63,683 nucleotides of DNA from a virus (lineage: Duplodnaviria > Caudoviricetes), in IMG/VR virus record IMGVR_UViG_3300021420_000031, positions 1 through 63,683 of that record. One strand, given 5' to 3'. Below, one piece after another: positions 1-63,683 of this stretch (position 1 is the first letter of the stretch; every line of letters starts with the position of its first letter). A model generated the notes under the pieces. It had not been told where the DNA came from. It worked only from the letters and a program-made list of their open reading frames with translations, and did no database searches. A program made the position numbers and the translations under genes.

Positions 1-538
1 CCCCCGACGCCCACGTCGCCGCCGCCGCCCACGCCGCCGCCCCCGCCGCCGACGCCGCCCCCGCCGCCCCCGCCGCCGACGCCGACGCCGCCTCCGTACC
101 GCTCAGAATAGCAGCCTTACATTGTTCGCAAGCCGCCTCAACCTGTGGCCAGTAAGGTTTACCGGCGTAGAGGGGGCGAGCCGATGCAACCGCGTCGTCA
201 ATCGTAAAAATGAGGGACTTGTTTAACACGGTGCGCCATTGCGGTTCCGTTAACGCACCCCAGCGCCGCACCGCCGCACCGTAGCGGCGGGCGATCGGAT
301 AAATGGCATCTTCCGCCAATCCATCGAACAGCGTGATGGTCAGTTCCGCCAGCCAGAGGGGCATCAGTTCGGCATTACAATCCGACGCCGATTTGACCCC
401 GGGACCGATCGAGCCGAGCAAGCAGGCGACCTCCCGCCCGTCTGATCCTCGGCTATGCCATTGATGCTGCGCCAAAGTCTCGGCGTCGCACGCGGCGAGG
501 ATCGCCGCAGACGCGGATTCGTTCGTGATGGTCATCAT
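1..538 (-). CDS. N-terminal part of Ala-rich repeat protein (runs off the left end)
   Basis: Read by hand: AAGGAG RBS, ATG at 538 (or 535), MMTITNESASAAILAACDAETLAQHQWHS...GTEAASASAAGAAGAASAAGAAAWAAAATWASG, open to base 1. Confidence 0.8.
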   Translation of the reverse strand, partial: MMTITNESASAAILAACDAETLAQHQWHSRGSDGREVACLLGSIGPGVKSASDCNAELMPLWLAELTITLFDGLAEDAIYPIARRYGAAVRRWGALTEPQWRTVLNKSLIFTIDDAVASARPLYAGKPYWPQVEAACEQCKAAILSGTEAASASAAGAAGAASAAGAAAWAAAATWASG

Positions 539-543
539 TTCAA

Positions 544-561
544 CTCCTTGCTGATGGGTTA
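544..561 (-). promoter_or_regulatory. Start-associated repeat copy 1 (TAACCCATCAGCAAGGAG on minus strand)
   Basis: Near-identical to 1473-1490 and 1676-1690; ends in the Shine-Dalgarno of the downstream gene. Confidence 0.75.
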
Positions 562-813
562 CGCGATGCTTGCGAGCGCGCTGAACAGCACATCAAACCC
601 CGTTTCCGATAAGGGCAGCGGCACCTTGCCTAGTGCGAAGCAAAGCATCTCTGGCACGACACTAGGCGGCGTGGTATTGCGCGGATCGTAGTGAATCCAT
701 CCCATGCTCTTGATGTATCCGATCACTTGTGGGACACCAAGCCGAGATGCCTCATAATTCGCCGCGCGGATGCAATCGGCGGCACTTTCATGGATTATGT
801 GATAGGTCGTCAT
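559..813 (-). CDS. Hypothetical protein
   Basis: 84 aa ORF, ATGA-coupled to the upstream ORF, in a leftward operon. Confidence 0.65.
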   Translation of the reverse strand: MTTYHIIHESAADCIRAANYEASRLGVPQVIGYIKSMGWIHYDPRNTTPPSVVPEMLCFALGKVPLPLSETGFDVLFSALASIA

Positions 814-968
814 CGTAAATATCCACTTGTATCAATTGCTTTCTGCGCCAGCGCTTTGTTGCCGAAGTATCCGACAAGCTCGCCGTCATGGCGTCTGATG
901 CGCCAAGTATCTCCGATTTTCTCGGGTTTTGAGAGTTTCCAAGTTTGCGTTGGTTTGTAGGTTGCCAT
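810..968 (-). CDS. Small hypothetical protein (52 aa)
   Basis: Read by hand: AGGAGG RBS, MATYKPTQTWKLSKPEKIGDTWRIRRHDGELVGYFGNKALAQKAIDTSGYLR. Confidence 0.65.
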   Translation of the reverse strand: MATYKPTQTWKLSKPEKIGDTWRIRRHDGELVGYFGNKALAQKAIDTSGYLR

Positions 969-1058
969 TTCCGATTCCTCCTGCGGCGGCCGTCAGGCCG
1001 GGTTCACTTCTGCGTACTGAATGCGATTGATTTCGCCTTCGCGCTATCGTCGGCGCCG

Positions 1059-1466
1059 TCATTCCCGCTCCGTCTCGAATAGCAGCGCCTGATAAAGCTC
1101 AGCGCCAAGGAAGTTTTCGAGCTTCATAGCCTGCTTGCGGCAAGCTTCGTAAATCCGCTCCGCCTTGCGGCTGTCGGTGTCATAGCCGTACTCGCCGCAC
1201 CAATCCTCGAAATGTCGGGCATTGTCGATACCGGCCGCATCGCTCGCCAAACAATCGAGCACATCAACCGCCTTCGGCTCGCCGGCAATTGCCGGACCTT
1301 GCGAAAAATAGGTGCTCATTTGCTTCCGGCCGCGGCGAAAGGTGCAACGAAAATGGCTTGTCCCGCGCGCCCAATCCTTCGGGTCGATGTTGGGGTTGGT
1401 GTCAGCCCAATCGCACGACATCCGAATGTTGCTGCGATTGACGAATTGATTGATGGTCTGAGTCAT
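1059..1466 (-). CDS. Phage hypothetical protein
   Basis: 135 aa ORF with strong AAGGAGG RBS and globular composition. Confidence 0.8.
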   Translation of the reverse strand: MTQTINQFVNRSNIRMSCDWADTNPNIDPKDWARGTSHFRCTFRRGRKQMSTYFSQGPAIAGEPKAVDVLDCLASDAAGIDNARHFEDWCGEYGYDTDSRKAERIYEACRKQAMKLENFLGAELYQALLFETERE

Positions 1467-1472
1467 CGGTTC

Positions 1473-1490
1473 CTCCTTGCTGACGGGTTA
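1473..1490 (-). promoter_or_regulatory. Start-associated repeat copy 2 (TAACCCGTCAGCAAGGAG)
   Basis: 17/18 identical to 544-561. Confidence 0.75.
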
Positions 1491-1522
1491 GGCTGCTCCA
1501 AGGCCAGGGGGTGCAAGCCAGG

Positions 1523-1669
1523 CTAGTGCATACGCGCGGTGCGATAAGCACGCTTGCGTTGTGCGCGGCGCCAGTTACGTTCATAAGCGATCAACGTGGC
1601 AATGCTCAAAGGGAGGCATGCGCCGAGAAGAATGATGTAGATCATGGCGTGCGCTGGCAGGTTCGTCAT
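1523..1669 (-). CDS. Small single-pass membrane protein (48 aa)
   Basis: Read by hand: MTNLPAHAMIYIILLGACLPLSIATLIAYERNWRRAQRKRAYRTARMH; AAGGAG RBS; first gene after the leftward promoter. Confidence 0.65.
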   Translation of the reverse strand: MTNLPAHAMIYIILLGACLPLSIATLIAYERNWRRAQRKRAYRTARMH

Positions 1670-1675
1670 CTCGAT

Positions 1676-1690
1676 CTCCTTGCTGATGGG
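1676..1690 (-). promoter_or_regulatory. Start-associated repeat copy 3 (CCCATCAGCAAGGAG)
   Basis: 15/15 identical to 544-558. Confidence 0.75.
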
Positions 1691-1693
1691 AGG

Positions 1694-1722
1694 AATATAC
1701 GTCGATTGCCGTAGCCTGTCAA
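1694..1722 (-). promoter_or_regulatory. Sigma70-type leftward promoter
   Basis: TTGACA (1722-1717), 17 nt spacer, TATATT (1699-1694). Confidence 0.75.
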
Positions 1723-1737
1723 CAGCAAAAATGCAGA

Positions 1738-1766
1738 TTGACGTATTTTTATCGAGCGCCTATGTT
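1738..1766 (+). promoter_or_regulatory. Sigma70-type rightward promoter, probably giving a leaderless HTH mRNA
   Basis: TTGACG, 17 nt spacer, TATGTT; ATG at 1773 with no SD. Confidence 0.7.
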
Positions 1767-1772
1767 ATCGGT

Positions 1773-1985
1773 ATGGACGAGAACGAGCTTTTGAGCAGCA
1801 ACCGTCGAGCCGCCGGCATCAAGCAGCGCGACCTGGCCGCGGCGATCGGGATCTCGCCGCAGTATCTCAGCGACTTAGAGAACGGGCGTCGCGAGGTTCC
1901 GGGGCCGCTGTTGGCGAAGCTGCCGCAGCCGATCCGCGCGCCGATCGTGCGCGCCAGGATCGCGGAGTTGGAAAAGCTGCTTTAG
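1773..1985 (+). CDS. XRE/Cro-family helix-turn-helix regulator
   Basis: RRAAGIKQRDLAAAIGISPQYLSDLENGRR is a typical HTH_XRE; start moved from 1644 to 1773 on promoter position. Confidence 0.9.
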   Translation: MDENELLSSNRRAAGIKQRDLAAAIGISPQYLSDLENGRREVPGPLLAKLPQPIRAPIVRARIAELEKLL

Positions 1986-2377
1986 GGGTAATGCCGGCCA
2001 GCCGCCCGGGTTCGTTAGCTAATTAGATCAATACGTTATGTTGTTGCGGGCCGGTCGCTACCCCGGCTATTTGGGGGCCATCAGCAGTGAGCGCAGCCCC
2101 ATCCCCCTGATCGCCCCTTGCCTTCCGCAGTATGACCGGACTCTTTCGCCGTGCTCTCTATGGGGCGTCGACAGCTTCCAGGCGTTTGCCAGCACGAACG
2201 AACAAGTGACCCGACAGTAACCCCGGCCGACCTCACACTTGGGAGCGTGTCTTGCTTTCCACGCCGCCGCAACAGGCGCTTGCCTATCACGCGGAAACGC
2301 CGGCCACGAGGGCCGGCGCCAATCCGCAGGGAGGAACCTGAGATTTCGCTTGACGCCTAGGGGAAAGCGCCAGTAGC

Positions 2378-2836
2378 GTGCTGGTTGTTCACGTCAGCGG
2401 GCCGAAAAGTTTGTCAGTTCCCGATCAAAGTCAAGCAAAATCGCACTTCACACTCGTCAGCGATCAAGAATCCCTCTGGCTGATATTCGCCAAAGGACCG
2501 ACGCCACCCCACTCGCTGCAGATGTCCCGCTCTCGCTCTGGCCTTTGGTGGCGTAAGACCGCGACCGAGGCCGTAGCGATTGAAGTGGTCACGCGCCTTC
2601 GCACGGCCGGTCTTGATGCCTGGCACAAATACGAAGCCGACATGCCGGTCCGCGAAACCCGCGCTCAGAAGCGCGCCCGCGAGCAAAACTTCCGGGAACA
2701 CCAACGAGATTCCAAGCCGGCCCTCAAAGCGCCGGTAATTACGCTTGATCCGAACCGCGATCGCAGCTCGGGTCGGCGAACCTATGCTGAGTACCGCGAG
2801 ACAGATCTCGCGCCCAGACTAAATGTGGGAACCTAA
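2378..2836 (+). CDS. Hypothetical basic protein (true start may be ~2522)
   Basis: 152 aa ORF; possible TTGACG-18-TAGCGT promoter at 2350-2379. Confidence 0.45.
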   Translation: MLVVHVSGPKSLSVPDQSQAKSHFTLVSDQESLWLIFAKGPTPPHSLQMSRSRSGLWWRKTATEAVAIEVVTRLRTAGLDAWHKYEADMPVRETRAQKRAREQNFREHQRDSKPALKAPVITLDPNRDRSSGRRTYAEYRETDLAPRLNVGT

Positions 2837-3178
2837 CAGGCTGTAACGGCCCGTGCTGCTAACCCCTCGTTGCCGTCGAGCGGCAGCGGGAATACCGCAA
2901 GCTCCATCCGTTTCTCGCCAGGCAATGGGGGAAACCTTATAGGATGGGGGTAAATCTAAACTTATGGGCGAAGCCCATGCTGCAAAGTCTGAGCGCAGCG
3001 AGGCCGCGTCAGCGGTGCGTCACTCTGTTGCGAAGCGTTTGCCGGCTGCCCAAAGCTATCCCGCCCCGCCAGCCATACCGCGATAGCCCTGAGGGTAAGA
3101 TGACCACTACGCCAGCGTCTCACCATGCCACCATCCCCTCACTGGGCGGCTGCCCGAAGGATCTTCCTTCCACACAGC

Positions 3179-3200
3179 AAAAACCCCGCGCTAGGCGGGG
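3179..3200 (-). terminator. Intrinsic terminator
   Basis: CCCCGC/GCGGGG stem followed by TTTTT on the minus strand, downstream of the 3384-3884 gene. Confidence 0.65.
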
Positions 3201-3383
3201 CTGATGCCGACTCGTGAATGAGACGCCTGACGAGTTAGAAATGGCCGCGCCATAGCACCCGACGGCAACCATCGGGAAGCGGTAGTTGGCAGCCGTTTCC
3301 CTCAAAGATCGCTTGCGTGCGCCACTCCGGCTGACCTGGAATACCGCACCAACCACCAAACCGAAGCCTGAACCTAATTCCCG

Positions 3384-3884
3384 TTACGTTCCTTCTTGAT
3401 GACCCTCAGCCTCCCGTAGCGCCCGACGCTCAGCCGCTAACCGGCGACGCTCATCAACCGGATAGCGCGCAAAATAAGGAACCTGGCGCTCAGCCTCCCT
3501 CTTCGCCGCGTAAATCTCCAAATCAGTCGCAAGCGCTTCCTCAACCGTAATCCGGTTCCGAATAAACCGAGCTAACCGCCGCGCACCCTCAGCCGTCATC
3601 CCAGTCTTGCGCCAACGCGAAAGCGTCGTGCGAGAAACAACGCCGCATAATACCTGTAATACAGCCATCTGCCCAGGGTACTCAGGTATCCGCCAAGGTC
3701 TGTACAATCGTAAAGCACGGTCAACATACGGAACGCTTGTGTCAACCCCGCGAACTAACGGCTCTACAGTCCGACGAGTAGCAGCGTCCGTGTTCTTTTG
3801 TCCCCAACGCTTGAGAACACGCCAGATTGTTGCGTCATCTAGTTGGTGTTTCTTGGCCATCACTTTACCCCGTTTAGCTGTCAC
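3384..3884 (-). CDS. Hypothetical basic protein, possibly DNA-binding
   Basis: 166 aa ORF; VSRTTLSRWRKTG resembles an HTH recognition helix; lies next to the dif-like site. Confidence 0.6.
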   Translation of the reverse strand: MTAKRGKVMAKKHQLDDATIWRVLKRWGQKNTDAATRRTVEPLVRGVDTSVPYVDRALRLYRPWRIPEYPGQMAVLQVLCGVVSRTTLSRWRKTGMTAEGARRLARFIRNRITVEEALATDLEIYAAKREAERQVPYFARYPVDERRRLAAERRALREAEGHQEGT

Positions 3885-3986
3885 ATCCTAACACCCAGCC
3901 AGGCACTACATCTAGTGTGCAACCGCCTGAAACCCTGGTACAACCGAGCTACGATTCAAAAGCGTGAACAATATCAATAACAACGA

Positions 3987-4014
3987 ATGTCGCATAAGGT
4001 GCATTATGGAAAGT
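3987..4014 (+). other. dif: dif-like XerC/XerD recombination site
   Basis: ATGTCGCATAA-GGTGCA-TTATGGAAAGT has 11-6-11 architecture with the CGCATAA-N6-TTATG core of E. coli dif; intergenic and locally AT-rich. Confidence 0.75.
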
Positions 4015-4246
4015 TGCGGCGCACAACGAACAGATGGTGGACACCAGCATGGGTTGTGGGAGTGTCGCGGCCGACCTCGCGATGGGACGGATCGCGGTGA
4101 TATTTTGTTACACCCCTGCCACATCGCCCCCGGAAAATAAATAGTGTTGACGGTTCCTGCGAGCGATGACAGATGTATTCGCATGGGAAGCGGCCGGGCG
4201 GTTTTAGGAGGTTTTGGGTGAGTGGGAATTATCCCTTTGACAGGTC

Positions 4247-4711
4247 GTGGGCGTGATGGGCGCCCCGCTGTCCCCTCTGGCTATCGTTGCATCCACTTTA
4301 GAGAGTGAATCTAGTGCAGATATGGTTTTGACAGCATTAGACAAATATGGGTGGATCTGTGTACCTAAAATACCAAATAATGAGATGTTAGATGCCGCGT
4401 ATTGGTGCGCCTACGAAGAAAATGCGGCCGGCGTATGGGAAGAAATGATTGCAGTGATTGCCAGTTCTTATCCTGTCAACAATGTGAACTCCGGTGGTTC
4501 GAAGGGTTATGGACTCGCACAGGGAGGGCATTTGATGGACCGTGTGGCTCTGGAGAACGATTTGGTGATACTGAGCGCATTAAGGGAGGTTCTGGAGATG
4601 GTTGTGCCTCGGGAGCGGCTTGTGGGTCGTGGGCTGATTGAGCAGCTAACGGCGCGGCTACAGGTGACGGCTGAGGCGTTGGCTGTGTGCTCGCCGGATC
4701 GGCCGGAATGA
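4247..4711 (+). CDS. Hypothetical protein (a separate gene may start at the internal ATG ~4536)
   Basis: VPKIPNNEMLDAA motif typical of small phage proteins; internal GGGAGG RBS before MDRVALEND. Confidence 0.55.
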   Translation: MGVMGAPLSPLAIVASTLESESSADMVLTALDKYGWICVPKIPNNEMLDAAYWCAYEENAAGVWEEMIAVIASSYPVNNVNSGGSKGYGLAQGGHLMDRVALENDLVILSALREVLEMVVPRERLVGRGLIEQLTARLQVTAEALAVCSPDRPE

Positions 4712-4929
4712 TTGAGTCGCAGATTTTGTCGCCGAGCGGGCTGGTGAGGTTATCCTCGGCGGAGTGGTGTGCGCACAGCGGCTGGGCGCCGCCGCCGAAG
4801 TGGATCTACCGGCAGAGCGCGCGGGCAGGGGCGGAGCATCCTGAGCATGGGCAGCACGGCGGTCATGTGATTTCGATTGCGGCGACGAACATCGAGGCGG
4901 TTTCGGATCGGGTGGAGTTTTGCCTCTGA
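4708..4929 (+). CDS. Hypothetical protein
   Basis: ATGA overlap with the previous stop. Confidence 0.5.
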   Translation: MIESQILSPSGLVRLSSAEWCAHSGWAPPPKWIYRQSARAGAEHPEHGQHGGHVISIAATNIEAVSDRVEFCL

Positions 4930-5052
4930 TGCTGGCTAGGGCCGATTCCGAGGATGTTGCGGCGGTGTGGGCTGCTTACGCGTGGGAGTTGGAGGCGGTG
5001 ATCTTGGAGCTAGCGGCGATCGGGCTACGGGCGGGTTTCGAGGAGGAACGGA

Positions 5053-5166
5053 ATGTTCACCGACATCGGGTTGATACTGCTGAGTTGGGTTGTGCTGGCG
5101 TTTCTGGTGGCGGTCCCGGTTGTGCGGTGGATTAGCCGGCTGGACGAGGACGGGGAGCCGCGATGA
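5053..5166 (+). CDS. Small membrane protein (37 aa)
   Basis: AGGAGG RBS; MFTDIGLILLSWVVLAFLVAVPVVRWISRLDEDGEPR; ATGA overlap with the next gene. Confidence 0.6.
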   Translation: MFTDIGLILLSWVVLAFLVAVPVVRWISRLDEDGEPR

Positions 5167-5483
5167 GCTCGCTTCCGGACGAGGCGTTTTTCGCTGATCA
5201 CTCCGATCGGAACTTCCGCATTCGCTTACCGGCGGCTGGCGAGTACGCTAACGAGTTCCGGTCTCTGGGGCCGCATGAGGAAGGTCGGCGCCGGGTTATC
5301 GTTTCGCGGGTACCGTTCGGGATTGCGTCGATGTCAGGGATCACACTGATGCCTATCCCGTTTCTGGCGTTTGCGGACGAAGAGATCGCTGACCGGGATG
5401 ACGTACTATCGCCGATCTTTCGTGGCATCCTGGAGAAGGCTGGTGCTGACATTGGTATTCTCGGGCCGGCAAGGGGGTGGTGA
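5163..5483 (+). CDS. Hypothetical protein
   Basis: 106 aa ORF in a coupled operon. Confidence 0.7.
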   Translation: MSSLPDEAFFADHSDRNFRIRLPAAGEYANEFRSLGPHEEGRRRVIVSRVPFGIASMSGITLMPIPFLAFADEEIADRDDVLSPIFRGILEKAGADIGILGPARGW

Positions 5484-5713
5484 TGTGGAGTTTTGCGACC
5501 AATCCGATGCTGACGGTGTCTGGTGGGCCGGTATTGCCGCCCAAACCGACGTGCCAGTGTCAGCATAACGGCGAACCGGCATCTCGGCCTCACGAGCATT
5601 CCGTCTATTGCGCATTTTACCGAGCGCATGGTCAGGCCCTCGGCTCGGTGTGTTTCGAGCCAGGAGATCCTGGGTATGATGAGGCGATGGCCCTCAAGCG
5701 GAAGGTTGGTTGA
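5483..5713 (+). CDS. Hypothetical Cys/His-containing protein
   Basis: TGATG coupling; CQC...H...C possible metal site. Confidence 0.5.
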   Translation: MWSFATNPMLTVSGGPVLPPKPTCQCQHNGEPASRPHEHSVYCAFYRAHGQALGSVCFEPGDPGYDEAMALKRKVG

Positions 5714-6093
5714 TGCTGTTTTTCATGGTGTGTGCCGACGAGATCAAAGGGGCGGCGGAGTGTCTGTCGCGGGGCTGGACTCAGGTCGGGGTCGCGCGGT
5801 TCTTCACGTCTGATCGGGACGACGTGCGTCTAGTCCGCCGGTTCACCGACATGGCGTTGCTTCCTGGTGGGACGTGGCTGATGGCAGCGCGGGACTATGC
5901 TAGCAATCCAGAGCGCGAGCATTTCTATAAACTGATCGAGTTGGGAGCGGCAAAATGGGTGAATGGCGAGGAGCCGCGGGTGGAGACGGAAATCTTGACG
6001 TACGAGATACCGACACCGGCCCCGTTCAACCCGCCGCTAAGCCGGGACCGACTGAGTGGCGATCGCCGTGGTCAAGGACCGTCGCGTCGCTAG
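5713..6093 (+). CDS. Hypothetical protein
   Basis: TGATG coupling with the upstream ORF. Confidence 0.6.
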   Translation: MLFFMVCADEIKGAAECLSRGWTQVGVARFFTSDRDDVRLVRRFTDMALLPGGTWLMAARDYASNPEREHFYKLIELGAAKWVNGEEPRVETEILTYEIPTPAPFNPPLSRDRLSGDRRGQGPSRR

Positions 6094-6278
6094 GTCACGA
6101 TCCAGCGACTAACGAGCTGCATGTGGTTTGGTCGAACAATGGCCGCCGCAGTGTGTACGCTGGCGTCACCGCTGATCATGCGAACGAGATCATGAACGCG
6201 CCCTCGACCGGGGCTGCGCTGCATTCGCTGCGCCGCGCGCCCGATCTGCACCCGCATCGGTATCATGATCAGGGTTGA
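5955..6278 (+). CDS. KTSC-domain protein
   Basis: SRTVASLGHDPATNELHVVW...VYAGV...IMNAPSTGAALHS matches the KTSC pattern; start uncertain. Confidence 0.75.
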   Translation: MGEWRGAAGGDGNLDVRDTDTGPVQPAAKPGPTEWRSPWSRTVASLGHDPATNELHVVWSNNGRRSVYAGVTADHANEIMNAPSTGAALHSLRRAPDLHPHRYHDQG

Positions 6279-6616
6279 GTTTAATGGGAAGGCACCAACG
6301 AAACGACCATTCCACCGCCGCGGGATATGAACTTCCTTGGCTCAGGCTCCAAGCTGGGTGCGGTTATGTGGCATGGCAGGGCGATTGGGTGCCTATCTGT
6401 CTTAGGGTCGGTCCCGATCAGTACGTTCCTATTGCCAGGATTTCCGCCGAACAGATGTCGGAGATCCGGGCCAAAGAAGACTCATCTATTGCTGGCCCGA
6501 TTTTAGGGCTGCCGACGATGGCGGCGTTGGTAGGGGATCGCTTAGAGTTTTACCCCACTCCTGTTAAGGCGTACGATATCGTGCAACTGCCGACCAAGAG
6601 TCTTGTGGATGCCTGA
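6275..6616 (+). CDS. Hypothetical protein resembling the adaptor beta-domain
   Basis: GLPTMAALVGDRLEFYPTPVKAY resembles GTPSIVAQQGQGALGTLFFYPTPD in the adaptor paralogues. Confidence 0.55.
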   Translation: MSLMGRHQRNDHSTAAGYELPWLRLQAGCGYVAWQGDWVPICLRVGPDQYVPIARISAEQMSEIRAKEDSSIAGPILGLPTMAALVGDRLEFYPTPVKAYDIVQLPTKSLVDA

Positions 6617-6848
6617 TCTCGCCGACGCCTTCACCCGCATGGCCGCGCGCATCCGGGCGATTCAGCCGGAGGACTTCAACGGTGCGCTGGTCTTGGTGGC
6701 CCCGGACGGGACCGAAATAACCTTGATGATGCAGGGCACCCGCGACGAGGTGGTGTTCTGGTCGACGGCCAAGAGCAAGATCGAGATCGCGGCAACTGAC
6801 TTTGCGCAGCGCGCCAGCGCGCCGGTGTTCGGTCAGTACGGGCGTTGA
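6609..6848 (+). CDS. Hypothetical protein upstream of TerL
   Basis: 79 aa ORF overlapping the upstream stop. Confidence 0.7.
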   Translation: MPDLADAFTRMAARIRAIQPEDFNGALVLVAPDGTEITLMMQGTRDEVVFWSTAKSKIEIAATDFAQRASAPVFGQYGR

Positions 6849-6879
6849 TTAAAACGCTCATCGCTCGTAAATAGCGGGC

Positions 6880-8868
6880 GTGCTATCGAAAAGAGTCCTC
6901 ACCCCATCTCGCCCCGGCGTTGCGTCGCGCCGCAAGATCCGCGCACCAGAGCCCGATCCTGAGCTAAATCTAGGCTGGAATCCTCAGAAAGTCGCCGCGT
7001 TCGAGAAGGCGTTCTGGGAATTTGCCAGCCATGTCCGAATCAATTCCAAGGAAAAGGGCGGCAATTACCCGATTATCCGCGGCCTCTACGAGGGGCAGAA
7101 GCGCTTCATCCGGGCATTGTTTAATGGCCTGGCTGAAGATAAGCATGTCATCAAGTGCCTCAAGAGCCGGCAGCTCGGCATGTCGACGATCGTTGAGCTG
7201 TTCACGGTGTTCTGGCTTGGCATCCATGATGGCATGCTTGGTGGTTTGGTCTTTGACACCGGGCCGCACACTGCCGGCGCGCGCAACCGCATCAAAAACT
7301 TAATCGACAACCTTCCCGCCAACTACAAATTTCCCAAGGTTGTTGCCAATAATCGAGATGGGCTTAGCCTGTCAAATCAGTCTAGATTGATATTCATGTC
7401 GGCTGGCGTTCGAGAGACATCAAGTTCCGGTACACTTGGACGATCGGAAGGTCTTAACTTCCTGTGGGGATCGGAAATCTGTAGCTGGGTTAACACTGAA
7501 GGCATTACCGCTCTCAAGAACTCTCTCTCGGACAATTATCCAGATCGCCTTTACATCTGGGAGTCGACGGCGCGCGGCTTTAATTCCTGGCACGACATCT
7601 GGATGGAGGCCAAGGGCAACGAGATCGAGGAAGTCGCCTACTTCGCCGGCTGGTGGTCGAAGGATGACCAGCGCATCCTGCGGGGGACGCCACAGTGGAA
7701 GGTTTATGGGATCGAGCCGCCGAGTGAAGCCGAACTGCGGCGGATGCGCCACGTCAAGGAACTCTACGACTTCGAGATCGATCAGGAGCAGCTAGCCTGG
7801 TATCGCCGCTATATAGACCCGTCGCGTGATCGGGACGATGACGAACCCGAGGACGGCTACGCGATCCAGGATCAGCCCTGGGTCGAAGACGATGCTTTCC
7901 AGCAGTCCGGCTCCCCGTTTTTCCGCGCCGATAAGCTCACGGTCGCGAGCCAAGCGTCCAAGAGCATTAAATACAAGCCATATCGGTTTTGGCCGGGCGA
8001 TTCGATCATTAGTTGCGACATTCAGCCGTCCAGAACCTGGAAAGAGGTCGAACTCAAAGTCTGGGAAGAGCCGGTTTCCGAGGGCTGCTACGTCGTCGCG
8101 GGTGACCCAGCCTACGGTCGTAACGAGTTCAACAACAATTCATGCGCTCAAGTGCTGCGCTGCTACGCCGACGCCGTCGAGCAGGTGGCGGAATATACGT
8201 CGGCGATCATCGAACCTCAGCAATTCGCGTGGCTGCTGTGGACTTTGGTGGGGTGGTACGGCTCCGCGCACCAGAGCCAAGTAATGACAACCTGCGAATT
8301 GAACGGCTCCGGCGAGGAGGTTTTGAGGCAATACAATATTACGAGAGCCTTGCTGCGTGATGGCTACCTGCGAACCGCAGCCAGGGAAGCCGGTATCAAT
8401 AACATCTTCCACAACGGCAAGATGTACGTCTACAGTCGAAGCGACAGCATTAGCACTGGACATAACTTCTGGTGGAAGACCAGCTCTCAGCTTAAAGTCC
8501 AGATGATGGACGGTCTACGCGGGTACTTTCACAACGATGTCGTGACGATCAGATCGTACGACGCCCTGGAGGAGATGAAGACGATTGCCCGTGAGGGCGA
8601 CAAGATCGCGGCGCCTTCCGGCAAGCGCGACGATCGCAATTCCGGCTTGGCCTTTGGGGTTCGCGCTTGGGAGGAGCATCTTCGCCGCCATCTGGCTAGG
8701 GCCAACCGCACCCGCGAGGCTGATCGTATCCGACGGGCCGGCTCAGCCGTCGATGTGATGGCGCTGTTCCAGAAGAACTTGCTTGAGGACATGTTCAAGC
8801 GTAAGGCGGCAGGCCGGCAGGCGGCTCGGATCGCGTCGATGCAACGGCCAGGCTTCAGGATGAGGTAG
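6880..8868 (+). CDS. terL: Terminase large subunit
   Basis: Walker A-like LKSRQLGMST, Walker B-like LWGSE, motif III ESTA, nuclease motifs VVAGDPAYG and GKRDD; upstream of portal. Confidence 0.93.
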   Translation: MLSKRVLTPSRPGVASRRKIRAPEPDPELNLGWNPQKVAAFEKAFWEFASHVRINSKEKGGNYPIIRGLYEGQKRFIRALFNGLAEDKHVIKCLKSRQLGMSTIVELFTVFWLGIHDGMLGGLVFDTGPHTAGARNRIKNLIDNLPANYKFPKVVANNRDGLSLSNQSRLIFMSAGVRETSSSGTLGRSEGLNFLWGSEICSWVNTEGITALKNSLSDNYPDRLYIWESTARGFNSWHDIWMEAKGNEIEEVAYFAGWWSKDDQRILRGTPQWKVYGIEPPSEAELRRMRHVKELYDFEIDQEQLAWYRRYIDPSRDRDDDEPEDGYAIQDQPWVEDDAFQQSGSPFFRADKLTVASQASKSIKYKPYRFWPGDSIISCDIQPSRTWKEVELKVWEEPVSEGCYVVAGDPAYGRNEFNNNSCAQVLRCYADAVEQVAEYTSAIIEPQQFAWLLWTLVGWYGSAHQSQVMTTCELNGSGEEVLRQYNITRALLRDGYLRTAAREAGINNIFHNGKMYVYSRSDSISTGHNFWWKTSSQLKVQMMDGLRGYFHNDVVTIRSYDALEEMKTIAREGDKIAAPSGKRDDRNSGLAFGVRAWEEHLRRHLARANRTREADRIRRAGSAVDVMALFQKNLLEDMFKRKAAGRQAARIASMQRPGFRMR

Positions 8869-8870
8869 GC

Positions 8871-9449
8871 ATGCCAAGGTTCTCCTACACCGCCGCCGCA
8901 AGCGCGGCGAAGTCGCGGTATCAGCACTATCACTGCTCGGCTTGCGACGGGATCTTCAAATTCTTCCATGCAAGTTCCGATTCGCCGCCGCCTGATTGCT
9001 GCCAACTTTGCGGCGCGGTGCTGGACGAGGAAGCCGAGCCGGTCTTCGTCCCGAAGGCTCCAGGTATCCGCAAGAACCTGATCGTCATGTCGGAGAACAA
9101 AGTCTATCGCCAGATGGAGGCGTCGTCGATCCAGCGGGCGAAGGAGGCAGCCGATGTTGCCGGGGTATCTGAAGCCGAGATGTCACACATCAAGATCACC
9201 AACATGCGTGAGGCCGGAGAGATGCGAGAGGGCGATACCGCCGCGATCATGCCAGCGACCAACACCGTCGCCCAGGTCATGCAGCAGCATCCAAACATGA
9301 CGGGGTTCAACACCCAGCAGCCAGGGTCTCAATATGCTCTCGGCCGTCCCGACGCCGGGGCGCACGCGCTCACCAACATCGTGAAGCCGAACCATGCCGC
9401 CGTCGCTGGACGGCTGACGGCGAACGGACAGATAAGGCCGCGTCAGTGA
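8871..9449 (+). CDS. Zinc-ribbon (FmdB-like) protein
   Basis: YHCSACDGIF...CQLCG. Confidence 0.75.
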   Translation: MPRFSYTAAASAAKSRYQHYHCSACDGIFKFFHASSDSPPPDCCQLCGAVLDEEAEPVFVPKAPGIRKNLIVMSENKVYRQMEASSIQRAKEAADVAGVSEAEMSHIKITNMREAGEMREGDTAAIMPATNTVAQVMQQHPNMTGFNTQQPGSQYALGRPDAGAHALTNIVKPNHAAVAGRLTANGQIRPRQ

Positions 9450-11182
9450 TCATCCCTCGCTCACAAAGGGCGAGAAACAAGCTCGCCGAGATGATCGTCG
9501 TCAAATGCCATTCCTCGCGCGGTCATCGCGAATCGGCATATCGTATCTACGGGCAATGGATCGAGCGCGGTTGGGCGTCAGACGACGGCGCTGGTGGCTT
9601 GGCCCTCGCCAACCTGCTTTACAGCCATACCGACCGCTTGGCGGCCCACCTCTACAGCCCGATCGAGCTATTGTTTGCAATATCGTTCGAGGAGCGCCTT
9701 AAAAAGGATTGGCTGGAGCGCGGTCAGGTCGGCGGACGAGCTATTACCGACGAGTGGGTGTCGAACGACATTGACCTGTTGTTCGGGGCCGGGGTGAAGC
9801 CGGCGGTTGACTATGGTGCCTGTATTCTCAAGCAACTCGTCGGCCAGCGTCCTGATGATAATGGCCATCTGCAATTCGAGTACCACGGAGCCCGGCTCGT
9901 GATGCCGCAAATGTTTGGCGTCATGAACGAAACGATCAACGATCTCGACAAGCAGGAAGCCTTCGTCGAGACGATGATGCTGAACGAATGGGAGGTATGG
10001 CGGCGTATCAGGCACCTCCCGGACGCTGAAAAGCTCATGAAGCGCATCAAGTCCAATTCGGAAAAGCAGTCAGGGGTATCGCCGCCGACTTCGTTCATGC
10101 ACCAAGTTCTGTCGACGGCGGTTTTAGAGTTGTCTCCCGCCGCCGCCGGCCAGCCGCGCCCTGGTGGATGGGTGCAAACCGGAGGGGGCAATAACTATCC
10201 GAACGCCGGCCCTCAAGTCGACCTGGACCTCTACCCCGTCGAGGAAATCACCGTGTGGGACGACGATTCCGGTGATTGGACGACGCTGGTTTGGATGCAG
10301 CCCGATATCCTGATCTCGCCGCTCAGCCGCCCGATCAACATGTGCGTTCCAGGGCATCACCCCTATACCCTGATCCAAGCTAATTTCGAGCCTGGCTATT
10401 TCTGGGGCCGCTCCGAAGTGGCCGACCTGATGCAGCTCCAGGCGTGGCTGACCACACATTTGTCCGACATCAACAAGATCATGGGCCAGCAATTCGACAA
10501 GTTTATCGCCTACTCCGGGGCCGACGGGATCAACGCCGAGGAATACGCGATGCAGAAGGCGCAGGGCTTCGTCAACCTCGGTGCTGGCGGCAATGCGGTC
10601 GACCTGACCGCGCGGATGCCGGAAAACGCCTTGCCGCTGATCCGGGAGATCATTTCCTTGATGGAGCGGGTGTCGGGCTTTCCGCCGATCATGTCCGGCG
10701 CCGGAGAATCTGGTGTGCGGTCGGATGTGCACGCCAACACGCTGATGAAAACCGGCTCCCCCCGGCTGCGTGACCGGTCACTGCTGATCGAGCGGCAATG
10801 TGCTAAGGCCGGCGCGCTGACGTTGGCGGTCCTGGCCGCCAAGGGGACTACGGTCTACTGGACTGACGCAAACGACGAGTTGACCGACTTCACCTTGGCC
10901 CAAATGGTCGAGATGAACGCCCGAGTTTCGGTCGATTCGCACTCATCATCGCCGATTTATCACGACGACCATTTGCAGCTAGTGGCGTTCCTGCTGAAGT
11001 CGGGCGCGCTCGACCCGATCTCGGCTCTGGAGATGGTCAACATCCCGAATCGGGATCTGGTGATTGCTCGCGCCAAGGAGCGGATGGCGCAGCAACAGGC
11101 GCAATTACAGAAGTTGGAGCAGGAAGACCCTGAGGCTTACGCGAAAGTTATTCGTGGGACGGGTCACAAGCGGGCGGCATGA
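9446..11182 (+). CDS. Portal protein
   Basis: 578 aa after TerL; PGYFWGRSEVADLMQLQ and ERVSGFPPIMSG portal-type motifs; Gln-rich helical C-terminus. Confidence 0.85.
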   Translation: MIIPRSQRARNKLAEMIVVKCHSSRGHRESAYRIYGQWIERGWASDDGAGGLALANLLYSHTDRLAAHLYSPIELLFAISFEERLKKDWLERGQVGGRAITDEWVSNDIDLLFGAGVKPAVDYGACILKQLVGQRPDDNGHLQFEYHGARLVMPQMFGVMNETINDLDKQEAFVETMMLNEWEVWRRIRHLPDAEKLMKRIKSNSEKQSGVSPPTSFMHQVLSTAVLELSPAAAGQPRPGGWVQTGGGNNYPNAGPQVDLDLYPVEEITVWDDDSGDWTTLVWMQPDILISPLSRPINMCVPGHHPYTLIQANFEPGYFWGRSEVADLMQLQAWLTTHLSDINKIMGQQFDKFIAYSGADGINAEEYAMQKAQGFVNLGAGGNAVDLTARMPENALPLIREIISLMERVSGFPPIMSGAGESGVRSDVHANTLMKTGSPRLRDRSLLIERQCAKAGALTLAVLAAKGTTVYWTDANDELTDFTLAQMVEMNARVSVDSHSSSPIYHDDHLQLVAFLLKSGALDPISALEMVNIPNRDLVIARAKERMAQQQAQLQKLEQEDPEAYAKVIRGTGHKRAA

Positions 11183-11245
11183 GTTCTTTTTCGTACTCAA
11201 TGTCGTCTAGTATTTTGGAGAATACTTCCGTAGCGGAGGAACGGG

Positions 11246-11440
11246 TCAGCCCCATTTCGTCTGCTCCAGCCATTCGTTAACCTCGTGACGGTAGTAAATA
11301 TTCCGACCGACTAGCCGGCGGTAGGGTGGTCCGACTTTGGCCTTGCGCCATTCGTTTAGAGTCCACTCCGTGACATGCAACTCGGTGGCGAGCTGTTTCG
11401 GTGTCACGAATTCGATCTGTTGGACCTTTGCTTCTCCCAT
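11246..11440 (-). CDS. Excisionase/AlpA-like HTH DNA-binding protein
   Basis: VTPKQLATELHVTEWTLNEWRKAKVGPPYRRLVGRNIYYRHEVNEWLE. Confidence 0.8.
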   Translation of the reverse strand: MGEAKVQQIEFVTPKQLATELHVTEWTLNEWRKAKVGPPYRRLVGRNIYYRHEVNEWLEQTKWG

Positions 11441-11585
11441 GCGATCCACATAAAGCATCCGCCGGCTTTCATCAACCATCTTGCTCCAAAAGTCTCGCGG
11501 GTCTCTTGGATTGCCGTCCGGGCTCGTCTCGCAACCGCCTAGCGGGGGCTCCCGGCAGTGTGCAACTGAGAGATGGAGCATTGCA

Positions 11586-11642
11586 ATGCTTACCTTCGAA
11601 AAGCGCGAACGGCGTATGCGTCGCAGCCACAAGCGCCGCTAA
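11586..11642 (+). CDS. Very basic micro-peptide (18 aa)
   Basis: GGAG RBS; MLTFEKRERRMRRSHKRR; TAAATG junction with the next gene. Confidence 0.55.
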   Translation: MLTFEKRERRMRRSHKRR

Positions 11643-12077
11643 ATGCCTGACATGCCGATAGCCCCAGGGGCGCCTTCTCCTGGCGGTTCGCCATCACCAG
11701 CCGCGCCAGCTCAAGCCACAGGTTCGAGTCCCGCGCAGATGCCGGTGGCAAATCGCGGGAATGAGGAGATGGCCCTGCTGGCCATCGGCATGCACGCTCA
11801 TCAGATTTCCCAACTGGTCACCAAGCTCCCATTCGGGTCGGATCAGCAACGGGACATTTCCGACGCGGTTAACAAGATCGCGAAACACGCCAAGCCCCAG
11901 GACGCGCCGTCTGGCGTCCAGAAGACTCAGGCCGACGCCATGCAGCTTGCCGCGCGACAAAACGCGATGCGGCTGCAAGCGATGCGGCAGCAGCAGATGC
12001 AGGGCGCGGCCGGGGCCGCCGGAGCACAAGGCGCACCTGCGGGAACTGCCGGCGGCACGCCCGCAATGGCCGCGTAA
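11643..12077 (+). CDS. Pro/Ala/Gln-rich head-module protein
   Basis: 144 aa ORF between portal and capsid genes. Confidence 0.75.
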   Translation: MPDMPIAPGAPSPGGSPSPAAPAQATGSSPAQMPVANRGNEEMALLAIGMHAHQISQLVTKLPFGSDQQRDISDAVNKIAKHAKPQDAPSGVQKTQADAMQLAARQNAMRLQAMRQQQMQGAAGAAGAQGAPAGTAGGTPAMAA

Positions 12078-12093
12078 CCTCACGGAGATCGTT

Positions 12094-12264
12094 ATGAATA
12101 TTTTCCAAGACACCACCCAGCGGATGCCCAAGTCGGACTCGCAGATCAAGAAGATCGACTTCACGCAGTCGCAAATCGGCGGCCGAACCGACCACATCCC
12201 GACGCCCAACAAAGAGGGCGACATGGCGATCCGCCACGTCCCGAATGCGGGCACCACGAGGTAG
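12094..12264 (+). CDS. Small head-module protein (56 aa)
   Basis: GGAG RBS; MNIFQDTTQRMPKS... Confidence 0.7.
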   Translation: MNIFQDTTQRMPKSDSQIKKIDFTQSQIGGRTDHIPTPNKEGDMAIRHVPNAGTTR

Positions 12265-12271
12265 ATAGGCC

Positions 12272-12841
12272 ATGGTTGAGATCGACGAGGCTCAACTTGC
12301 CAGCTATCGGCAGCTTGCCGGGTTTGTCCAGACCGCTCTGAATAACCCGAAGACGCGCCGCAAAATTCTTGAGGCCGACAAAGCTCTCAACCCTGACAAG
12401 GCCATTCCAGAACTCGATGCTGCCGATCCACTCCACGAGGAGTTGAAGGCGCTTCGCGAGGACATGCAGAAGGACCGCGACGAGCGCGCCAAACGGGAAG
12501 CCGAAGAGGCCGACAAGAAGACCAAGGCAGATTGGGACCACCAGTGGTCGCGCGGCCAGCAAAAATTGCGAGACCTTCGGGTATCCGATGAGGCGATCAG
12601 CGAAATCGAGAAGCTGATGGGCGATCGGAATATCGTCGATCACGAGGCCGGGCTCGCGCTGTTCGAAAAAATGCACCCGACACCGCCGCCGGTCATGAAC
12701 GGCTCGTCACGCTTCGGCTGGTTCGACGGCGCCGAGAAAGACGCGCCCGACACTAAGTTGCTCCTCGATCAGCAATACGACGAATTCCTGGGTCAGGCGA
12801 TCGACAAAGCCCGCGCCGATTTCCGCGCTACCGGGCAGTAA
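12272..12841 (+). CDS. Putative capsid scaffolding protein
   Basis: Charged coiled-coil protein directly upstream of the capsid gene. Confidence 0.7.
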   Translation: MVEIDEAQLASYRQLAGFVQTALNNPKTRRKILEADKALNPDKAIPELDAADPLHEELKALREDMQKDRDERAKREAEEADKKTKADWDHQWSRGQQKLRDLRVSDEAISEIEKLMGDRNIVDHEAGLALFEKMHPTPPPVMNGSSRFGWFDGAEKDAPDTKLLLDQQYDEFLGQAIDKARADFRATGQ

Positions 12842-12856
12842 AAGGAATCATAGGCT

Positions 12857-13912
12857 ATGCCGCTTCCCGGCCAGGGTGTCGTCCCTACAGGTAACTTGTA
12901 CTTGGAACTGACTTCCGTAGTCAGGCGCGCATTCGTCCCAGTCCTATTTGTCCAGCTATATTATGCGGCCCCGTCGCTGTTCTTCTTCATGGGCGGTGCG
13001 GAGAAAGCTGCGGGCGGCTTGAGCCAGGTGACGATCCCGATCCAGGGCCAGTCGATGGTCCAGGGCCAATTCACCGGCCCGGCTGGCGGGTTCAATGCGC
13101 CGCAGATCATTCCGGCGATCCAGAACGCGCAGTTCCCGTTGGTCTACTGGGTGGTCCCGGTTCCGCTGTACTTCGGCGAGCGTGTGTTGCAAGCGACCGA
13201 TACGGTGATCTCGACCGTCAAGGCTCGCATGAACGACGTGTGGAACGTCACGGTTCAGAACATCGCCCGGCTGATGTTTCTGAACAACAACACGCAGACG
13301 AATACGCTGCTGCCCAACAGCATGATTGACGCCTTTGACGATGGCACGAATGTCGCGGTTTACGGCGGCATTAACCGCCTCGCACCAGGAAATCAGTCGT
13401 GGAAGGGACAGTATTACGTAGCCGCCACCGGTGCGGGTTTACCCGGAACCGCCGGCTATACCCGCACGACGATGTCGAACCAGATCCTTCAATCGACCGA
13501 CAAGGCTGGCGGTGAACCGCCAACATTCGGTTTGATGAACCCCGGCGATCTGGCGACGCTGAATGCCGATTTCATCGGGATCGAACAGCAGTTCGTCAGG
13601 CCCGGCAACGAATACTCGATGGGGACTGCGGTGCGGTCCTCATTCCCGAACCTCAACGTCTCGGGGGTTCCTATCTTCGCCGACCACTTCTGCCCGCAGG
13701 GCACGGTGCTGTTCCCGAACAGCAAGTACACAAAAATGTACATGTCCGAGGATGCGGCGTTCGACTTCTCCGGCTTTTACCCGCTGATCCCGCTCGGCCA
13801 GATGGGACAGCAAGGTGTTGTGGTCCTTGGCTACAATCAGATTACAAGTAAATGTGTCTCGAACTCAATCGTTACGGGTGTCGGGAACCCTGCCTTCAGC
13901 AATCCGATTTGA
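12857..13912 (+). CDS. Major capsid protein
   Basis: 351 aa; YGGINR and NVSGVPIFADHFCPQGTVLFPNSKY motifs typical of podoviral coat proteins; position after scaffold. Confidence 0.88.
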   Translation: MPLPGQGVVPTGNLYLELTSVVRRAFVPVLFVQLYYAAPSLFFFMGGAEKAAGGLSQVTIPIQGQSMVQGQFTGPAGGFNAPQIIPAIQNAQFPLVYWVVPVPLYFGERVLQATDTVISTVKARMNDVWNVTVQNIARLMFLNNNTQTNTLLPNSMIDAFDDGTNVAVYGGINRLAPGNQSWKGQYYVAATGAGLPGTAGYTRTTMSNQILQSTDKAGGEPPTFGLMNPGDLATLNADFIGIEQQFVRPGNEYSMGTAVRSSFPNLNVSGVPIFADHFCPQGTVLFPNSKYTKMYMSEDAAFDFSGFYPLIPLGQMGQQGVVVLGYNQITSKCVSNSIVTGVGNPAFSNPI

Positions 13913-13932
13913 TGAGCGGGAGTTAGCTCACA

Positions 13933-14790
13933 ATGCCTCAGAGTGACATTGGCGTCGGGCCATTTCCCGCTCCGCAATTTACCTATCCTCTTGAGTATAG
14001 CGGCGTCCCAAATACAGTAGGGACCAATAAGATTTCCTTATCGCCGGCGATGGCGTGGTACATCCCGCGCGGAAAATATCAGCTTTCCGTCACAGGGACA
14101 GTGTCGGCGTTGCAGTGGTACGATCCGATACGTCAGGAGTGGGTCAATCTGCTTGGCCCCGGAGCCGCTTGGCAGACCGAATATTTTAGCGACGGCACCA
14201 ACTTCCGCGTCGTAAACCTGTCAGACAGTTGGTACACGGGTATCGTTACCACGCCGGGCACCGGCTATGTCCAGGGTTCGACCACGGTTACGGCCGGCAC
14301 GGGAAATTCGACGTGGCAGCCGATCGTCGGCGGCGCACTCGGAACGTTCACGACCAACAGCGGTACGGGGTTCTTCGCCGGTACCGGCTTCACCAAGCCG
14401 CCGATCGTCGTCATTGCCGCTCCTCCGGCCCCCGGCATCGCCGCCACGGCGACTGCCGCTCTTTCATCCGGGGCGGTTGGGACCGTGACGATCAGAACGG
14501 CCGGTGCCGGTTATACGTCGATTCCGCCTGTCTATTTGTTCCCCGACCAGACCGATCCGGCGTGGCTGTCTGGTGCCGCAAATCTTTGGTCTCCGAATCC
14601 GGGCCTTGTCACGGTGGCCCTGACAGGTGCCGGGACTATCACTGGGTTGCTGCTCGTCAACGCCGGGCAGCTTCTGACCACGGCGCCCACGTTGACTGTC
14701 GCTGGCGTCGGCAGCTCGGCGGTCGTGACAACCAGTCCGGCGACGGTGGTTGCGGCTGCGAACGACGTTCTGACTATCATGCCCTGCTGA
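13933..14790 (+). CDS. Virion structural protein (decoration-like) with GxGY modules
   Basis: Gly/Thr-rich beta-type sequence directly after the capsid gene. Confidence 0.7.
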   Translation: MPQSDIGVGPFPAPQFTYPLEYSGVPNTVGTNKISLSPAMAWYIPRGKYQLSVTGTVSALQWYDPIRQEWVNLLGPGAAWQTEYFSDGTNFRVVNLSDSWYTGIVTTPGTGYVQGSTTVTAGTGNSTWQPIVGGALGTFTTNSGTGFFAGTGFTKPPIVVIAAPPAPGIAATATAALSSGAVGTVTIRTAGAGYTSIPPVYLFPDQTDPAWLSGAANLWSPNPGLVTVALTGAGTITGLLLVNAGQLLTTAPTLTVAGVGSSAVVTTSPATVVAAANDVLTIMPC

Positions 14791-14841
14791 TCGGCTTCTA
14801 GCGGGGGGATCGCCCCGCCGGACGACCACGGAGGCGAGATC

Positions 14842-15546
14842 ATGCTGACGGCATACCAGACAGCAGTCCAGCAATTGATCCAACTGGTCCCGTCCGGCCT
14901 AATACCGACGCCGACGCTGACCAGCTACATCAATACCGCCAGGATGCAATTGGCAGCCGACGCTGAGTGTATCCGTGGCCAAACGTTTTTACAGTTCGTA
15001 ATTGGCACGCAAACATATTCGTTTTTGTCATTAAATTTCCCGGCGGGCGTGGCTAACGTAATCGCCGTCCGAGATGGATTTGTAGTTGGCTCCGCGAATC
15101 CTTTAGAGTTCCGGTCATGGGAATGGTTCGCTGCATATTATTTGACGACCACAGTGCCGGGAACGCCTTCGATCGTGGCCCAACAAGGACAGGGTGCCTT
15201 AGGGACGTTGTTTTTCTATCCTACGCCCGACGTAACCGCTACGGCGATCTTTGATGTCGTTTATCTGCCGGTCGTCTTGGTCGACGACACGACTCCCGAG
15301 GTCATCCCGGCCTTGTGGACGGACGCTGTGCCGTTCTATGCAGCGTGGCTCGCAATGATGCAGCTTCAGCGTCAGGCTGACGCACACATTATGCTGACCC
15401 GCTATCAGGAATTAGCGCTTCGGGGCCGGCAAGAAGCGACCCCGACGGTGCTGCCGGACAACATGCCGGGCGGGCCAGGGGCGCGCGTTGCGACGCTTAA
15501 GACGACGCTGACGGCGACGCCGCAGCAACCCGGCGGGGGGCGTTGA
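14842..15546 (+). CDS. Head-tail adaptor/ring protein paralogue 1
   Basis: YINTAR...ECIR...AQQGQG...FYPTP...WTDAVPFYAAW. Confidence 0.75.
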   Translation: MLTAYQTAVQQLIQLVPSGLIPTPTLTSYINTARMQLAADAECIRGQTFLQFVIGTQTYSFLSLNFPAGVANVIAVRDGFVVGSANPLEFRSWEWFAAYYLTTTVPGTPSIVAQQGQGALGTLFFYPTPDVTATAIFDVVYLPVVLVDDTTPEVIPALWTDAVPFYAAWLAMMQLQRQADAHIMLTRYQELALRGRQEATPTVLPDNMPGGPGARVATLKTTLTATPQQPGGGR

Positions 15547-16241
15547 TGCTGATCTCTTATCAGCAAACCACTCGTCGTCTCATGCTGAATGATCAAACGT
15601 TCGCGAAGGTAAATGACTTTGATCTAAAAGATTGGATCAACGTAGCGCGGAATCAGGTCGCTGGTGAAACCGAGTGTTGCCGTGCGCAGGTGCCTTTAAC
15701 GCTGGTTCCGAGTCAGCAAGTTTATGCATTCTCCACGATTGCTATGCCTAGCGCATCGTATCAAGGCGTTATAGCCGTTCGTCTTGGATTTATTGGTAGT
15801 ACACGGCTAGATTTTCGATCGTTCGAATGGTTCTCTGAATTTTATTGGGAATCCGGTGCAGTTGGGCAGCCTGTACGAATGGCCCAACAGGGCCAGGGGA
15901 CGCTTGGGTCTCTATATTTTGACCCCGTGCCGAACGCATCATTCCTTGTGTCGCTAGATACGGCGACCTTACCCGCCCCTCTCGTGGATGTCACGAGTGA
16001 TGAAATAATTCCGGCGATCTGGACCGACGCCGTTCCCTATTTTGCCGCCTATATGGGGTTTCTCCAGCAAGGAGATAAAGCGGCGGCCGATGACATGTTT
16101 GCCCGCTATACGGCATTCGTTGGGCGCGGGCGCACTGCGGCGACGCCGTCGGTCCTGCCGGATTACCAGCCTGACGGCGCGGCGGCAAAACAGAGCATGC
16201 CGCCCGCTAGGCAACAGGTTTCCCAGGCAAGGCCGGCGTGA
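15543..16241 (+). CDS. Head-tail adaptor/ring protein paralogue 2
   Basis: WINVARNQVAGETEC...AQQGQG...WTDAVPYFAAY. Confidence 0.75.
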   Translation: MMLISYQQTTRRLMLNDQTFAKVNDFDLKDWINVARNQVAGETECCRAQVPLTLVPSQQVYAFSTIAMPSASYQGVIAVRLGFIGSTRLDFRSFEWFSEFYWESGAVGQPVRMAQQGQGTLGSLYFDPVPNASFLVSLDTATLPAPLVDVTSDEIIPAIWTDAVPYFAAYMGFLQQGDKAAADDMFARYTAFVGRGRTAATPSVLPDYQPDGAAAKQSMPPARQQVSQARPA

Positions 16242-16918
16242 TGCTGACCGCCTACACACAGACCGTCGTGCGGCTGATGCTGAACGATCAATCGTTCAAC
16301 AAGGTCAATACCTACGATCTTCATGATTGGATCAACGTAGCGCGGAATCAAGTCGCCGGAGAAAGCGAGTGCGTCAGGGCTCAGGCGTCTTTAGCTACGA
16401 CATCTGGCGGACAAGTGTACCCGTTTTCAGCCCTAGCCATAACTGGTCAGGGATACCAGCAGGTCATCGCGGTCAGGATGGCGTTTATCGGGTCGGAAAT
16501 GTTGGATTTTCGCCCGTTCGAATGGTTTGCGGCCTTTTATTGGAATTCCGGGAGCTCGGGATCTCCGCTGCGAATGGCTCAGCAAGGCCAAGGCGCCGAT
16601 GGGACGCTGTACTTCGACCCGGTTCCGAACGCCGTTTTCGCGATTTCTCTGGATGTTGCCGCCCTTCCGATCCCGCTGGTTGACGACGCGACGCCAGAGG
16701 TCATTCCGCCGCTGTGGACCGACGCCATTTCCTATTACGCTTCCTACATGGGATTCCTTCAGCAAGGGGACGCCGGAGCCGCTGATGGCATGTTCTCGCG
16801 GTATCAGGCGTTTATGGCTCGGGCCCGGGCGGCAAGCACTTCGCCTGTCCTCCCCATAACCCAGCCGACTGACCAGCGGAAGCCGGCGCCTCCGACTGAC
16901 GTTCGTGGGACGGCGTAA
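16238..16918 (+). CDS. Head-tail adaptor/ring protein paralogue 3
   Basis: WINVARNQVAGESEC...AQQGQG...WTDAISYYASY; closest to paralogue 2. Confidence 0.75.
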   Translation: MMLTAYTQTVVRLMLNDQSFNKVNTYDLHDWINVARNQVAGESECVRAQASLATTSGGQVYPFSALAITGQGYQQVIAVRMAFIGSEMLDFRPFEWFAAFYWNSGSSGSPLRMAQQGQGADGTLYFDPVPNAVFAISLDVAALPIPLVDDATPEVIPPLWTDAISYYASYMGFLQQGDAGAADGMFSRYQAFMARARAASTSPVLPITQPTDQRKPAPPTDVRGTA

Positions 16919-17628
16919 TGCTGACAGCCTACCTACAGACAGTCAGAAGGATAATGCTGAACGATCAGCGATTCGAGAGAGTAAACAACTTCGATCTCGT
17001 TGATTGGGTCAACATCGCGCGCGGACAGGTAGCTGCTGAGAGCGAGTGTATCCGCGTCTATTCGACGCTGGCGGTCGACGACACGGCGCAGCAGTACCCA
17101 TTTTCGGCGGTCGTCTTCCCGGCGGGTACGGCTGGGGTCGCTGTCGTTCAGGCTGTCCGGGACATTACGTGGAAAATTGCGGGGGGGCGGAAGAAGGTCT
17201 ACTCGCGAGAGTGGGAATGGTTCAACCGATACGTCCTATCGACCCCAGTTCCGGTTGCAGGCTCGCCAAAACATTGGGCTCAGTACGGACAGGGCACGCA
17301 AGGCACACTCTTCCTTAACCTTCTCGACACATCGTACAGCCTGTTTCTCGATACCGTCTGTCTGCCGTCACCGCTGAAATCCGATGCGGACCCGGAGGCA
17401 TTGCCTGGTCTGTGGACGGATGCGGTGCCCTATTTCGCGGCTTACATGGGATTCTTGCAGCAGGGCGATAACGAGCGCTCGGACAGCATGATGAAACTCT
17501 ACGGCGTATTCATGCAGCGAGCGCGAGACGGGGCGACTCCGAGTGAGCTTCCACATCAATTCGCGGGCGTCCCAGATCCTACGGTCGGCAACAAGCTCGG
17601 CATTCAGCAAAGAAGGACGGCGGCATGA
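16918..17628 (+). CDS. Head-tail adaptor/ring protein paralogue 4
   Basis: WVNIARGQVAAESEC...AQYGQG...WTDAVPYFAAY. Confidence 0.75.
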   Translation: MLTAYLQTVRRIMLNDQRFERVNNFDLVDWVNIARGQVAAESECIRVYSTLAVDDTAQQYPFSAVVFPAGTAGVAVVQAVRDITWKIAGGRKKVYSREWEWFNRYVLSTPVPVAGSPKHWAQYGQGTQGTLFLNLLDTSYSLFLDTVCLPSPLKSDADPEALPGLWTDAVPYFAAYMGFLQQGDNERSDSMMKLYGVFMQRARDGATPSELPHQFAGVPDPTVGNKLGIQQRRTAA

Positions 17629-18248
17629 AGTATTTTAAGACTTACCTGTTTGTCGCCGCCGGGCTGGTTGCCGCCGGGACCGTATACGCCCAGACGATAT
17701 ACCAGACCAAGACCTCCCTTGATGGAACGGAATATCTTCCGGTCGCAGTTTCGGGTGGGACGCCGGTCAAAGGCTTGTACGCAACGACAGCCCAGATCAA
17801 AACCTATGTTGGCTCAGCCGCGAGCGGCCTTTCGGGCATGACGCTCGGGCAAGTTCCGATCGCCGCAACCGCTTCCACGGTTACGTCGAGCAAGCCAACC
17901 GGTACGACCGGCAACAGCACGATCATCCAAACGGGTTCTGGCGGAACGGTAGATCCAACGATTTTGCCGGCGGCCTCATCGGGAACTTCGGGGGCAGCCC
18001 GTGGCGACGGAACCACGATTACGACAGGAGCTGGCGGTGTGCTGACGGCGACCGGCGTCACTCCGGCGCTAACTATCCCGACAAGTTCGATCGCGACCCT
18101 TGGGACGACGTGTACGTCGGGACAGACCGGACTCGTGTATCTCGTGACAGATGCGGCGGCCGTTCCGGTCTACAACGCAATTGTAGCTGGCTCGGGGACG
18201 ACCGTGTTGCTCGCCCTTTGTAACGGGACGAACTGGGTCAACCATTAA
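17625..18248 (+). CDS. Short fibre-like protein with signal peptide
   Basis: MKYFKTYLFVAAGLVAAGTVYA-Q; Thr/Gly-rich; C-terminal VTDA...CNGTNW fibre-type module. Confidence 0.7.
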   Translation: MKYFKTYLFVAAGLVAAGTVYAQTIYQTKTSLDGTEYLPVAVSGGTPVKGLYATTAQIKTYVGSAASGLSGMTLGQVPIAATASTVTSSKPTGTTGNSTIIQTGSGGTVDPTILPAASSGTSGAARGDGTTITTGAGGVLTATGVTPALTIPTSSIATLGTTCTSGQTGLVYLVTDAAAVPVYNAIVAGSGTTVLLALCNGTNWVNH

Positions 18249-18254
18249 AAGCCA

Positions 18255-19175
18255 ATGCTTTACGATTATCTAAAACAGACTGAGGGGTTCTTGCGGGACC
18301 GTAGCCAGCGGCTCCTCAACACCGAAGATCTCGTGGCGTACATCAATCGCGCTCGTCGCGATCTCGCGCTCCGTACGCAGTCGATCCGCCGTCTGCCACC
18401 GGTGTCTGGGCAAATCGTGAAAATTCAGGTGACTGCTCCCGGCTCCGGGTACACCGCGCCGCAAGTCACGATCTCGGGGCCTGACTTTCCTTCGGGCGCC
18501 ATCCCGTTTCCGGGCGGCGCTCAGGCGATTGCTGTCGCGCAGCAAATTGGGGGCCAGATCAGCGATGTCAGTCCGTCGTTCGGCGGTTATGGGTATTTTC
18601 AGCCGACCGCGACCATAAGCGATCCGACCGGCTCTGGCGCAACCCTGTCGTGCCAAGTGTCGCCGATCCTGACCGTCAATCCGTTTCAGGAAATCTACAA
18701 TTTCTCTGACTTCCCGCTCGACGAGTTCCCCGGCGTAAAGTCAGTATTCTCGATCTTCTCCGGGTCGATCATCTTTAATAACTTCCGGTATATGCTACTG
18801 AATTACCCTTGGACACAGTATCAGGCGCTGTTACGGAGCTACCCGCAACAATACTACTATGTTCCGACGGTCATGAGTCAGTACGGCCAGGGAATTTCTG
18901 GCTCGATGTATCTATACCCGCTTCCAAATGCCCTTTATCAGTGGGAAGCGGATTGCTTGTGCTTGCCGTCTGACCTTGAGGATGACGAGGATTTTGAGGC
19001 TCTCCCCGACCCGTGGACGGACGCTGTTCCGTACTTCGCCGCGCACATGAGCTATCTGGAGCTGCAAAACTTCAATATGGCGCGAGGTATGCTAGAGCTG
19101 TACCAGCAGATGACGAGCAGGTACAGCTCTGGGGCGAGACCGAGACTTCTAGTAAATCCCTATGGGCGCAGTTAA
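18255..19175 (+). CDS. Head-tail adaptor/ring protein paralogue 5 with GSGY insertion
   Basis: YINRAR...SQYGQG...LYPLP...WTDAVPYFAAH plus an inserted PGSGYTAP module. Confidence 0.75.
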   Translation: MLYDYLKQTEGFLRDRSQRLLNTEDLVAYINRARRDLALRTQSIRRLPPVSGQIVKIQVTAPGSGYTAPQVTISGPDFPSGAIPFPGGAQAIAVAQQIGGQISDVSPSFGGYGYFQPTATISDPTGSGATLSCQVSPILTVNPFQEIYNFSDFPLDEFPGVKSVFSIFSGSIIFNNFRYMLLNYPWTQYQALLRSYPQQYYYVPTVMSQYGQGISGSMYLYPLPNALYQWEADCLCLPSDLEDDEDFEALPDPWTDAVPYFAAHMSYLELQNFNMARGMLELYQQMTSRYSSGARPRLLVNPYGRS

Positions 19176-21427
19176 TGTCTGAGCGGGGCGGTCTGCCGGG
19201 TGCGGCGCAGCCAGTACCAGGTCTCCCAAATAGCTTCCTGCCGATTACGATCGAGGGGTTTTCCGGCCTCAACACCAAGCAGGATCGGCCGGCGATCAAG
19301 GACAGCGAGCTGTCCTGGTGCGACGGCTGGATGCCTATAGCGCCAAACATGCTTAAGGTTCTGCCGGGGACGGGGCCGATCTTCTATACGTCGGGTACGC
19401 CGGGCGACATCGTGTGGTTCGGCTTCGGCAATGTGGGCGTTCAGTCGTACCTGTTTGTGCTGCATACTGACGGGTCGATGACTGCGGTTACGGTCTTTGC
19501 TGGCGTCGCGACCCAGATCATGCCGCCGGGGACGATCACAAATCCGACATCCATTCTAGGCTTCTCGCAGTGGGGCAGCCTCTACATTATTTTCTCTAAA
19601 GACCAGACCAACGGCTATTGGCTTTGGGACGGCTCAAGTCTTTTTACGTCCGGCACGGCTGGACCGATCGTCGATATTCTGGACGGTGGGTCTGGGTATA
19701 CGTCGGTTCCGGGCGTGAGTGCGATAGGTGGCTCGGGAAGCGGCATCGTTTTGACCGCACAGATCGATAATGGGGCGGTTTCTCTAGTCACCGTCAACAA
19801 TCCGGGCTCGGGCTATCAGGTCGACGACCGGCTCGTTGTAATCTTTGCTGGCGGCAACGGGACCACTACACCGATCGGGACAGCCAACATCAGTGACGGG
19901 GTTATCACAAGCACGTTTTTGCAATCCGGGGGATCGGGATACCAAAGCTCTGGCGGCGTTCAGACCCCACCGACCGTCGTTATCACCGACGGCACCGGCA
20001 GCGGCGCGTCTATCGTCGTCAACGGCATGGCCGGCGGCATCGTCACGTCGCTGCAAATCGTGTCGGGCGGCAGCAATTACTCGGCGCCGACGCTCGGTTT
20101 CACGGGAGGTGGCGGCTCTGGCGCCCAAGCGCTCGCTTTTGTCGATCAGGGGGTCATCACCAGCGTTACGATCACGACGCCGGGCTCGGGGCTTCAATCG
20201 ACGCCTACTGTAGAATTTGTCGGGGCTACGGGCGCCGGCGCCGCCGCAATAGCGACGATTGGAGCTGGCGGCGCGGTCACTCAGGTTCAGGTGCAGGCTG
20301 GGGGCAAGGGATACACGAACCCGACGTTAGTCGTGTTCTCGGGGGGTAATGGCCCAGCGGTGGCGACGTTGAACTTAATGCCGTTCGGAGTTTCCGGGAC
20401 AACGGCTGAAGTATATCAGGGGCATGTCTGGGTTGGTAATGGCGGTGCGGTCGCGTCATTCCCCCCCAGGGGGCGCGTAATCTTCTCGGCGGGCGGAGAT
20501 CCGTCAGACTTCGGGGATGACGGCGGCGCCTTCGTTGATACGAACTCGTTTGCCAGGGTTGGCTACTTTTCGCTGCACCAGACCAACGGATTTTTGTATC
20601 TAGTCGCCGATTCGTCACTCGATTACGTCTCTGGTGTCACGACGACTTCGACTTCGACAACAGCAACGACAACCTTCAACAATCAGAACGCTGACCCGCA
20701 GATCGGGTCGCCTTGGCCATCGAGTTCGACCGTTTACAGCCGGAATCTCGCGTTTGCCAATGTGATTGGCATTCACATCTCGCTCGGTGGTGCCGTTACG
20801 AAAGTGTCCTATCCACTAGATGGCATCTACTTTTCGACGGCGCTGTCCGAGCCTGATTATCCGTCTGCTGTCGCGCAGATTTTCGGTAATACCGTTTATA
20901 TGCTGTTGATCCCGATCGCAGACCCAATCCTGGGTATGACGGTTAATAAACTGCTTCTGTGGGACGGTAACAGCCCATCGAAGCCGTGGTTTACCTCGCA
21001 GCAGGATCGTAATCTGACCTATGTATCGACGTTCGTAGACTTTAACTCTGCCCCGCAGGCGTGGGGAACCGACGGGACTCATGTATTTTCTCTCTTTGAG
21101 CAACCGTCAGCGGGATTCACTAAGACGTTTCAATCAAAGTTGTTCTCAAACCCGGCGTACTGGATGACCAAGACCGCGAACGAGCTATTCGGCGTTATCG
21201 AGAACCAAGGGGCGCCGATGACGATTACGGTCGACAATGAGTTGGGCGTGGGCTCTGGAGGTGGCTCGGTCAGTGTCCTTGCGTCCTCGGATGAATTCAA
21301 CGTGTTTGGCCCCATCCCCTGCGGTCAGAATGGCAGCCTTATCGGTGTCACGGTTTCGACGACTGCCGGTGCGGCGACGGTGATGTCGCTGACGATCATC
21401 GAGCAAGAGGAGGCAACAAGGGTCTGA
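19175..21427 (+). CDS. Tail nozzle / DNA stabilisation protein (P22 gp10- or T7 gp12-like position)
   Basis: 750 aa, beta-rich; FSGLNT near the N-terminus; internal GSGY repeats; start set at the TAATG overlap. Confidence 0.65.
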   Translation: MSERGGLPGAAQPVPGLPNSFLPITIEGFSGLNTKQDRPAIKDSELSWCDGWMPIAPNMLKVLPGTGPIFYTSGTPGDIVWFGFGNVGVQSYLFVLHTDGSMTAVTVFAGVATQIMPPGTITNPTSILGFSQWGSLYIIFSKDQTNGYWLWDGSSLFTSGTAGPIVDILDGGSGYTSVPGVSAIGGSGSGIVLTAQIDNGAVSLVTVNNPGSGYQVDDRLVVIFAGGNGTTTPIGTANISDGVITSTFLQSGGSGYQSSGGVQTPPTVVITDGTGSGASIVVNGMAGGIVTSLQIVSGGSNYSAPTLGFTGGGGSGAQALAFVDQGVITSVTITTPGSGLQSTPTVEFVGATGAGAAAIATIGAGGAVTQVQVQAGGKGYTNPTLVVFSGGNGPAVATLNLMPFGVSGTTAEVYQGHVWVGNGGAVASFPPRGRVIFSAGGDPSDFGDDGGAFVDTNSFARVGYFSLHQTNGFLYLVADSSLDYVSGVTTTSTSTTATTTFNNQNADPQIGSPWPSSSTVYSRNLAFANVIGIHISLGGAVTKVSYPLDGIYFSTALSEPDYPSAVAQIFGNTVYMLLIPIADPILGMTVNKLLLWDGNSPSKPWFTSQQDRNLTYVSTFVDFNSAPQAWGTDGTHVFSLFEQPSAGFTKTFQSKLFSNPAYWMTKTANELFGVIENQGAPMTITVDNELGVGSGGGSVSVLASSDEFNVFGPIPCGQNGSLIGVTVSTTAGAATVMSLTIIEQEEATRV

Positions 21428-21783
21428 TGGCGATCGGTACGCTTTTCGCCTTGCCCGGCAGCGCCGAAGATTGGCTGCAATTCAGCTTCGCGAACGCCGA
21501 CTCGCATATCAAGATCGCGGCGGCCATTCAGAAAAAGTACGGGATGCTGATCCCGACCTATCCGCTAGATCCGATCCCGTGGGAAGATTTTCAGCGGCTG
21601 ATCGCCAACCCGGTCTGGCTCTACAACCACCAGAACTCGCACAACGCCCAGGACGGCATCCTCGGCATCCAGGGGGCTGACTACACGACAGGAGATTTGA
21701 GCCGCCGCGACGAACTCGACAATTTCATCCGGTTGCATGGAAACGAGCATTTGCTGGCCGAGACGATGTTGGGGGTAACATGA
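21427..21783 (+). CDS. Hypothetical His-rich virion-module protein
   Basis: 118 aa coupled ORF. Confidence 0.7.
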   Translation: MAIGTLFALPGSAEDWLQFSFANADSHIKIAAAIQKKYGMLIPTYPLDPIPWEDFQRLIANPVWLYNHQNSHNAQDGILGIQGADYTTGDLSRRDELDNFIRLHGNEHLLAETMLGVT

Positions 21784-22331
21784 TAGGCAGCAAGGTCCGT
21801 GTCACCCAAGTTTGGCAACCCACGAAAGCCCCGGCGCCGAATTGGGATTATGACCCGTGGGCTCCCAAGGGGCCGGCGCCGCCGCTTCCCGCAGTCGATT
21901 TTGGCGCGGTGGTGCGGCTGTCGGCACAAACGCTGCCCGGTTGGCGTGACCATCTGCTCAAGCGCATCCCCGAGGTGTGGCCGGCGATGACGGTGCAGCG
22001 TGCCGAGATGCGCGTTCGCGAATTCATGACCATGCCGGACTGCATGTTCGCCCACAACAACGAGGCGATCGGCCTCGCTAGGTCGGAATCAGACCCGATG
22101 GATGGAGCGGTCATCATCCGGCAGATATTCATGTTCTCGACAGCGAAGCGGCACCGGTCCTGGGCCGCGATGCTTCGCGTCTACCGCCACATCGAGGCAT
22201 GGGGCATAAATCTGCGGGCCGTACGCTACGAGCTGGAGGGTGGTTCCGACATGGACCGGGGTAACCTGGTTGATCGGTGCCGCGCGTATTACTATGACGG
22301 AGCGCACCGGGATTTGAGGCCAAAGAAATGA
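21780..22331 (+). CDS. Hypothetical protein, possible GNAT-like fold
   Basis: 183 aa; IIRQIFMF...HIEAWG pattern; position before the ejection genes. Confidence 0.55.
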   Translation: MIGSKVRVTQVWQPTKAPAPNWDYDPWAPKGPAPPLPAVDFGAVVRLSAQTLPGWRDHLLKRIPEVWPAMTVQRAEMRVREFMTMPDCMFAHNNEAIGLARSESDPMDGAVIIRQIFMFSTAKRHRSWAAMLRVYRHIEAWGINLRAVRYELEGGSDMDRGNLVDRCRAYYYDGAHRDLRPKK

Positions 22332-23065
22332 TCATCGAACGGGTCACGTCGGCCAACCGGATCAACGCGATCCTGAACCACCCGGCTGTCCGACCGGACG
22401 TGGCGGATATAGCCGCTGGCGTGATCGATATGTCAGAGAAGATCGTCGGGACCGAGAATGTTTGTCTCATCGGTGAGTACGGGGCGTTTTTCTGCTTCAA
22501 GTTCTTTACTGGCACGTACGAGGTCCACACGCAAATCCTGCCGGAGGGACGCGGCGTATGGGCGAAGCAGTTCGCCGTGGCCGGCGCTCATTACATGTTC
22601 ACCGCGACCGATTGCGTCGAGATCCTGACCCGTGTCCCCGAGGGCCATGTGGCGGCAGCCGTGCTGACCCGATCAATGGGGTTCCGGGTGCAGTTCTCGA
22701 CGCCACCTGAATGTCTATTTCGGGGGAGGCGGGTGCCGTGCACGATCTACGCGCTTACCATCCAGGATTGGGCGATGTCCGTGTCAGACGAGGACGGTGC
22801 CATGTTTCATGAATGGCTAAACCGCCAAGTCACCGCCGGTAAACCGCACGATTCAGACCCCGATCACAATCGCATCGTCTCGATCGCGCTCGATATGATC
22901 AAGGCCGGGCAGGTCGGTAAAGGCGTGATTTGGTTCAACAGATGGGCGGCCGCGTGCCGCCACGAGGGCATTATCCTAATCGGGTTGGACCCGCCGCGTG
23001 TGCGATTTGATGCCGGGATGCTGGTGTTCGAGAACGAACAGATCAGGTTCGAGCCGTGTCATTGA
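22328..23065 (+). CDS. GNAT-like virion assembly protein (DUF2824-like)
   Basis: YEVHTQILPEGRGVWA...ILTRVP...RSMGF. Confidence 0.7.
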   Translation: MIIERVTSANRINAILNHPAVRPDVADIAAGVIDMSEKIVGTENVCLIGEYGAFFCFKFFTGTYEVHTQILPEGRGVWAKQFAVAGAHYMFTATDCVEILTRVPEGHVAAAVLTRSMGFRVQFSTPPECLFRGRRVPCTIYALTIQDWAMSVSDEDGAMFHEWLNRQVTAGKPHDSDPDHNRIVSIALDMIKAGQVGKGVIWFNRWAAACRHEGIILIGLDPPRVRFDAGMLVFENEQIRFEPCH

Positions 23066-23304
23066 AGCTGTGCGTACCCGCGAGTTCGCATGCAGCGGTC
23101 AAAAATCTGCTGTCGCTCAGGTGCCGCGGCGAGCCCGCCAACCAGTCCAAAAGCGTCGGCGACTCTCGTCTCGTTCATCATCGCGTACGCGCAGGCGCGC
23201 TTGGCCTCGCGTACGTCGCCGAGTGTCGGAGTGCCAGCAACAGGGAAATACGGGGCAGCGCAGCCCGAGAGCAGCAACAGCGCGGCGACAGCGGCCTTTT
23301 TCAT
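23059..23304 (-). CDS. Antisense lipoprotein
   Basis: MKKAAVAALLLLSG-C lipobox; C-terminal CMRTRGY. Confidence 0.8.
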   Translation of the reverse strand: MKKAAVAALLLLSGCAAPYFPVAGTPTLGDVREAKRACAYAMMNETRVADAFGLVGGLAAAPERQQIFDRCMRTRGYAQLQ

Positions 23305-23357
23305 CCGTCGCATATGTGCTGCCGGATGCGGCCGGTCAATCCCGCGCGGAAGGAAGT

Positions 23358-24731
23358 ATGATGATAGGCCGTGCCGAAAGGTGGGCGCACGAAGGGAATT
23401 TCTGCTCGTTTGGCCTCGTGTCCGCCCCACTTGCTGCATTCCTTGCTACTGACGTAGGACTCGGGGCAGGGTTGGCTGGCGGGATAGCGACTGGTTTAAC
23501 GGGAGCCGCTGTCGGCGCCGCCGGCGGTGCTGGATTGGCGGGGATCGAAGGCAAACCTCTCGGCAAGGGTGCCGAATTCGGAGCAATCACAGGTGGAGTC
23601 GCCGGTGGCTTGGGTTCGGCGCTAGGCACCGCTGGCGAGGCCGCTGGCCTTCCGGCCGGGGTGGCTGATGTCGCTGGCCCAGTTGTCGCCGGTGTTGGCG
23701 GTGGTCTTGCTGGGGGAGCGGCTACCGGGCAACCGCTTCTTACGAGCGCCTTGGAGGGCGGGGCGACGGGGTTAGTTGCTGGGGTGGCTGGCGCTGGGTC
23801 TCCTGCGACGCCCGCGCCGGGGGCATCGTCCGTACCAGCAACCGGCGTCGCCGGGGCCGGTACTTCCGCAGCTAGCGCTGCGCTTCCTGGCGGCGGAGTT
23901 CCTGTTTCCGGTGATTTTCTCAACCCCTCGGCGACACTCCCTGCGGGAGCCGGCGGATCATACTTCCAGGGCAGCAGCTTAACGACCAATACTGGCGGTC
24001 TGTATAGCTCCGCGCCGCTCAGCGAGACGGTCGGAGCGACCGTCCCTAGCGGCACACCGGGAGGCACGGCCCCGCTCGGATCGACATTGCCGAGTTCTGG
24101 GATCGGTGGGTCTGGAACCGATCCCGCCGCCTCTGGGCTGGGGGCCTTTGATGTTTCGGGGAACTCGGTCCCCGTTGGGAGCCCGGCGACTACTGATTCT
24201 GCGGGCGGCACAACGGGAACTGGCGGCACTAGGTTGGACTCCATCATCAGTAAGCTGACTAGCAACCCCGGCGTCCTGGTTGGTGCCGGCGCTCTAGGTC
24301 TCGATGCGCTCAAGCAGGGTCAGCCGCTCCCCGACGCGACGCAACTCAACAAGATCGGCGCTCAGACACAGGCCGAAGGGAATCAGCTTGCCTCTTACCT
24401 GTCTACGGGAACGCTACCGCCGGGGGCTCAGGAATCCGTTAATTTGGCGACGACCGCAGCGAAGGCGCAGGTCAGATCGACGGCGGCGCAACTGGGTCTG
24501 AGCGGTTCGACGTGGGAGGCCGACCGCATGAGCCAGATCGATCAGGCGGCGTCGGCGCAAGGCGAGCAAATCGCCCAGCAATTGCTAACGCAGGGAGCCA
24601 ACTACACCGGCATCTCAACGGGGGTGTTTGAGAACCTTATGAAATCTACGTTGACGCAAGACGAGGACTTCCAGAAAGCATTGGCGACGTTTTCTGCGGG
24701 CCTCGCTGGAGCCAGAACCGGAACTAGTTGA
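23358..24731 (+). CDS. DNA ejection (pilot) protein, Gly/Ala-rich
   Basis: Glycine-zipper N-terminus and Gln-rich helical C-terminus; AGGAAG upstream of ATG 23358. Confidence 0.7.
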   Translation: MMIGRAERWAHEGNFCSFGLVSAPLAAFLATDVGLGAGLAGGIATGLTGAAVGAAGGAGLAGIEGKPLGKGAEFGAITGGVAGGLGSALGTAGEAAGLPAGVADVAGPVVAGVGGGLAGGAATGQPLLTSALEGGATGLVAGVAGAGSPATPAPGASSVPATGVAGAGTSAASAALPGGGVPVSGDFLNPSATLPAGAGGSYFQGSSLTTNTGGLYSSAPLSETVGATVPSGTPGGTAPLGSTLPSSGIGGSGTDPAASGLGAFDVSGNSVPVGSPATTDSAGGTTGTGGTRLDSIISKLTSNPGVLVGAGALGLDALKQGQPLPDATQLNKIGAQTQAEGNQLASYLSTGTLPPGAQESVNLATTAAKAQVRSTAAQLGLSGSTWEADRMSQIDQAASAQGEQIAQQLLTQGANYTGISTGVFENLMKSTLTQDEDFQKALATFSAGLAGARTGTS

Positions 24732-26782
24732 TGCCAGATGCTGCAACCATACCGCCTGATCAGCTTCAGTATGTCCCTGGCGTAACCGTACAGCAGCCTC
24801 CGCCGCTCGGGCCGATAAGGTCCGTCACCGTTCCGAGCCCTGCGCCGCCGCCTTCTCCTCCGTCCCAAGCCGCCGCGCCACAGCCTCCTGCTCCCCAGAG
24901 GGACGATACCGGCGGGCGGATACCGCCGGAACAGATCGCCGAGTATTTCGTCGGTAAGGGCCTGACCACTGCGCAAGCGAAAGGAATGACCCGCGCCTTT
25001 ATGGAAGAGAGCGGCGGCGATCCTGACGCTTTCGATCCGGCGGGCGGTGGACGGGGAGCAGCGGGGATCGCGCAGTGGCGTGCTGCCAGGCAGCAACGGC
25101 TGATCGCGCAATACGGCCCCCGACCGACTGCTCGGCAGCAGCTCGACTTCGCATGGCAGGAGCTGAATTCGACCGAAAAGCCGGCATTTGATGCTGTGCG
25201 GCAAGCCTCGACGGAAAGTTCCGCTTACGATGCGTTCCGTTCGAAGTTTGAGCGGCCCGGCCCGCCAGCCGGCGAGTTGAGGGCCGGGGCCACGCCGGGG
25301 TTCCAGGAATTCATCAAGCGCAATGACGCTACCCAGAAGCAGGAGAGTGATGCGCTGCATGCGCTGATGGCTGAAGCCGATAAGGCCACGCCGGGGTCTC
25401 AGGAACGCCAGCAGGCGATGCAGCAGGCGATGGAGCATTCCGAGCGCCTGGCCAGGACATTCGAGGATATCGCCTCGCATCCGCCGACCGAGAAACCTTC
25501 GGACGAGATCCAAAGGTTTGGCTCGCTGGCCACGGTGATCGCGTTGTTCGGCGGTCTGTTGTCGAAGCGCCCGCTGACGGCGGCGCTCGGCGCGGCTGGC
25601 TCGGCGATGGAGGCGATGAATACCAACAATCACGAGCAATTCGAGCGGTCGTACAAGCAGTGGCATGATCAGACCTCGCTCGTGAGTCAGGCCCTGTCGT
25701 TTCAGAACCAAGAGATTAACCAAATCATCGCGAACGAACGGCTGACCGAAAGCGAGCGGCAAGAAAAGCTGAGCAACGTATTTCGGCTGTACGGGATGCA
25801 GCATCAGCTCGACCAGGCCGCGCTCGGGAATTGGGTCCAGGTCTATCAGATGACGAATGCGCTGCAAAAGGCGCAGGTCGACATGCAAAAGTCCCTGGCC
25901 CAGATCGGCTACTATAACGCCCGCGCCGGTGCGGCGGGAGGTGCTAGCGGCGGCAAGCTGGACACGGGCACCCTGAGCCAGATGGCCGATCAGTACATTG
26001 CGGGTGACAAGTCGGTTATTCAGGGCCTCGGTTATGGCAATGCCGGCGCAAGCAATCGCGCCGCGCTCCGTACGGCAATCTCACAAAAGGAGATGGATCG
26101 GGCTACGGCCGAGTTTCAGCAGTCGCACGGCGGCAGGCTGCCCACGGATGCCGAGAAAGAGGTCTTGTCACAAGACATCGGACGCCGGCTGGCCGTGGGC
26201 ATTGCAGAATATGGCGGATTGCAGCAAGCCGAGCGCACCGGATTCGGGCGCGTCGCGCAACTTACGATCGGCGCGCAGGAAGCGAAGCAATTCACGCCGC
26301 TCGCGCTGAAAGCATCTGAGAGCGTTGACCGAACGAATTACCCGAACTTCAACAAGCTCCAACTCGCGGTGATGGAAGGGACCGGCAACGAGGACGTGAT
26401 CAACTTCCTTGAGGCCAATGTCGCCTTGATCGACGCCTATGCCCAGGTGATCGGCCGTGGCAATTCTCAATTGACGGATGCCGCTCGGACACAGGCGACC
26501 AACCTGCTCAACACGAATTGGAGCAAAGGGCAGTATGCGACCGGTGTGGCGGCAATCAACCGAGAGATCGACGCGGCCCTGAAGGCTCCCCAGGAGATGC
26601 TGCAAACGTTCCGGCAGGGGTTTGCCGGGGGAGAGCACGGGGGCCTGCCTAATTTGTCGGGTGGGTCGAGCGGTTCTGCCCGGCCTGCGTGGGCAACGCA
26701 GTCCGCAACCGGGCCGCAGGGCGAGAAAATCTATACCGACGGGACCGCATGGTTCCATGCCGATCATACGCCGGTTCAGTGA
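24728..26782 (+). CDS. Ejection protein with phage tail lysozyme domain
   Basis: MEESGGDP...GIAQW...QQLDFAWQEL...FERP matches the phage tail lysozyme pattern; remainder helical. Confidence 0.8.
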   Translation: MMPDAATIPPDQLQYVPGVTVQQPPPLGPIRSVTVPSPAPPPSPPSQAAAPQPPAPQRDDTGGRIPPEQIAEYFVGKGLTTAQAKGMTRAFMEESGGDPDAFDPAGGGRGAAGIAQWRAARQQRLIAQYGPRPTARQQLDFAWQELNSTEKPAFDAVRQASTESSAYDAFRSKFERPGPPAGELRAGATPGFQEFIKRNDATQKQESDALHALMAEADKATPGSQERQQAMQQAMEHSERLARTFEDIASHPPTEKPSDEIQRFGSLATVIALFGGLLSKRPLTAALGAAGSAMEAMNTNNHEQFERSYKQWHDQTSLVSQALSFQNQEINQIIANERLTESERQEKLSNVFRLYGMQHQLDQAALGNWVQVYQMTNALQKAQVDMQKSLAQIGYYNARAGAAGGASGGKLDTGTLSQMADQYIAGDKSVIQGLGYGNAGASNRAALRTAISQKEMDRATAEFQQSHGGRLPTDAEKEVLSQDIGRRLAVGIAEYGGLQQAERTGFGRVAQLTIGAQEAKQFTPLALKASESVDRTNYPNFNKLQLAVMEGTGNEDVINFLEANVALIDAYAQVIGRGNSQLTDAARTQATNLLNTNWSKGQYATGVAAINREIDAALKAPQEMLQTFRQGFAGGEHGGLPNLSGGSSGSARPAWATQSATGPQGEKIYTDGTAWFHADHTPVQ

Positions 26783-28344
26783 TGGCTGATCTGCCGCCGC
26801 TACCATCGGGGTTTAAGCTGGACAGTGAATCGGCTTCTGCTGGACCGGCTGCGCCGCCCTCTGGCTTCAAATTAGACGCGTCTCCATCGTCGCGTCCTGC
26901 TCCAGCAGAGCCACCATCCACTACGGCTGGCGGATTGTCCGCATCCTTTACTAGGGGTCTGGCTCCGATCGCTGCCGGAGCAGCTGTCGGCGGCGTGTTA
27001 GGTGGCCCGCCTGGCGCGGCGGCTGGTGCCGGGGCGGCTGGCCTGACCGAGCTTGCGACGGCAATCTACAAGCCGATCGCGAAGCAGATGGGGTGGCCCG
27101 ATGTCGCGTCTCCGCAAGAGATGACCGACAAGGTGTTAGATGCCGTAGGATTGAAACGCCCCAGCACAACGCCCGAACGTCTTGCTGAGACTGCTGGTGG
27201 AGTTTTGCCGTTTGGTATTACGGCCGGTGGGCTGGGCGAGGCTGTGGCTGCTAACGACGCAGGAAAGATCGACCGGTTTATAAAGTCGAATTACGACCGA
27301 GCAATCAAGCCAAGCGTGGCAGGCAAGGCCACGGCCGCCCAGCTTACGAATTACAATCAGAGCGCACGTAGCGCGATTGATTCCATTGTGGCCAACAAGC
27401 CGTCATTACGGTTCGCGGGCATCGAGGGCGAGACTACGGGCGAACTCCCGAAGACCATCGAACAATTCCGCGATGCGATTGAGCAGACCAAGCAATCTAT
27501 CTTCGAACAATATGATGCGATGGCGCGATCGGCCGGTCAGGCAGGCGCTCGGGTCGATCTTCGTCCTACGGCAGCCGAGTTACAGAAGATTGCGGCCGAC
27601 CCGGTCGTCAAGGATCTGCACCCGGAATTGGCGTCCTACGCTGAGGCGTCCGCCCAAAGACTTGCGACCAGAGGGGCATATTCGACGGTCGATGCTCAGC
27701 GCGCCGTGCAGAATCTCAATCAGTCCCTCAAGGCGTTCTATAACAATCCGACCTATGAGACCGCGTCAAGGGCAGGGGTTGACGCGATGGTCGCCAATCA
27801 GCTCAGGGGCGGCTTGGACAAGGCGATCGCGAGCGCTTCGGCACCAGGATATCAGGCGCTAAAGAACCAATACGGTGCGCTAAAGTCTATCGAAAAGGAT
27901 GTCGTGCATCGCGCGATCGTTGAAGGCCGCAAGAACCTTGGTGGCGGTCTGATGGGCAATATCGGCGATGTGGTGTCGGCCGATGAGGTGATCCGCAGTC
28001 TCCTGACCCTCAACCCGGCCGCCGGTGCACGCGGCGCGGCTCTCAAGGGCTTCACAACATTCGTGAAGCGCCTGCGTGACCCAAACCGGGCGGTGGAGAA
28101 GTTGTTCGGCGCCGCCGAGAAGCAGCAGACCGCTCGCGAGACGGCGCGCGAAGAGTTGCCGACATACCAAGAAACTCCGCCATTGGCACTGCCGCCGCCA
28201 ACGGTTATGGGGCCGGCTCAGCCGTGGACTCAGGTCGGGGAAGGGTTAATCCCTGGCGGTGGACCAAACTTCGCTATGCAGCATCCGACTCTTCCGCAGG
28301 CGGTGACTGATCCTTACGCCGCGCAACTCGGATGGCAACCATGA
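26782..28344 (+). CDS. Ejection / internal virion protein
   Basis: PSGFKLD repeats, hydrophobic Gly-rich segment, long helical body; TGATG coupling. Confidence 0.7.
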   Translation: MADLPPLPSGFKLDSESASAGPAAPPSGFKLDASPSSRPAPAEPPSTTAGGLSASFTRGLAPIAAGAAVGGVLGGPPGAAAGAGAAGLTELATAIYKPIAKQMGWPDVASPQEMTDKVLDAVGLKRPSTTPERLAETAGGVLPFGITAGGLGEAVAANDAGKIDRFIKSNYDRAIKPSVAGKATAAQLTNYNQSARSAIDSIVANKPSLRFAGIEGETTGELPKTIEQFRDAIEQTKQSIFEQYDAMARSAGQAGARVDLRPTAAELQKIAADPVVKDLHPELASYAEASAQRLATRGAYSTVDAQRAVQNLNQSLKAFYNNPTYETASRAGVDAMVANQLRGGLDKAIASASAPGYQALKNQYGALKSIEKDVVHRAIVEGRKNLGGGLMGNIGDVVSADEVIRSLLTLNPAAGARGAALKGFTTFVKRLRDPNRAVEKLFGAAEKQQTARETAREELPTYQETPPLALPPPTVMGPAQPWTQVGEGLIPGGGPNFAMQHPTLPQAVTDPYAAQLGWQP

Positions 28345-28577
28345 GTCGCCCGAAGACGATCGGTAAGCAGTTGGAGGATCTTGCGCGCGACATTCTGGGG
28401 ATGGCCGCGCTCTCGGAGACCCCGTTATCCGACAAATTAGAAGCGTTCAAGATCGTCACGACCTATCACATCGGCGTAATCAAAACGGCGAAGAACCTGC
28501 CGCCAGACGAGCCGGAGGGCGGATCGTTCGATCGGCTACGGACGGGCCTTCGGGCCGTAGGAGATAAAGATGCGTAG
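28341..28577 (+). CDS. Hypothetical protein
   Basis: ATGA coupling. Confidence 0.65.
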   Translation: MSRPKTIGKQLEDLARDILGMAALSETPLSDKLEAFKIVTTYHIGVIKTAKNLPPDEPEGGSFDRLRTGLRAVGDKDA

Positions 28578-28881
28578 TGCGCGGCTTACGCCGGTTGAAG
28601 TTGGTGACGAGAATCTGATCGGGCAAGAGCCCGAGCCTCCGGTATCGCCGCCGACAAATCACGCGGCGAATGTGCTGACCAGTCTGCTCTTTGCCAGCAT
28701 GCGGGCGTTGTCGCAGCGGGCGGTCATCGCTCTTAGCAACCTGTTCATGGCGGCGTCGGCCGCTTCAGCTTGGTGGCTTTGGTACGTGACCATGCCGGCC
28801 CCGACGGTCCCGCAACTGGTCGGCCTGACCCTGTACGCGGGGTTCATCCTTGCGCTCAACTTTATGCTTCGGAGGAAGTGA
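28570..28881 (+). CDS. Two-TM membrane protein
   Basis: Two hydrophobic helices and a C-terminal RRK. Confidence 0.7.
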   Translation: MRSARLTPVEVGDENLIGQEPEPPVSPPTNHAANVLTSLLFASMRALSQRAVIALSNLFMAASAASAWWLWYVTMPAPTVPQLVGLTLYAGFILALNFMLRRK

Positions 28882-29033
28882 TGCCTGGTGGGCGCTTCTC
28901 TTCCAAAGAGGACCGGCAAGCCTCGCATGTAGCGGCCTCGGAACGCGCTCGCGGCAAGTCGGCTAGAGAGGCCAAGCGGATTGGGTATGCCACGGTAAAT
29001 GCGCGCAAAGGCAAACGGAGTACTCGGAAATGA
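28881..29033 (+). CDS. Small basic protein
   Basis: MPGGRFSSKEDRQASHVAASERARGKSAREAKRIGYATVNARK; coupled at both ends. Confidence 0.7.
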   Translation: MPGGRFSSKEDRQASHVAASERARGKSAREAKRIGYATVNARKGKRSTRK

Positions 29034-29161
29034 CCAAGTCTGACCGCAAGAGCCGGCAGGTCGGCCAGAAACGCGTCACCGAGATTGGCAAGCGGGCGCT
29101 TGAGAGCCACGGCTGGAAACGAGCCGGTGGCCGTTCGAAGCGGAAGACTGCGAGACGCTGA
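29030..29161 (+). CDS. Small basic protein (43 aa)
   Basis: MTKSDRKSRQVGQKRVTEIGKRALESHGWKRAGGRSKRKTARR; fills the gap exactly. Confidence 0.6.
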   Translation: MTKSDRKSRQVGQKRVTEIGKRALESHGWKRAGGRSKRKTARR

Positions 29162-29767
29162 ATGTTGCTGTTCGCTCGCATAGGCATTCTAGTTGCCGCC
29201 TGTTTGGTTTACGCGCCGACGGTGCGAGCGCAGAGCTATCCGGTCTATCAAACCGGGATAACCAGTCGTGGTCACATGACGATGTGGACCGATAACGCCC
29301 ACGTCGGGGATGCCGGCGGCGCCCTAAACGGCAAGATACAGGTGCTCGGGGTCACCCCATTGCACCCTAACCAGCCCGTCGCACCGTTCTGCATCAACGA
29401 CACGTTCATTTCCAATCCGGCGGGCTATCGCGAGATTTGCATCCGTTCAGACGCGCTCGACGGCGGCGGGGAACTCACCTATGCCGCATTCGGCGGAGCG
29501 GCGGACCTTCCATTCACCATGCAGTCGGCGAACAAGCTCGTGGTGACTTCGGGCAATCAGCAAGTCGCGATGCAGAACCTGCCGCAGACTGTCGCCGGCG
29601 ATGTCCCGGTGTGCATCAATCCGGTCACTGGGCAGTTGTTTCAAGCATCCAACGTGGACCGCACGATCCTGCTGACCGATGACGCCAACTCCAAATATCT
29701 GACCGACGATTCAGGGTCGACATACCTGACCGCCACCATCCCTGCCGGGAGCTGTATCCAGCAATGA
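29162..29767 (+). CDS. Signal-peptide fibre-associated protein A
   Basis: MLLFARIGILVAACLVYAPTVRA-Q; paralogue of 31557-32138. Confidence 0.8.
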   Translation: MLLFARIGILVAACLVYAPTVRAQSYPVYQTGITSRGHMTMWTDNAHVGDAGGALNGKIQVLGVTPLHPNQPVAPFCINDTFISNPAGYREICIRSDALDGGGELTYAAFGGAADLPFTMQSANKLVVTSGNQQVAMQNLPQTVAGDVPVCINPVTGQLFQASNVDRTILLTDDANSKYLTDDSGSTYLTATIPAGSCIQQ

Positions 29768-31185
29768 TCCGATATGTTTTGGCGGCGGTTTGTTTCCTTT
29801 GGGGCGCATCGGCGGCGATCGCGCAATGCCCCGGTTCTGCGTCTCCGTGCGAGCCGTACTCGACCTTCGTCAATTCGGTCTTGCAGGCTACTACGACCAA
29901 CACAACCGACCGCTCGGCTTATGTGCATGGCGCGACAACCCAGTATGTCCCCCCAGGTCCACCGTTCAACCTTACGATCAATGCCGCCGCCGGCGCTCCG
30001 ACCGTCATCGCCAACACGCCGCTCAATGGCGCCTATATTTCCAGCGGCGGTTCAAATGTTGTGTGGTGTCCAGCATTCAATTTTGGGTGTCCGGTCCCAG
30101 GAGATCCGGCCACAATAACTGCCCAATATGCTTCTGTAGTAACGACGCACGGTGCTGCGAATTACCAAGAAAATGGCGTCATGAATGTTATGTTCGACGT
30201 TACTGGACAGATAAATTTGTGGCAGGCATCCACTTCTTATTCTGCTGGAGCATATGTTAGCGGGACTGGATATAACGTCTATGTAGAGACAGTTGCGTCC
30301 TGCACCTCTGGCAGTTCCGACCCTAGTGGAACCGGAAACGGCATCGTGGATGGCTCGTGTCTGTGGAATTATGAGGGCCCATCGCAATCGACGGCCAAAC
30401 AATCGGCGGGCTTCAGCATTTTGCCGGGGCCGGGCGGAGGGCCGGCGTGGGGTGCCGCCATTGCCAACTATATCCAGGCCGGATGGAACAGCGAGGGCGC
30501 ATTCGGTGTCGAGATTGATCTAACGAATGGCACGACTATCGATCCCACGGTCGGGTCGATCCACACTATGGACACGCTTTACCTTGGGGGTGTCACCGGA
30601 ACGAATCCGATTACGACATTAATTTACGCGAGCCCAAGTCCGAATGGAACAGTCTTTGGGTCACATAATGGCTTATGGATTAATGGACCATATGCCGTCA
30701 AAGACTACGATATATACCTTACGACTCAACATTCTTCTATCGGGATTTATACCGCTGGTAATTTCGGACAATCCGTGGTTAATGATGGCTCTACTGCGCC
30801 GACGTGGGCCGATATTACGGGAACATATCCTACATCGATGATGTATTTATTCCCAACTAGCACCCCGGCTGATATTACGATGGCTGGTCCTGGCGCTCAA
30901 ACGGGGCTATATGCTCCAGGACACTTCTCGCTCTCCGTTATAGCAGACGATGTAGCTACGACAGCAGAAACCGGAGAGGATTGGGCGGGAACTTATAGCA
31001 CCGCCGTCATTTACATGGGAGTTGCATCGGCACCAAATATGATTATAGCGCCGAACTTCTTCCTCTCGAATGTTGGCAAAGTAACCGCTGCGAGTTACGC
31101 CGCTGGTGCGTCCAATGGTGTAAGCTGTTCAGGCTCTCCGAGCGGCTCATTCGCGAGCGTCAACGGGATCGTCACTCATTGTTGA
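29764..31185 (+). CDS. Signal-peptide tailspike/fibre-like protein
   Basis: MIRYVLAAVCFLWGASAAIA-Q; CBM-like WQASTSYSAGAYV module; C-terminal SCSGSPSGSFASVNGIVTHC. Confidence 0.75.
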   Translation: MIRYVLAAVCFLWGASAAIAQCPGSASPCEPYSTFVNSVLQATTTNTTDRSAYVHGATTQYVPPGPPFNLTINAAAGAPTVIANTPLNGAYISSGGSNVVWCPAFNFGCPVPGDPATITAQYASVVTTHGAANYQENGVMNVMFDVTGQINLWQASTSYSAGAYVSGTGYNVYVETVASCTSGSSDPSGTGNGIVDGSCLWNYEGPSQSTAKQSAGFSILPGPGGGPAWGAAIANYIQAGWNSEGAFGVEIDLTNGTTIDPTVGSIHTMDTLYLGGVTGTNPITTLIYASPSPNGTVFGSHNGLWINGPYAVKDYDIYLTTQHSSIGIYTAGNFGQSVVNDGSTAPTWADITGTYPTSMMYLFPTSTPADITMAGPGAQTGLYAPGHFSLSVIADDVATTAETGEDWAGTYSTAVIYMGVASAPNMIIAPNFFLSNVGKVTAASYAAGASNGVSCSGSPSGSFASVNGIVTHC

Positions 31186-31195
31186 GGTAATCGTC

Positions 31196-31537
31196 ATGCG
31201 CTTCTTCATGCCGCCATTTTTTGTTGTGGCATTGCTCTCTGTTGCGGCACTCGGGCAATCTATATCTGCGCCCCCCAAGCAGCTACGGCCACCTCCGCCG
31301 CCCCCAACTCTGGAGAAGCCGAAGGAACCCCTGCCGATACCGCCTTCCCATGCCTCGGCAGCGCAACCGGCCATGTCGCCGTCGGCGCAAGCCGCCATGA
31401 CGAATGCGGCGATGGCGGGAATGCGGTCGGAGGGACAGGCTCTCGCGACAAGCACCATCGAGCTTGCCGCCAAGAATGACTGGTGGGCGAAGTGCGTGAC
31501 TGAACCGAAATGCGTTTCGTGGGTGAATCAGAAATAA
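31196..31537 (+). CDS. Signal-peptide Pro-rich small protein
   Basis: MRFFMPPFFVVALLSVAALG-Q; C-terminal Cys pair. Confidence 0.7.
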   Translation: MRFFMPPFFVVALLSVAALGQSISAPPKQLRPPPPPPTLEKPKEPLPIPPSHASAAQPAMSPSAQAAMTNAAMAGMRSEGQALATSTIELAAKNDWWAKCVTEPKCVSWVNQK

Positions 31538-31556
31538 CTGACGTCGGCAAGAAAAA

Positions 31557-32138
31557 ATGATCGTGTCTCGTCTGATAGTAGCCCTGTTCCTAGTGATCGT
31601 AGCGCCAACGCTGGCGGCTGCGCAGCAGAACCAGCCTGTCTATCAGAGCGGATCGATTGCACGCGGGCGAGCAGGATACTGGATCAACAATGGCGTCATC
31701 GGCGATGCGGGACCGGCTAACGCCGGGAACATCACCGAACTCGGCCTCACGAACACCGGAACGCCGTTCTGCATCAACGATCAGTTGACGACGAACCCGA
31801 CCGGCTATCATCAGTTTTGTTTGGGCGCGCTCGCGCTCGGTGGCGGCCTAATGAACTATGGGGCATATAACGGCGCCACGCCGCTGCCATTCACCGTAAG
31901 CACGGGCGGCCCGCTGATCTTCAATTCGGCGATCAACGACATAGAGGCGAAGAACCTGCCGCTTGGGCTCGGCGGCGCGGTGCAGCTTTGTATCAGTCCG
32001 ACGACCGGGGTGCTCTCCATTGCGACGGGCGGCGCGGTGTGCGGAGGGAACACGCCGCCACCGCAGTATGTCCTGCTCCAAGGCGGGGCCGGATACATTC
32101 TCCTCCAGGGTGGAGCAGGAAGGATTCTCCTACAATGA
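31557..32138 (+). CDS. Signal-peptide fibre-associated protein A'
   Basis: MIVSRLIVALFLVIVAPTLAAA-Q; shares PVYQ, GDAG, PFCIND and LPFT with 29162-29767; C-terminal LLQGGAG repeats. Confidence 0.8.
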   Translation: MIVSRLIVALFLVIVAPTLAAAQQNQPVYQSGSIARGRAGYWINNGVIGDAGPANAGNITELGLTNTGTPFCINDQLTTNPTGYHQFCLGALALGGGLMNYGAYNGATPLPFTVSTGGPLIFNSAINDIEAKNLPLGLGGAVQLCISPTTGVLSIATGGAVCGGNTPPPQYVLLQGGAGYILLQGGAGRILLQ

Positions 32139-35100
32139 AGCGCTTTATCGCCTTTCTGCTCGCCATGTGGCCGGCGCTCGCTCTGGCCGATGCCACGGTG
32201 CCGTCCTTGGCTCCAGCCACCTCGCTGTTCGGGGCATCGACCTATCTTGCGCAAACCGGGGCAGCGAACAACCAGCTCGGCTTCCTGACCTCGACTTTCT
32301 GTCTCAACTCGGGCGCTTTGACGATTTGCCCCTCCGCGATCTCGGGGTCGATGCTCGGCCCTGGCGCGGCATTAAGCAACATCGGCGCTGGCTCTATTTC
32401 GTCGTCCTATCTGGCCCCGACCGGGGTAACGCCGGGATCATACACCAATCTCAACGCAACGATCGGCGCTGACGGGCGGATCACGGGAGCGTCGAATGGT
32501 TCCGGTGGCGGTGGTGGCGGGACGCCGGGAGGCTCAAACGGGCAGGTCCAGTATAACAACTCCGGCGCGTTCGGAGGCTTCACTTTCAGCGGCGGCGTCA
32601 CGGTAAATCCTTCGACCGGCGTTGCCGTGCTGGGCAATCCTGGGCCGTCAACCCTTGGCGGCATCGAAAGTGTTGCGCAAGTCGGGGGAGAGTTCGTTCA
32701 ATACATTGATACGTCAGGCGTGCCACACCTCGCGACGCCATCAGGCGGAGGGAATGTCACTGGCCCTGGATCGTCGGTAAACAACGATCTCGCGTGCTTC
32801 AATGGGACGAGCGGCACGCTGTTGGCGGACTGCGGCATCCTCTCGACGAATGTCGTAACTCCGACAAGCACCAACACGCTGACTAACAAGTCGATATCGG
32901 CTCCTGAAGTCAATTCGGGCAACTTAGCCGCCGCTCAAATGTCGGCCAACCTGTCGGCAGCGATTGATGCGGCAGTTGGCTCGACGCAAGGCGATATCGC
33001 CTATCGCAACGCAACCGTATGGACAGTTCTGCCGCCCGGCACGACTGGCCAATTCCTAGAGACGCAGGGCGCGTCAGCTAACCCCTTGTGGGGAACGCCA
33101 TCGGGCAGCGGCAACATGACCGGCTCCGGGGCCGCCACGACGGGCGATGTCATCTGCGGCAACAACACCAGTACGCCCCTCAACACCGCCGTCGACTGCG
33201 GCTTCGCACCGAACGCGGTCGATGATCCGACGACAACAGGGATCTTCACCGCAGCGCAATGGAATAACGGCGATGAGCTCGTCGTTACGACGGCCTCGCA
33301 AACGCTTACAGCTCCGGCAAGTTCTACGCTTGCCAGGAACGGCAACGTCTTCATCCATTCGATCGCCGCTTCGACGCTCGCGGCAAATGCCGCCGACACG
33401 ATCACCTATTGGAACGGCTCGGCCGTAACCACAACGAGCACCGGCGGCTCGATTTCGCTTGGGGCTGGTGCGCTGGTTCAAGTGACTTCAAAGGTGTCCG
33501 GCAACCTTAAGGTGGCGGGTAACATCACTGGTGGCGGGTCATCAGCCTTCAGCGCGCTAACCGGCAGCACGAACACCACAGCGGCGATGGTTGTGGGGTC
33601 GGGCGCGACGCTAGGTTTTTCAGGTTCAGGGACGATCGCCGCGACCTCTGCCCCGGTATCGGGGCTCACCGGCGTCGGAACCGGGGTTCTGACCGCGCTC
33701 GGCGTAAATGTGGGAAGCGCTGGCGCGTTCGTCGTAAATGGCGGCGCGCTAGGGACACCCTCATCCGGGACGCTGACGAACGCGACTGGTTTGCCGGCCG
33801 CTTCGGTGCTGGCGGGTGCGCTCGCAAACGGCATGACCGGCACGACGCAAACGGTTGGAGACAATACGACCAAACTCGCGACCGACGCATTCGTCATCGC
33901 CAATACTGGTGGGGCAGTTAGCATTACCTCACTGACTCCAAATCTAGTTCTGTCTCCAAGCACTATCACCGGCACTGGTACTATTGCATCCACTTCCCCC
34001 ACGACCGACCAATCCGGCGGAAGCACAGCCATTGTCACTGGATACAATACCGAACTAGTCTATGTGGGCGGAGGGTTCACTTACACGCTCGCCCAAGCCG
34101 GAACCACAGGATTCACTTCCGGTTGGGGAACCTGTCTACTCAACACCGCCGCCTCAGGTAATGCCACCATCACTGCCACAACCTCGACCTTCAAGGGCGC
34201 GAGCAATACCACGAGCCTAACCCTTGCACCGGGCGATTGGTCCTGCCCGACCAGCGATGGGACGAATTATGCCACAGCTGTAGGGCACTATGCTGGAGGT
34301 GGTGGCTCGGTCTCGGTGACGGCAGGGACGCCAAATATAGTCATCACCCCTTCACCCGGCACTGGAACTTTTACTGTCGGCGCCACTGCCGCCGCGTCCG
34401 CACATAGTGGTAATGCCTCAACCTACACCTATCAGTCGAGCGACATCGCCACCACAGTCAATCGTGGCTATACCGGGGGGGCAATGGCCGACACATTGCC
34501 GAATGTCTCGGCATCCGGGTTCGGAGCCGGGGCCTCGCTTTCTGTCTGCAATATCAGCGCCAGCCAGAACGATGTGATCACCGTGAACGCGCCCAGCACG
34601 ATAGGCGGGGCGTCATCGGTGACTGTGGGACCAAATACCTGCATGGCGATCGCCGATACCGACGGGACCAACTATACTGTCCCCGCCGCTGCTCCGACCA
34701 TTTCGGGACTGGTTAACGGACAGTTGGCTATTGCTAGCGGCACGGCTTCGCTAGGTTCTAGCGTGGCCTACAGCAATTCCGGTACGGCCAGCGATGTCGT
34801 ACAAGCGACCAGTGGGGGCGTCATCGTCAATTCACTGATCAATTTCAGCCAGGAGAAATCGGCTGGCTGGCCGGCTGGCGTGAACCCCAACAACATCGTC
34901 GTTTTCACCGCCGCTCAGGCCGAAACAGTTACCGCTATCGTTGGTCGCAATGAAGTGACCGTCGGCGCGACAGCTACGCTCACCGTAAACAAGGCCCCGA
35001 GCGGCACGCCGTGTGCATCCGGGACGGCGATCTCATCCTCGTTCAATGCAAACACAAGCGCCACAACGAACCAGAGCATCATATCCGGGACACCGACTCT

Positions 35101-35200
35101 CGCGGCCGGTGACTCGGTTTGCTTCCAGACTACCGGCGGATCGAACTGGGGATCGGGAACGGGAATTGGCACGATCACAATTTCGGTTAAGCCGTCATGA
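32135..35200 (+). CDS. Long tail-fibre-like protein with signal peptide
   Basis: ATGA-coupled start MKRFIAFLLAMWPALALA-D; fibre motifs PGGSNGQVQYNNSGAFGG, GNVTGPGSS, QGDIAYR, DNTTKLATDAFV. Confidence 0.85.
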   Translation: MKRFIAFLLAMWPALALADATVPSLAPATSLFGASTYLAQTGAANNQLGFLTSTFCLNSGALTICPSAISGSMLGPGAALSNIGAGSISSSYLAPTGVTPGSYTNLNATIGADGRITGASNGSGGGGGGTPGGSNGQVQYNNSGAFGGFTFSGGVTVNPSTGVAVLGNPGPSTLGGIESVAQVGGEFVQYIDTSGVPHLATPSGGGNVTGPGSSVNNDLACFNGTSGTLLADCGILSTNVVTPTSTNTLTNKSISAPEVNSGNLAAAQMSANLSAAIDAAVGSTQGDIAYRNATVWTVLPPGTTGQFLETQGASANPLWGTPSGSGNMTGSGAATTGDVICGNNTSTPLNTAVDCGFAPNAVDDPTTTGIFTAAQWNNGDELVVTTASQTLTAPASSTLARNGNVFIHSIAASTLAANAADTITYWNGSAVTTTSTGGSISLGAGALVQVTSKVSGNLKVAGNITGGGSSAFSALTGSTNTTAAMVVGSGATLGFSGSGTIAATSAPVSGLTGVGTGVLTALGVNVGSAGAFVVNGGALGTPSSGTLTNATGLPAASVLAGALANGMTGTTQTVGDNTTKLATDAFVIANTGGAVSITSLTPNLVLSPSTITGTGTIASTSPTTDQSGGSTAIVTGYNTELVYVGGGFTYTLAQAGTTGFTSGWGTCLLNTAASGNATITATTSTFKGASNTTSLTLAPGDWSCPTSDGTNYATAVGHYAGGGGSVSVTAGTPNIVITPSPGTGTFTVGATAAASAHSGNASTYTYQSSDIATTVNRGYTGGAMADTLPNVSASGFGAGASLSVCNISASQNDVITVNAPSTIGGASSVTVGPNTCMAIADTDGTNYTVPAAAPTISGLVNGQLAIASGTASLGSSVAYSNSGTASDVVQATSGGVIVNSLINFSQEKSAGWPAGVNPNNIVVFTAAQAETVTAIVGRNEVTVGATATLTVNKAPSGTPCASGTAISSSFNANTSATTNQSIISGTPTLAAGDSVCFQTTGGSNWGSGTGIGTITISVKPS

Positions 35201-35349
35201 TGCGAGCATGGATGTTGATCGCGATCTCGCTCGCCTCGCTTGCCTGCGGCGGCTGGCTCATCGGGGCCGGTAGCAATGCAGTGCCCCCCACCACGGCAGT
35301 TCACGGAATTATTTTGCAGCGGATCGTGCTCGCGGGAGTGAAATTATGA
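35197..35349 (+). CDS. Small hydrophobic peptide (50 aa), possible lipoprotein
   Basis: MMRAWMLIAISLASLA-C...; ATGA-coupled on both sides. Confidence 0.55.
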   Translation: MMRAWMLIAISLASLACGGWLIGAGSNAVPPTTAVHGIILQRIVLAGVKL

Positions 35350-36734
35350 GGAAAATCCTTCTAGCCTCGGCGGCGCTTGTTCTGAGTGCGACCGGCGCGC
35401 TTGCGGCGGGGACATGGCTCGGTGCCGATATTCAGGATACGGGTGCGGTCAACGAGGAAATCGCCAACGCATCGTCAACCGGCACGACGCTGAATACCCT
35501 GTCCAAGTATGTCAACGGGCAAGCGGTAATCCTAGCGACCTCGGATCTCAATCTGGCCCGAGGCGTGTGCATGTCCGGATGCGGCACGACCGGAACAGCG
35601 GTGATTGCATACTCCGGCAATGCCCAGCTGCTGATCGACGCCGCACATACGCCGACTGCTGGGCATTTCGTCACGATTTCATCGACCAATGCCGGGTACG
35701 GCAGCGATACCGGGGCCGCCACCTGCCCGACCGGGGCCAGCCAAGTTGTCGGGATCGTGCAAAGTAATGTCTCGGGCAGCATCTACAATGTCAAGCTGGG
35801 GACATTCGGTTGCACCGCGTCACTGTCGGCTGGGCAATCGTCCATCACCGAATACATCTCGCACGGCACCAGCACTTACACCGCCCCGACGAACGCGACG
35901 ATCTTCCATGTGATCGTTTGTGGCGCGGCGGGCGGTGGTTCATCGGGTGTCCCCCAGGCGTCCGGTACAAGTGCTAACGGTGGCAGCGGCGGAGGCACGG
36001 GCTCATGCGTGGAATCGTACCTGACGGCCGCACAAATGGGCGCGACGGCTACTGTTGTTGCCGGTCAGGGAGGCGCCGGCGGGGGCACCTCGACGACGTT
36101 GAATGTCGGTAACAATGGCAGTGACGGAACTAACACGACTCTCACCCCCAGCGGCTCTGGCCCAGTCTTGACCGGATATCATGGTGGTGGCGGCGGCACA
36201 GCAACGACTGGGAAAGGCGCTAGTTGTGCGGGTGCAGCAACGGGCACCACGGCACCAACTACTACCTGTGTTGGTGCTGCGGCGAACGCTTTTGGATATC
36301 CAAATTTTGCCGGGACAAATGGTTTTGGCGGGTCAACGACCGCAGGAACAGGGGCAACTACAGTAAGTGTGAATTTTGCTGGCGCTAGTGCCAGTTCCGG
36401 TGGCGGCATCAGCACGTCAACCGCCTCGGCAGGAGGTGCCGGTGTGGCAACATTAGCCGAGAACTCTGTCCCCGCTGGCGGAACGTCAGGCACTACGACA
36501 GGTGGAACCGGTGGGAATGGCGTAAGCCCATCGACCTGGATTCCGTGGCTGGGTGGTGGGTCCTCAGCGGGCGGCGGCGGTTCTTGCAATAGCAATCCAT
36601 GCACCGGCGGCCCCGCCGGCACCGGTGCGCTGCTGGCAGGCGGTTCTGGCGGCGGGGCATCGGTCGGCACCTCTGGTTCCGGCGCGGGTGCGGCCGGTGG
36701 TGACGGTGCTGTATGGATCGAAGCGAAGTTCTAA
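35346..36734 (+). CDS. Signal-peptide glycine-rich adhesin/fibre-tip-like protein
   Basis: MRKILLASAALVLSATGALA-A; TYTAP...VIVCGAAGGG...GGDGAVWI glycine-rich domain. Confidence 0.8.
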   Translation: MRKILLASAALVLSATGALAAGTWLGADIQDTGAVNEEIANASSTGTTLNTLSKYVNGQAVILATSDLNLARGVCMSGCGTTGTAVIAYSGNAQLLIDAAHTPTAGHFVTISSTNAGYGSDTGAATCPTGASQVVGIVQSNVSGSIYNVKLGTFGCTASLSAGQSSITEYISHGTSTYTAPTNATIFHVIVCGAAGGGSSGVPQASGTSANGGSGGGTGSCVESYLTAAQMGATATVVAGQGGAGGGTSTTLNVGNNGSDGTNTTLTPSGSGPVLTGYHGGGGGTATTGKGASCAGAATGTTAPTTTCVGAAANAFGYPNFAGTNGFGGSTTAGTGATTVSVNFAGASASSGGGISTSTASAGGAGVATLAENSVPAGGTSGTTTGGTGGNGVSPSTWIPWLGGGSSAGGGGSCNSNPCTGGPAGTGALLAGGSGGGASVGTSGSGAGAAGGDGAVWIEAKF

Positions 36735-36735
36735 C

Positions 36736-37512
36736 ATGCGTCTCGCTGGACTAGTTTTCGGCCTATTGTTGGCGAGCCTTCCTGCGCTTGCCCAGGTCAC
36801 TAACGGCAGCGCGGCGGGATACAGCATTCCCGCCGCGAGTTGTTCGGGTGGGGTGTGCTCTTCGGCCTCAATATCCTGGCGGCAACCTACCTGCGCCAAT
36901 ACTGGCAGTGGAGCTAACGGCGGGATTTGGCCGGGCATTGGCGGTATCTCCCCAGACACGACACTGATCCAAATCGGCGTTCGGTGTGTTACGAGCCAGT
37001 TCGTCGCGACGACTTATGCTCCCTTTTATCAGCTGGTTCCGGCGGCAGCAGTAAACATATCTCAAACGGTGTCGCCGGGCGATATTATGATCGCCTCGGT
37101 GGTATGCCTGACAAGCTGCACGACACCGAATGTATCTCAGACATGGACACTCACGCTCCAAGATGTTACCCAAAATTGGACCTACACAAATACGCCGGTC
37201 ACATATACGTCGTCGCTCGCCACCGCCGATTATTTCGTGGAGGCTCCGACGATCCTTGGCATTCAGCCGATGGCGAATGTCGGGAGCGTGGCTTTCGTGT
37301 CCGCTAAGGTGAATGGTAGCCCGGCAACCTTCACAACCGGGGAGCAGTTCATCATGAACAACACCAACGGCCAGACGGTCAATCCCTCCGCTCCATCCGG
37401 GAGCGCATTCAATGCCTGTTGGGGCCAGCCAAGTGCAACCTACACTACCTGCACCGCTGCCGGTACTCTTGCAGTGGCTAAGGGGACGGGTGCATGGCTG
37501 GTGGGGCGCTAA
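36736..37512 (+). CDS. Signal-peptide G1-family glutamic peptidase (eqolisin-like)
   Basis: MRLAGLVFGLLLASLPALA-Q; WPGIGG, LIQIG, VSPGDIMIASV, ADYFVEAP, ANVGSVAF follow G1 motif order, with catalytic Q and E present. Confidence 0.8.
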   Translation: MRLAGLVFGLLLASLPALAQVTNGSAAGYSIPAASCSGGVCSSASISWRQPTCANTGSGANGGIWPGIGGISPDTTLIQIGVRCVTSQFVATTYAPFYQLVPAAAVNISQTVSPGDIMIASVVCLTSCTTPNVSQTWTLTLQDVTQNWTYTNTPVTYTSSLATADYFVEAPTILGIQPMANVGSVAFVSAKVNGSPATFTTGEQFIMNNTNGQTVNPSAPSGSAFNACWGQPSATYTTCTAAGTLAVAKGTGAWLVGR

Positions 37513-37516
37513 TAAT

Positions 37517-39661
37517 ATGATTGGTCGAAGATTAATACCGGCTGCACTACTGATATTGGCTCTGTGCGGCTTCCTTGGCTTCCACGGTGGTATTGGCACC
37601 ACAACCGGCGCCTGCGACACGATTACGGGAGGATGCCCAGCCGCACACAGCATGTCGCAAAAGCTTGTGTCGTCGTATTCCGGCAATGCCTTCGAGCTGA
37701 TCAACCCGACCCCGGCTTGGACCGGGACAGGCTCGATCTCCGGGACGACCCTAACCGTGGCCAGCACCGCGACAGGGACGATGGCCAACGGCCTCGCCCT
37801 CTCGGCCGCAGGATCGGGTGTGACCCCGGGAGTGGTTCCCGTTACCTACACCTCGGGATGCTCTGGCTCGACTTGCACCGTGAGCCAGTCACAGACCGCG
37901 GCATCGGTCACGAGCGCCTACTCGGTACTCGATGTTGGCTTCCTCGGCAGCGGCGCCTGGAACGAGAGTACCTGGCAATCCTTCTGCTATGGCGTTACCT
38001 GCCTAGTCGAGAAGATCTTCAACCAAGGTTCGGGTGGCACCGCCAACGATCTAATCGCGTCGCAGATCACTGGCGGCGCGGCCAACATGCTCAATTGCAC
38101 CGCGAGCATCGTGGTTTGCGCGCCGCTGTTCGTCATTGACACAGCGACCGACACGCCGATGGCAATCACGACAGCTTCAATTATGGGCCTGTTCGGCGAT
38201 GCTTATGTCGGCCACAGCTCTTCTGGCTTCCCGGCGGCCGGAGCGAATGCTTCGGTCATGTTCTCGGGGCTCAACATTTACGCCTCGAATTGCTGTGGTG
38301 GACTCTACGGCTTCACCGAGAACAATCCGGCGTCGATCATCGCTGGCGGCATGCTAGCGGTCGGGTTTGCCAACGGCACCGGCTCGGGAGGTGCGGTCAA
38401 CTGTCAAGCCGCTAACCTCATCTGCTTCTTAGCTGACACCGAGACCGGCGGCGATCCGATCGCGGGGCCGTGGCAGGTCTACGACAGCGCCGCCGAGCAG
38501 CGTGGTATTTGGGAAATAAACTATACGAGCGGCACCAACACCGCGTCTGGTTCCTATGCCGATACCCAGCTTTACAGCGTCTCGCCTCCTAATTCCACCG
38601 CATCGACCCGCCAGACATGGCTCCGCATAGGGGCTGGCGGCGACCGGTCTTGGCTCCCAGAGGCATTCAGCGACGGCTTGATTACAGCCGATGTGACCAC
38701 CACGCCGCACACGGCGGCCTATAACGCCATGTCCAGCTTCTACTCGGGGCGATCAGCGTCGGCTTGCCGAGGGCCGCTCGATTTTACTTGGTACATGCCG
38801 ACTTCGGGCGTCGGTGCGGCGGGAAGCGGACTCGCAACCTCACTGTTCACCATCGGCGACGGCATGGGCGCATGGGGCACTCGACCGCTCAGTGCTTGGT
38901 ACACGGGTCCGATCATAACCCTTCAAAACAGCGCTGGCTCCGGCAGCATCCAGACATTCTCGGCGGTCGGCTGCGATCTCGACCCGGCGGTGACATCGTT
39001 TTGCGCGAGCGGCTGCCTGGTCAATACGCTCTACAGCCAGGCATGGGACACCGCCGGCACGACGCACGGCAACGTCCGAAACACTGGCTACGACATGAGC
39101 GCATCAGGCTCGACCCGGCCGTCCCTGACCCTGGCGTCGCTCGGCGGCCAGCCGACGATCCATTTCAGCGGCGCACAGGAACTGTGCACGCCGACGCTCG
39201 GCACTGCGGGACAGGTGCGCGGCACCTATCCGGCGGAGCTTGCCGTGGTCGCCCGGCGCACCAGCGGCTCGGCGTTGAGCGCCGTGTGGTCGACTAGCTC
39301 GATCGACCCAGGCATCGGCTTCGACACCGCAAACAACGCTTTCTTCTGGTGGGGAATTCAGCAGGACGAGGCAGCGAACGACAATCTGTGGCATAGCCTG
39401 ATCATACACGCGATCGGAGCCACCGGCGGCACGGCTTATGTCGACGGCTCGGCGAACTCGGTATCGTTCACGACCGGCGCTGATCCATTCCCGGCCAATT
39501 ACTGCATCGGCGGCCGTCCCGGCGGCACCAGCGAGTTGACCGGCGATGTCGCTGAAGTCGTCTTGACCTATAACGCCCTCTTCAATGGCTCAGTGGCCAA
39601 CAACGCCGCCTCGATCCTATCGAATGATCAAACATTTTACGGCGTAACTTTCCCGCATTAA
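37517..39661 (+). CDS. Signal-peptide protein with GH54 arabinofuranosidase-B-like domain(s)
   Basis: GACD...AAHS...YSG, SFCYGVTCLVEKIFNQ...NDL, NCC, ADTETG, GAGGDRS; a second related module follows. Confidence 0.7.
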   Translation: MIGRRLIPAALLILALCGFLGFHGGIGTTTGACDTITGGCPAAHSMSQKLVSSYSGNAFELINPTPAWTGTGSISGTTLTVASTATGTMANGLALSAAGSGVTPGVVPVTYTSGCSGSTCTVSQSQTAASVTSAYSVLDVGFLGSGAWNESTWQSFCYGVTCLVEKIFNQGSGGTANDLIASQITGGAANMLNCTASIVVCAPLFVIDTATDTPMAITTASIMGLFGDAYVGHSSSGFPAAGANASVMFSGLNIYASNCCGGLYGFTENNPASIIAGGMLAVGFANGTGSGGAVNCQAANLICFLADTETGGDPIAGPWQVYDSAAEQRGIWEINYTSGTNTASGSYADTQLYSVSPPNSTASTRQTWLRIGAGGDRSWLPEAFSDGLITADVTTTPHTAAYNAMSSFYSGRSASACRGPLDFTWYMPTSGVGAAGSGLATSLFTIGDGMGAWGTRPLSAWYTGPIITLQNSAGSGSIQTFSAVGCDLDPAVTSFCASGCLVNTLYSQAWDTAGTTHGNVRNTGYDMSASGSTRPSLTLASLGGQPTIHFSGAQELCTPTLGTAGQVRGTYPAELAVVARRTSGSALSAVWSTSSIDPGIGFDTANNAFFWWGIQQDEAANDNLWHSLIIHAIGATGGTAYVDGSANSVSFTTGADPFPANYCIGGRPGGTSELTGDVAEVVLTYNALFNGSVANNAASILSNDQTFYGVTFPH

Positions 39662-39665
39662 GGCC

Positions 39666-42600
39666 ATGAGAAAGATCCTCGCGCTCGCCTTCACGCTGCT
39701 ACTGATCGGGATCATCCCGGCTGACGCGCTCCGCTTGCGCGGCGGCGGCGCACTGGTTTCTGGCGGCGGCCAAACAATCGCCAGCATCAGCCTGTCGAAC
39801 AGCAGCTTCACCGGCGGGTCGCCTTCCGGAACTGTAGTGGGTGCGATCAGCACCACGATGTCACCGGCTTCGCCCGCTTTCTCCGGCTCTTATTCGGTGA
39901 CGGGGACGAATGCGGCAAGTTTTCAGGTAGTCGGGAGTAACTTGGAGACCAACGGCGTCGTCGCGGCGGGCTCCTATTCGATCAACATTGTTGCTACCCA
40001 AGCGGGGATCTCCAACTCGCCATTCAGCAGCCCGAAGACGATCACCGGCAACGCCCAGACGATCGCTAGCGTCAACATCTCGAATACGACGTACACGCCG
40101 AACTCCGCGAATGCCGTGGTCGGCACGCTCACGGTCACGATGTCACCCTCGACCCCGGTATCGACAGCGGCACTGACTGTCACAGGCGCGAACTCGGGAG
40201 GCTTTCATCTCGTCGGGGCCGGCTGCGCAAACATCAGCACGGGGACCTGCACAGTCGAGACCAACTCGGGCGGCACGACGGGCTCGGGACCGTTCACCGA
40301 TGTTAATTTCGTCGCGACACAAGCGAGCGCATCGAACTCGCCGCAATCGATCTCGCCATCGCTCTCCGGCACGGGAGGAGCGGGAACCGTCGTCGATACG
40401 ATGACCTTCCCTAATATCGGTTCTGGGACGACGCCGGGCTCGGCAATTCCGAAACATGCGATGCTGAATGTGCCTCCTGGAGCTGTCCCAGCTGGCATGA
40501 TCGCGGTTCCAACAGTCGCGAGTTCCGCGATCCCCTATCAATACGATTGCGCCGCCGAGCCATCTACGACTGCTTTCACGGGGTCAATCGCGAGCGGCGT
40601 ACTAAGCGGCGCGACAGTGCCGCTGGTCATCGGCAGCACGGTCACCGGCGCTGGCGTCACCTCCGGGACCGTCATCAGCGCGATCGTTACCGCGGCCAGC
40701 AACACCTATACCGTGACACCATCGCAGACCGTCGCCAGCACGACCATCACCGCGACATTCGGCGGCTGCAATTTGTGGCCGGACGGCAGTTTGAAGAACG
40801 CCGCGATCTCGATGTTCCTGCCGACCCTGGCCTCTGCGGCAGCCGAGCAGGTAACCTGGACGACGACCTCCGGCAGTCTTGCCTCGGGCGGTCTCGGCGT
40901 GACCCCGACCACTGTCGCCGCCGCAAGCGACTATCGAGTTTACGCGACGAACGTCAACACGATATGGGTTAACAACATTCAGATGCCGACCGGTATCGCC
41001 CAGGTCGGGTGCGGGCCGACAGCGGGATCGCTTCCCTCGCCAGGCGGCTGCGTGATCCGCCTTCAGGCCGGCTCGGCCGGGACGCACTATGGCTATATCG
41101 GGAATAATTGTTCCACCAATCCGGCTGTAAATGGCATTCCACCCTGCATTACCGCGTCCGACAACACCGTGACCGTGGCCTCGACCACCGGGGCGCCTAC
41201 CGTGGTAACCTGCAATGTAACACCTTGCCCACTTGGCACGGTCTCAGGCGCGCTAGTCGTCGACACGACCACGCCGAGCAATATCCCAAACAACACCGTC
41301 ATTACTAGCTCGCCGGTCTTCAGCGGTGGTAATACATTCACACTGTCATCAAATGCAACCATCACTAATGGTGATACTCTCCGGCTTCTTTACCCGGTCA
41401 ATGGGTGCACCAACGCCGGCTTTTATTTTACGGCGTTGGATGGTACGACTTCGCTGCCAACCGGCGTCACCGTGCCATCTTATGGGACGGGTTCGGCCTG
41501 TGCGGTAACCGGCTCCGGTAACGAGAAGTTCTTCTTCAACGACTCTCTCAACCTCTATGGCTCAAATCAGCCGCCGACATGCGCGGCAGCGGGCGGATCG
41601 GCATCGTTTACCGGGTCTTACTCCTCCGGCACCCTGACCACGAGCGCGGTTACGGGTGCGCTCTCCAAGGGCCAAATCGTCTTCGACTCGGTTGGTGCCC
41701 ATGCGCTGGTGACGGCCGGTTCAGGATCGTCCTGGTCTGTCAATGCGGCTCTTACCAACGGCGCGATGACTGCCAGGGTGCCGGTCTGTATCTACGCCAA
41801 CGGCAATGGCAGCTCGACCTCTGGCATGTACGGGTTGCGGCTCTATGGACCGCTGGTCGATACTTCGACTGGCGCGCAAGACCCAAACTTCGAGAGGGTG
41901 TGGGGATATATAGAATATTGGGTAAACGGCAGCGCTCTAGTAACGACGCGCGCCATCGCGGGGATCGACAATTCGGTCTACTTGCCGTCAGGCACATCAA
42001 CCCAGGTGCAGTGGCCTTCAGAGACGATGGATCTGGACTTCACCAACGGCACGACGCCCGGTGGTGCGGGGGAGATTCGCGGTGCAGCGCAAGGCACCGG
42101 CATGTGGACCCACCTGACGACAGAAGCGCCAACGGTGTTCTATTCGGCAGATCCCGCACTTAGCGGCCCGATCGGGATCTCAGGGACCGCTGACTGGCTC
42201 GGCCCGACCTCGGGCACATTCAACCTCGCGAACAGCGAAGCTTGGAACTCGGTCCAGATGTCACGTACCGGGACAGACCTGACGTACTGGCACGGCAACC
42301 ACGCGCATCAGCCGTTGGCCCCCGCTGCTGGTGTAGCGCCGCTGGTTATAAACAGTTCAACAGTCGGCACTTACTATGGCCTCGCCACCTATCTCGGCTA
42401 CTACAAGCCCTATGACGCACCGTTCATGGATTCAAATTCCTCGACATCATGGAACAATGGTGGCGAGCATTTCTTCTTGTCGCCCGACAGCGCCCACGGC
42501 GCTTACCTCTATTACGCTTGGGCCGATGGCGCGAGCGACCTTGGAATGTCATGGCTACAACAACTCCGCATCTCGTCCCTGGAACTTCCGGGGCAAGCCG

Positions 42601-44411
42601 CAGGCATCCACGAAGACGTGACCGGCCACGCACTTAACCTCGATTATGTGTGGACTACCAAGCCGACAGCCCTTACCGATCCGGTGGAACTGTTCTCGCA
42701 TGTATTATGCAATAACGGGTTCGATCCGCAGACAACCATGTGCAACAACATCAACCAGAGCGGGCAGCGTAAGACGCAGACGCCGCCGAGCGGTACTGCG
42801 AATGACGCCTCGCACTGGCCGATCGGGAATGTCGGCTACATAACTTCTATTGAGGGTGAACGCTGGCAGGTCGATTTGCTGGCCCTAGAAGCTCAAGACG
42901 TTGAGCAGACTGAGTATGACGACTACAAGCGCGTCGCCAACCTTGCCGGAAGGAATTGGTATGGGCTGATGCAAGACTTCGTGGGCGAGAACCGCGTCAT
43001 GGGCTGGGCGCCCGCACAGGTCAGCGACGCGGTTCAGTACATGCCGGGTAGCGAGCCTGAAGCGCAATATCAGTTCCACACTATCGCCAATTGGTATGAC
43101 GCCCGCGCAGCTTGGTACACATATACGGGGACCTTCTCGTCCGGCGTCAATTATCCTTCGCCCACCGTATCAACTCTGACCGGGACCAAGCACTATGATT
43201 ACTCGGCTCAGGGAATAGGAACGCAGCCTTATGATTTGATCGATCAGCCGCAAGGCCAATCGAACATGAGCATCTCTGTGTTCGAGCAAGGCTACGAGGC
43301 TATGTCGATGGACAAGTCGGTGATGGAATTGGACCATTCCGTCCCGAGCGTCGATACCGTGGCGACCTATTTTATCGACAATATGATTGTAGCTAGCGAG
43401 GCCGAGAACTCTTGTATTTATAATTCGTTGTCGTACGCGCCCGGTGAGGGCGTCATGACTCCACAGTCGAATCAGCAGCAGACGCTCCCTGGCGCTAATG
43501 GCTTGAGCGCTGGTTGGGACGCGACCGATCTCAATAATCCCCAGGCGGGGAATATGTCCGTCCTCGGGGCTGCGACTCTGGAGCTTGAGGTTTATAACGG
43601 TTCGACGTTAGTCACGGCGGTTGCCGGCCCGGGCGGCGGTGATGGCCTGCCTGCCCAGAACCTCTCTGCGCAAATCACAACGACCGGGACTTCGCCGGCT
43701 GGGACAACGATTAACATCCCAGCCGGGAGCGCGGCTAATGCATTCCCCAAGGGGATCATCAACGATATAACCAACGGTACGGGACCGTTCTTCATTCAAT
43801 CGATTGCGTCGACGACGATCACCCTGATGTCGAGCACGCCGACGACGGGCATTGGGTCGGGAGATGTGCTCTATGTCTCGCGAGTGGACACCTACCCTGA
43901 TTACCCGATAAGTGCGGGTAATATCTATAAGTCTGGCAGTGTTGTGTTCTTTACCGCCGCCGATGGCCAGGAAGAGACCAACCAGGATATAGCGCCACAT
44001 GATTTCCCGGTGCCGACCACGCCACCCGGCGCCGTGCTTGAGGGCAAAGCCTATATCTGGTGCCAAGACCCATCGGGCGCTTGGGCCGGAACAATCAATC
44101 CATACGGCACAAATTGCGCCTCGCCAGCCCCGATCACCTTCGCCGGCAACAAGGCGTATAATGCGATGTGGATTGTCAATGACGTGTGTCCGGCTCGCTC
44201 GATAGGAACGTGGAATACCTATGGTGACTATCAGTCTCCGACATCGAGACTCGCTGAGTATTGGGCCACTATCGAGGGCCGGATCACAACGGTTGGGGCT
44301 AATACCGCTCGCACGGCGGCCGAGACCCAGATGTCACCGAGCATGACGCCGCTGAGCACGACATTCGGCGGCGGCAACAATCCGCGCTACAATTACGACA
44401 ATCACTACTGA
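39666..44411 (+). CDS. Very large signal-peptide protein with cadherin/Ig-like repeats and a possible polysaccharide-lyase-like region
   Basis: MRKILALAFTLLLIGIIPADA; two ISLSN...VVG repeats; WPDGSLK; C-terminal DASHWP and ENRVMGW. Confidence 0.75.
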   Translation: MRKILALAFTLLLIGIIPADALRLRGGGALVSGGGQTIASISLSNSSFTGGSPSGTVVGAISTTMSPASPAFSGSYSVTGTNAASFQVVGSNLETNGVVAAGSYSINIVATQAGISNSPFSSPKTITGNAQTIASVNISNTTYTPNSANAVVGTLTVTMSPSTPVSTAALTVTGANSGGFHLVGAGCANISTGTCTVETNSGGTTGSGPFTDVNFVATQASASNSPQSISPSLSGTGGAGTVVDTMTFPNIGSGTTPGSAIPKHAMLNVPPGAVPAGMIAVPTVASSAIPYQYDCAAEPSTTAFTGSIASGVLSGATVPLVIGSTVTGAGVTSGTVISAIVTAASNTYTVTPSQTVASTTITATFGGCNLWPDGSLKNAAISMFLPTLASAAAEQVTWTTTSGSLASGGLGVTPTTVAAASDYRVYATNVNTIWVNNIQMPTGIAQVGCGPTAGSLPSPGGCVIRLQAGSAGTHYGYIGNNCSTNPAVNGIPPCITASDNTVTVASTTGAPTVVTCNVTPCPLGTVSGALVVDTTTPSNIPNNTVITSSPVFSGGNTFTLSSNATITNGDTLRLLYPVNGCTNAGFYFTALDGTTSLPTGVTVPSYGTGSACAVTGSGNEKFFFNDSLNLYGSNQPPTCAAAGGSASFTGSYSSGTLTTSAVTGALSKGQIVFDSVGAHALVTAGSGSSWSVNAALTNGAMTARVPVCIYANGNGSSTSGMYGLRLYGPLVDTSTGAQDPNFERVWGYIEYWVNGSALVTTRAIAGIDNSVYLPSGTSTQVQWPSETMDLDFTNGTTPGGAGEIRGAAQGTGMWTHLTTEAPTVFYSADPALSGPIGISGTADWLGPTSGTFNLANSEAWNSVQMSRTGTDLTYWHGNHAHQPLAPAAGVAPLVINSSTVGTYYGLATYLGYYKPYDAPFMDSNSSTSWNNGGEHFFLSPDSAHGAYLYYAWADGASDLGMSWLQQLRISSLELPGQAAGIHEDVTGHALNLDYVWTTKPTALTDPVELFSHVLCNNGFDPQTTMCNNINQSGQRKTQTPPSGTANDASHWPIGNVGYITSIEGERWQVDLLALEAQDVEQTEYDDYKRVANLAGRNWYGLMQDFVGENRVMGWAPAQVSDAVQYMPGSEPEAQYQFHTIANWYDARAAWYTYTGTFSSGVNYPSPTVSTLTGTKHYDYSAQGIGTQPYDLIDQPQGQSNMSISVFEQGYEAMSMDKSVMELDHSVPSVDTVATYFIDNMIVASEAENSCIYNSLSYAPGEGVMTPQSNQQQTLPGANGLSAGWDATDLNNPQAGNMSVLGAATLELEVYNGSTLVTAVAGPGGGDGLPAQNLSAQITTTGTSPAGTTINIPAGSAANAFPKGIINDITNGTGPFFIQSIASTTITLMSSTPTTGIGSGDVLYVSRVDTYPDYPISAGNIYKSGSVVFFTAADGQEETNQDIAPHDFPVPTTPPGAVLEGKAYIWCQDPSGAWAGTINPYGTNCASPAPITFAGNKAYNAMWIVNDVCPARSIGTWNTYGDYQSPTSRLAEYWATIEGRITTVGANTARTAAETQMSPSMTPLSTTFGGGNNPRYNYDNHY

Positions 44412-44420
44412 GCTAACGCT

Positions 44421-44615
44421 ATGATCTACATATGGCTTATCATGGCGCTCGCGGTCGGGCCGAGCCACGGCCCGAATGCTCATCAGGAGTCAGGATTAGC
44501 CTATCCTGCCGGGGGGTATGAGTGGCGGGAGTTCTCATCGCCGGAGGAATGCAACCGCCATCGGCAGACCGATGCGCAGCAATGCGTGAAGGTCGCGGTC
44601 CGGTTGTCCCCCTGA
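44421..44615 (+). CDS. Small exported Cys-pair protein
   Basis: Hydrophobic N-terminus; FSSPEEC...QCV. Confidence 0.6.
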   Translation: MIYIWLIMALAVGPSHGPNAHQESGLAYPAGGYEWREFSSPEECNRHRQTDAQQCVKVAVRLSP

Positions 44616-44662
44616 TCTCGCAAGGGTTGCTATCGCGGCGTGTCTATCGTATGGGGGATGGT

Positions 44663-45310
44663 ATGAAAGTTGTCCCTGCACGTGCCGGTGCGGTCGGCTT
44701 CGACACGGATTCGCCGCTGACCGCATCGCTGTGCGAAAGCCTCATCGGCCAGGGATACGAATTCGCGATCCGGTATGTCAGCCATACCCAGCCGGAAGCC
44801 GGAGACCTGTCACCAGCCGAAGTCCAGGCGATCCTGGGTTCGGGGCTGGCGCTTATGGTTGTCGTGCATTCACCGGCTCCGGGTTGGGCACCACGCGGCG
44901 TCGCCGGGGCCGAGCACGCGACATGGGCAGTCAGCAACCTGGAAGGCGCCGGACTGCGCGCGGTCGGCGCGATGACGGTCTGGTGCGACCTCGAAGGCGT
45001 GCTGCCCGGCACGCCCGCCAGCGACATCATCGATTACGTCAACACCTGGACCGTGGGCATCAGGGCGGCAGGCTATCAGCCGGGCCTCTATGTAGGCTAT
45101 GACGCCTTCCTGACCGGCTCGCAGCTTTATGTAGATCTGTACCTGGCCCGGTATTGGAAGAGCGCCTCTGCCGTACCCACCCCGGCGCTGCGCGGGTTCT
45201 GCATGACACAGATGCTTGGTGCCGGGCCGATGGTCGCCGCGGTGCAAATCGACCGCGACGTGATCCAAGCCGATCGGCTCGGGGGGCTTCCGATGTGGCT
45301 GGTCGCGTGA
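44663..45310 (+). CDS. Endolysin, DUF1906 / GH25-like glycoside hydrolase
   Basis: GFDT, FAIRYVS, WCDLEG, GYQPGLY, IDRD; first gene of the lysis region. Confidence 0.8.
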   Translation: MKVVPARAGAVGFDTDSPLTASLCESLIGQGYEFAIRYVSHTQPEAGDLSPAEVQAILGSGLALMVVVHSPAPGWAPRGVAGAEHATWAVSNLEGAGLRAVGAMTVWCDLEGVLPGTPASDIIDYVNTWTVGIRAAGYQPGLYVGYDAFLTGSQLYVDLYLARYWKSASAVPTPALRGFCMTQMLGAGPMVAAVQIDRDVIQADRLGGLPMWLVA

Positions 45311-45675
45311 GCGGCAAGTCCTGCCCGTGCGGGTACAAGCCGCGCAGCATCGAGGATCTCGGGAAACATCTCCGATGCGCCCATTCGATCAACAGGAAAC
45401 TCGCCCTGCTCATCGCACGGCAGGGATGTGACTGCTATTGGTGCCGGCTTCCGCTTTGGGTCTTCGCTACCAGATACAGTTCCCATCCGCTCCGGCCGAC
45501 GATAGAGCACCTGATCCCGAAATCGGCGGGTGGCGGCGGCGCTGATGAGGGGAATCTTCGGGCGGCGCACGCAATCTGCAACCATCTGAGGGGCAGCATG
45601 TCAGAGGCGGAATGGCGGGAGATTATCGCCGTAGCGATGGCTTCACTACCCGAGCAAGGCCGGCTTACCGCATGA
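45307..45675 (+). CDS. HNH endonuclease
   Basis: CYWC...TIEHLIPKSAGG...NLRAAHAICNHLRG; GTGA-coupled start. Confidence 0.85.
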   Translation: MSGKSCPCGYKPRSIEDLGKHLRCAHSINRKLALLIARQGCDCYWCRLPLWVFATRYSSHPLRPTIEHLIPKSAGGGGADEGNLRAAHAICNHLRGSMSEAEWREIIAVAMASLPEQGRLTA

Positions 45676-45872
45676 GCCAGCTCGACTTGTTCGCGCCGCC
45701 GCAGTATATATGTCGCGGGTGGAAGCCGGACCCGATGTCGGCCGACGCCTATCAAGCCGAATGGGAACTGTTGAACCAGGGAACCACGGCACGCTCGGTA
45801 AGAGCGCCTCTGTTCCGTGGCACGATCGACCCCTGGCTGGGGTGGATAACCTGGATGGCAGCTAGACCATGA
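45672..45872 (+). CDS. Hypothetical protein
   Basis: MSQLDLF start, coupled. Confidence 0.55.
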   Translation: MSQLDLFAPPQYICRGWKPDPMSADAYQAEWELLNQGTTARSVRAPLFRGTIDPWLGWITWMAARP

Positions 45873-45939
45873 CGTGGCTCTATCTAATCCCTGCCGCTGA
45901 GGCAGCATTGTGGCTATGGGCCGTCCTCGGCAGGCCAGT

Positions 45940-46308
45940 ATGAGCCAAGTCGCTCGCGCACCGCTGGTGCTCGGCTTTGTAGTGCTGCTCTCCATCGCCG
46001 GATGCGTCAACAAGGCTCAGTTCGTCGCCGCGGACGCCGAGACCGCTGAGAGCGTGGCGCTCGCCGCGGGGCTGCCCACAGACGCGAATTGCTGGAGCGC
46101 CTATGCGGCCATCGCCGGGGTCTTAGGGCCACCAGCGCCCGCCCCTGCGCCGGTGGTAGGCATTCTGACGGTGGTCGAGACCAAGCGCGCGATCCAAGCG
46201 ACGATGGGCAGCCCGGCTTGCTTGCCGATAACTACGAGTTTGTTGGGAGAAGTGTTAAAATTTTCCTCCCCTCAAGGGGCCGGCTTAGCCACGCTGTTGG
46301 GGTTCTGA
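45940..46308 (+). CDS. Lipoprotein (lysis region)
   Basis: LVLGFVVLLSIAG-C lipobox. Confidence 0.75.
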   Translation: MSQVARAPLVLGFVVLLSIAGCVNKAQFVAADAETAESVALAAGLPTDANCWSAYAAIAGVLGPPAPAPAPVVGILTVVETKRAIQATMGSPACLPITTSLLGEVLKFSSPQGAGLATLLGF

Positions 46309-46553
46309 TGATAGACGAGCGGCACGAGTTCCCGACCGTCTCCGGCCATCCGACGCCGGATAGGTGCCTGCACTGTGGCGCGAAGCGGGGCACTGAGCAG
46401 ACCTGCGTGACGCGGCATTTGCCCCCGCCTCACCGTGGCATCCCGACATCGATGTTTGCGGGGCCGCAGGACAGCATCGGGGTTCGTGCCCGAGAGATCG
46501 CCGCACAAGAAGAGAGGCCGTCATGGCTACCGACGCCGAAGCCGGAAGCGTAA
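46308..46553 (+). CDS. Hypothetical protein
   Basis: TGATG coupling; CLHCG. Confidence 0.55.
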   Translation: MIDERHEFPTVSGHPTPDRCLHCGAKRGTEQTCVTRHLPPPHRGIPTSMFAGPQDSIGVRAREIAAQEERPSWLPTPKPEA

Positions 46554-46626
46554 TCGACTTCGCCGAGATCGCAGCCCATGCTGCCGCGCTCAAGCATTTC
46601 GTCTGGGTCGAAGGCGTGCCGGCAGG

Positions 46627-46992
46627 ATGAGCGGCGAGATTGTTCAATCCTGGCTGGGAACGTTCTTCCAAGCCGTAACCGCTGTCGGGGTTATGTATGC
46701 GATTTGGACCGGCGTGCAGGCCAAGCGTGCCGCCGTATGGGCCGCGCACCAGGCCGAAGATGCCGCTGTCGCTGCTGCCAAGCATGCAAACGAGAACGTT
46801 ACGGCGCTCGGTCAGGTCGCCGAGAATGTCCAAAAGATCGAAATCGCCACCAATTCGATGAAGGATGCGCTGATCCACACGACGGCCATCGCCTCCGATC
46901 TTGCTGGTGAGCGGCGTGGTATCGAGATAGGGCGTGCCGCCGCGGAGAAAGCGGCTGACGACTTGCGAAATGCTCCGCTAAAGGAGGACTGA
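46627..46992 (+). CDS. Single-TM coiled-coil protein (lysis region)
   Basis: N-terminal TM followed by an Ala-rich helix. Confidence 0.65.
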   Translation: MSGEIVQSWLGTFFQAVTAVGVMYAIWTGVQAKRAAVWAAHQAEDAAVAAAKHANENVTALGQVAENVQKIEIATNSMKDALIHTTAIASDLAGERRGIEIGRAAAEKAADDLRNAPLKED

Positions 46993-46995
46993 GCC

Positions 46996-47148
46996 GTGGA
47001 TTTGATCCTAGTCGTCATCGTGCTGCTGCTGATCTTTGGCGGGGGCTTCGGCTATTCCCGGTGGGGCTATGGCGGCGGCTTCGGAATCGGCGGCATCCTG
47101 CTGGTGATTCTCGTCATCTACCTGCTTCTCGGACACGGCAGGTTCTGA
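46996..47148 (+). CDS. DUF3309-like small two-TM protein
   Basis: Read by hand: AAGGAGG RBS, MDLILVVIVLLLIFGGGFGYSRWGYGGGFGIGGILLVILVIYLLLGHGRF. Confidence 0.8.
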   Translation: MDLILVVIVLLLIFGGGFGYSRWGYGGGFGIGGILLVILVIYLLLGHGRF

Positions 47149-47149
47149 C

Positions 47150-47410
47150 GTGGAGCAGAAAACCGTCACGCTCGGCGGCCAGATCGCCACATCGGCGCTC
47201 TCGCTGCTGATTTTCGCGGGCTGTCTGGTGGTGTCCTTCTATCTGAAGGATCAGCAGATGGAGTTACTGGTGGTCGGTGCTGCTATCGCGAACGCTACCA
47301 CGGTCGTCAACTACTGGCTCGGGTCTAGCAGCAGCTCCAAGGCCAAGGACGACACGATCGCGGCCACAGCAAACCGGCCTATCCTACCGGTTCCTCCGCC
47401 GCATTCCTGA
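47150..47410 (+). CDS. Putative holin
   Basis: Two TMs followed by VVNYWLGSSSSSKAKD. Confidence 0.7.
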   Translation: MEQKTVTLGGQIATSALSLLIFAGCLVVSFYLKDQQMELLVVGAAIANATTVVNYWLGSSSSSKAKDDTIAATANRPILPVPPPHS

Positions 47411-47442
47411 CCCCAAATCGTCACACCGCGAGAGCGGGCGAT

Positions 47443-47949
47443 GTGGTACAAGGTCCGGGTATGCGCTCCCGGCATCACCCGAGCATCAAATCGATCATCG
47501 TCACTCCGACGCCGCCCTTGCGAATCTCCGATAGGGCGAAACGAGGCACGGTAGTCGGCTTGATCTCGGTTCAAATGTCCGATGGGTCGCAGTTCAATGG
47601 TAAGATCACGATCTCCACACACCTGATCAGAGTGAGGAATCTTCTCATGAGCCAGCTAGTCCTCTCGCGTGCACTTACGCCGACCGATGATGGCGTACAG
47701 ACTTGGACGATTACTGCCACGACCGCCGATGGGCAGTTTTCTTCGCAACTCGTCATAACCGCGACGATCGCGCCGCCGGTTGCCGCCGAGGGACCGCCGG
47801 TCTTCTCGGGTTGGCCGACGGCAGTCTCACTTGCCGATAATGCCGCAGCCGGTTCGCTCGTCGCGAGCGGCAGCCTCCTCGATTCTGATGGCACTCCGTT
47901 CAACGGTACGGTCTCGGTCGGGAGCGCGCCGCTCACCTTCGTCGCCTAA
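47443..47949 (+). CDS. Cadherin/Ig-like repeat protein (possibly truncated)
   Basis: GTVVGLISVQMSDGSQFNG and a second partial copy GSLVASGSLLDSDGTPFNG. Confidence 0.6.
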   Translation: MVQGPGMRSRHHPSIKSIIVTPTPPLRISDRAKRGTVVGLISVQMSDGSQFNGKITISTHLIRVRNLLMSQLVLSRALTPTDDGVQTWTITATTADGQFSSQLVITATIAPPVAAEGPPVFSGWPTAVSLADNAAAGSLVASGSLLDSDGTPFNGTVSVGSAPLTFVA

Positions 47950-48115
47950 CCAGGGTTTCCCCCGAAAGCGGCGTCAGCCGTTCCAGGCGTATACTTGGAA
48001 CGGCTTTTCTTTGGGGAATTATCAGGTCGACGTAGCAATGTCGCGGCCATACCCTTGACCCGCATTGCGAACGCGACCGTGACGGTTCCCCTCTCTTCAA
48101 TTCAGGAGAGAGGAT

Positions 48116-48478
48116 ATGGAAAAGGAAAGCGACGAGAGCAATTCAACCGACGAGATAGAGGTCACTCCAGCAATGGTGCGAGTGGGCGCGGAAACTATCT
48201 GCTGTCGGTGGTTGGATTTGCGCTCGAATCCGTCCGAGGTACTCTACGAAGCGGTCGCGCGCGAAGTCTTTCTTCACATGATGGCAGCGCGTCCGCGAGT
48301 CATTATCGGGGAGTGTCGCCCGGAATTACCGCCAGGATACATATGGCGGAATGAGGGTAGCTGGCTTCCTGTTGGCAGTAAGGACACCGCACCCGAAACG
48401 GGTCAGGCATCTTCTTCAACGAGAAGCCCCGCTGCCGTTCCCGCAGGTGAAAGGCCTGGCCGCAATTCGCTAGGATAA
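48116..48478 (+). CDS. Hypothetical protein
   Basis: AGGAGAGAGG RBS; IEVTPAMVRVG motif. Confidence 0.6.
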   Translation: MEKESDESNSTDEIEVTPAMVRVGAETICCRWLDLRSNPSEVLYEAVAREVFLHMMAARPRVIIGECRPELPPGYIWRNEGSWLPVGSKDTAPETGQASSSTRSPAAVPAGERPGRNSLG

Positions 48479-48771
48479 ACGGGACGGCATTTCATTTTAG
48501 GCAAAGCTCCAATTGATGGGGAGCCGCCTTGACCGTCCTACGCCCTCAAGCTACCTTGGGGGTGTTCTGATCGAACGTCCCGCGCGGCTCCAACACCTGC
48601 GGGATTTGAACGGCGGAGGGACCAACCTCCGCCGTTCGTCACTCCTGCATTTACTCGTTTCGTTCCCGAGGGGAATTATCAGGACGCCGGATTGACGCCT
48701 GTGAGGGCATCATGACAAAAGCCCAATGTGAACCACTTCACACATGGCAGTGGCTGACGGATGTTAGGAGG

Positions 48772-49089
48772 ATGGCGTTGACCAAGGAGCACTGGACGCA
48801 GGTCGGCATCCTGGCGGCCGTGTTCACGGCTTTCGTCATCCCGCTTGTCGTCGGGGCCATATGGATTACGGGGCTACACGAGCAGGATATGGCTCGGATC
48901 GAGATGGTCGAGCAGCGCGTCTCGGCGGTCGAGGCAGCCAATCTGGCGCTGAAGGAGCGATTCGGCGACTTCTATCACCAATCGATGGACTTCGAGCACG
49001 AGCAGCGGCAGAACACGACGACGTTGCTCAGCGATGTCGGCGACATCAAAGCGGCCGTCGCCGGGAAAGCCAATTTGCGGCAGCACTGA
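48772..49089 (+). CDS. Single-TM coiled-coil protein, candidate i-spanin
   Basis: AGGAGG RBS; N-terminal TM and coiled coil; followed by an overlapping lipoprotein frame. Confidence 0.6.
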   Translation: MALTKEHWTQVGILAAVFTAFVIPLVVGAIWITGLHEQDMARIEMVEQRVSAVEAANLALKERFGDFYHQSMDFEHEQRQNTTTLLSDVGDIKAAVAGKANLRQH

Positions 49090-49316
49090 TCGGCTTGGCT
49101 CTCTTGTTCGGCTGCGGGCCATCGCCGGTCGCCACCACGCCAGCTCCGGCCTCTGTCCATCCTCAGCCGGCAAAACCAAAGCCCAGAGCACACGGGTACG
49201 GGTATAAGGTGCCACCCCAGGAACCGGGGCCAGACGAGCTATCCTTGGAGGACAAACTCAACGCGCTGGAGGAACAGCTCCGGGCGAGGCAGGAGCTGCT
49301 GGGGCGGGAACCGTAA
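49086..49316 (+). CDS. Pro-rich lipoprotein, candidate o-spanin (start uncertain)
   Basis: LIGLALLFG-C then a Pro-rich segment; only a CTG overlapping the upstream TGA fits as a nearby start. Confidence 0.45.
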   Translation: MIGLALLFGCGPSPVATTPAPASVHPQPAKPKPRAHGYGYKVPPQEPGPDELSLEDKLNALEEQLRARQELLGREP

Positions 49317-49483
49317 ACGGTACACACACATGGGGGAGAGGGTATACACGGTACAGACCGGAGCCGGCCGCTCACCAGCACAAGCGGCATCCGTAAAGAA
49401 ATCACGGCACGTGTGCGGCGGCGGAAGTGGGTGTGATAGCGGCAGCGTCGCGAGCGCCACGTACAGGGCTGCGGGGAGGAAGA

Positions 49484-49645
49484 TCATCGGATTATCCAGA
49501 ATAGAACCGACCCGCTTATTCCAACAAGCACACTTCCTGCTACTCCGATGTCGCTAATTATCGGGTTATAGTCATGAATTATTAGCGCAGATGCCGCTCC
49601 AACACATCCTGCCATGATAGACCAGACCATAAGGAATATCCTCAT
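49484..49645 (-). CDS. Small two-TM protein (53 aa), AT-rich
   Basis: Read by hand: MRIFLMVWSIMAGCVGAASALIIHDYNPIISDIGVAGSVLVGISGSVLFWIIR; ATGA-coupled. Confidence 0.6.
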   Translation of the reverse strand: MRIFLMVWSIMAGCVGAASALIIHDYNPIISDIGVAGSVLVGISGSVLFWIIR

Positions 49646-50148
49646 TTCTCACCGCCAGCCGCAGGCTCGGCGAGGGCGCGGATCTGCTGCTCCATCATTT
49701 CACAGCACCCCGCCATCAACTCTGTGTCGAATACCGGATGATATTTGCTAGGATGTTCAGCTACGATCTTCGCGCATTCCTCAATCGCCTCGCACCGTCC
49801 TTTAGCTTCACCTTCTCGGAACAGGATGCCGTCGCGCTCTATCCGGTCTACATCGGACGCAGGCTCGGCGAGGGCGCGCTCCGTAAGTTTCCGGGCGCGT
49901 TCTAATTGGCTGCGATTCCAGCTCTTAAAAATAGGGCCGCTCATTTGCGTGTCATATTGTGCCGCATCTCGATACGCCTGTAATTCCTCGATCGCCTCGC
50001 GCCGGCCCTCCGCGCGAGCGGTTGCTATAACTTTGATGAGATCGTTAACATCAACCGAATCTAGGTCGGCGGCATCAAAGCCGTCCCCAAACCAGCGCAA
50101 TGCCCAGCTATGGGCCATCTCCCGGTCGCTCTCGCTTGGCTCACTCAT
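49642..50148 (-). CDS. Hypothetical modular protein with internal repeats
   Basis: EGRxEAIEE and RALAEPA each occur twice; AAGGAG RBS. Confidence 0.7.
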   Translation of the reverse strand: MSEPSESDREMAHSWALRWFGDGFDAADLDSVDVNDLIKVIATARAEGRREAIEELQAYRDAAQYDTQMSGPIFKSWNRSQLERARKLTERALAEPASDVDRIERDGILFREGEAKGRCEAIEECAKIVAEHPSKYHPVFDTELMAGCCEMMEQQIRALAEPAAGGEK

Positions 50149-50989
50149 CGCGATCTCCTTCCGGCTCCGACCGCACCGCATGGATGATCTTCGGTCGAGC
50201 CCATCGCCGCTGGAAAGACCGCCACTCTGGACCAGGCATATATCGCTGTCCGGCGGCCGTCTCAGGGCGCCATAGCATCGCCATCGGCGTGAATCCGATC
50301 GACACCATTTGGCGCAGCCTCACCTCGGCAGCTGCGAACGTATCCTTCGGATATCCGATCAGCACATAGCATCGCATCCGGTGCGACTCGCGCGTAAAGC
50401 CGGCGGCCAGCATCCGCCGAGCGGCACTCTCTAGCGTCTCAAACTCATCGCCAGGATCATAAGCCCAAAACATGCTTGGCCGCGGGGTGAGGCTGGCCAA
50501 GAGGTCGACTTGGTAGTCTTCCAGCGCGCGAGCCTCCAAGCCTCCGGTGAACGCTACGCGCCGGTTCTGCTGATGTAGCATCTTAAATACAGCCTCAACA
50601 TGAGGCCGGGGACAAGCGAGGAGATTGTCGTCGAGGATATTCCAGCCGGGATGTATCGGCAGCAGGTTCGGGGTGGGCCATTTCTTCCACACGCCGCAGA
50701 ACCAGCACGTCCGAGGGCAGCCGCGTGAAGTGATCGTGTAGCCGGGCTTAACATACCGGCCGGGAATAAATTCTAGGCTCGAATCCCCATAGGCGACGCC
50801 GCCGATCTTTACCGGAGCGACAAATCGCCATTCCTCAGCAAGTCTCTCGGCAACCGCCTTATCCCACGTGAAGCTGACCGAGATGTGGACTTCATCAGCC
50901 TCAGCAAATAGGTCAGGACTGCCGACATAGGCGAGGTTGTCGTCGGGCGTGGCCTTGGTACGTCTAGGAAATACGCGGATCAGGCGCAT
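50141..50989 (-). CDS. Radical SAM protein
   Basis: TSRGCPRTCWFCGV (CxxxCxxC), LDDNLLA, YVLIGY. Confidence 0.88.
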   Translation of the reverse strand: MRLIRVFPRRTKATPDDNLAYVGSPDLFAEADEVHISVSFTWDKAVAERLAEEWRFVAPVKIGGVAYGDSSLEFIPGRYVKPGYTITSRGCPRTCWFCGVWKKWPTPNLLPIHPGWNILDDNLLACPRPHVEAVFKMLHQQNRRVAFTGGLEARALEDYQVDLLASLTPRPSMFWAYDPGDEFETLESAARRMLAAGFTRESHRMRCYVLIGYPKDTFAAAEVRLRQMVSIGFTPMAMLWRPETAAGQRYMPGPEWRSFQRRWARPKIIHAVRSEPEGDRDE

Positions 50990-51176
50990 TTATTTCCGCC
51001 TCCGGCTGTGCCGATCCAGCCGCGTCACAGCACGACGCGATGCCGCCGATGCAGTCGGGGCAGGGTTGCCAAGTTTTCGGTATCTCGAAGAAACCCGGCG
51101 GCCCGGGTGGAGGCACTCGCAGCCGGGCTGCGTTTACCCACCAGCCCCCCCGATCGTTGCACGTCGGACAGATCAT
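50964..51176 (-). CDS. Small zinc-finger protein
   Basis: CPTC...CPDC. Confidence 0.6.
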   Translation of the reverse strand: MICPTCNDRGGWWVNAARLRVPPPGPPGFFEIPKTWQPCPDCIGGIASCCDAAGSAQPEAEINAPDPRIS

Positions 51177-51643
51177 CCCCCGGCCTTCCTATGTTCAGCC
51201 GTATGGCACGTAATGCACAGCCATTGCACATCTAACGGGTTATCGTAACCATTATGGTGATGCGCGTGTATTGCAGTAACGCCATTCTGTTGCTTAGGGT
51301 CTTGCGTCCCGCATTTACTACACACGGATGGGCGAATTAAGAGTCCTCGGCTGATGGCAGCTCTTACTTCTTGCATTGCTTTCACTTTCTGTGGGTATTT
51401 CTCTTTCCGTATCCTCGAATGACGCATTTCGTGTTCTTTTGAGACAGACAAATGTCTCCTACGTTTTATGTACCGCGATCGTCTTATTCGATATTCATCG
51501 GTCTGGCCAACTCGCTTCATCAGATCTCGGCCATAGGCTCGTTCGCAGTAGATGCAGGAGTTACGTGTTCTGCCGGTAACTTTATTTTCGATGTAAAATT
51601 CGCATAGAGGCCAGCATATGCCACATTTTATACATGTCTTCAT
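51173..51643 (-). CDS. HNH-type endonuclease
   Basis: MKTCIKC; CSKC...HAHH...YDNPLDVQWLCITCH; AT-rich relative to neighbours. Confidence 0.8.
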   Translation of the reverse strand: MKTCIKCGICWPLCEFYIENKVTGRTRNSCIYCERAYGRDLMKRVGQTDEYRIRRSRYIKRRRHLSVSKEHEMRHSRIRKEKYPQKVKAMQEVRAAISRGLLIRPSVCSKCGTQDPKQQNGVTAIHAHHHNGYDNPLDVQWLCITCHTAEHRKAGG

Positions 51644-52035
51644 ATTCCAGATCTCGCTTTGGCGGCGGCGAAGGCCAGGACGGCGCGGACGACTTCGGGC
51701 CACCCCTCACAATGGGCTGATCCGAAATAGCAATCAGATGCTATTTTAGCGGCTTCGTCGAGCCACGGCGGATCGGCCCCGACCGGAGGAATTACAGCCG
51801 GGGCCGTCGCATTATGTCTCTCGGGTCCGCATCCTGGACTTTCTTCAATTCCCGAGTGATGTTTCTGATGTTGCATCACCTCCTTTCGCTGCTCGTCGAA
51901 CGCGCGGATAGCGTCGATCATCGCTAAAAAGCGCACGGCTATGCCGAATGCCGTTTCTCGATACGGTGGGGTATAGCATCCACAAGTCATCACCGCTTCG
52001 GTGAGCGCCTGCAGCCGCTCGTCACGGTCGGTCAT
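51640..52035 (-). CDS. Hypothetical protein
   Basis: Shares its C-terminal module with 52032-52319. Confidence 0.7.
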   Translation of the reverse strand: MTDRDERLQALTEAVMTCGCYTPPYRETAFGIAVRFLAMIDAIRAFDEQRKEVMQHQKHHSGIEESPGCGPERHNATAPAVIPPVGADPPWLDEAAKIASDCYFGSAHCEGWPEVVRAVLAFAAAKARSGI

Positions 52036-52319
52036 TTTACGCCCCGCGGCTGGGCGGCGGCGAAGGCCAGGACGGCGCGGCAGTAAGCCAATTCTCGGTC
52101 GTTATCTGCCGCCCTATTGTAAGCCGACATACCTGCGATGGCCGCCTCTCCGAGCCACGGCGGATCGACCGGACTCGCAGTCGGGGCCGACGCATCCTCG
52201 CTGGGGTCATGGACCGCACGCAAGGCGGCGGCTAGCGCGTGAAATTTGTCGGTAAACGCACCGCCTAACTCGTCGAGAGCCGACTTGATCGCCTCCAGCC
52301 GCGGGTCAGGGGCGGTCAT
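52032..52319 (-). CDS. Hypothetical protein
   Basis: DPPWL...RAVLAFAAA module. Confidence 0.7.
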   Translation of the reverse strand: MTAPDPRLEAIKSALDELGGAFTDKFHALAAALRAVHDPSEDASAPTASPVDPPWLGEAAIAGMSAYNRAADNDRELAYCRAVLAFAAAQPRGVK

Positions 52320-52555
52320 TACGCACACCAGCGAGCGAAATCTAATTCGACTGTTTTTAATGCCTCAGTCGCGCACGCGGACGGATCAGCGCATTCCCTT
52401 TTGCTGATTGCCGCCAAAACTCGTTTATGAAGCTGATCTTCATAGAGATGGGCAACTTCATCATCACAAGCAGATTTAGCGATTTCGGTTACAGCAACGC
52501 GAACCCACTCTGGCGTTACTGGTGTAGTCATATCGATCTCGGGTCGAAAGCTCAT
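52319..52555 (-). CDS. Phage hypothetical protein
   Basis: DDEVAHLYEDQLH...FARWCA; GGAGG RBS. Confidence 0.7.
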   Translation of the reverse strand: MSFRPEIDMTTPVTPEWVRVAVTEIAKSACDDEVAHLYEDQLHKRVLAAISKRECADPSACATEALKTVELDFARWCA

Positions 52556-52577
52556 CCCACCCTCCATTTCAGCGCGG

Positions 52578-54077
52578 TCATTTCGCCTCCGCTTGCTGTG
52601 CGATCTCGCGGTATTGCGGGCGCATCGGGCGGGCGAGGTCGCGTTCCAGTTCGGTCAATCCGAGCCATGCCTTGTCGAGCGCCTTCTGTCCCTGCTGCGC
52701 GGCGGCAGTGAGCTTGCGGCCCAGCTCGCCCACGATATCGGTTGCGGGGCTTCCACCCGCTTCCACGGCGTTCGTCCGCGTCTGCCCGTCGCCTTCACCA
52801 CGGGCCCCGGAGCGGCGCCCTCCGCCGGGCGCAAGCCGGGCATGGGTCTCGCTGGAGCTTCCAGCCAGATCAGCGGCCTCGCTGTGGGCCTCCCTGGGTT
52901 TCGGCTCCGGGTCAGCGACCGCCGCCCGCTCGGGATTCTGTGTGGCAGCGTCAGCGGCCCGGCTTTTGCCGGAACCGCCTCGCGCACGCACCGCCTCTCC
53001 CCCGTCGGGCGGCGGATCGCCTATGTTCACGGCAGAAGCGAGCGTTTTGCCCGTCTTGGGATCGCGAAACGCTGCGGTGCCTGGAGGCATCGCCTCATCA
53101 ATTCTGATAGGGATGCCGGCATATTCGGGGGCGGCAGCGAGCACGCTTGGTAACGGCTTAACCTCATCAGCCGGGGGAGGTGCCGATTGCGGCTGATCGG
53201 TCACCTCCCGCCCGGCCTCCGGCGGACCACCCGCCTGAGCTTGTTCGTCAGCTTCCACGGCGCGATTCCGCAATGCCTGCGCCAGATCGCCAAGCTTCTC
53301 CTGATCGAATTTCGGCAATTTTTCCCACCATGACCAAAATGCCACAGAGCCGCGGTCGGCGAAGAATTTGGCGTCTTCAATCAATTCGGTCGGATATTCA
53401 ATCCAACTTCCCTGATCTCGTTCTGTCGCGGCGATTGGAACGTTTGTCTTGCGCCCGGCGCCTGGCTTGAAATCGTCGATCGTGGGACGGGGCGGCGTCA
53501 CGTCCTTTAGCGTGTCCTCGAGCTCGTCAGCGGTCGGCATCCCGAACATGACTTCGGGCGCATACAACCGGATCAGCCATGCTGCCGAACGCCACCGCAG
53601 CATCTGGCGCTGCATTCCGAGGGTCGCCCAACGCGCGTGAGTTTTCTTTTTGTTGCCGTCCTTGCGGTCAATGAATGTCGTCCAATCGCTGTCGACCGCC
53701 GTCTTCAGGTCGATCTCGATCTCCACTGGATCTTCGGTGGGATACTCGGTCAGCTTGGCGAAGCAAGTCTCGGACGGGTTAGCGTCTGTGCCGCCGGAGC
53801 GCCAGCGCAGCGGGCCAAGAAATTTGCCTGACGTGTTGGCGCGGGCAACCATGTATTGCGTGATCCAGCCGGCGCGACCATGCACGAAGAAGATATTTTG
53901 CATCACCATAAGCGGGTTTTCGCCCATCTGTTCGGCGAGCAGCAGCGCCACCGTGCAATTCGGCACGCTGTCTCGCATAGCATCAGGGACGAGTTCTGAT
54001 TTGCAGAACGCTCCGGCCATGCGCTGGATCATCGCCCAGCGGTCGGGGTTGATTTGAGCGAGTGCGGTTCCTGTCAT
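52578..54077 (-). CDS. RecT-like single-strand annealing protein with long disordered C-terminus
   Basis: SELVPD...NCTVA...MGENPLMVMQNIFFVHGR...QMLRWRSA...YAPEVMFGMPTADE. Confidence 0.8.
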   Translation of the reverse strand: MTGTALAQINPDRWAMIQRMAGAFCKSELVPDAMRDSVPNCTVALLLAEQMGENPLMVMQNIFFVHGRAGWITQYMVARANTSGKFLGPLRWRSGGTDANPSETCFAKLTEYPTEDPVEIEIDLKTAVDSDWTTFIDRKDGNKKKTHARWATLGMQRQMLRWRSAAWLIRLYAPEVMFGMPTADELEDTLKDVTPPRPTIDDFKPGAGRKTNVPIAATERDQGSWIEYPTELIEDAKFFADRGSVAFWSWWEKLPKFDQEKLGDLAQALRNRAVEADEQAQAGGPPEAGREVTDQPQSAPPPADEVKPLPSVLAAAPEYAGIPIRIDEAMPPGTAAFRDPKTGKTLASAVNIGDPPPDGGEAVRARGGSGKSRAADAATQNPERAAVADPEPKPREAHSEAADLAGSSSETHARLAPGGGRRSGARGEGDGQTRTNAVEAGGSPATDIVGELGRKLTAAAQQGQKALDKAWLGLTELERDLARPMRPQYREIAQQAEAK

Positions 54078-54238
54078 CGCCGTTCTCCGCACCACTTACA
54101 GACCTGATAAACCTGCATGAACATTGAACAGGCGTTCTCCCATTCATGACCTTGCTCTTCACACCGAGCCTGCATTGCGAGCTTTACATCGGGAAGATGC
54201 TGGATCTTCTCAAACTCGCGCCATTCATTTCGTTTCAT
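54074..54238 (-). CDS. Small Cys/His protein (54 aa)
   Basis: Read by hand: MKRNEWREFEK...RCEEQGHEW...CKWCGERR; ATGA-coupled at both ends. Confidence 0.6.
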   Translation of the reverse strand: MKRNEWREFEKIQHLPDVKLAMQARCEEQGHEWENACSMFMQVYQVCKWCGERR

Positions 54239-54642
54239 CCGAGTAATTCCCTGTTTTTAAGCACGGCGAGATTCACCGGCTTAGCGTGATAGGATTGCGG
54301 CTCGTAGCGCCGCGCCCAAGCACGGCGGGCGACGAGATAGGCGTGCTCGGCCACAGTCACAGCCCTCGCGCCCTGCCAGATAGCGATGATTAGCCGCCCG
54401 TCCTCGACGACGCGCTCGCCGACCTGGGCGCGCAGGGGGTACGGCGAGCGGTCGAGCAACGCGCAGCAGTCCTGTGGATCGAAATATTCCGAGTACGGAT
54501 CGCACTCCAGCCACGGGCACGGCAGGAAGATCAGCGCCGGCGTCCAGGGATGTCGGCGGCCCAAGCGGATCGCGAAGTGTCCAGGCGACGGGGCATCAAG
54601 GACCTCCCCGATCGCCGCCAGAGGGCATTCAGGAAGCGCCAT
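54235..54642 (-). CDS. Phage hypothetical protein
   Basis: PGHFAIRLGRRHPWTPALIF; ORF in the leftward operon. Confidence 0.7.
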   Translation of the reverse strand: MALPECPLAAIGEVLDAPSPGHFAIRLGRRHPWTPALIFLPCPWLECDPYSEYFDPQDCCALLDRSPYPLRAQVGERVVEDGRLIIAIWQGARAVTVAEHAYLVARRAWARRYEPQSYHAKPVNLAVLKNRELLG

Positions 54643-54706
54643 CCCCGACCTCCAGTGCATGGTATTCGGCGGCTGGCATGTCCGGGTAGAAGCCGGTCGC
54701 GGTCAT
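54629..54706 (-). pseudogene. Possible N-terminal remnant of a RecE/ExoVIII-like exonuclease
   Basis: MTATGFYPDMPAAEYHALEVGDGAS-stop; ATGA-coupled start; G.Y.D.P..EYHA motif. Confidence 0.5.
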
Positions 54707-55119
54707 GGCGCGGCCTTCTGTGCGAGCGGCACAACATTGGGGTGTTTGGTCTTCATGTGCCGTTGCACATTCTCAAAACTGCGATTGCAGCAGGGGCAGA
54801 CGCCAGCGACAGCACGACGCCTCGCTTGAAGATATTTCTTTTCTGCGGTCGCGATCTTAGCGCGTGCATCGGCTAACTCGTCTTCGAGACGTGCGGCGTC
54901 TTGTTTCAAACGGTCTCGCTCTCGGCGCACTGCCTCATTTTCGGCTTTTTCAGTACCGGTTCTCCAGCCCCACTGATGTCCGCTGGGGCAATAATAGTAA
55001 CCTCCTAACCGGCGCAGGCTCTCATAAATGATTTGGGGTACTGTATGCCACACGGAGCACGTCTGACATTGCGTAAGGACATGCCGGTCGCCTTTTATTG
55101 TGATCGTCGAGTCAGCCAA
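54703..55119 (-). CDS. Zinc-finger coiled-coil protein
   Basis: YCPSGH, coiled coil, CPCCNRSF...RHMKTKH. Confidence 0.75.
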   Translation of the reverse strand: MADSTITIKGDRHVLTQCQTCSVWHTVPQIIYESLRRLGGYYYCPSGHQWGWRTGTEKAENEAVRRERDRLKQDAARLEDELADARAKIATAEKKYLQARRRAVAGVCPCCNRSFENVQRHMKTKHPNVVPLAQKAAP

Positions 55120-55122
55120 ATC

Positions 55123-55515
55123 TCAGAACTCCACCTCAAAATCTGGCAGCGGCAACCAGCGGATATGCCAACCGGCGAACGCCTCAGCATCTCGCCAGAA
55201 GGCGCGCATCTCCTCGAAGGAGACAAACCCATCGAACCGGGCAAAGGCATTGAGATCATCAGGCCAGTCGATCGGCAGCAGGTGATTAAGCAAGAAGACA
55301 GAACGCTTATCGAAGGCGATTACGATCGGCTCGACCGCGAAGCAACGCCTGTCGCAGATCCGCCGGCAATATTTGGTCCGCATCCCGGTGAAGAGTTGCA
55401 GCATCTCGCCAGGGCGCGCGTGACCTCTCCCGCCTCGCGCCGCGCGGATTGTGCCACCCTTGGTGCCGTCCAGGATCGGCTCGGCAAAGCGAGCCTTAAA
55501 TGAGTAAGCGACCAT
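55123..55515 (-). CDS. ASCH/PUA-like domain protein
   Basis: YSFKARFAEPILDGTKGGTIR...PGEMLQLFTGMRT...FARFDGF. Confidence 0.75.
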   Translation of the reverse strand: MVAYSFKARFAEPILDGTKGGTIRAARGGRGHARPGEMLQLFTGMRTKYCRRICDRRCFAVEPIVIAFDKRSVFLLNHLLPIDWPDDLNAFARFDGFVSFEEMRAFWRDAEAFAGWHIRWLPLPDFEVEF

Positions 55516-55522
55516 TACAGCA

Positions 55523-55795
55523 TCACCCATGTCCGGACCGCTCGTGTTGGGGCGCATCTTCCGGCAGACCCCATGTCGGCACTTGCCCTGTAGCAGCCTC
55601 GATTCCGATCGCCATCGTGTTGGCCATGAGGTCCATGAAGGCGCGCTTACGGTCCTGCCCTTCGGGGCCAGAGACAGCGCCGATGACGATAGAGCCGAGC
55701 AGGACTGCGCCGTCCATTGTGTTGGGCAACGCCGCGTAGGCATTCCAGAGCTCGCCCTCGTGGCGCAGGGCTAAGCGTATACCAAAATCGGCCAT
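55523..55795 (-). CDS. Hypothetical protein
   Basis: 90 aa ORF in operon. Confidence 0.7.
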   Translation of the reverse strand: MADFGIRLALRHEGELWNAYAALPNTMDGAVLLGSIVIGAVSGPEGQDRKRAFMDLMANTMAIGIEAATGQVPTWGLPEDAPQHERSGHG

Positions 55796-55796
55796 C

Positions 55797-55895
55797 TCAG
55801 AACTCCATCAGCACGGCCCACAGGATGAGCCAGAACGCGGTGCACATCACCACGATCAGCGCGAGGGACAGCGGGAGCGGCAGGCGCTCGGTCAT
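55797..55895 (-). CDS. Small membrane peptide (32 aa)
   Basis: MTERLPLPLSLALIVVMCTAFWLILWAVLMEF; GAGG RBS. Confidence 0.55.
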   Translation of the reverse strand: MTERLPLPLSLALIVVMCTAFWLILWAVLMEF

Positions 55896-56149
55896 CGCCT
55901 CAGCCACCCCTCGCGGGCATGCGCGCCATCCCATAGGATAACTCTCGACCCATCCTGCGGCGCGGTCACACCTAGCTCGGCATCGAGGTGATCCCGCAGC
56001 GCCGCCATCTCCTCGCGACTGCGGCGGATGCTGCACGGCGGCTGATCCATCGGCTGGTCACCGCCGACCCTGATGAAGGCGCCGCCGTCGTCGAGCCACA
56101 CGATGCTGATGTCGGCACCGGCAGGGTGGGTGGCGTAGAAGTCGGTCAT
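55892..56149 (-). CDS. Hypothetical protein
   Basis: ATGA-coupled. Confidence 0.65.
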   Translation of the reverse strand: MTDFYATHPAGADISIVWLDDGGAFIRVGGDQPMDQPPCSIRRSREEMAALRDHLDAELGVTAPQDGSRVILWDGAHAREGWLRR

Positions 56150-56529
56150 TCGCCGCGCGCCTTCGCCCGTGCCGCACGGGCTTCGGCGATGCGGTGGTTG
56201 TTCGTCAGCACGTCGCGCAGCACGGGCGTTAGGGCGGCGTGGTTGAGGATCAAATCGATTAGGCCGAGGAGAGCGCCGCAGCCGTTATCGAGGTCCGGCG
56301 CGGCGGCGATCAGCCGGGCGTTGGCTTTCGCGCGTTCAAGACCAGGTGCGGCTGGCGCATCCTGAGCACCATCATCACGACAACAGATCCACGCCACGTC
56401 CACAGTCAGGCGGTCATCGTCATCGTCCCGAGGAGAACGATCAGCCCTGATGTGCAGAGACCACAGATAATTTTTTTCGGCTTCGGCGGCTGACCGCCAC
56501 GGCCCCGGTGTCCACTTCGGTTCGGTCAT
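56146..56529 (-). CDS. Phage protein of the TPGPW...ANARLIAAAP type
   Basis: Both motifs present; GGAGG RBS. Confidence 0.8.
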   Translation of the reverse strand: MTEPKWTPGPWRSAAEAEKNYLWSLHIRADRSPRDDDDDRLTVDVAWICCRDDGAQDAPAAPGLERAKANARLIAAAPDLDNGCGALLGLIDLILNHAALTPVLRDVLTNNHRIAEARAARAKARGE

Positions 56530-56568
56530 GAATGCCCCTCCAAACGGCTCGGTCGCGGCACGAGGAAG

Positions 56569-56811
56569 CTATCGAAATACTCTTTCGCTTCGTGTGGTCC
56601 ATAACAGGTTTTTAGCGGACCGATTCCCGCCGGGCTGCCCGGATTGGGGAACCATCGACCGCGCCATTTCGCAATTCTTCCGCGGCGGACTTTCACGATC
56701 GAGCGCGGCCCGGTCAGCTTTTGTTAGAAATCCCGTATCGGCAATCACGCGGACCGTGGCTACGTAGAGCCAATCGCGCGTTGTGTATTTGTCCGCCCGC
56801 ATCGCCCGCAT
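56569..56811 (-). CDS. Hypothetical protein
   Basis: GGAGG RBS before ATG 56811, downstream of the leftward promoter. Confidence 0.5.
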   Translation of the reverse strand: MRAMRADKYTTRDWLYVATVRVIADTGFLTKADRAALDRESPPRKNCEMARSMVPQSGQPGGNRSAKNLLWTTRSERVFR

Positions 56812-56841
56812 CGCGACCTCCCATCGGCTCAGTACGGGCAT

Positions 56842-56870
56842 AAGATATGGCGGCGTTCGTATCCCGTCAA
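56842..56870 (-). promoter_or_regulatory. Sigma70-type leftward promoter
   Basis: TTGACG, 17 nt spacer, TATCTT. Confidence 0.65.
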
Positions 56871-56889
56871 GATACATTGTCGCGTCCGG

Positions 56890-56918
56890 TTGCAATTTGT
56901 TTTGGCGGACGCTACATT
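56890..56918 (+). promoter_or_regulatory. Sigma70-type rightward promoter, probably giving a leaderless HTH mRNA
   Basis: TTGCAA, 17 nt spacer, TACATT; ATG at 56925 without SD. Confidence 0.6.
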
Positions 56919-56924
56919 CCGGCC

Positions 56925-57116
56925 ATGACGCTCAGCGAATGGATTGACCGCGAAGGTCTAACGAAATCCGCAGTGGCGGCGAGCCTTTGCATGACTCGCG
57001 GCGCACTATCCAATCTATGCAACGGGCGCTTCAAGCCGAGCCTCGAAACCGCCGTCGCAATTGAACGCTTGACCGACGGCAAGATACCGCCCAGCGCCTG
57101 GCTGACGGCGGCGTGA
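56925..57116 (+). CDS. Cro-like HTH regulator
   Basis: MTLSEWIDREGLTKSAVAASL...LSNLCNGRFKPSLETAVAIERLTDGKI. Confidence 0.88.
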   Translation: MTLSEWIDREGLTKSAVAASLCMTRGALSNLCNGRFKPSLETAVAIERLTDGKIPPSAWLTAA

Positions 57117-57670
57117 GCGGGGGCATTCTCTGCCTCGATCTTGGCCGGCAGAGCGCGTTCGCTTACGGTGAACCCAGCCGTAAGCCGGTATGGGGCCACG
57201 TTACTCTAGGCGAGCCGCAAGCCTCGGGTGGTTGCGTTCTCGCCGAAGCCAGGAAATGGATCGAAGCTCTGTGCGACCGCTGGAAGCCGCTCTGGATCTG
57301 CCAGGAGGCGCCTTACGCGCAGCGGCCAGGTCAGAAGACCAGCGTGCCGTTCAATCCGAAAACCCAGGCGCGGCTACAGCGCTTCGCCGGCGTGGCCGAG
57401 AGCTTGGCGTATGAGAGAGGTCTGTCCTATCGTGAGCCGGAGATTCGCGATGTGGCCGGGCATTTCCTTGGCGCCGAGGGCCGGCGTATGCGCTCCGATA
57501 AGAAAAAGCGACAGACGGTCGTGATCTGCAAGCTGCACGGCTGGGAGCCGGTCACGGGCGATGAGGCTGACGCGCTCGCGCTGCTGTCTTATATGGAGTG
57601 GTCGCTGTCCCCCGGCCAGGCACGGCTCAGGGGCGAGGGCGTGCCGCTGTTTCTGGCGGCTCAGCGATAA
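57113..57670 (+). CDS. RuvC-like Holliday junction resolvase
   Basis: ILCLDLG, QEAP and DEADALA acidic motifs. Confidence 0.75.
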   Translation: MSGGILCLDLGRQSAFAYGEPSRKPVWGHVTLGEPQASGGCVLAEARKWIEALCDRWKPLWICQEAPYAQRPGQKTSVPFNPKTQARLQRFAGVAESLAYERGLSYREPEIRDVAGHFLGAEGRRMRSDKKKRQTVVICKLHGWEPVTGDEADALALLSYMEWSLSPGQARLRGEGVPLFLAAQR

Positions 57671-58508
57671 CAGGCAGTGACGCCGCACATTCCGAGAAAA
57701 TTTTCCGCAACTCGTGAATATCGATGTCTCGGTTAGTCACCATATCTCGCCCGATCCATTTGTACCAGCAGGCTCGAAAACCGCTTGGCTTATGCCAGAA
57801 ATTTGGCGGGTCGTAGTAATGGCGTTCATGGTCTAATGTCCACGGAACAAATTTAGCGAAAATTCTTCCGCTACCGTTATGGTAATCACATCCAAGACCC
57901 GCTTCTCTCGCGCCAGCGCAACTCAGTTCTGCGCCGCAATCGCAGTACCATTGGGAAAGAGTGGGCTTTATCCGGCGCTCGATATATAAGGCTTTAGTCA
58001 GCTTGGTGTGGGCGTTGGTACGAAGATCATGCGCTTTACACCACAGCTTATGCCTCTGTTCTCCTTCGGGAGTCCGAAGACCACTTGTGGTGATAAGTCC
58101 AAAGGGAGTGCGCTCAGTTGTAGGCGGAAATACCGTACCTTCGCTGTGAAGCGCCTTCTCAGTTAAATTATATCCAGATTGCTCATCATAATGCGCAAAG
58201 CGGCGCTGAAGCTCGTTCTGGAAACAAGCATTGTGATGCTTATCCATGCAGGCTTGGCATGTAGTCTCGTAAGCGCCGCAGCCGGTGCACCACGGGCACT
58301 CACCCTCTCTGCCGCACCAACAATACGGTTTCATGAAGAAAACATCGTTTTCCCAGTCAGCACCATAACCAAATTCGCCACCTAGAATACCACGGCTAAG
58401 CCGTGCCTGATCGATGGTGGCAATGGCCTCTGTTAGCGCAATTAAACCGAACTCCAACGGGTTAGTTTCATCCGCCTGTGCGGGAAGAATGATCTGTATT
58501 TCTTCCAT
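57627..58508 (-). CDS. Cys-rich phage hypothetical protein, AT-rich
   Basis: ENDVFFMKPYCWC...PNFWHKPSGFRACWYKWIGRDM; AAGGA RBS. Confidence 0.7.
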   Translation of the reverse strand: MEEIQIILPAQADETNPLEFGLIALTEAIATIDQARLSRGILGGEFGYGADWENDVFFMKPYCWCGREGECPWCTGCGAYETTCQACMDKHHNACFQNELQRRFAHYDEQSGYNLTEKALHSEGTVFPPTTERTPFGLITTSGLRTPEGEQRHKLWCKAHDLRTNAHTKLTKALYIERRIKPTLSQWYCDCGAELSCAGAREAGLGCDYHNGSGRIFAKFVPWTLDHERHYYDPPNFWHKPSGFRACWYKWIGRDMVTNRDIDIHELRKIFSECAASLPVIAEPPETAARPRP

Positions 58509-58525
58509 TCCTTTCAACTCCTTCC

Positions 58526-58744
58526 TCAATAGATGTTCGATGGTGGAACCAGGCAGAGTGACTCTGCATGTTCGACGGAGCCGATCATGACAGCCTGCTC
58601 TCGCTCGCCACATGGGCTCGGGCGGTCGATCTGTACCGGATCACGGCTATTCCACAACTCGACGGTTACGGCGTCCTGGCGACCGAGCAGGTTGTGATCC
58701 ACCAGTTGCCCGTCTGTTAGGCTATCAATCCGGACGTAATACAT
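58526..58744 (-). CDS. Hypothetical protein
   Basis: Directly follows 58746-59003. Confidence 0.4.
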   Translation of the reverse strand: MYYVRIDSLTDGQLVDHNLLGRQDAVTVELWNSRDPVQIDRPSPCGEREQAVMIGSVEHAESLCLVPPSNIY

Positions 58745-58745
58745 C

Positions 58746-59003
58746 TCACGCCGCCGCTAGCGCCTTTCTGAGCGTTGCGGTAGGTCTAAGACGTGTGACT
58801 GTCCGGGTTTCTGGCTTGCTACGAGGCGGCGTTTCCCGTTGGGAATCCTTGGCACGCCTGTAGAAAGCCAACGCTGTTTCTACCGATTGTTCCACCTCCG
58901 CACGTGTTTGGGCCTCGAAACAAAAGAACGGGCTGGAGAGAGAAACCGCCACGTAGTTTCCGTTCTCCAAAACGCCGATTCGCACCCCGATTTCTGTCGC
59001 CAT
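58746..59003 (-). CDS. HicB-like domain protein
   Basis: ENGNYVAVS...FEAQTRAEVEQSVETALAFY; GGAGGAGG RBS. Confidence 0.55.
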   Translation of the reverse strand: MATEIGVRIGVLENGNYVAVSLSSPFFCFEAQTRAEVEQSVETALAFYRRAKDSQRETPPRSKPETRTVTRLRPTATLRKALAAA

Positions 59004-59021
59004 GATCCGATCCTCCTCCTT

Positions 59022-59243
59022 CTACTCCCCCCACCGAGCAGAGGCGGCTTTCCTCGCAATTTCCCGGCGCTGAACGCCAGTCAACTTCGCTGATCGCGCT
59101 TTCGCCCCAGCCTTCCCACTCCGTACCTTCCCAGAAGGTGCGGTCAGTTCCTCCTCAATTTCTCCCGTGGCGATCCGCGCCACCATTACCGCGCAGGCGA
59201 CGGTATCCGCCGGCCTGCGCTCTCCTCTTGGTCCCTTCGGCAC
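59022..59243 (-). CDS. Small basic protein of the type often found beside alphaproteobacterial IS elements
   Basis: MPKGPRGERRPAD...ARIATGE...GKAGAKARS...REIARKAASARW. Confidence 0.8.
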   Translation of the reverse strand: MPKGPRGERRPADTVACAVMVARIATGEIEEELTAPSGKVRSGKAGAKARSAKLTGVQRREIARKAASARWGE

Positions 59244-59503
59244 ATCCTAACTCCCACCTTTTCCCGTCCAGATATGAACATATGAACACACGTTACCCTT
59301 GTCCGACAACACAAGGATATGGTCGTTCGATCAAAGCCTTCGTTGCGGGGGTTGCGATGGCTCGATGCGATCGGCCATGCGCCGCAGTGCCTTCGTCAGC
59401 CAATCGCGGAGATGCCAAGACACCCCGCGTTTTAGCACACAGATAGCGTAAGCGTTCTCGTCCAGTGCGCCCTGCAAATAGGCTCGTGTCAGGCTTTCTC
59501 GTC

Positions 59504-60640
59504 TCATGTCGCTGGCCTCAAAGTTGACGGCGATGCGTCTTTATCGACCACGACCTGCCCGCGGTGGATGAGCCGGTCGATCGAGGCTTCGAGGTCCGCT
59601 GGCGCGAGGTGCTGCCAGCTCGCCGACTTGCGCAACCGCGCGAACAGCGACTCGGCCTTGGTAGGATCGCTGAGCACGCGATGACCGCGCCCCAACTCGT
59701 ATTTCAACGCCGTCAGCACTCTCAGGTCCAGGTCGGCTTTCTCCGACGTGGACAGCGGGAACCGCTGCCGCAGGCTCGGTGGCGCATCGGCGAGTTCGAG
59801 CATGCCCTCGCGCCATTGCATGTGGATCGTCGGTTTGGGGCCGGGCAGGTTCGTGATGTGCGTGCGCAGTACCAGCTTGTCGGCATCCTCGCCGGTGTGT
59901 GCGTCATAGGTTTTCGGGCGCTCCAGCACGAGGATATGACGGATCGATTTCTCCCAGACCCAGCCGCTCACGGAGGACGTGCCGGCCTTATTAGGATGGT
60001 GCAGGAGGATGATCGCGAGGTTGCGCTCGGCCGCATAGCGCTTCAGCAAATGGCAGAACTCATAGGTATGCCGGCGATCCTCCCCATCGAGCAGCGTCGA
60101 GGCGTTATCGAGGATCAGTAGGCCACACCCGAAATCTGTGCAGTGTCCTACGCCCTCGGGGCCGGCGATCGAGCGCCAGAGATCCGTCGGCTGCCCTGGC
60201 TGCCCTGATGCGCACCGGAACAGTATTGGGTCGAAAGCCTGTCCGTCGTCTGGTTCGCCGGTCCAGGCCACTGCGCCCTCGTCGAGGTCGAGCGGGTCGA
60301 CGCCATACTCGGCGATCACCCGGTTAAAGCGTGCGTGCAGCTGGAATTCCTGATCCTCGCTGTAGATGGCATAAGACCGGGCATGCTGCTCGATCGGCTG
60401 CCCGAACCATTTCCCCGCCGGACTCCAGCTCGCCACCTGCAGCATTAACATCAGGAAGCTCTTGCCGACGCCTGGCGGTCCGGCGAGCATCGTCACAAAC
60501 CGTCGCGGGAACAGCCCCGGCACGATCCAATCGATCGCGGCCGGGTCCTTGCCGGCGAGGTCGCTCGCGTACGTTATCCGCCAAGGCGATGGTTCCGGTT
60601 CCGATCGCCGGAACTGTGGACGTATAACCGGGTCAGCCAT
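59504..60640 (-). CDS. RepA/AAA_25-type replicative helicase
   Basis: DWIVPGLFP, Walker A GPPGVGKS, Walker B LLILDN, LLHHPNK. Confidence 0.88.
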   Translation of the reverse strand: MADPVIRPQFRRSEPEPSPWRITYASDLAGKDPAAIDWIVPGLFPRRFVTMLAGPPGVGKSFLMLMLQVASWSPAGKWFGQPIEQHARSYAIYSEDQEFQLHARFNRVIAEYGVDPLDLDEGAVAWTGEPDDGQAFDPILFRCASGQPGQPTDLWRSIAGPEGVGHCTDFGCGLLILDNASTLLDGEDRRHTYEFCHLLKRYAAERNLAIILLHHPNKAGTSSVSGWVWEKSIRHILVLERPKTYDAHTGEDADKLVLRTHITNLPGPKPTIHMQWREGMLELADAPPSLRQRFPLSTSEKADLDLRVLTALKYELGRGHRVLSDPTKAESLFARLRKSASWQHLAPADLEASIDRLIHRGQVVVDKDASPSTLRPAT

Positions 60641-60643
60641 CGG

Positions 60644-60835
60644 CTAGGCCGACGGGTTAGATTTGCTCGTCGCTTCTCGATCTTCACGGCCAGCATCATA
60701 TCCGGCGTAATAATCGCCACGCTGGAATGAGTATTTGGTTTCGTCGGGAGCGATAGCGCGCAAGCCATCGATTGCGTCATGGTAACCTTGTTGCCAAAAC
60801 CAGTTATGCTCGTGATCGATCTCACGCCGCGCCAT
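60644..60835 (-). CDS. Small hypothetical protein
   Basis: MARREIDH...WQQGYHDA...YYAGYDAG; GGGGAGGGG RBS. Confidence 0.6.
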   Translation of the reverse strand: MARREIDHEHNWFWQQGYHDAIDGLRAIAPDETKYSFQRGDYYAGYDAGREDREATSKSNPSA

Positions 60836-61866
60836 CACTTCCCCCTCCCCAAAAGCTGATCGTTGAAATCCCCGAAGCGCGGCTCGGGGAATACCGCCGA
60901 GCATAGACGCTCGGGTGAGTATGCCGCTATCGCGCGCTCGGCAGCCGCTTCGCCGGCCGCACCGCGATCCGCAAAAATCAGCACGCGCTCGACGCACGCC
61001 GGCAGGGCGATCGAGTGTAGCCGGCCGGAGCCGCAGGTTGCCCATACCGGTACACGGAACAGCGCCGCCGCAGCTAACGCGCTCTCGACGCCCTCGGCGA
61101 GCCCCAGGGTAGGACCAGCTGGCGCAAGCCGCACAGCACCGTTGCCGAGCCGGCCAATGGTTTTCTTGCGCGCCGCGATCCCGACCGCGCGGGCGTCCTG
61201 CGGGCCGGATTGACTGGCGTCGACGACATAGCGGCGCTCGCACCAGATGCGCTGCAACGCGGTGATTTGCCCGTCTGTGTCGGTTACGGCGGCAAGTATG
61301 GCGGGACGGTGCTGTGCCTTCCACCATTGTCCGTCAGGATCGCGCCACGTGCGCCAGGACGGCTCTACGATGGGCTTAACCTCGCCACATGGTTCCGAGT
61401 AGAGGACGCGGCTATGGCCTCTCAGCGCTGCCGGAAGCGCCCCCCGCCGCAGCAGTCCACGTGACTGTAGGTAAAACTCGGCGATCCGGGGTGCGTCGGC
61501 GCCCGCCCATAATTCGCCGACGTGCTTCGGTATGCCGGGCAAAGAACCGGCCGCGCGGCGAGCCGGCGGCCGGAGTCCGGGAGAAACGCTGTGACCAGCG
61601 GATGAAAGCTGCGCCACGGCCTGATGAAAATCAAGTCCTTTGGTGCGCCTTAGGTACTCGATGGCGTCGCCGGTCGCACCGCAGGCGTAGCAGCGGAAAC
61701 GCTGATCAGATGGTATAACGGCGAAACTCGGATGAGCGTCGGGCGAATGAAATGGGCAACTCCCGAGCCAATACTGCCCCACGCGCTTCAGCGACACGTC
61801 GCGCCCGATCAGTTCCCGCAGCGATACCCGCGACCGAATGGCGTCGATCTCCGTCGCGGGTATCAC
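60835..61866 (-). CDS. DNA primase (CHC2 zinc finger + TOPRIM)
   Basis: CPFH...FRCYACGATGD; LAEGVESAL; IFADRG; GDFND. Confidence 0.9.
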   Translation of the reverse strand: MIPATEIDAIRSRVSLRELIGRDVSLKRVGQYWLGSCPFHSPDAHPSFAVIPSDQRFRCYACGATGDAIEYLRRTKGLDFHQAVAQLSSAGHSVSPGLRPPARRAAGSLPGIPKHVGELWAGADAPRIAEFYLQSRGLLRRGALPAALRGHSRVLYSEPCGEVKPIVEPSWRTWRDPDGQWWKAQHRPAILAAVTDTDGQITALQRIWCERRYVVDASQSGPQDARAVGIAARKKTIGRLGNGAVRLAPAGPTLGLAEGVESALAAAALFRVPVWATCGSGRLHSIALPACVERVLIFADRGAAGEAAAERAIAAYSPERLCSAVFPEPRFGDFNDQLLGRGK

Positions 61867-62198
61867 ACGTCGGCCTTCCGCTTGTCGAATACGCGTCCCC
61901 GATGCGTGGCGCACCAGCTTCCGCCGGGTTGCGCGACGCGCGCGCCGCAGTACGACCATTCGCCGCCGCACACGTCGCCGGTGATCCAGCGGCAGCCGCC
62001 AGTATTTACGTTGGGCAGCCGATCATAAATCGTCGGCGGTTCTGGCGTGTTTCGCATGCGGAATCCTTGGCGATAGAGTCGCCCGATGACGGCGTTTCGG
62101 GTGCAGCCTAGCCGTCGCCCGATCTCGCGTGTCAAGAGTCCCATACCGGCCAACTCGACGACGATCTCAGCGCGCTCGGGTGTCCAGAAGCTGATCAT
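61863..62198 (-). CDS. gcrA: GcrA cell-cycle regulator homologue
   Basis: WTPER...TRNAVIGRLYR and CRWITGD...YCG...WCATH. Confidence 0.88.
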   Translation of the reverse strand: MISFWTPERAEIVVELAGMGLLTREIGRRLGCTRNAVIGRLYRQGFRMRNTPEPPTIYDRLPNVNTGGCRWITGDVCGGEWSYCGARVAQPGGSWCATHRGRVFDKRKADV

Positions 62199-62476
62199 CG
62201 GAGCAGCTCCCCCGACAGCACTGCGCGCACCCGATCGGCTTGCGGACTCTGCTCGGGGACTTGCCCGCTTGCGAATAGTGTCAGATATCGCTCGCTGACT
62301 CCGGCCGCGACGGCGATCTCCGAGCGGCTCATCTTACTCAGCCGGATCAGCCGCCGATCGTAGGACAGCGGGATTATCGGCTCGCCAGCATTGATCGCGG
62401 CGAGGTCGTCGAGAAATGCCTTGCCGAGTCCGCGCCACGGCTCCTCGAACTCACGATCCCAATCTATCGCGCTCAA
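62195..62476 (-). CDS. Hypothetical HTH-like protein
   Basis: MSRSEIAVAAGVSERYL; GGAGG then TTG start. Confidence 0.55.
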   Translation of the reverse strand: MSAIDWDREFEEPWRGLGKAFLDDLAAINAGEPIIPLSYDRRLIRLSKMSRSEIAVAAGVSERYLTLFASGQVPEQSPQADRVRAVLSGELLR

Positions 62477-62571
62477 CCTCCGTACGCCCGGATCAGCGCG
62501 CCGACGAGCAACGCGCTCGCCGCCAGCAGCGCCCAATCGACGCCGATCTTCAGATTCACCGCCGCTTTCAT
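62473..62571 (-). CDS. Small membrane peptide (32 aa)
   Basis: MKAAVNLKIGVDWALLAASALLVGALIRAYGG; GGAGG RBS. Confidence 0.5.
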   Translation of the reverse strand: MKAAVNLKIGVDWALLAASALLVGALIRAYGG

Positions 62572-63044
62572 CGTATCTTCCTCCAGTCTCCACGGAACTT
62601 CGCCTGCCAGGCCTCGATCGCTTCCCGTGTGCCGACCTTGCAGGCGAGACGGCATGCCCTGATCTCGATCTGATCTTTGATCCTCGCCTCAGCGATCAGC
62701 TGCGGCCATAAGTTTAGGGCCGACTGCCGCCCGCCGAGGCAGAGCGGGATGCGGTCATCCAACTCGTAGGGGCTACGGGGCACGTCGACGCCGCCGTACC
62801 GCTCTAAGATGATTTCCCGCAGCTCACCATAGACCGCCGGCCCTTGCGTCTCGTAGACGCGCTGGGAGCGGCTGTAGCCGGGGTGGCAGATCACCGCCGG
62901 ATCGCTGGTCGCGACATCGCCGGGGGTCAGGCGGCCGTCGGGCACCGCCATCGGCGGATCTGCCGCCCAAGTGAACCACGCCGCGACCCCCGCCGCGATC
63001 AGCGCGACGGGAGCCGCAGAGGCTAGCGGCCAGCGGTGGGTCAT
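62568..63044 (-). CDS. Exported HNH-like protein
   Basis: Hydrophobic N-terminus; LTPGD...ICHPGYS...YELDDRIPLCLGG...NLWPQ. Confidence 0.7.
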   Translation of the reverse strand: MTHRWPLASAAPVALIAAGVAAWFTWAADPPMAVPDGRLTPGDVATSDPAVICHPGYSRSQRVYETQGPAVYGELREIILERYGGVDVPRSPYELDDRIPLCLGGRQSALNLWPQLIAEARIKDQIEIRACRLACKVGTREAIEAWQAKFRGDWRKIR

Positions 63045-63538
63045 TGGAAACATTCCGCATTCGCAATATTGCCCATTGACGAGTAAGTCATCCCCCAAGC
63101 CTGGCTACCATGCCCGTCTGCGTCGTCGCAGCCTACGGCGAGGGGATGCGTGTCCTGCCACGTCTTCCATTCCTCTTTTGACGACTTTTCAGGGGGGCAA
63201 ATTGGGTGTGTGCGCTTGTACCTCTCGTCTGCGGCCTTTTGTTCCTCTGGCGTTGCCGGCAAACCTAGGGCGCGAGCCCACATGAACTCACACTGCGAAC
63301 GCGTCAGGTCTAGCACGCGACCCTCGGCACTCGACGATAAACTCACATGACCGTCGAGGGTTGTTGTCATCAAGTGCCAGGGCCGCTCGCCCGCCATCCC
63401 GGCGCCGGTAATGCCGAGGATTGCGACGGATGTGTACGCGAAAAGGTGTGCCCAGAGGCGGGACGCCTGCTTGGCCTTACATTCGGGCCATTCGTGCCAG
63501 TTTCCACAGACCTCGCAAAGGATTTCCTTGGTTTCCAT
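63041..63538 (-). CDS. Membrane-anchored hypothetical protein
   Basis: One TM segment, Cys-containing; GGAGGGAG RBS. Confidence 0.65.
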   Translation of the reverse strand: METKEILCEVCGNWHEWPECKAKQASRLWAHLFAYTSVAILGITGAGMAGERPWHLMTTTLDGHVSLSSSAEGRVLDLTRSQCEFMWARALGLPATPEEQKAADERYKRTHPICPPEKSSKEEWKTWQDTHPLAVGCDDADGHGSQAWGMTYSSMGNIANAECFQ

Positions 63539-63565
63539 CTCTCCCTCCGACTCCTCACCGAGCGC

Positions 63566-63683
63566 TCAATTCAGTTCCTGTTCGATGCAGCCGAGCAGGA
63601 AGTCGAATAGCCGCAGATAGGCCTCCGCCCACACCGCCGCCCCCGCCGCCGCCTCCGCCGCCTCCGCCGCCGCCCACGCCGCC
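63566..63683 (-). CDS. C-terminal part of Ala-rich repeat protein (enters from the right end)
   Basis: AAWAAAEAAEAAAGAAVWAEAYLRLFDFLLGCIEQELN-stop. Confidence 0.75.
   Translation of the reverse strand, partial: AAWAAAEAAEAAAGAAVWAEAYLRLFDFLLGCIEQELN

Follow-up and report, generated by a model that had tools for sequence, protein, structure and literature searches.

A variable phage gene module with Sec-type leaders and even cysteine counts: candidate exported fibres in a podovirus-like lineage

Virions of tailed phages are, in the textbook account, assembled wholly in the reducing cytoplasm, and in annotation signal peptides are commonly taken as evidence against a structural role. The locus analysed here raises the question of what it means when eleven consecutive genes of such a phage, at 29162-44615 of a virus record of 63,683 nucleotides (analysed whole and called the window below), all begin with a hydrophobic leader. 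The original prediction was that the phage exports its receptor-binding parts, folds them with disulfides in the periplasm and attaches them during or after lysis, or else that a lysogen displays or secretes them. We favour the reading that the block is a variable receptor-binding module encoding Sec-exported, disulfide-bonded fibres or spikes that would join virions at lysis, and give it a probability of roughly 0.55.

The module, its borders and its genes

The 63.7-kb window is podovirus-like and nearly complete, with terminase, portal, relatives of HK97-type capsid genes and adaptor rings. Four tandem paralogs at 14842..17628 (+ strand, as are all gene ranges of the window given below) were assigned with AF2 and Foldseek to the podovirus head-to-tail adaptor and form a likely docking region for fibres. 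The AF2 model of the adaptor at 14842-15546 had a pLDDT of 80.3. Foldseek against the PDB returned 17 chains with this model (E 1.3e-8 to 1e-3), all from portal-tail complexes and mostly from podophages, with the podophage adaptor/tail chains GP4 at the top (E 1.3e-8, TM 0.65) and A4, VP1, N4, DEV, SU10 and crAss001 as further top chains. The core genes are syntenic among relatives at 30-96% identity, whereas the module is not. INPHARED contained no DNA match for the window and none for g4 (module genes are numbered g1 to g11 in order), and the capsid and portal were matched there by only two uncultured records, at 27-34%.

The upstream border of the variable module is a small membrane protein at 28570..28881, of which homologs were found in 15/15 virus-record relatives searched (G001-G015). 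Downstream of this homolog, leader-bearing genes follow in G001-G005, and in G006-G015 most large ORFs have a leader, with leaderless exceptions in G008. Between this gene and g1 lies a very basic ORF of 43 aa (29030..29161) that abuts g1 and shares 80% identity with an ORF at the same place in G001. The downstream border is an endolysin candidate at 44663..45310 with an Rv2525c_GlyHyd-like match (E 3.1e-17); the match was scanned on the longer ORF 44522-45310, and the absence of a leader was judged from the ATG at 44663. It is followed by a lipoprotein at 45916..46308, its leader ending in SIA before GC, for which a spanin role may be proposed and which had no PHROG match. Ten small proteins from the surroundings of the module and from the lysis region had no PHROG match, so any assignment of holin or spanin is a guess.

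The eleven start coordinates proposed originally proved to be true ORF starts, packed tightly behind the preceding gene; four of them (29764, 32135, 35197 and 35346) overlap it by 4 bases, and the others are separated from it by 1-19 bases. g1 (29162..29767; 4 mature Cys) encodes a leader and a conserved N-terminal domain (QxG..GH..W..D.G, with a Cys pair). It is a paralog of g4 (39% identity), and was included in alignments A1 and A3. g4 itself (31557..32138) has the same layout, and alignment, profile and a homotrimer model suggest a short, fibre-like and trimeric protein. Between them lie g2 (29764..31185), a leader-bearing, putatively exported protein of 473 aa with 8 mature Cys and no match in Pfam or PHROG, which shares a 72-aa module with gene 36803 of G001, and g3 (31196..31537), a proline-rich, probably exported protein of 113 aa with a leader and 2 mature Cys. 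g5 (32135..35200) is predicted to be an exported, fibre-like protein of 1021 aa, rich in G/S/T, with a leader and 12 mature Cys. It belongs to no family, has short modules in common with G001 28490 and G013 278, and its best PDB hit was not significant (E 0.11, antibody light chains). The 50-aa hydrophobic peptide of g6 (35197..35349) is possibly a lipoprotein, with a Cys directly after the leader.

The second half of the module starts with g7 (35346..36734), a putatively exported protein of 462 aa with a leader, 10 mature Cys and a glycine-rich C-terminal half. Its residues 38-163 share 51% identity with a module inside G001 28490, and its matches to Gly_rich_2 (E 0.0032, below the cut-off) and to the minor tail protein phrog_754 (E 5e-4) were weak. 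g8 (36736..37512; 258 aa, leader, 8 mature Cys) is a predicted exported, Peptidase_A4-like protein scoring above the gathering score of PF01828 (E 9.5e-12, 45.2 bits, cut-off 22.3), and a homolog with 85% identity keeps the leader. Peptidases A4 (eqolisins) use a catalytic Gln/Glu dyad; in g8 Q79 and E169 are invariant among 4 sequences, and one acidic position is D in g8 and E in two homologs; the PDB search gave no solved relative onto which the dyad could be placed. g9 (37517..39661) is a Cys-rich, probably exported protein of 714 aa (leader, 18 mature Cys) with no Pfam match of its own, and its homolog P0172 carries PF13385 (Laminin_G_3) and has the NCBI name 'arabinofuranosidase catalytic domain-containing'. 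The last large gene, g10 (39666..44411; 1581 aa, leader, 20 mature Cys), also predicted to be exported, has a positional homolog in G001 36803 (1535 aa, 26-44% identity in pieces) with a leader and 20 Cys. g11 (44421..44615), a 64-aa peptide with a hydrophobic N-terminus, 2 Cys and no PHROG match, lies just 5' of the endolysin gene and may be part of the lysis cassette instead of a fibre gene. Outside the module, g0 (17625..18248), a G/S/T-rich protein of 207 aa with 2 mature Cys and a leader that ends in VYA before Q, lies among the tail core genes, and a leader-bearing gene is found at the same place in G001 (11433-11912). Pfam and PHROG scans of ten proteins (g0 and the module proteins other than g6 and g11) gave nothing beyond the Peptidase_A4 match of g8 and the weak matches of g7, and PDB sequence searches with g5, g8, g9 and g10 gave nothing significant.

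Leaders and cysteines in the window and its relatives

A hydrophobic N-terminal leader had been claimed for all eleven module genes and for g0, and this agrees with our calls (11/11, plus g0); the quoted leaders and the Cys motifs SCSGGVC, GCSGSTC, FCYGVTC, FCASGC and CMSGC were all found in the translations. By our own rule-based and crude heuristics for gene calls, leaders and cleavage sites, 9/11 module genes and g0 have the classical form (basic n-region, uncharged hydrophobic core, small residues at -3/-1), as had been said of most of them. The leader of g6 is lipoprotein- or membrane-peptide-like and unlike the other nine, and the N-terminus of g11, although hydrophobic, lacks a basic n-region. 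Atypical leader ends occur in g6, g9 and g11. The leaders of the window have 1-2 K/R each, g11 excepted, and RR is present only in g9. Capsid, portal and the four adaptor paralogs had no leader, as had been said of capsid, portal and adaptors, and leaders were also absent from terminase and from the 750-aa protein at 19175.

Among six genomes, leaders were found in 26/29 module genes versus 12/270 other genes (Fisher p = 5e-25); the count took in genes from 100 aa upwards and accepted any of the first 12 start codons of every gene. For G001 33828, one of the three module genes that failed, in-frame starts further upstream would give a leader-like N-terminus. Homologous loci kept the leaders in every relative examined, and while the leader sequence drifts, conservation begins at the predicted cleavage site. 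This was seen in the g4 family, where 17/17 aligned proteins have variable leaders and conservation runs from the mature N-terminus on, and in the g9 family, with variable leaders in 7/7 and conservation starting at ACDTITGGC. A search for related loci with g4 alone yielded no confirmed relative. A profile built on the N-terminal domain of mature g1 and g4, a domain without a match in Pfam, PHROG or the PDB, found 1577 cluster representatives at E<=1e-3, in proteins of 113-1328 aa. Among the best 150 of these 1577, 141 satisfied the leader rule in its strict form, and of the remaining nine most can be seen to have leaders. The cleavage site could be located in 135 representatives, with A at -3 in 110, A at -1 in 120 and Q at +1 in 119; the -3/-1 counts are favoured by the method because the best site was picked within a span of 9 residues. 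Leader length had a median of 19 aa, net charge was +1 or +2 in 126, and the uncharged run, c-region included, had a median of 15 (5-95% range 11-18).

A basic n-region, a hydrophobic core too short to span a membrane (roughly 7-15 residues expected) and A-x-A, as in Sec-type leaders for signal peptidase I, are all found in the family, and the predicted Sec export of the module proteins is well supported. A Tat reading was rejected, as RR occurs in the n-region of just 5/135 representatives. Chance or an artefact of start-codon choice was rejected on the count in the six genomes together with the family leaders. Cytoplasmic folding is the default expectation for tailed phages, and the proteins could in principle follow it if the hydrophobic N-termini were structural, for example buried in the tail, or came from wrong start calls. 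Starts and leader test are heuristic, and disulfides occur without known export in some tailed phages, one being Milano (PMC10811340). We nevertheless consider such a lack of export very improbable. The first start after the preceding stop is the one that gives a leader in 11/11 module genes, and in about 150 representatives of <50% identity the n-h-c form and the A-x-A end followed by Q persist while the sequence drifts, which argues against a buried structural segment, as that would be conserved in sequence. Furthermore, where the N-terminal domain occurs without a leader, its first residue coincides with the predicted mature N-terminus, and such copies lack the Cys pair.

Mature Cys numbers were even in 34/36 module proteins of the six genomes, as compared to 25 even and 11 odd for the precursors, and the other genes, used as control, had 107 even and 121 odd (p about 1e-8 versus the module). 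Representatives of the N-domain family gave 130 even and 6 odd in the mature form and 100 and 36 at full length. Parity is thus reached only when the leader Cys is excluded (25:11 becoming 34:2, and 100:36 becoming 130:6), which fits removal of the leader or at least its exclusion from folding. The only window protein with an odd count is g6, and its Cys stands at the predicted processing site. N-domain ORFs among the adaptor genes were found by hmmsearch: with a leader 4/4 keep both conserved Cys, and without a leader 6/6 lack the pair, two of these six (L063 and L064) being identical in sequence and one (L049) a partial match. That the module proteins are disulfide-bonded exported proteins is strongly supported, as a prediction, by the even Cys counts. 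The part of the original prediction that concerned export and disulfide folding has accordingly gained ground, with leaders kept among relatives, even Cys numbers and a link between leader and Cys pair.

The same data bear on uncleaved signal anchors. With these the proteins would remain held on the periplasmic side of the inner membrane, where they might serve, among other roles, in exclusion or in the timing of lysis or belong to a particle that contains lipid. Leader cleavage is predicted from sequence, several small membrane proteins flank the module, and the leader ends of g6, g9 and g11 would suit such anchors. We judge this improbable, given short uncharged runs (median 15) followed by A-x-A and Q in most of the 135 representatives, Cys counts that become even only with the leader Cys left out, and capsid, portal, terminase and adaptor genes that indicate an ordinary tailed particle.

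Fibre-like and enzyme-like features

Fibre hallmark domains (Peptidase_S74, beta-helix, collar and similar) were found in none of the window's own scanned module proteins. In relatives, Peptidase_S74 was detected in leader-bearing proteins of G004 (1320 aa, 3.2e-14) and G005 (1.9e-11). Among 73 family members we found Beta_helix in 3, S74 in 3, Gly_rich_2 in 2 and SASA in 1, so that hallmarks are carried by a minority of the family, about 10/73, and by relatives only. One leaderless N-domain protein has a pectate-lyase-like beta-helix. In several relatives N-domain genes stand among the adaptor genes, 3-6 kb from the capsid gene. A conserved N-terminal domain, a candidate anchor, is combined with a variable distal part, and modules are shuffled in a mosaic manner between relatives. 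The fibre-like nature of the module proteins is supported by these predictions for the relatives, namely by S74, beta-helix and position among the adaptor genes.

Structure prediction had been proposed as a test of trimer formation, and mature g4 was the protein modelled. It was predicted as an intertwined homotrimer with a score of 0.93 versus 0.00 for the best of 3 controls, a pLDDT of 84, and at least 67% of contacts shared between runs; the score was calibrated on solved structures (20/30 pairs versus 1/23 single chains), and this calibration is only roughly valid for g4. The AF2 monomer of g4 was poor (pLDDT 48.6) and inadequate for a fold search. Its neighbours in the ESM Atlas scored below 0.9 and are leads only, and those with families belong to tail-fibre families. 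Overall, a trimeric, fibre-like nature is supported by models and homology.

An alternative that accepts export and disulfides is that the proteins are not part of the virion. They would then be free periplasmic or released enzymes and binders, such as depolymerases or peptidases, with the tasks of loosening the host's envelope or slime both ahead of lysis and afterwards, of destroying receptors left on debris or of preventing superinfection. The Peptidase_A4-like g8, the arabinofuranosidase-domain name and Laminin_G_3 of the g9 homolog, and the SASA esterase and beta-helix domains in the family are in line with this, and leaderless beta-helix candidates in some relatives could be the real virion spikes. 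Large leaderless proteins were found in or after the module in G008, G013 and G014, from which it follows that cytoplasmic spikes exist too and that the exported proteins need not bind the receptor. Signal peptides are also known, at low frequency, on phage carbohydrate enzymes, with 3261/64,678 reported for prophage CAZymes in the figures given in PMC13507307. We regard free enzymes as possible but rather unlikely. The sole domain conserved across the module is the N-terminal one, and it also heads leaderless spike-like proteins among the adaptor genes; a domain common to both has the design of a virion anchor. Peptidase_S74 chaperones and predicted intertwined trimers are fibre features, the window holds no other obvious variable receptor-binding candidate, and accessory enzymes would have to take up about 24% of the genome.

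A proposed route, known systems and the host

On the favoured reading, that of exported fibres attached at lysis, the fibre- and spike-like proteins would be made as precursors with classical Sec-type, signal-peptidase-I leaders. Late in infection they would be translocated unfolded through the inner membrane, the leader would be cut after A-x-A, usually leaving an N-terminal Gln, and folding, trimerisation and disulfide formation, with all Cys paired, would take place in the oxidising periplasm. Contact with the capsid-tail particles built in the cytoplasm would be made only once the holin breaks the inner membrane, and docking would occur at the adaptor/nozzle region via the conserved N-terminal domain. 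Actual cleavage, periplasmic location, docking site and the timing of attachment, and with it the joining of the proteins to virions during or after lysis, are steps that we infer. Against virion membership, particles and fibres would be kept in separate compartments until lysis, and the peptidase-like g8 and glycosidase-like g9 would fit free secreted enzymes as well. In a wider form, which we hold to be evenly balanced, the lineage, large and uncultured, would build its virions in two compartments, with heads and tails made in the cytoplasm and the whole receptor-binding set exported by Sec, cut, oxidised to disulfide-bonded trimers and attached only upon opening of the inner membrane by the holin. 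To turn a cytoplasmic fibre into an exported one, it would suffice to equip one and the same anchor domain with a leader and a pair of Cys.

With such a route, virion assembly would gain a second branch, located in the periplasm and new for a tailed phage, and disulfide stabilisation of extracellular parts would be explained. Infectivity would then come to rely on the Sec, signal peptidase and Dsb systems of the host, which would form a new class of host factors that defence might target, and fibres of this kind may at present be annotated wrongly as secreted, host-like proteins. Of one domain there is a leader-bearing form with the Cys pair and a leaderless form free of Cys, a ready-made experimental pair. 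Even for proteins outside the virion, spending about a quarter of a phage genome on exported products would be unusual.

In the literature we found no description of exported, disulfide-bonded fibres of tailed phages and no precedent among tailed phages. Podovirus fibres and tailspikes such as T7 gp17, the K1F endosialidase and the P22 tailspike bind the particle through a domain at the N-terminus and carry a Peptidase_S74 chaperone at the C-terminus; they are not known to have signal peptides and fold in the cytoplasm. The family described here resembles them in joining mosaic, hypervariable C-terminal parts to a conserved N-terminal domain, in the trimer model, in the S74, beta-helix and esterase domains of family members, and in genes that adjoin those for adaptor, nozzle and ejection proteins, and differs in that nearly all members have a Sec-type leader and even Cys. 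Coat proteins of filamentous (Ff) phages have signal sequences and mature at or beyond the inner membrane. Virion proteins with signal sequences would be common to both, virion membership being proposed for our proteins, but Ff phages leave through the cell envelope by extrusion, with the cell unlysed, and lack a capsid, a portal and a tail, unlike the window phage with its terminase, portal, HK97-type capsid relatives and adaptor rings.

We know of no leaders on the proteins of the Agrobacterium phage Milano. Disulfide bonds stabilise the tail structures of that phage, as described in PMC10811340; this use of disulfides is alike, whereas in the window the predicted disulfide signature is tied to leaders. 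Late proteins that pass through host Sec are described in PMC6116005 and include the signal-peptide endolysin Lys44 of phage fOg44, SAR endolysins and spanins, which, as is predicted for the module proteins, use Sec before lysis and stay in the envelope up to the firing of the holin. A phage has one or two such lysis enzymes, whereas in the window phage a whole module of fibre-like proteins, about 5100 residues in all, has leaders and the endolysin candidate has none. The secreted tailspike-like glycanase WceF of Pantoea, as presented in PMC7949094, and the prophage CAZymes with signal peptides of PMC13507307 also place beta-helix or enzyme domains behind an export signal and have envelope glycans as target. 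They are single accessory enzymes without a common virion-anchor-like N-domain, in contrast to the window phage, where leader-bearing proteins make up the whole variable module and have an N-domain that is also found, in relatives, on leaderless spike-like proteins of the tail cluster.

Display or secretion by a lysogen, the second alternative of the original prediction, was weakened. A lysogenic-conversion cargo (moron) would be expected to have a promoter and a terminator of its own and to be expressed from the prophage of a temperate phage that has an integrase. The module genes are coupled within a late operon, the subset of window genes scanned contained no integrase, and the N-domain was present in 0/301 sampled genomes of one candidate host phylum. 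That phylum was taken from one of the MAGs with phage contigs, and the phage contig of this MAG lacks the N-domain too. No promoter-like site was found on the + strand in 27600-47500 in a search confined to an E. coli-type consensus. Nine capsid-bearing contigs carried MAG labels, namely Acidobacteriota (4, in 3 MAGs), Patescibacteria (2), Acetobacteraceae (1), other Alphaproteobacteria (1) and Verrucomicrobia (1); those of the contigs that are phage-sized point to binning and not to integration. The lipoprotein and possible spanin downstream of the endolysin candidate gives a hint of a host with two membranes.

Gene organisation and the leader-bearing block

The window, an entire virus record from IMG/VR with a length of 63,683 bp (completeness rating 99%), has a GC content of about 60% and no tRNA genes, and no cultured relatives were found in the phage collection searched. 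The late genes form a long plus-strand operon with a terminase (6880; weak match to phrog_5989), a portal (9491) and a capsid gene (12857), the latter two being 27-34% identical to proteins called 'portal' and 'major capsid protein' in two records of uncultured phages. These are followed by four tandem paralogs (14842-17628, plus strand), for which an AF2 model (pLDDT 80.3) matched the fold of head-to-tail adaptor chains of the podophages GP4, A4, VP1, N4, DEV, SU10 and crAss001. The C-terminal part of a fifth protein (18255-19175) also resembles these paralogs. Because the paralogs are in tandem and their copy number varies from 2 to 4 among relatives, the tail neck is suggested to be a stack of diverged adaptor rings. 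Downstream on the plus strand are a 750-aa protein with Ig-like repeats, probable ejection proteins (one with a Phage_lysozyme2 domain), the leader-bearing module, and an endolysin candidate with small membrane proteins or lipoproteins. Replication genes (RecT-like, primase, helicase) are on the minus strand, and a radical-SAM-like protein is encoded on the same strand in this early/replication region (50141-50989; phrog_9298, E 1.8e-16). An 81-aa lipoprotein gene (23059-23304, minus strand) lies in a gap between two late-operon genes. Its leader ends in LLSGC, two further Cys follow, and G001, one of the relatives, has a 51% identical copy at the same position (E 2e-29); it could be a superinfection-exclusion lipoprotein.

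The module consists of eleven genes (g1-g11, 29162-44615) and covers 15.45 kb or roughly 24% of the genome. The original prediction was that essentially all its proteins start with a secretion leader. Each proposed start is the first start codon past the preceding stop, the genes are joined by 4-base overlaps or 1-19-base gaps, and the described leaders and Cys motifs are present in the translations. With our own rule-based test, nine of the eleven genes and g0 (17625-18248) had a classical leader; the remaining two, g6 and g11, encode short hydrophobic peptides. As predicted, the same test found no leader on capsid, portal or adaptors, nor on the 750-aa protein. A 43-aa extremely basic ORF without a known family (29030-29161; 80% identity in G001) abuts g1. 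The C termini of g4 (32040-32138) and its homologs have a repeated motif, LLQGG.G.ILLQGG.GRILLQ or an N variant, kept in 14 of 17 aligned sequences, and this may be a short assembly or binding element. g8 (36736-37512) matches Peptidase_A4, acid-active glutamic peptidases that are unusual for a phage. At one acidic column g8 has D and two homologs have E, which makes peptidase activity uncertain.

Leaders and cysteines in related genomes

With the capsid protein as query, 100 related IMG/VR loci were found. Five whole relatives (capsid 62-96% identical) were taken, and for ten more the region downstream of the homolog of 28570-28881, a small, conserved membrane protein. Core genes were syntenic and 30-96% identical across the relatives. 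The module, which lies between this membrane protein and the lysis genes, was unrelated or had local similarity only, even in G001, where neighbouring genes are about 77% identical. In each of the five whole relatives, the module genes nevertheless open with leaders. In six genomes the strict leader rule selected 26 of 29 module genes against 12 of 270 other genes (Fisher p = 5e-25; genes of at least 100 aa, equal start-codon choice for every gene). The three others were a G001 gene at 33828 with leader-like in-frame starts upstream, one failing on n-region charge, and one truly leaderless. The leaders are a real and family-wide feature with overwhelming statistical support, and it is highly improbable that there is no export at all.

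For the large protein encoded at 26995-28344, between the lysozyme-domain gene and the module, tblastn gave nothing at E<=1e-4 in the five whole relatives (G001-G005). As this includes G001, with its closely similar neighbouring genes, the start of the variable region may lie upstream of the genes with leaders. One phage contig (G016, L130; capsid 77% identical) was without the N-domain described below, and its module mixes leaderless with leader-bearing proteins, one of the leaderless resembling a glycosyltransferase by eye.

Folding of the mature parts in an oxidising compartment would be expected to leave their Cys paired. Of 36 module proteins with one or more Cys (six genomes), 34 had an even count once the predicted leader was taken off; one odd exception is g6, whose only Cys lies where a lipoprotein-like precursor would be processed. 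The full precursors of the same proteins gave 25 even and 11 odd, and control genes of the same genomes 107 even and 121 odd (binomial and Fisher p ~1e-8). Among family representatives, 130 mature parts were even and 6 odd, as compared to 100 and 36 for full lengths. This rise in parity means that the leader must be excluded for the counts to come out even; that the leaders are uncleaved membrane anchors is improbable.

A conserved N-terminal domain in two forms

g1 and g4 share an N-domain (QxG..GH..W..D.G, then two Cys), which in relatives is found at the head of proteins as long as 1320 aa. Leader sequences differ among 17 g4 homologs, and conservation starts exactly at the predicted mature N terminus. 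A profile of the mature domain only found 1577 cluster representatives at E<=1e-3 (986 at <=1e-10) among 1.84 billion. In the best 150 of these the domain mostly starts at residue 17-30; the strict rule identified leaders in 141, most of the remaining nine visibly have leaders, and in the sole one that opens with the motif, P0017, another copy is preceded by a leader. For 135 with a located site, the median leader length was 19 aa, the n-region charge was +1 or +2 in 126, and Q was at +1 in 119; A was at -3 in 110 and at -1 in 120, counts favoured by the way the site was picked. Judged by these residues, the leaders follow a Sec/signal-peptidase-I pattern, rather than a lipoprotein one; a Tat reading was rejected, with RR in just 5 of 135. 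The g9 family, unrelated to the N-domain family, behaved in the same way (7/7).

Several relatives have N-domain genes in the midst of the adaptor genes, 3-6 kb downstream of capsid. All four such ORFs with a leader retain both conserved Cys, whereas none of six that begin directly at the mature N terminus (L041, L063, L064, which equals L063 in sequence, L072, L109 4705 and the partial match L049) keeps the pair. L063/L064 have Gly at both positions, and total Cys to the ORF end in the six (0, 2, 7, 1, 11, 1) has no parity. One leaderless member has a pectate-lyase-like beta-helix, the usual tailspike design. This pattern points to the same anchor-like domain in a cytoplasmic Cys-free and an exported Cys-pair form.

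Probable fibre nature and a proposed route to the virion

The original prediction proposed exported, disulfide-bonded fibres or, alternatively, display by a lysogen. There is good support for export and disulfide folding from leaders, parity and the leader-Cys link, and attachment to the virion is the most likely reading. Several observations speak for fibres. N-domain genes of relatives and g0 lie within the head-tail gene cluster, two leader-bearing proteins of relatives have Peptidase_S74 chaperone domains (3.2e-14, 1.9e-11), domains found in 73 family members include Beta_helix (3), S74 (3), Gly_rich_2 (2), SASA (1) and NosD (1), and short modules are shared in a mosaic pattern. The mature g4 homotrimer model scored 0.93 (pLDDT 84) against 0.00 for the best of three controls; runs had at least 67% of contacts in common, and the g4 monomer model was poor. 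The score calibration (20/30 solved pairs versus 1/23 single chains) holds only roughly for g4.

The proteins could instead be free exported enzymes or binders, a less likely alternative. Speaking against fibres, hallmark domains were absent from the scanned proteins of the window itself (g8 Peptidase_A4-like, g7 weak matches, others none), and most of the 73 family members had no Pfam domain. Large leaderless proteins, one with a beta-helix, occur in or after the module in G008, G013 and G014. Display or secretion by a lysogen is weakened, as the module genes are coupled inside the late operon, no integrase was found among the part of the genes scanned, and the N-domain was absent from all 301 genomes sampled in one candidate host phylum.

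Full-text searches, covering the main text of openly accessible papers, listed no description of signal peptides on tailed-phage fibres or spikes. A review treats phage signal peptides for endolysins only (PMC6116005), 5% of prophage carbohydrate enzymes are given as having signal peptides (PMC13507307), and PMC5026251 mentions them in methods only.

For virion attachment we propose that, late in infection, Sec would translocate the precursors, with cleavage after A-x-A, and that mature proteins would fold and trimerise in the periplasm with every Cys oxidised. S74 chaperones, where present, are not known to need ATP. Capsid-tail particles would assemble in the cytoplasm. A hole-forming holin is suggested by the lack of a leader on the endolysin candidate. 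Once the inner membrane opens, fibres would use the N-domain to dock, probably around the adaptor/nozzle, as fibres of other podoviruses do. A late attachment step is plausible, since adding fibres or spikes to particles in vitro is a classical result for T4 and P22.

Two relatives, G005 (L098:2434-2682, minus strand) and G007 (reverse complement of L112, 3770-4012), encode small proteins with leaders immediately upstream of N-domain genes. These are about 80 aa long and have a common mature start (QQLPPLD..QLGVCQQQ), one with a single, odd Cys; they may be a periplasmic helper or lysis component.
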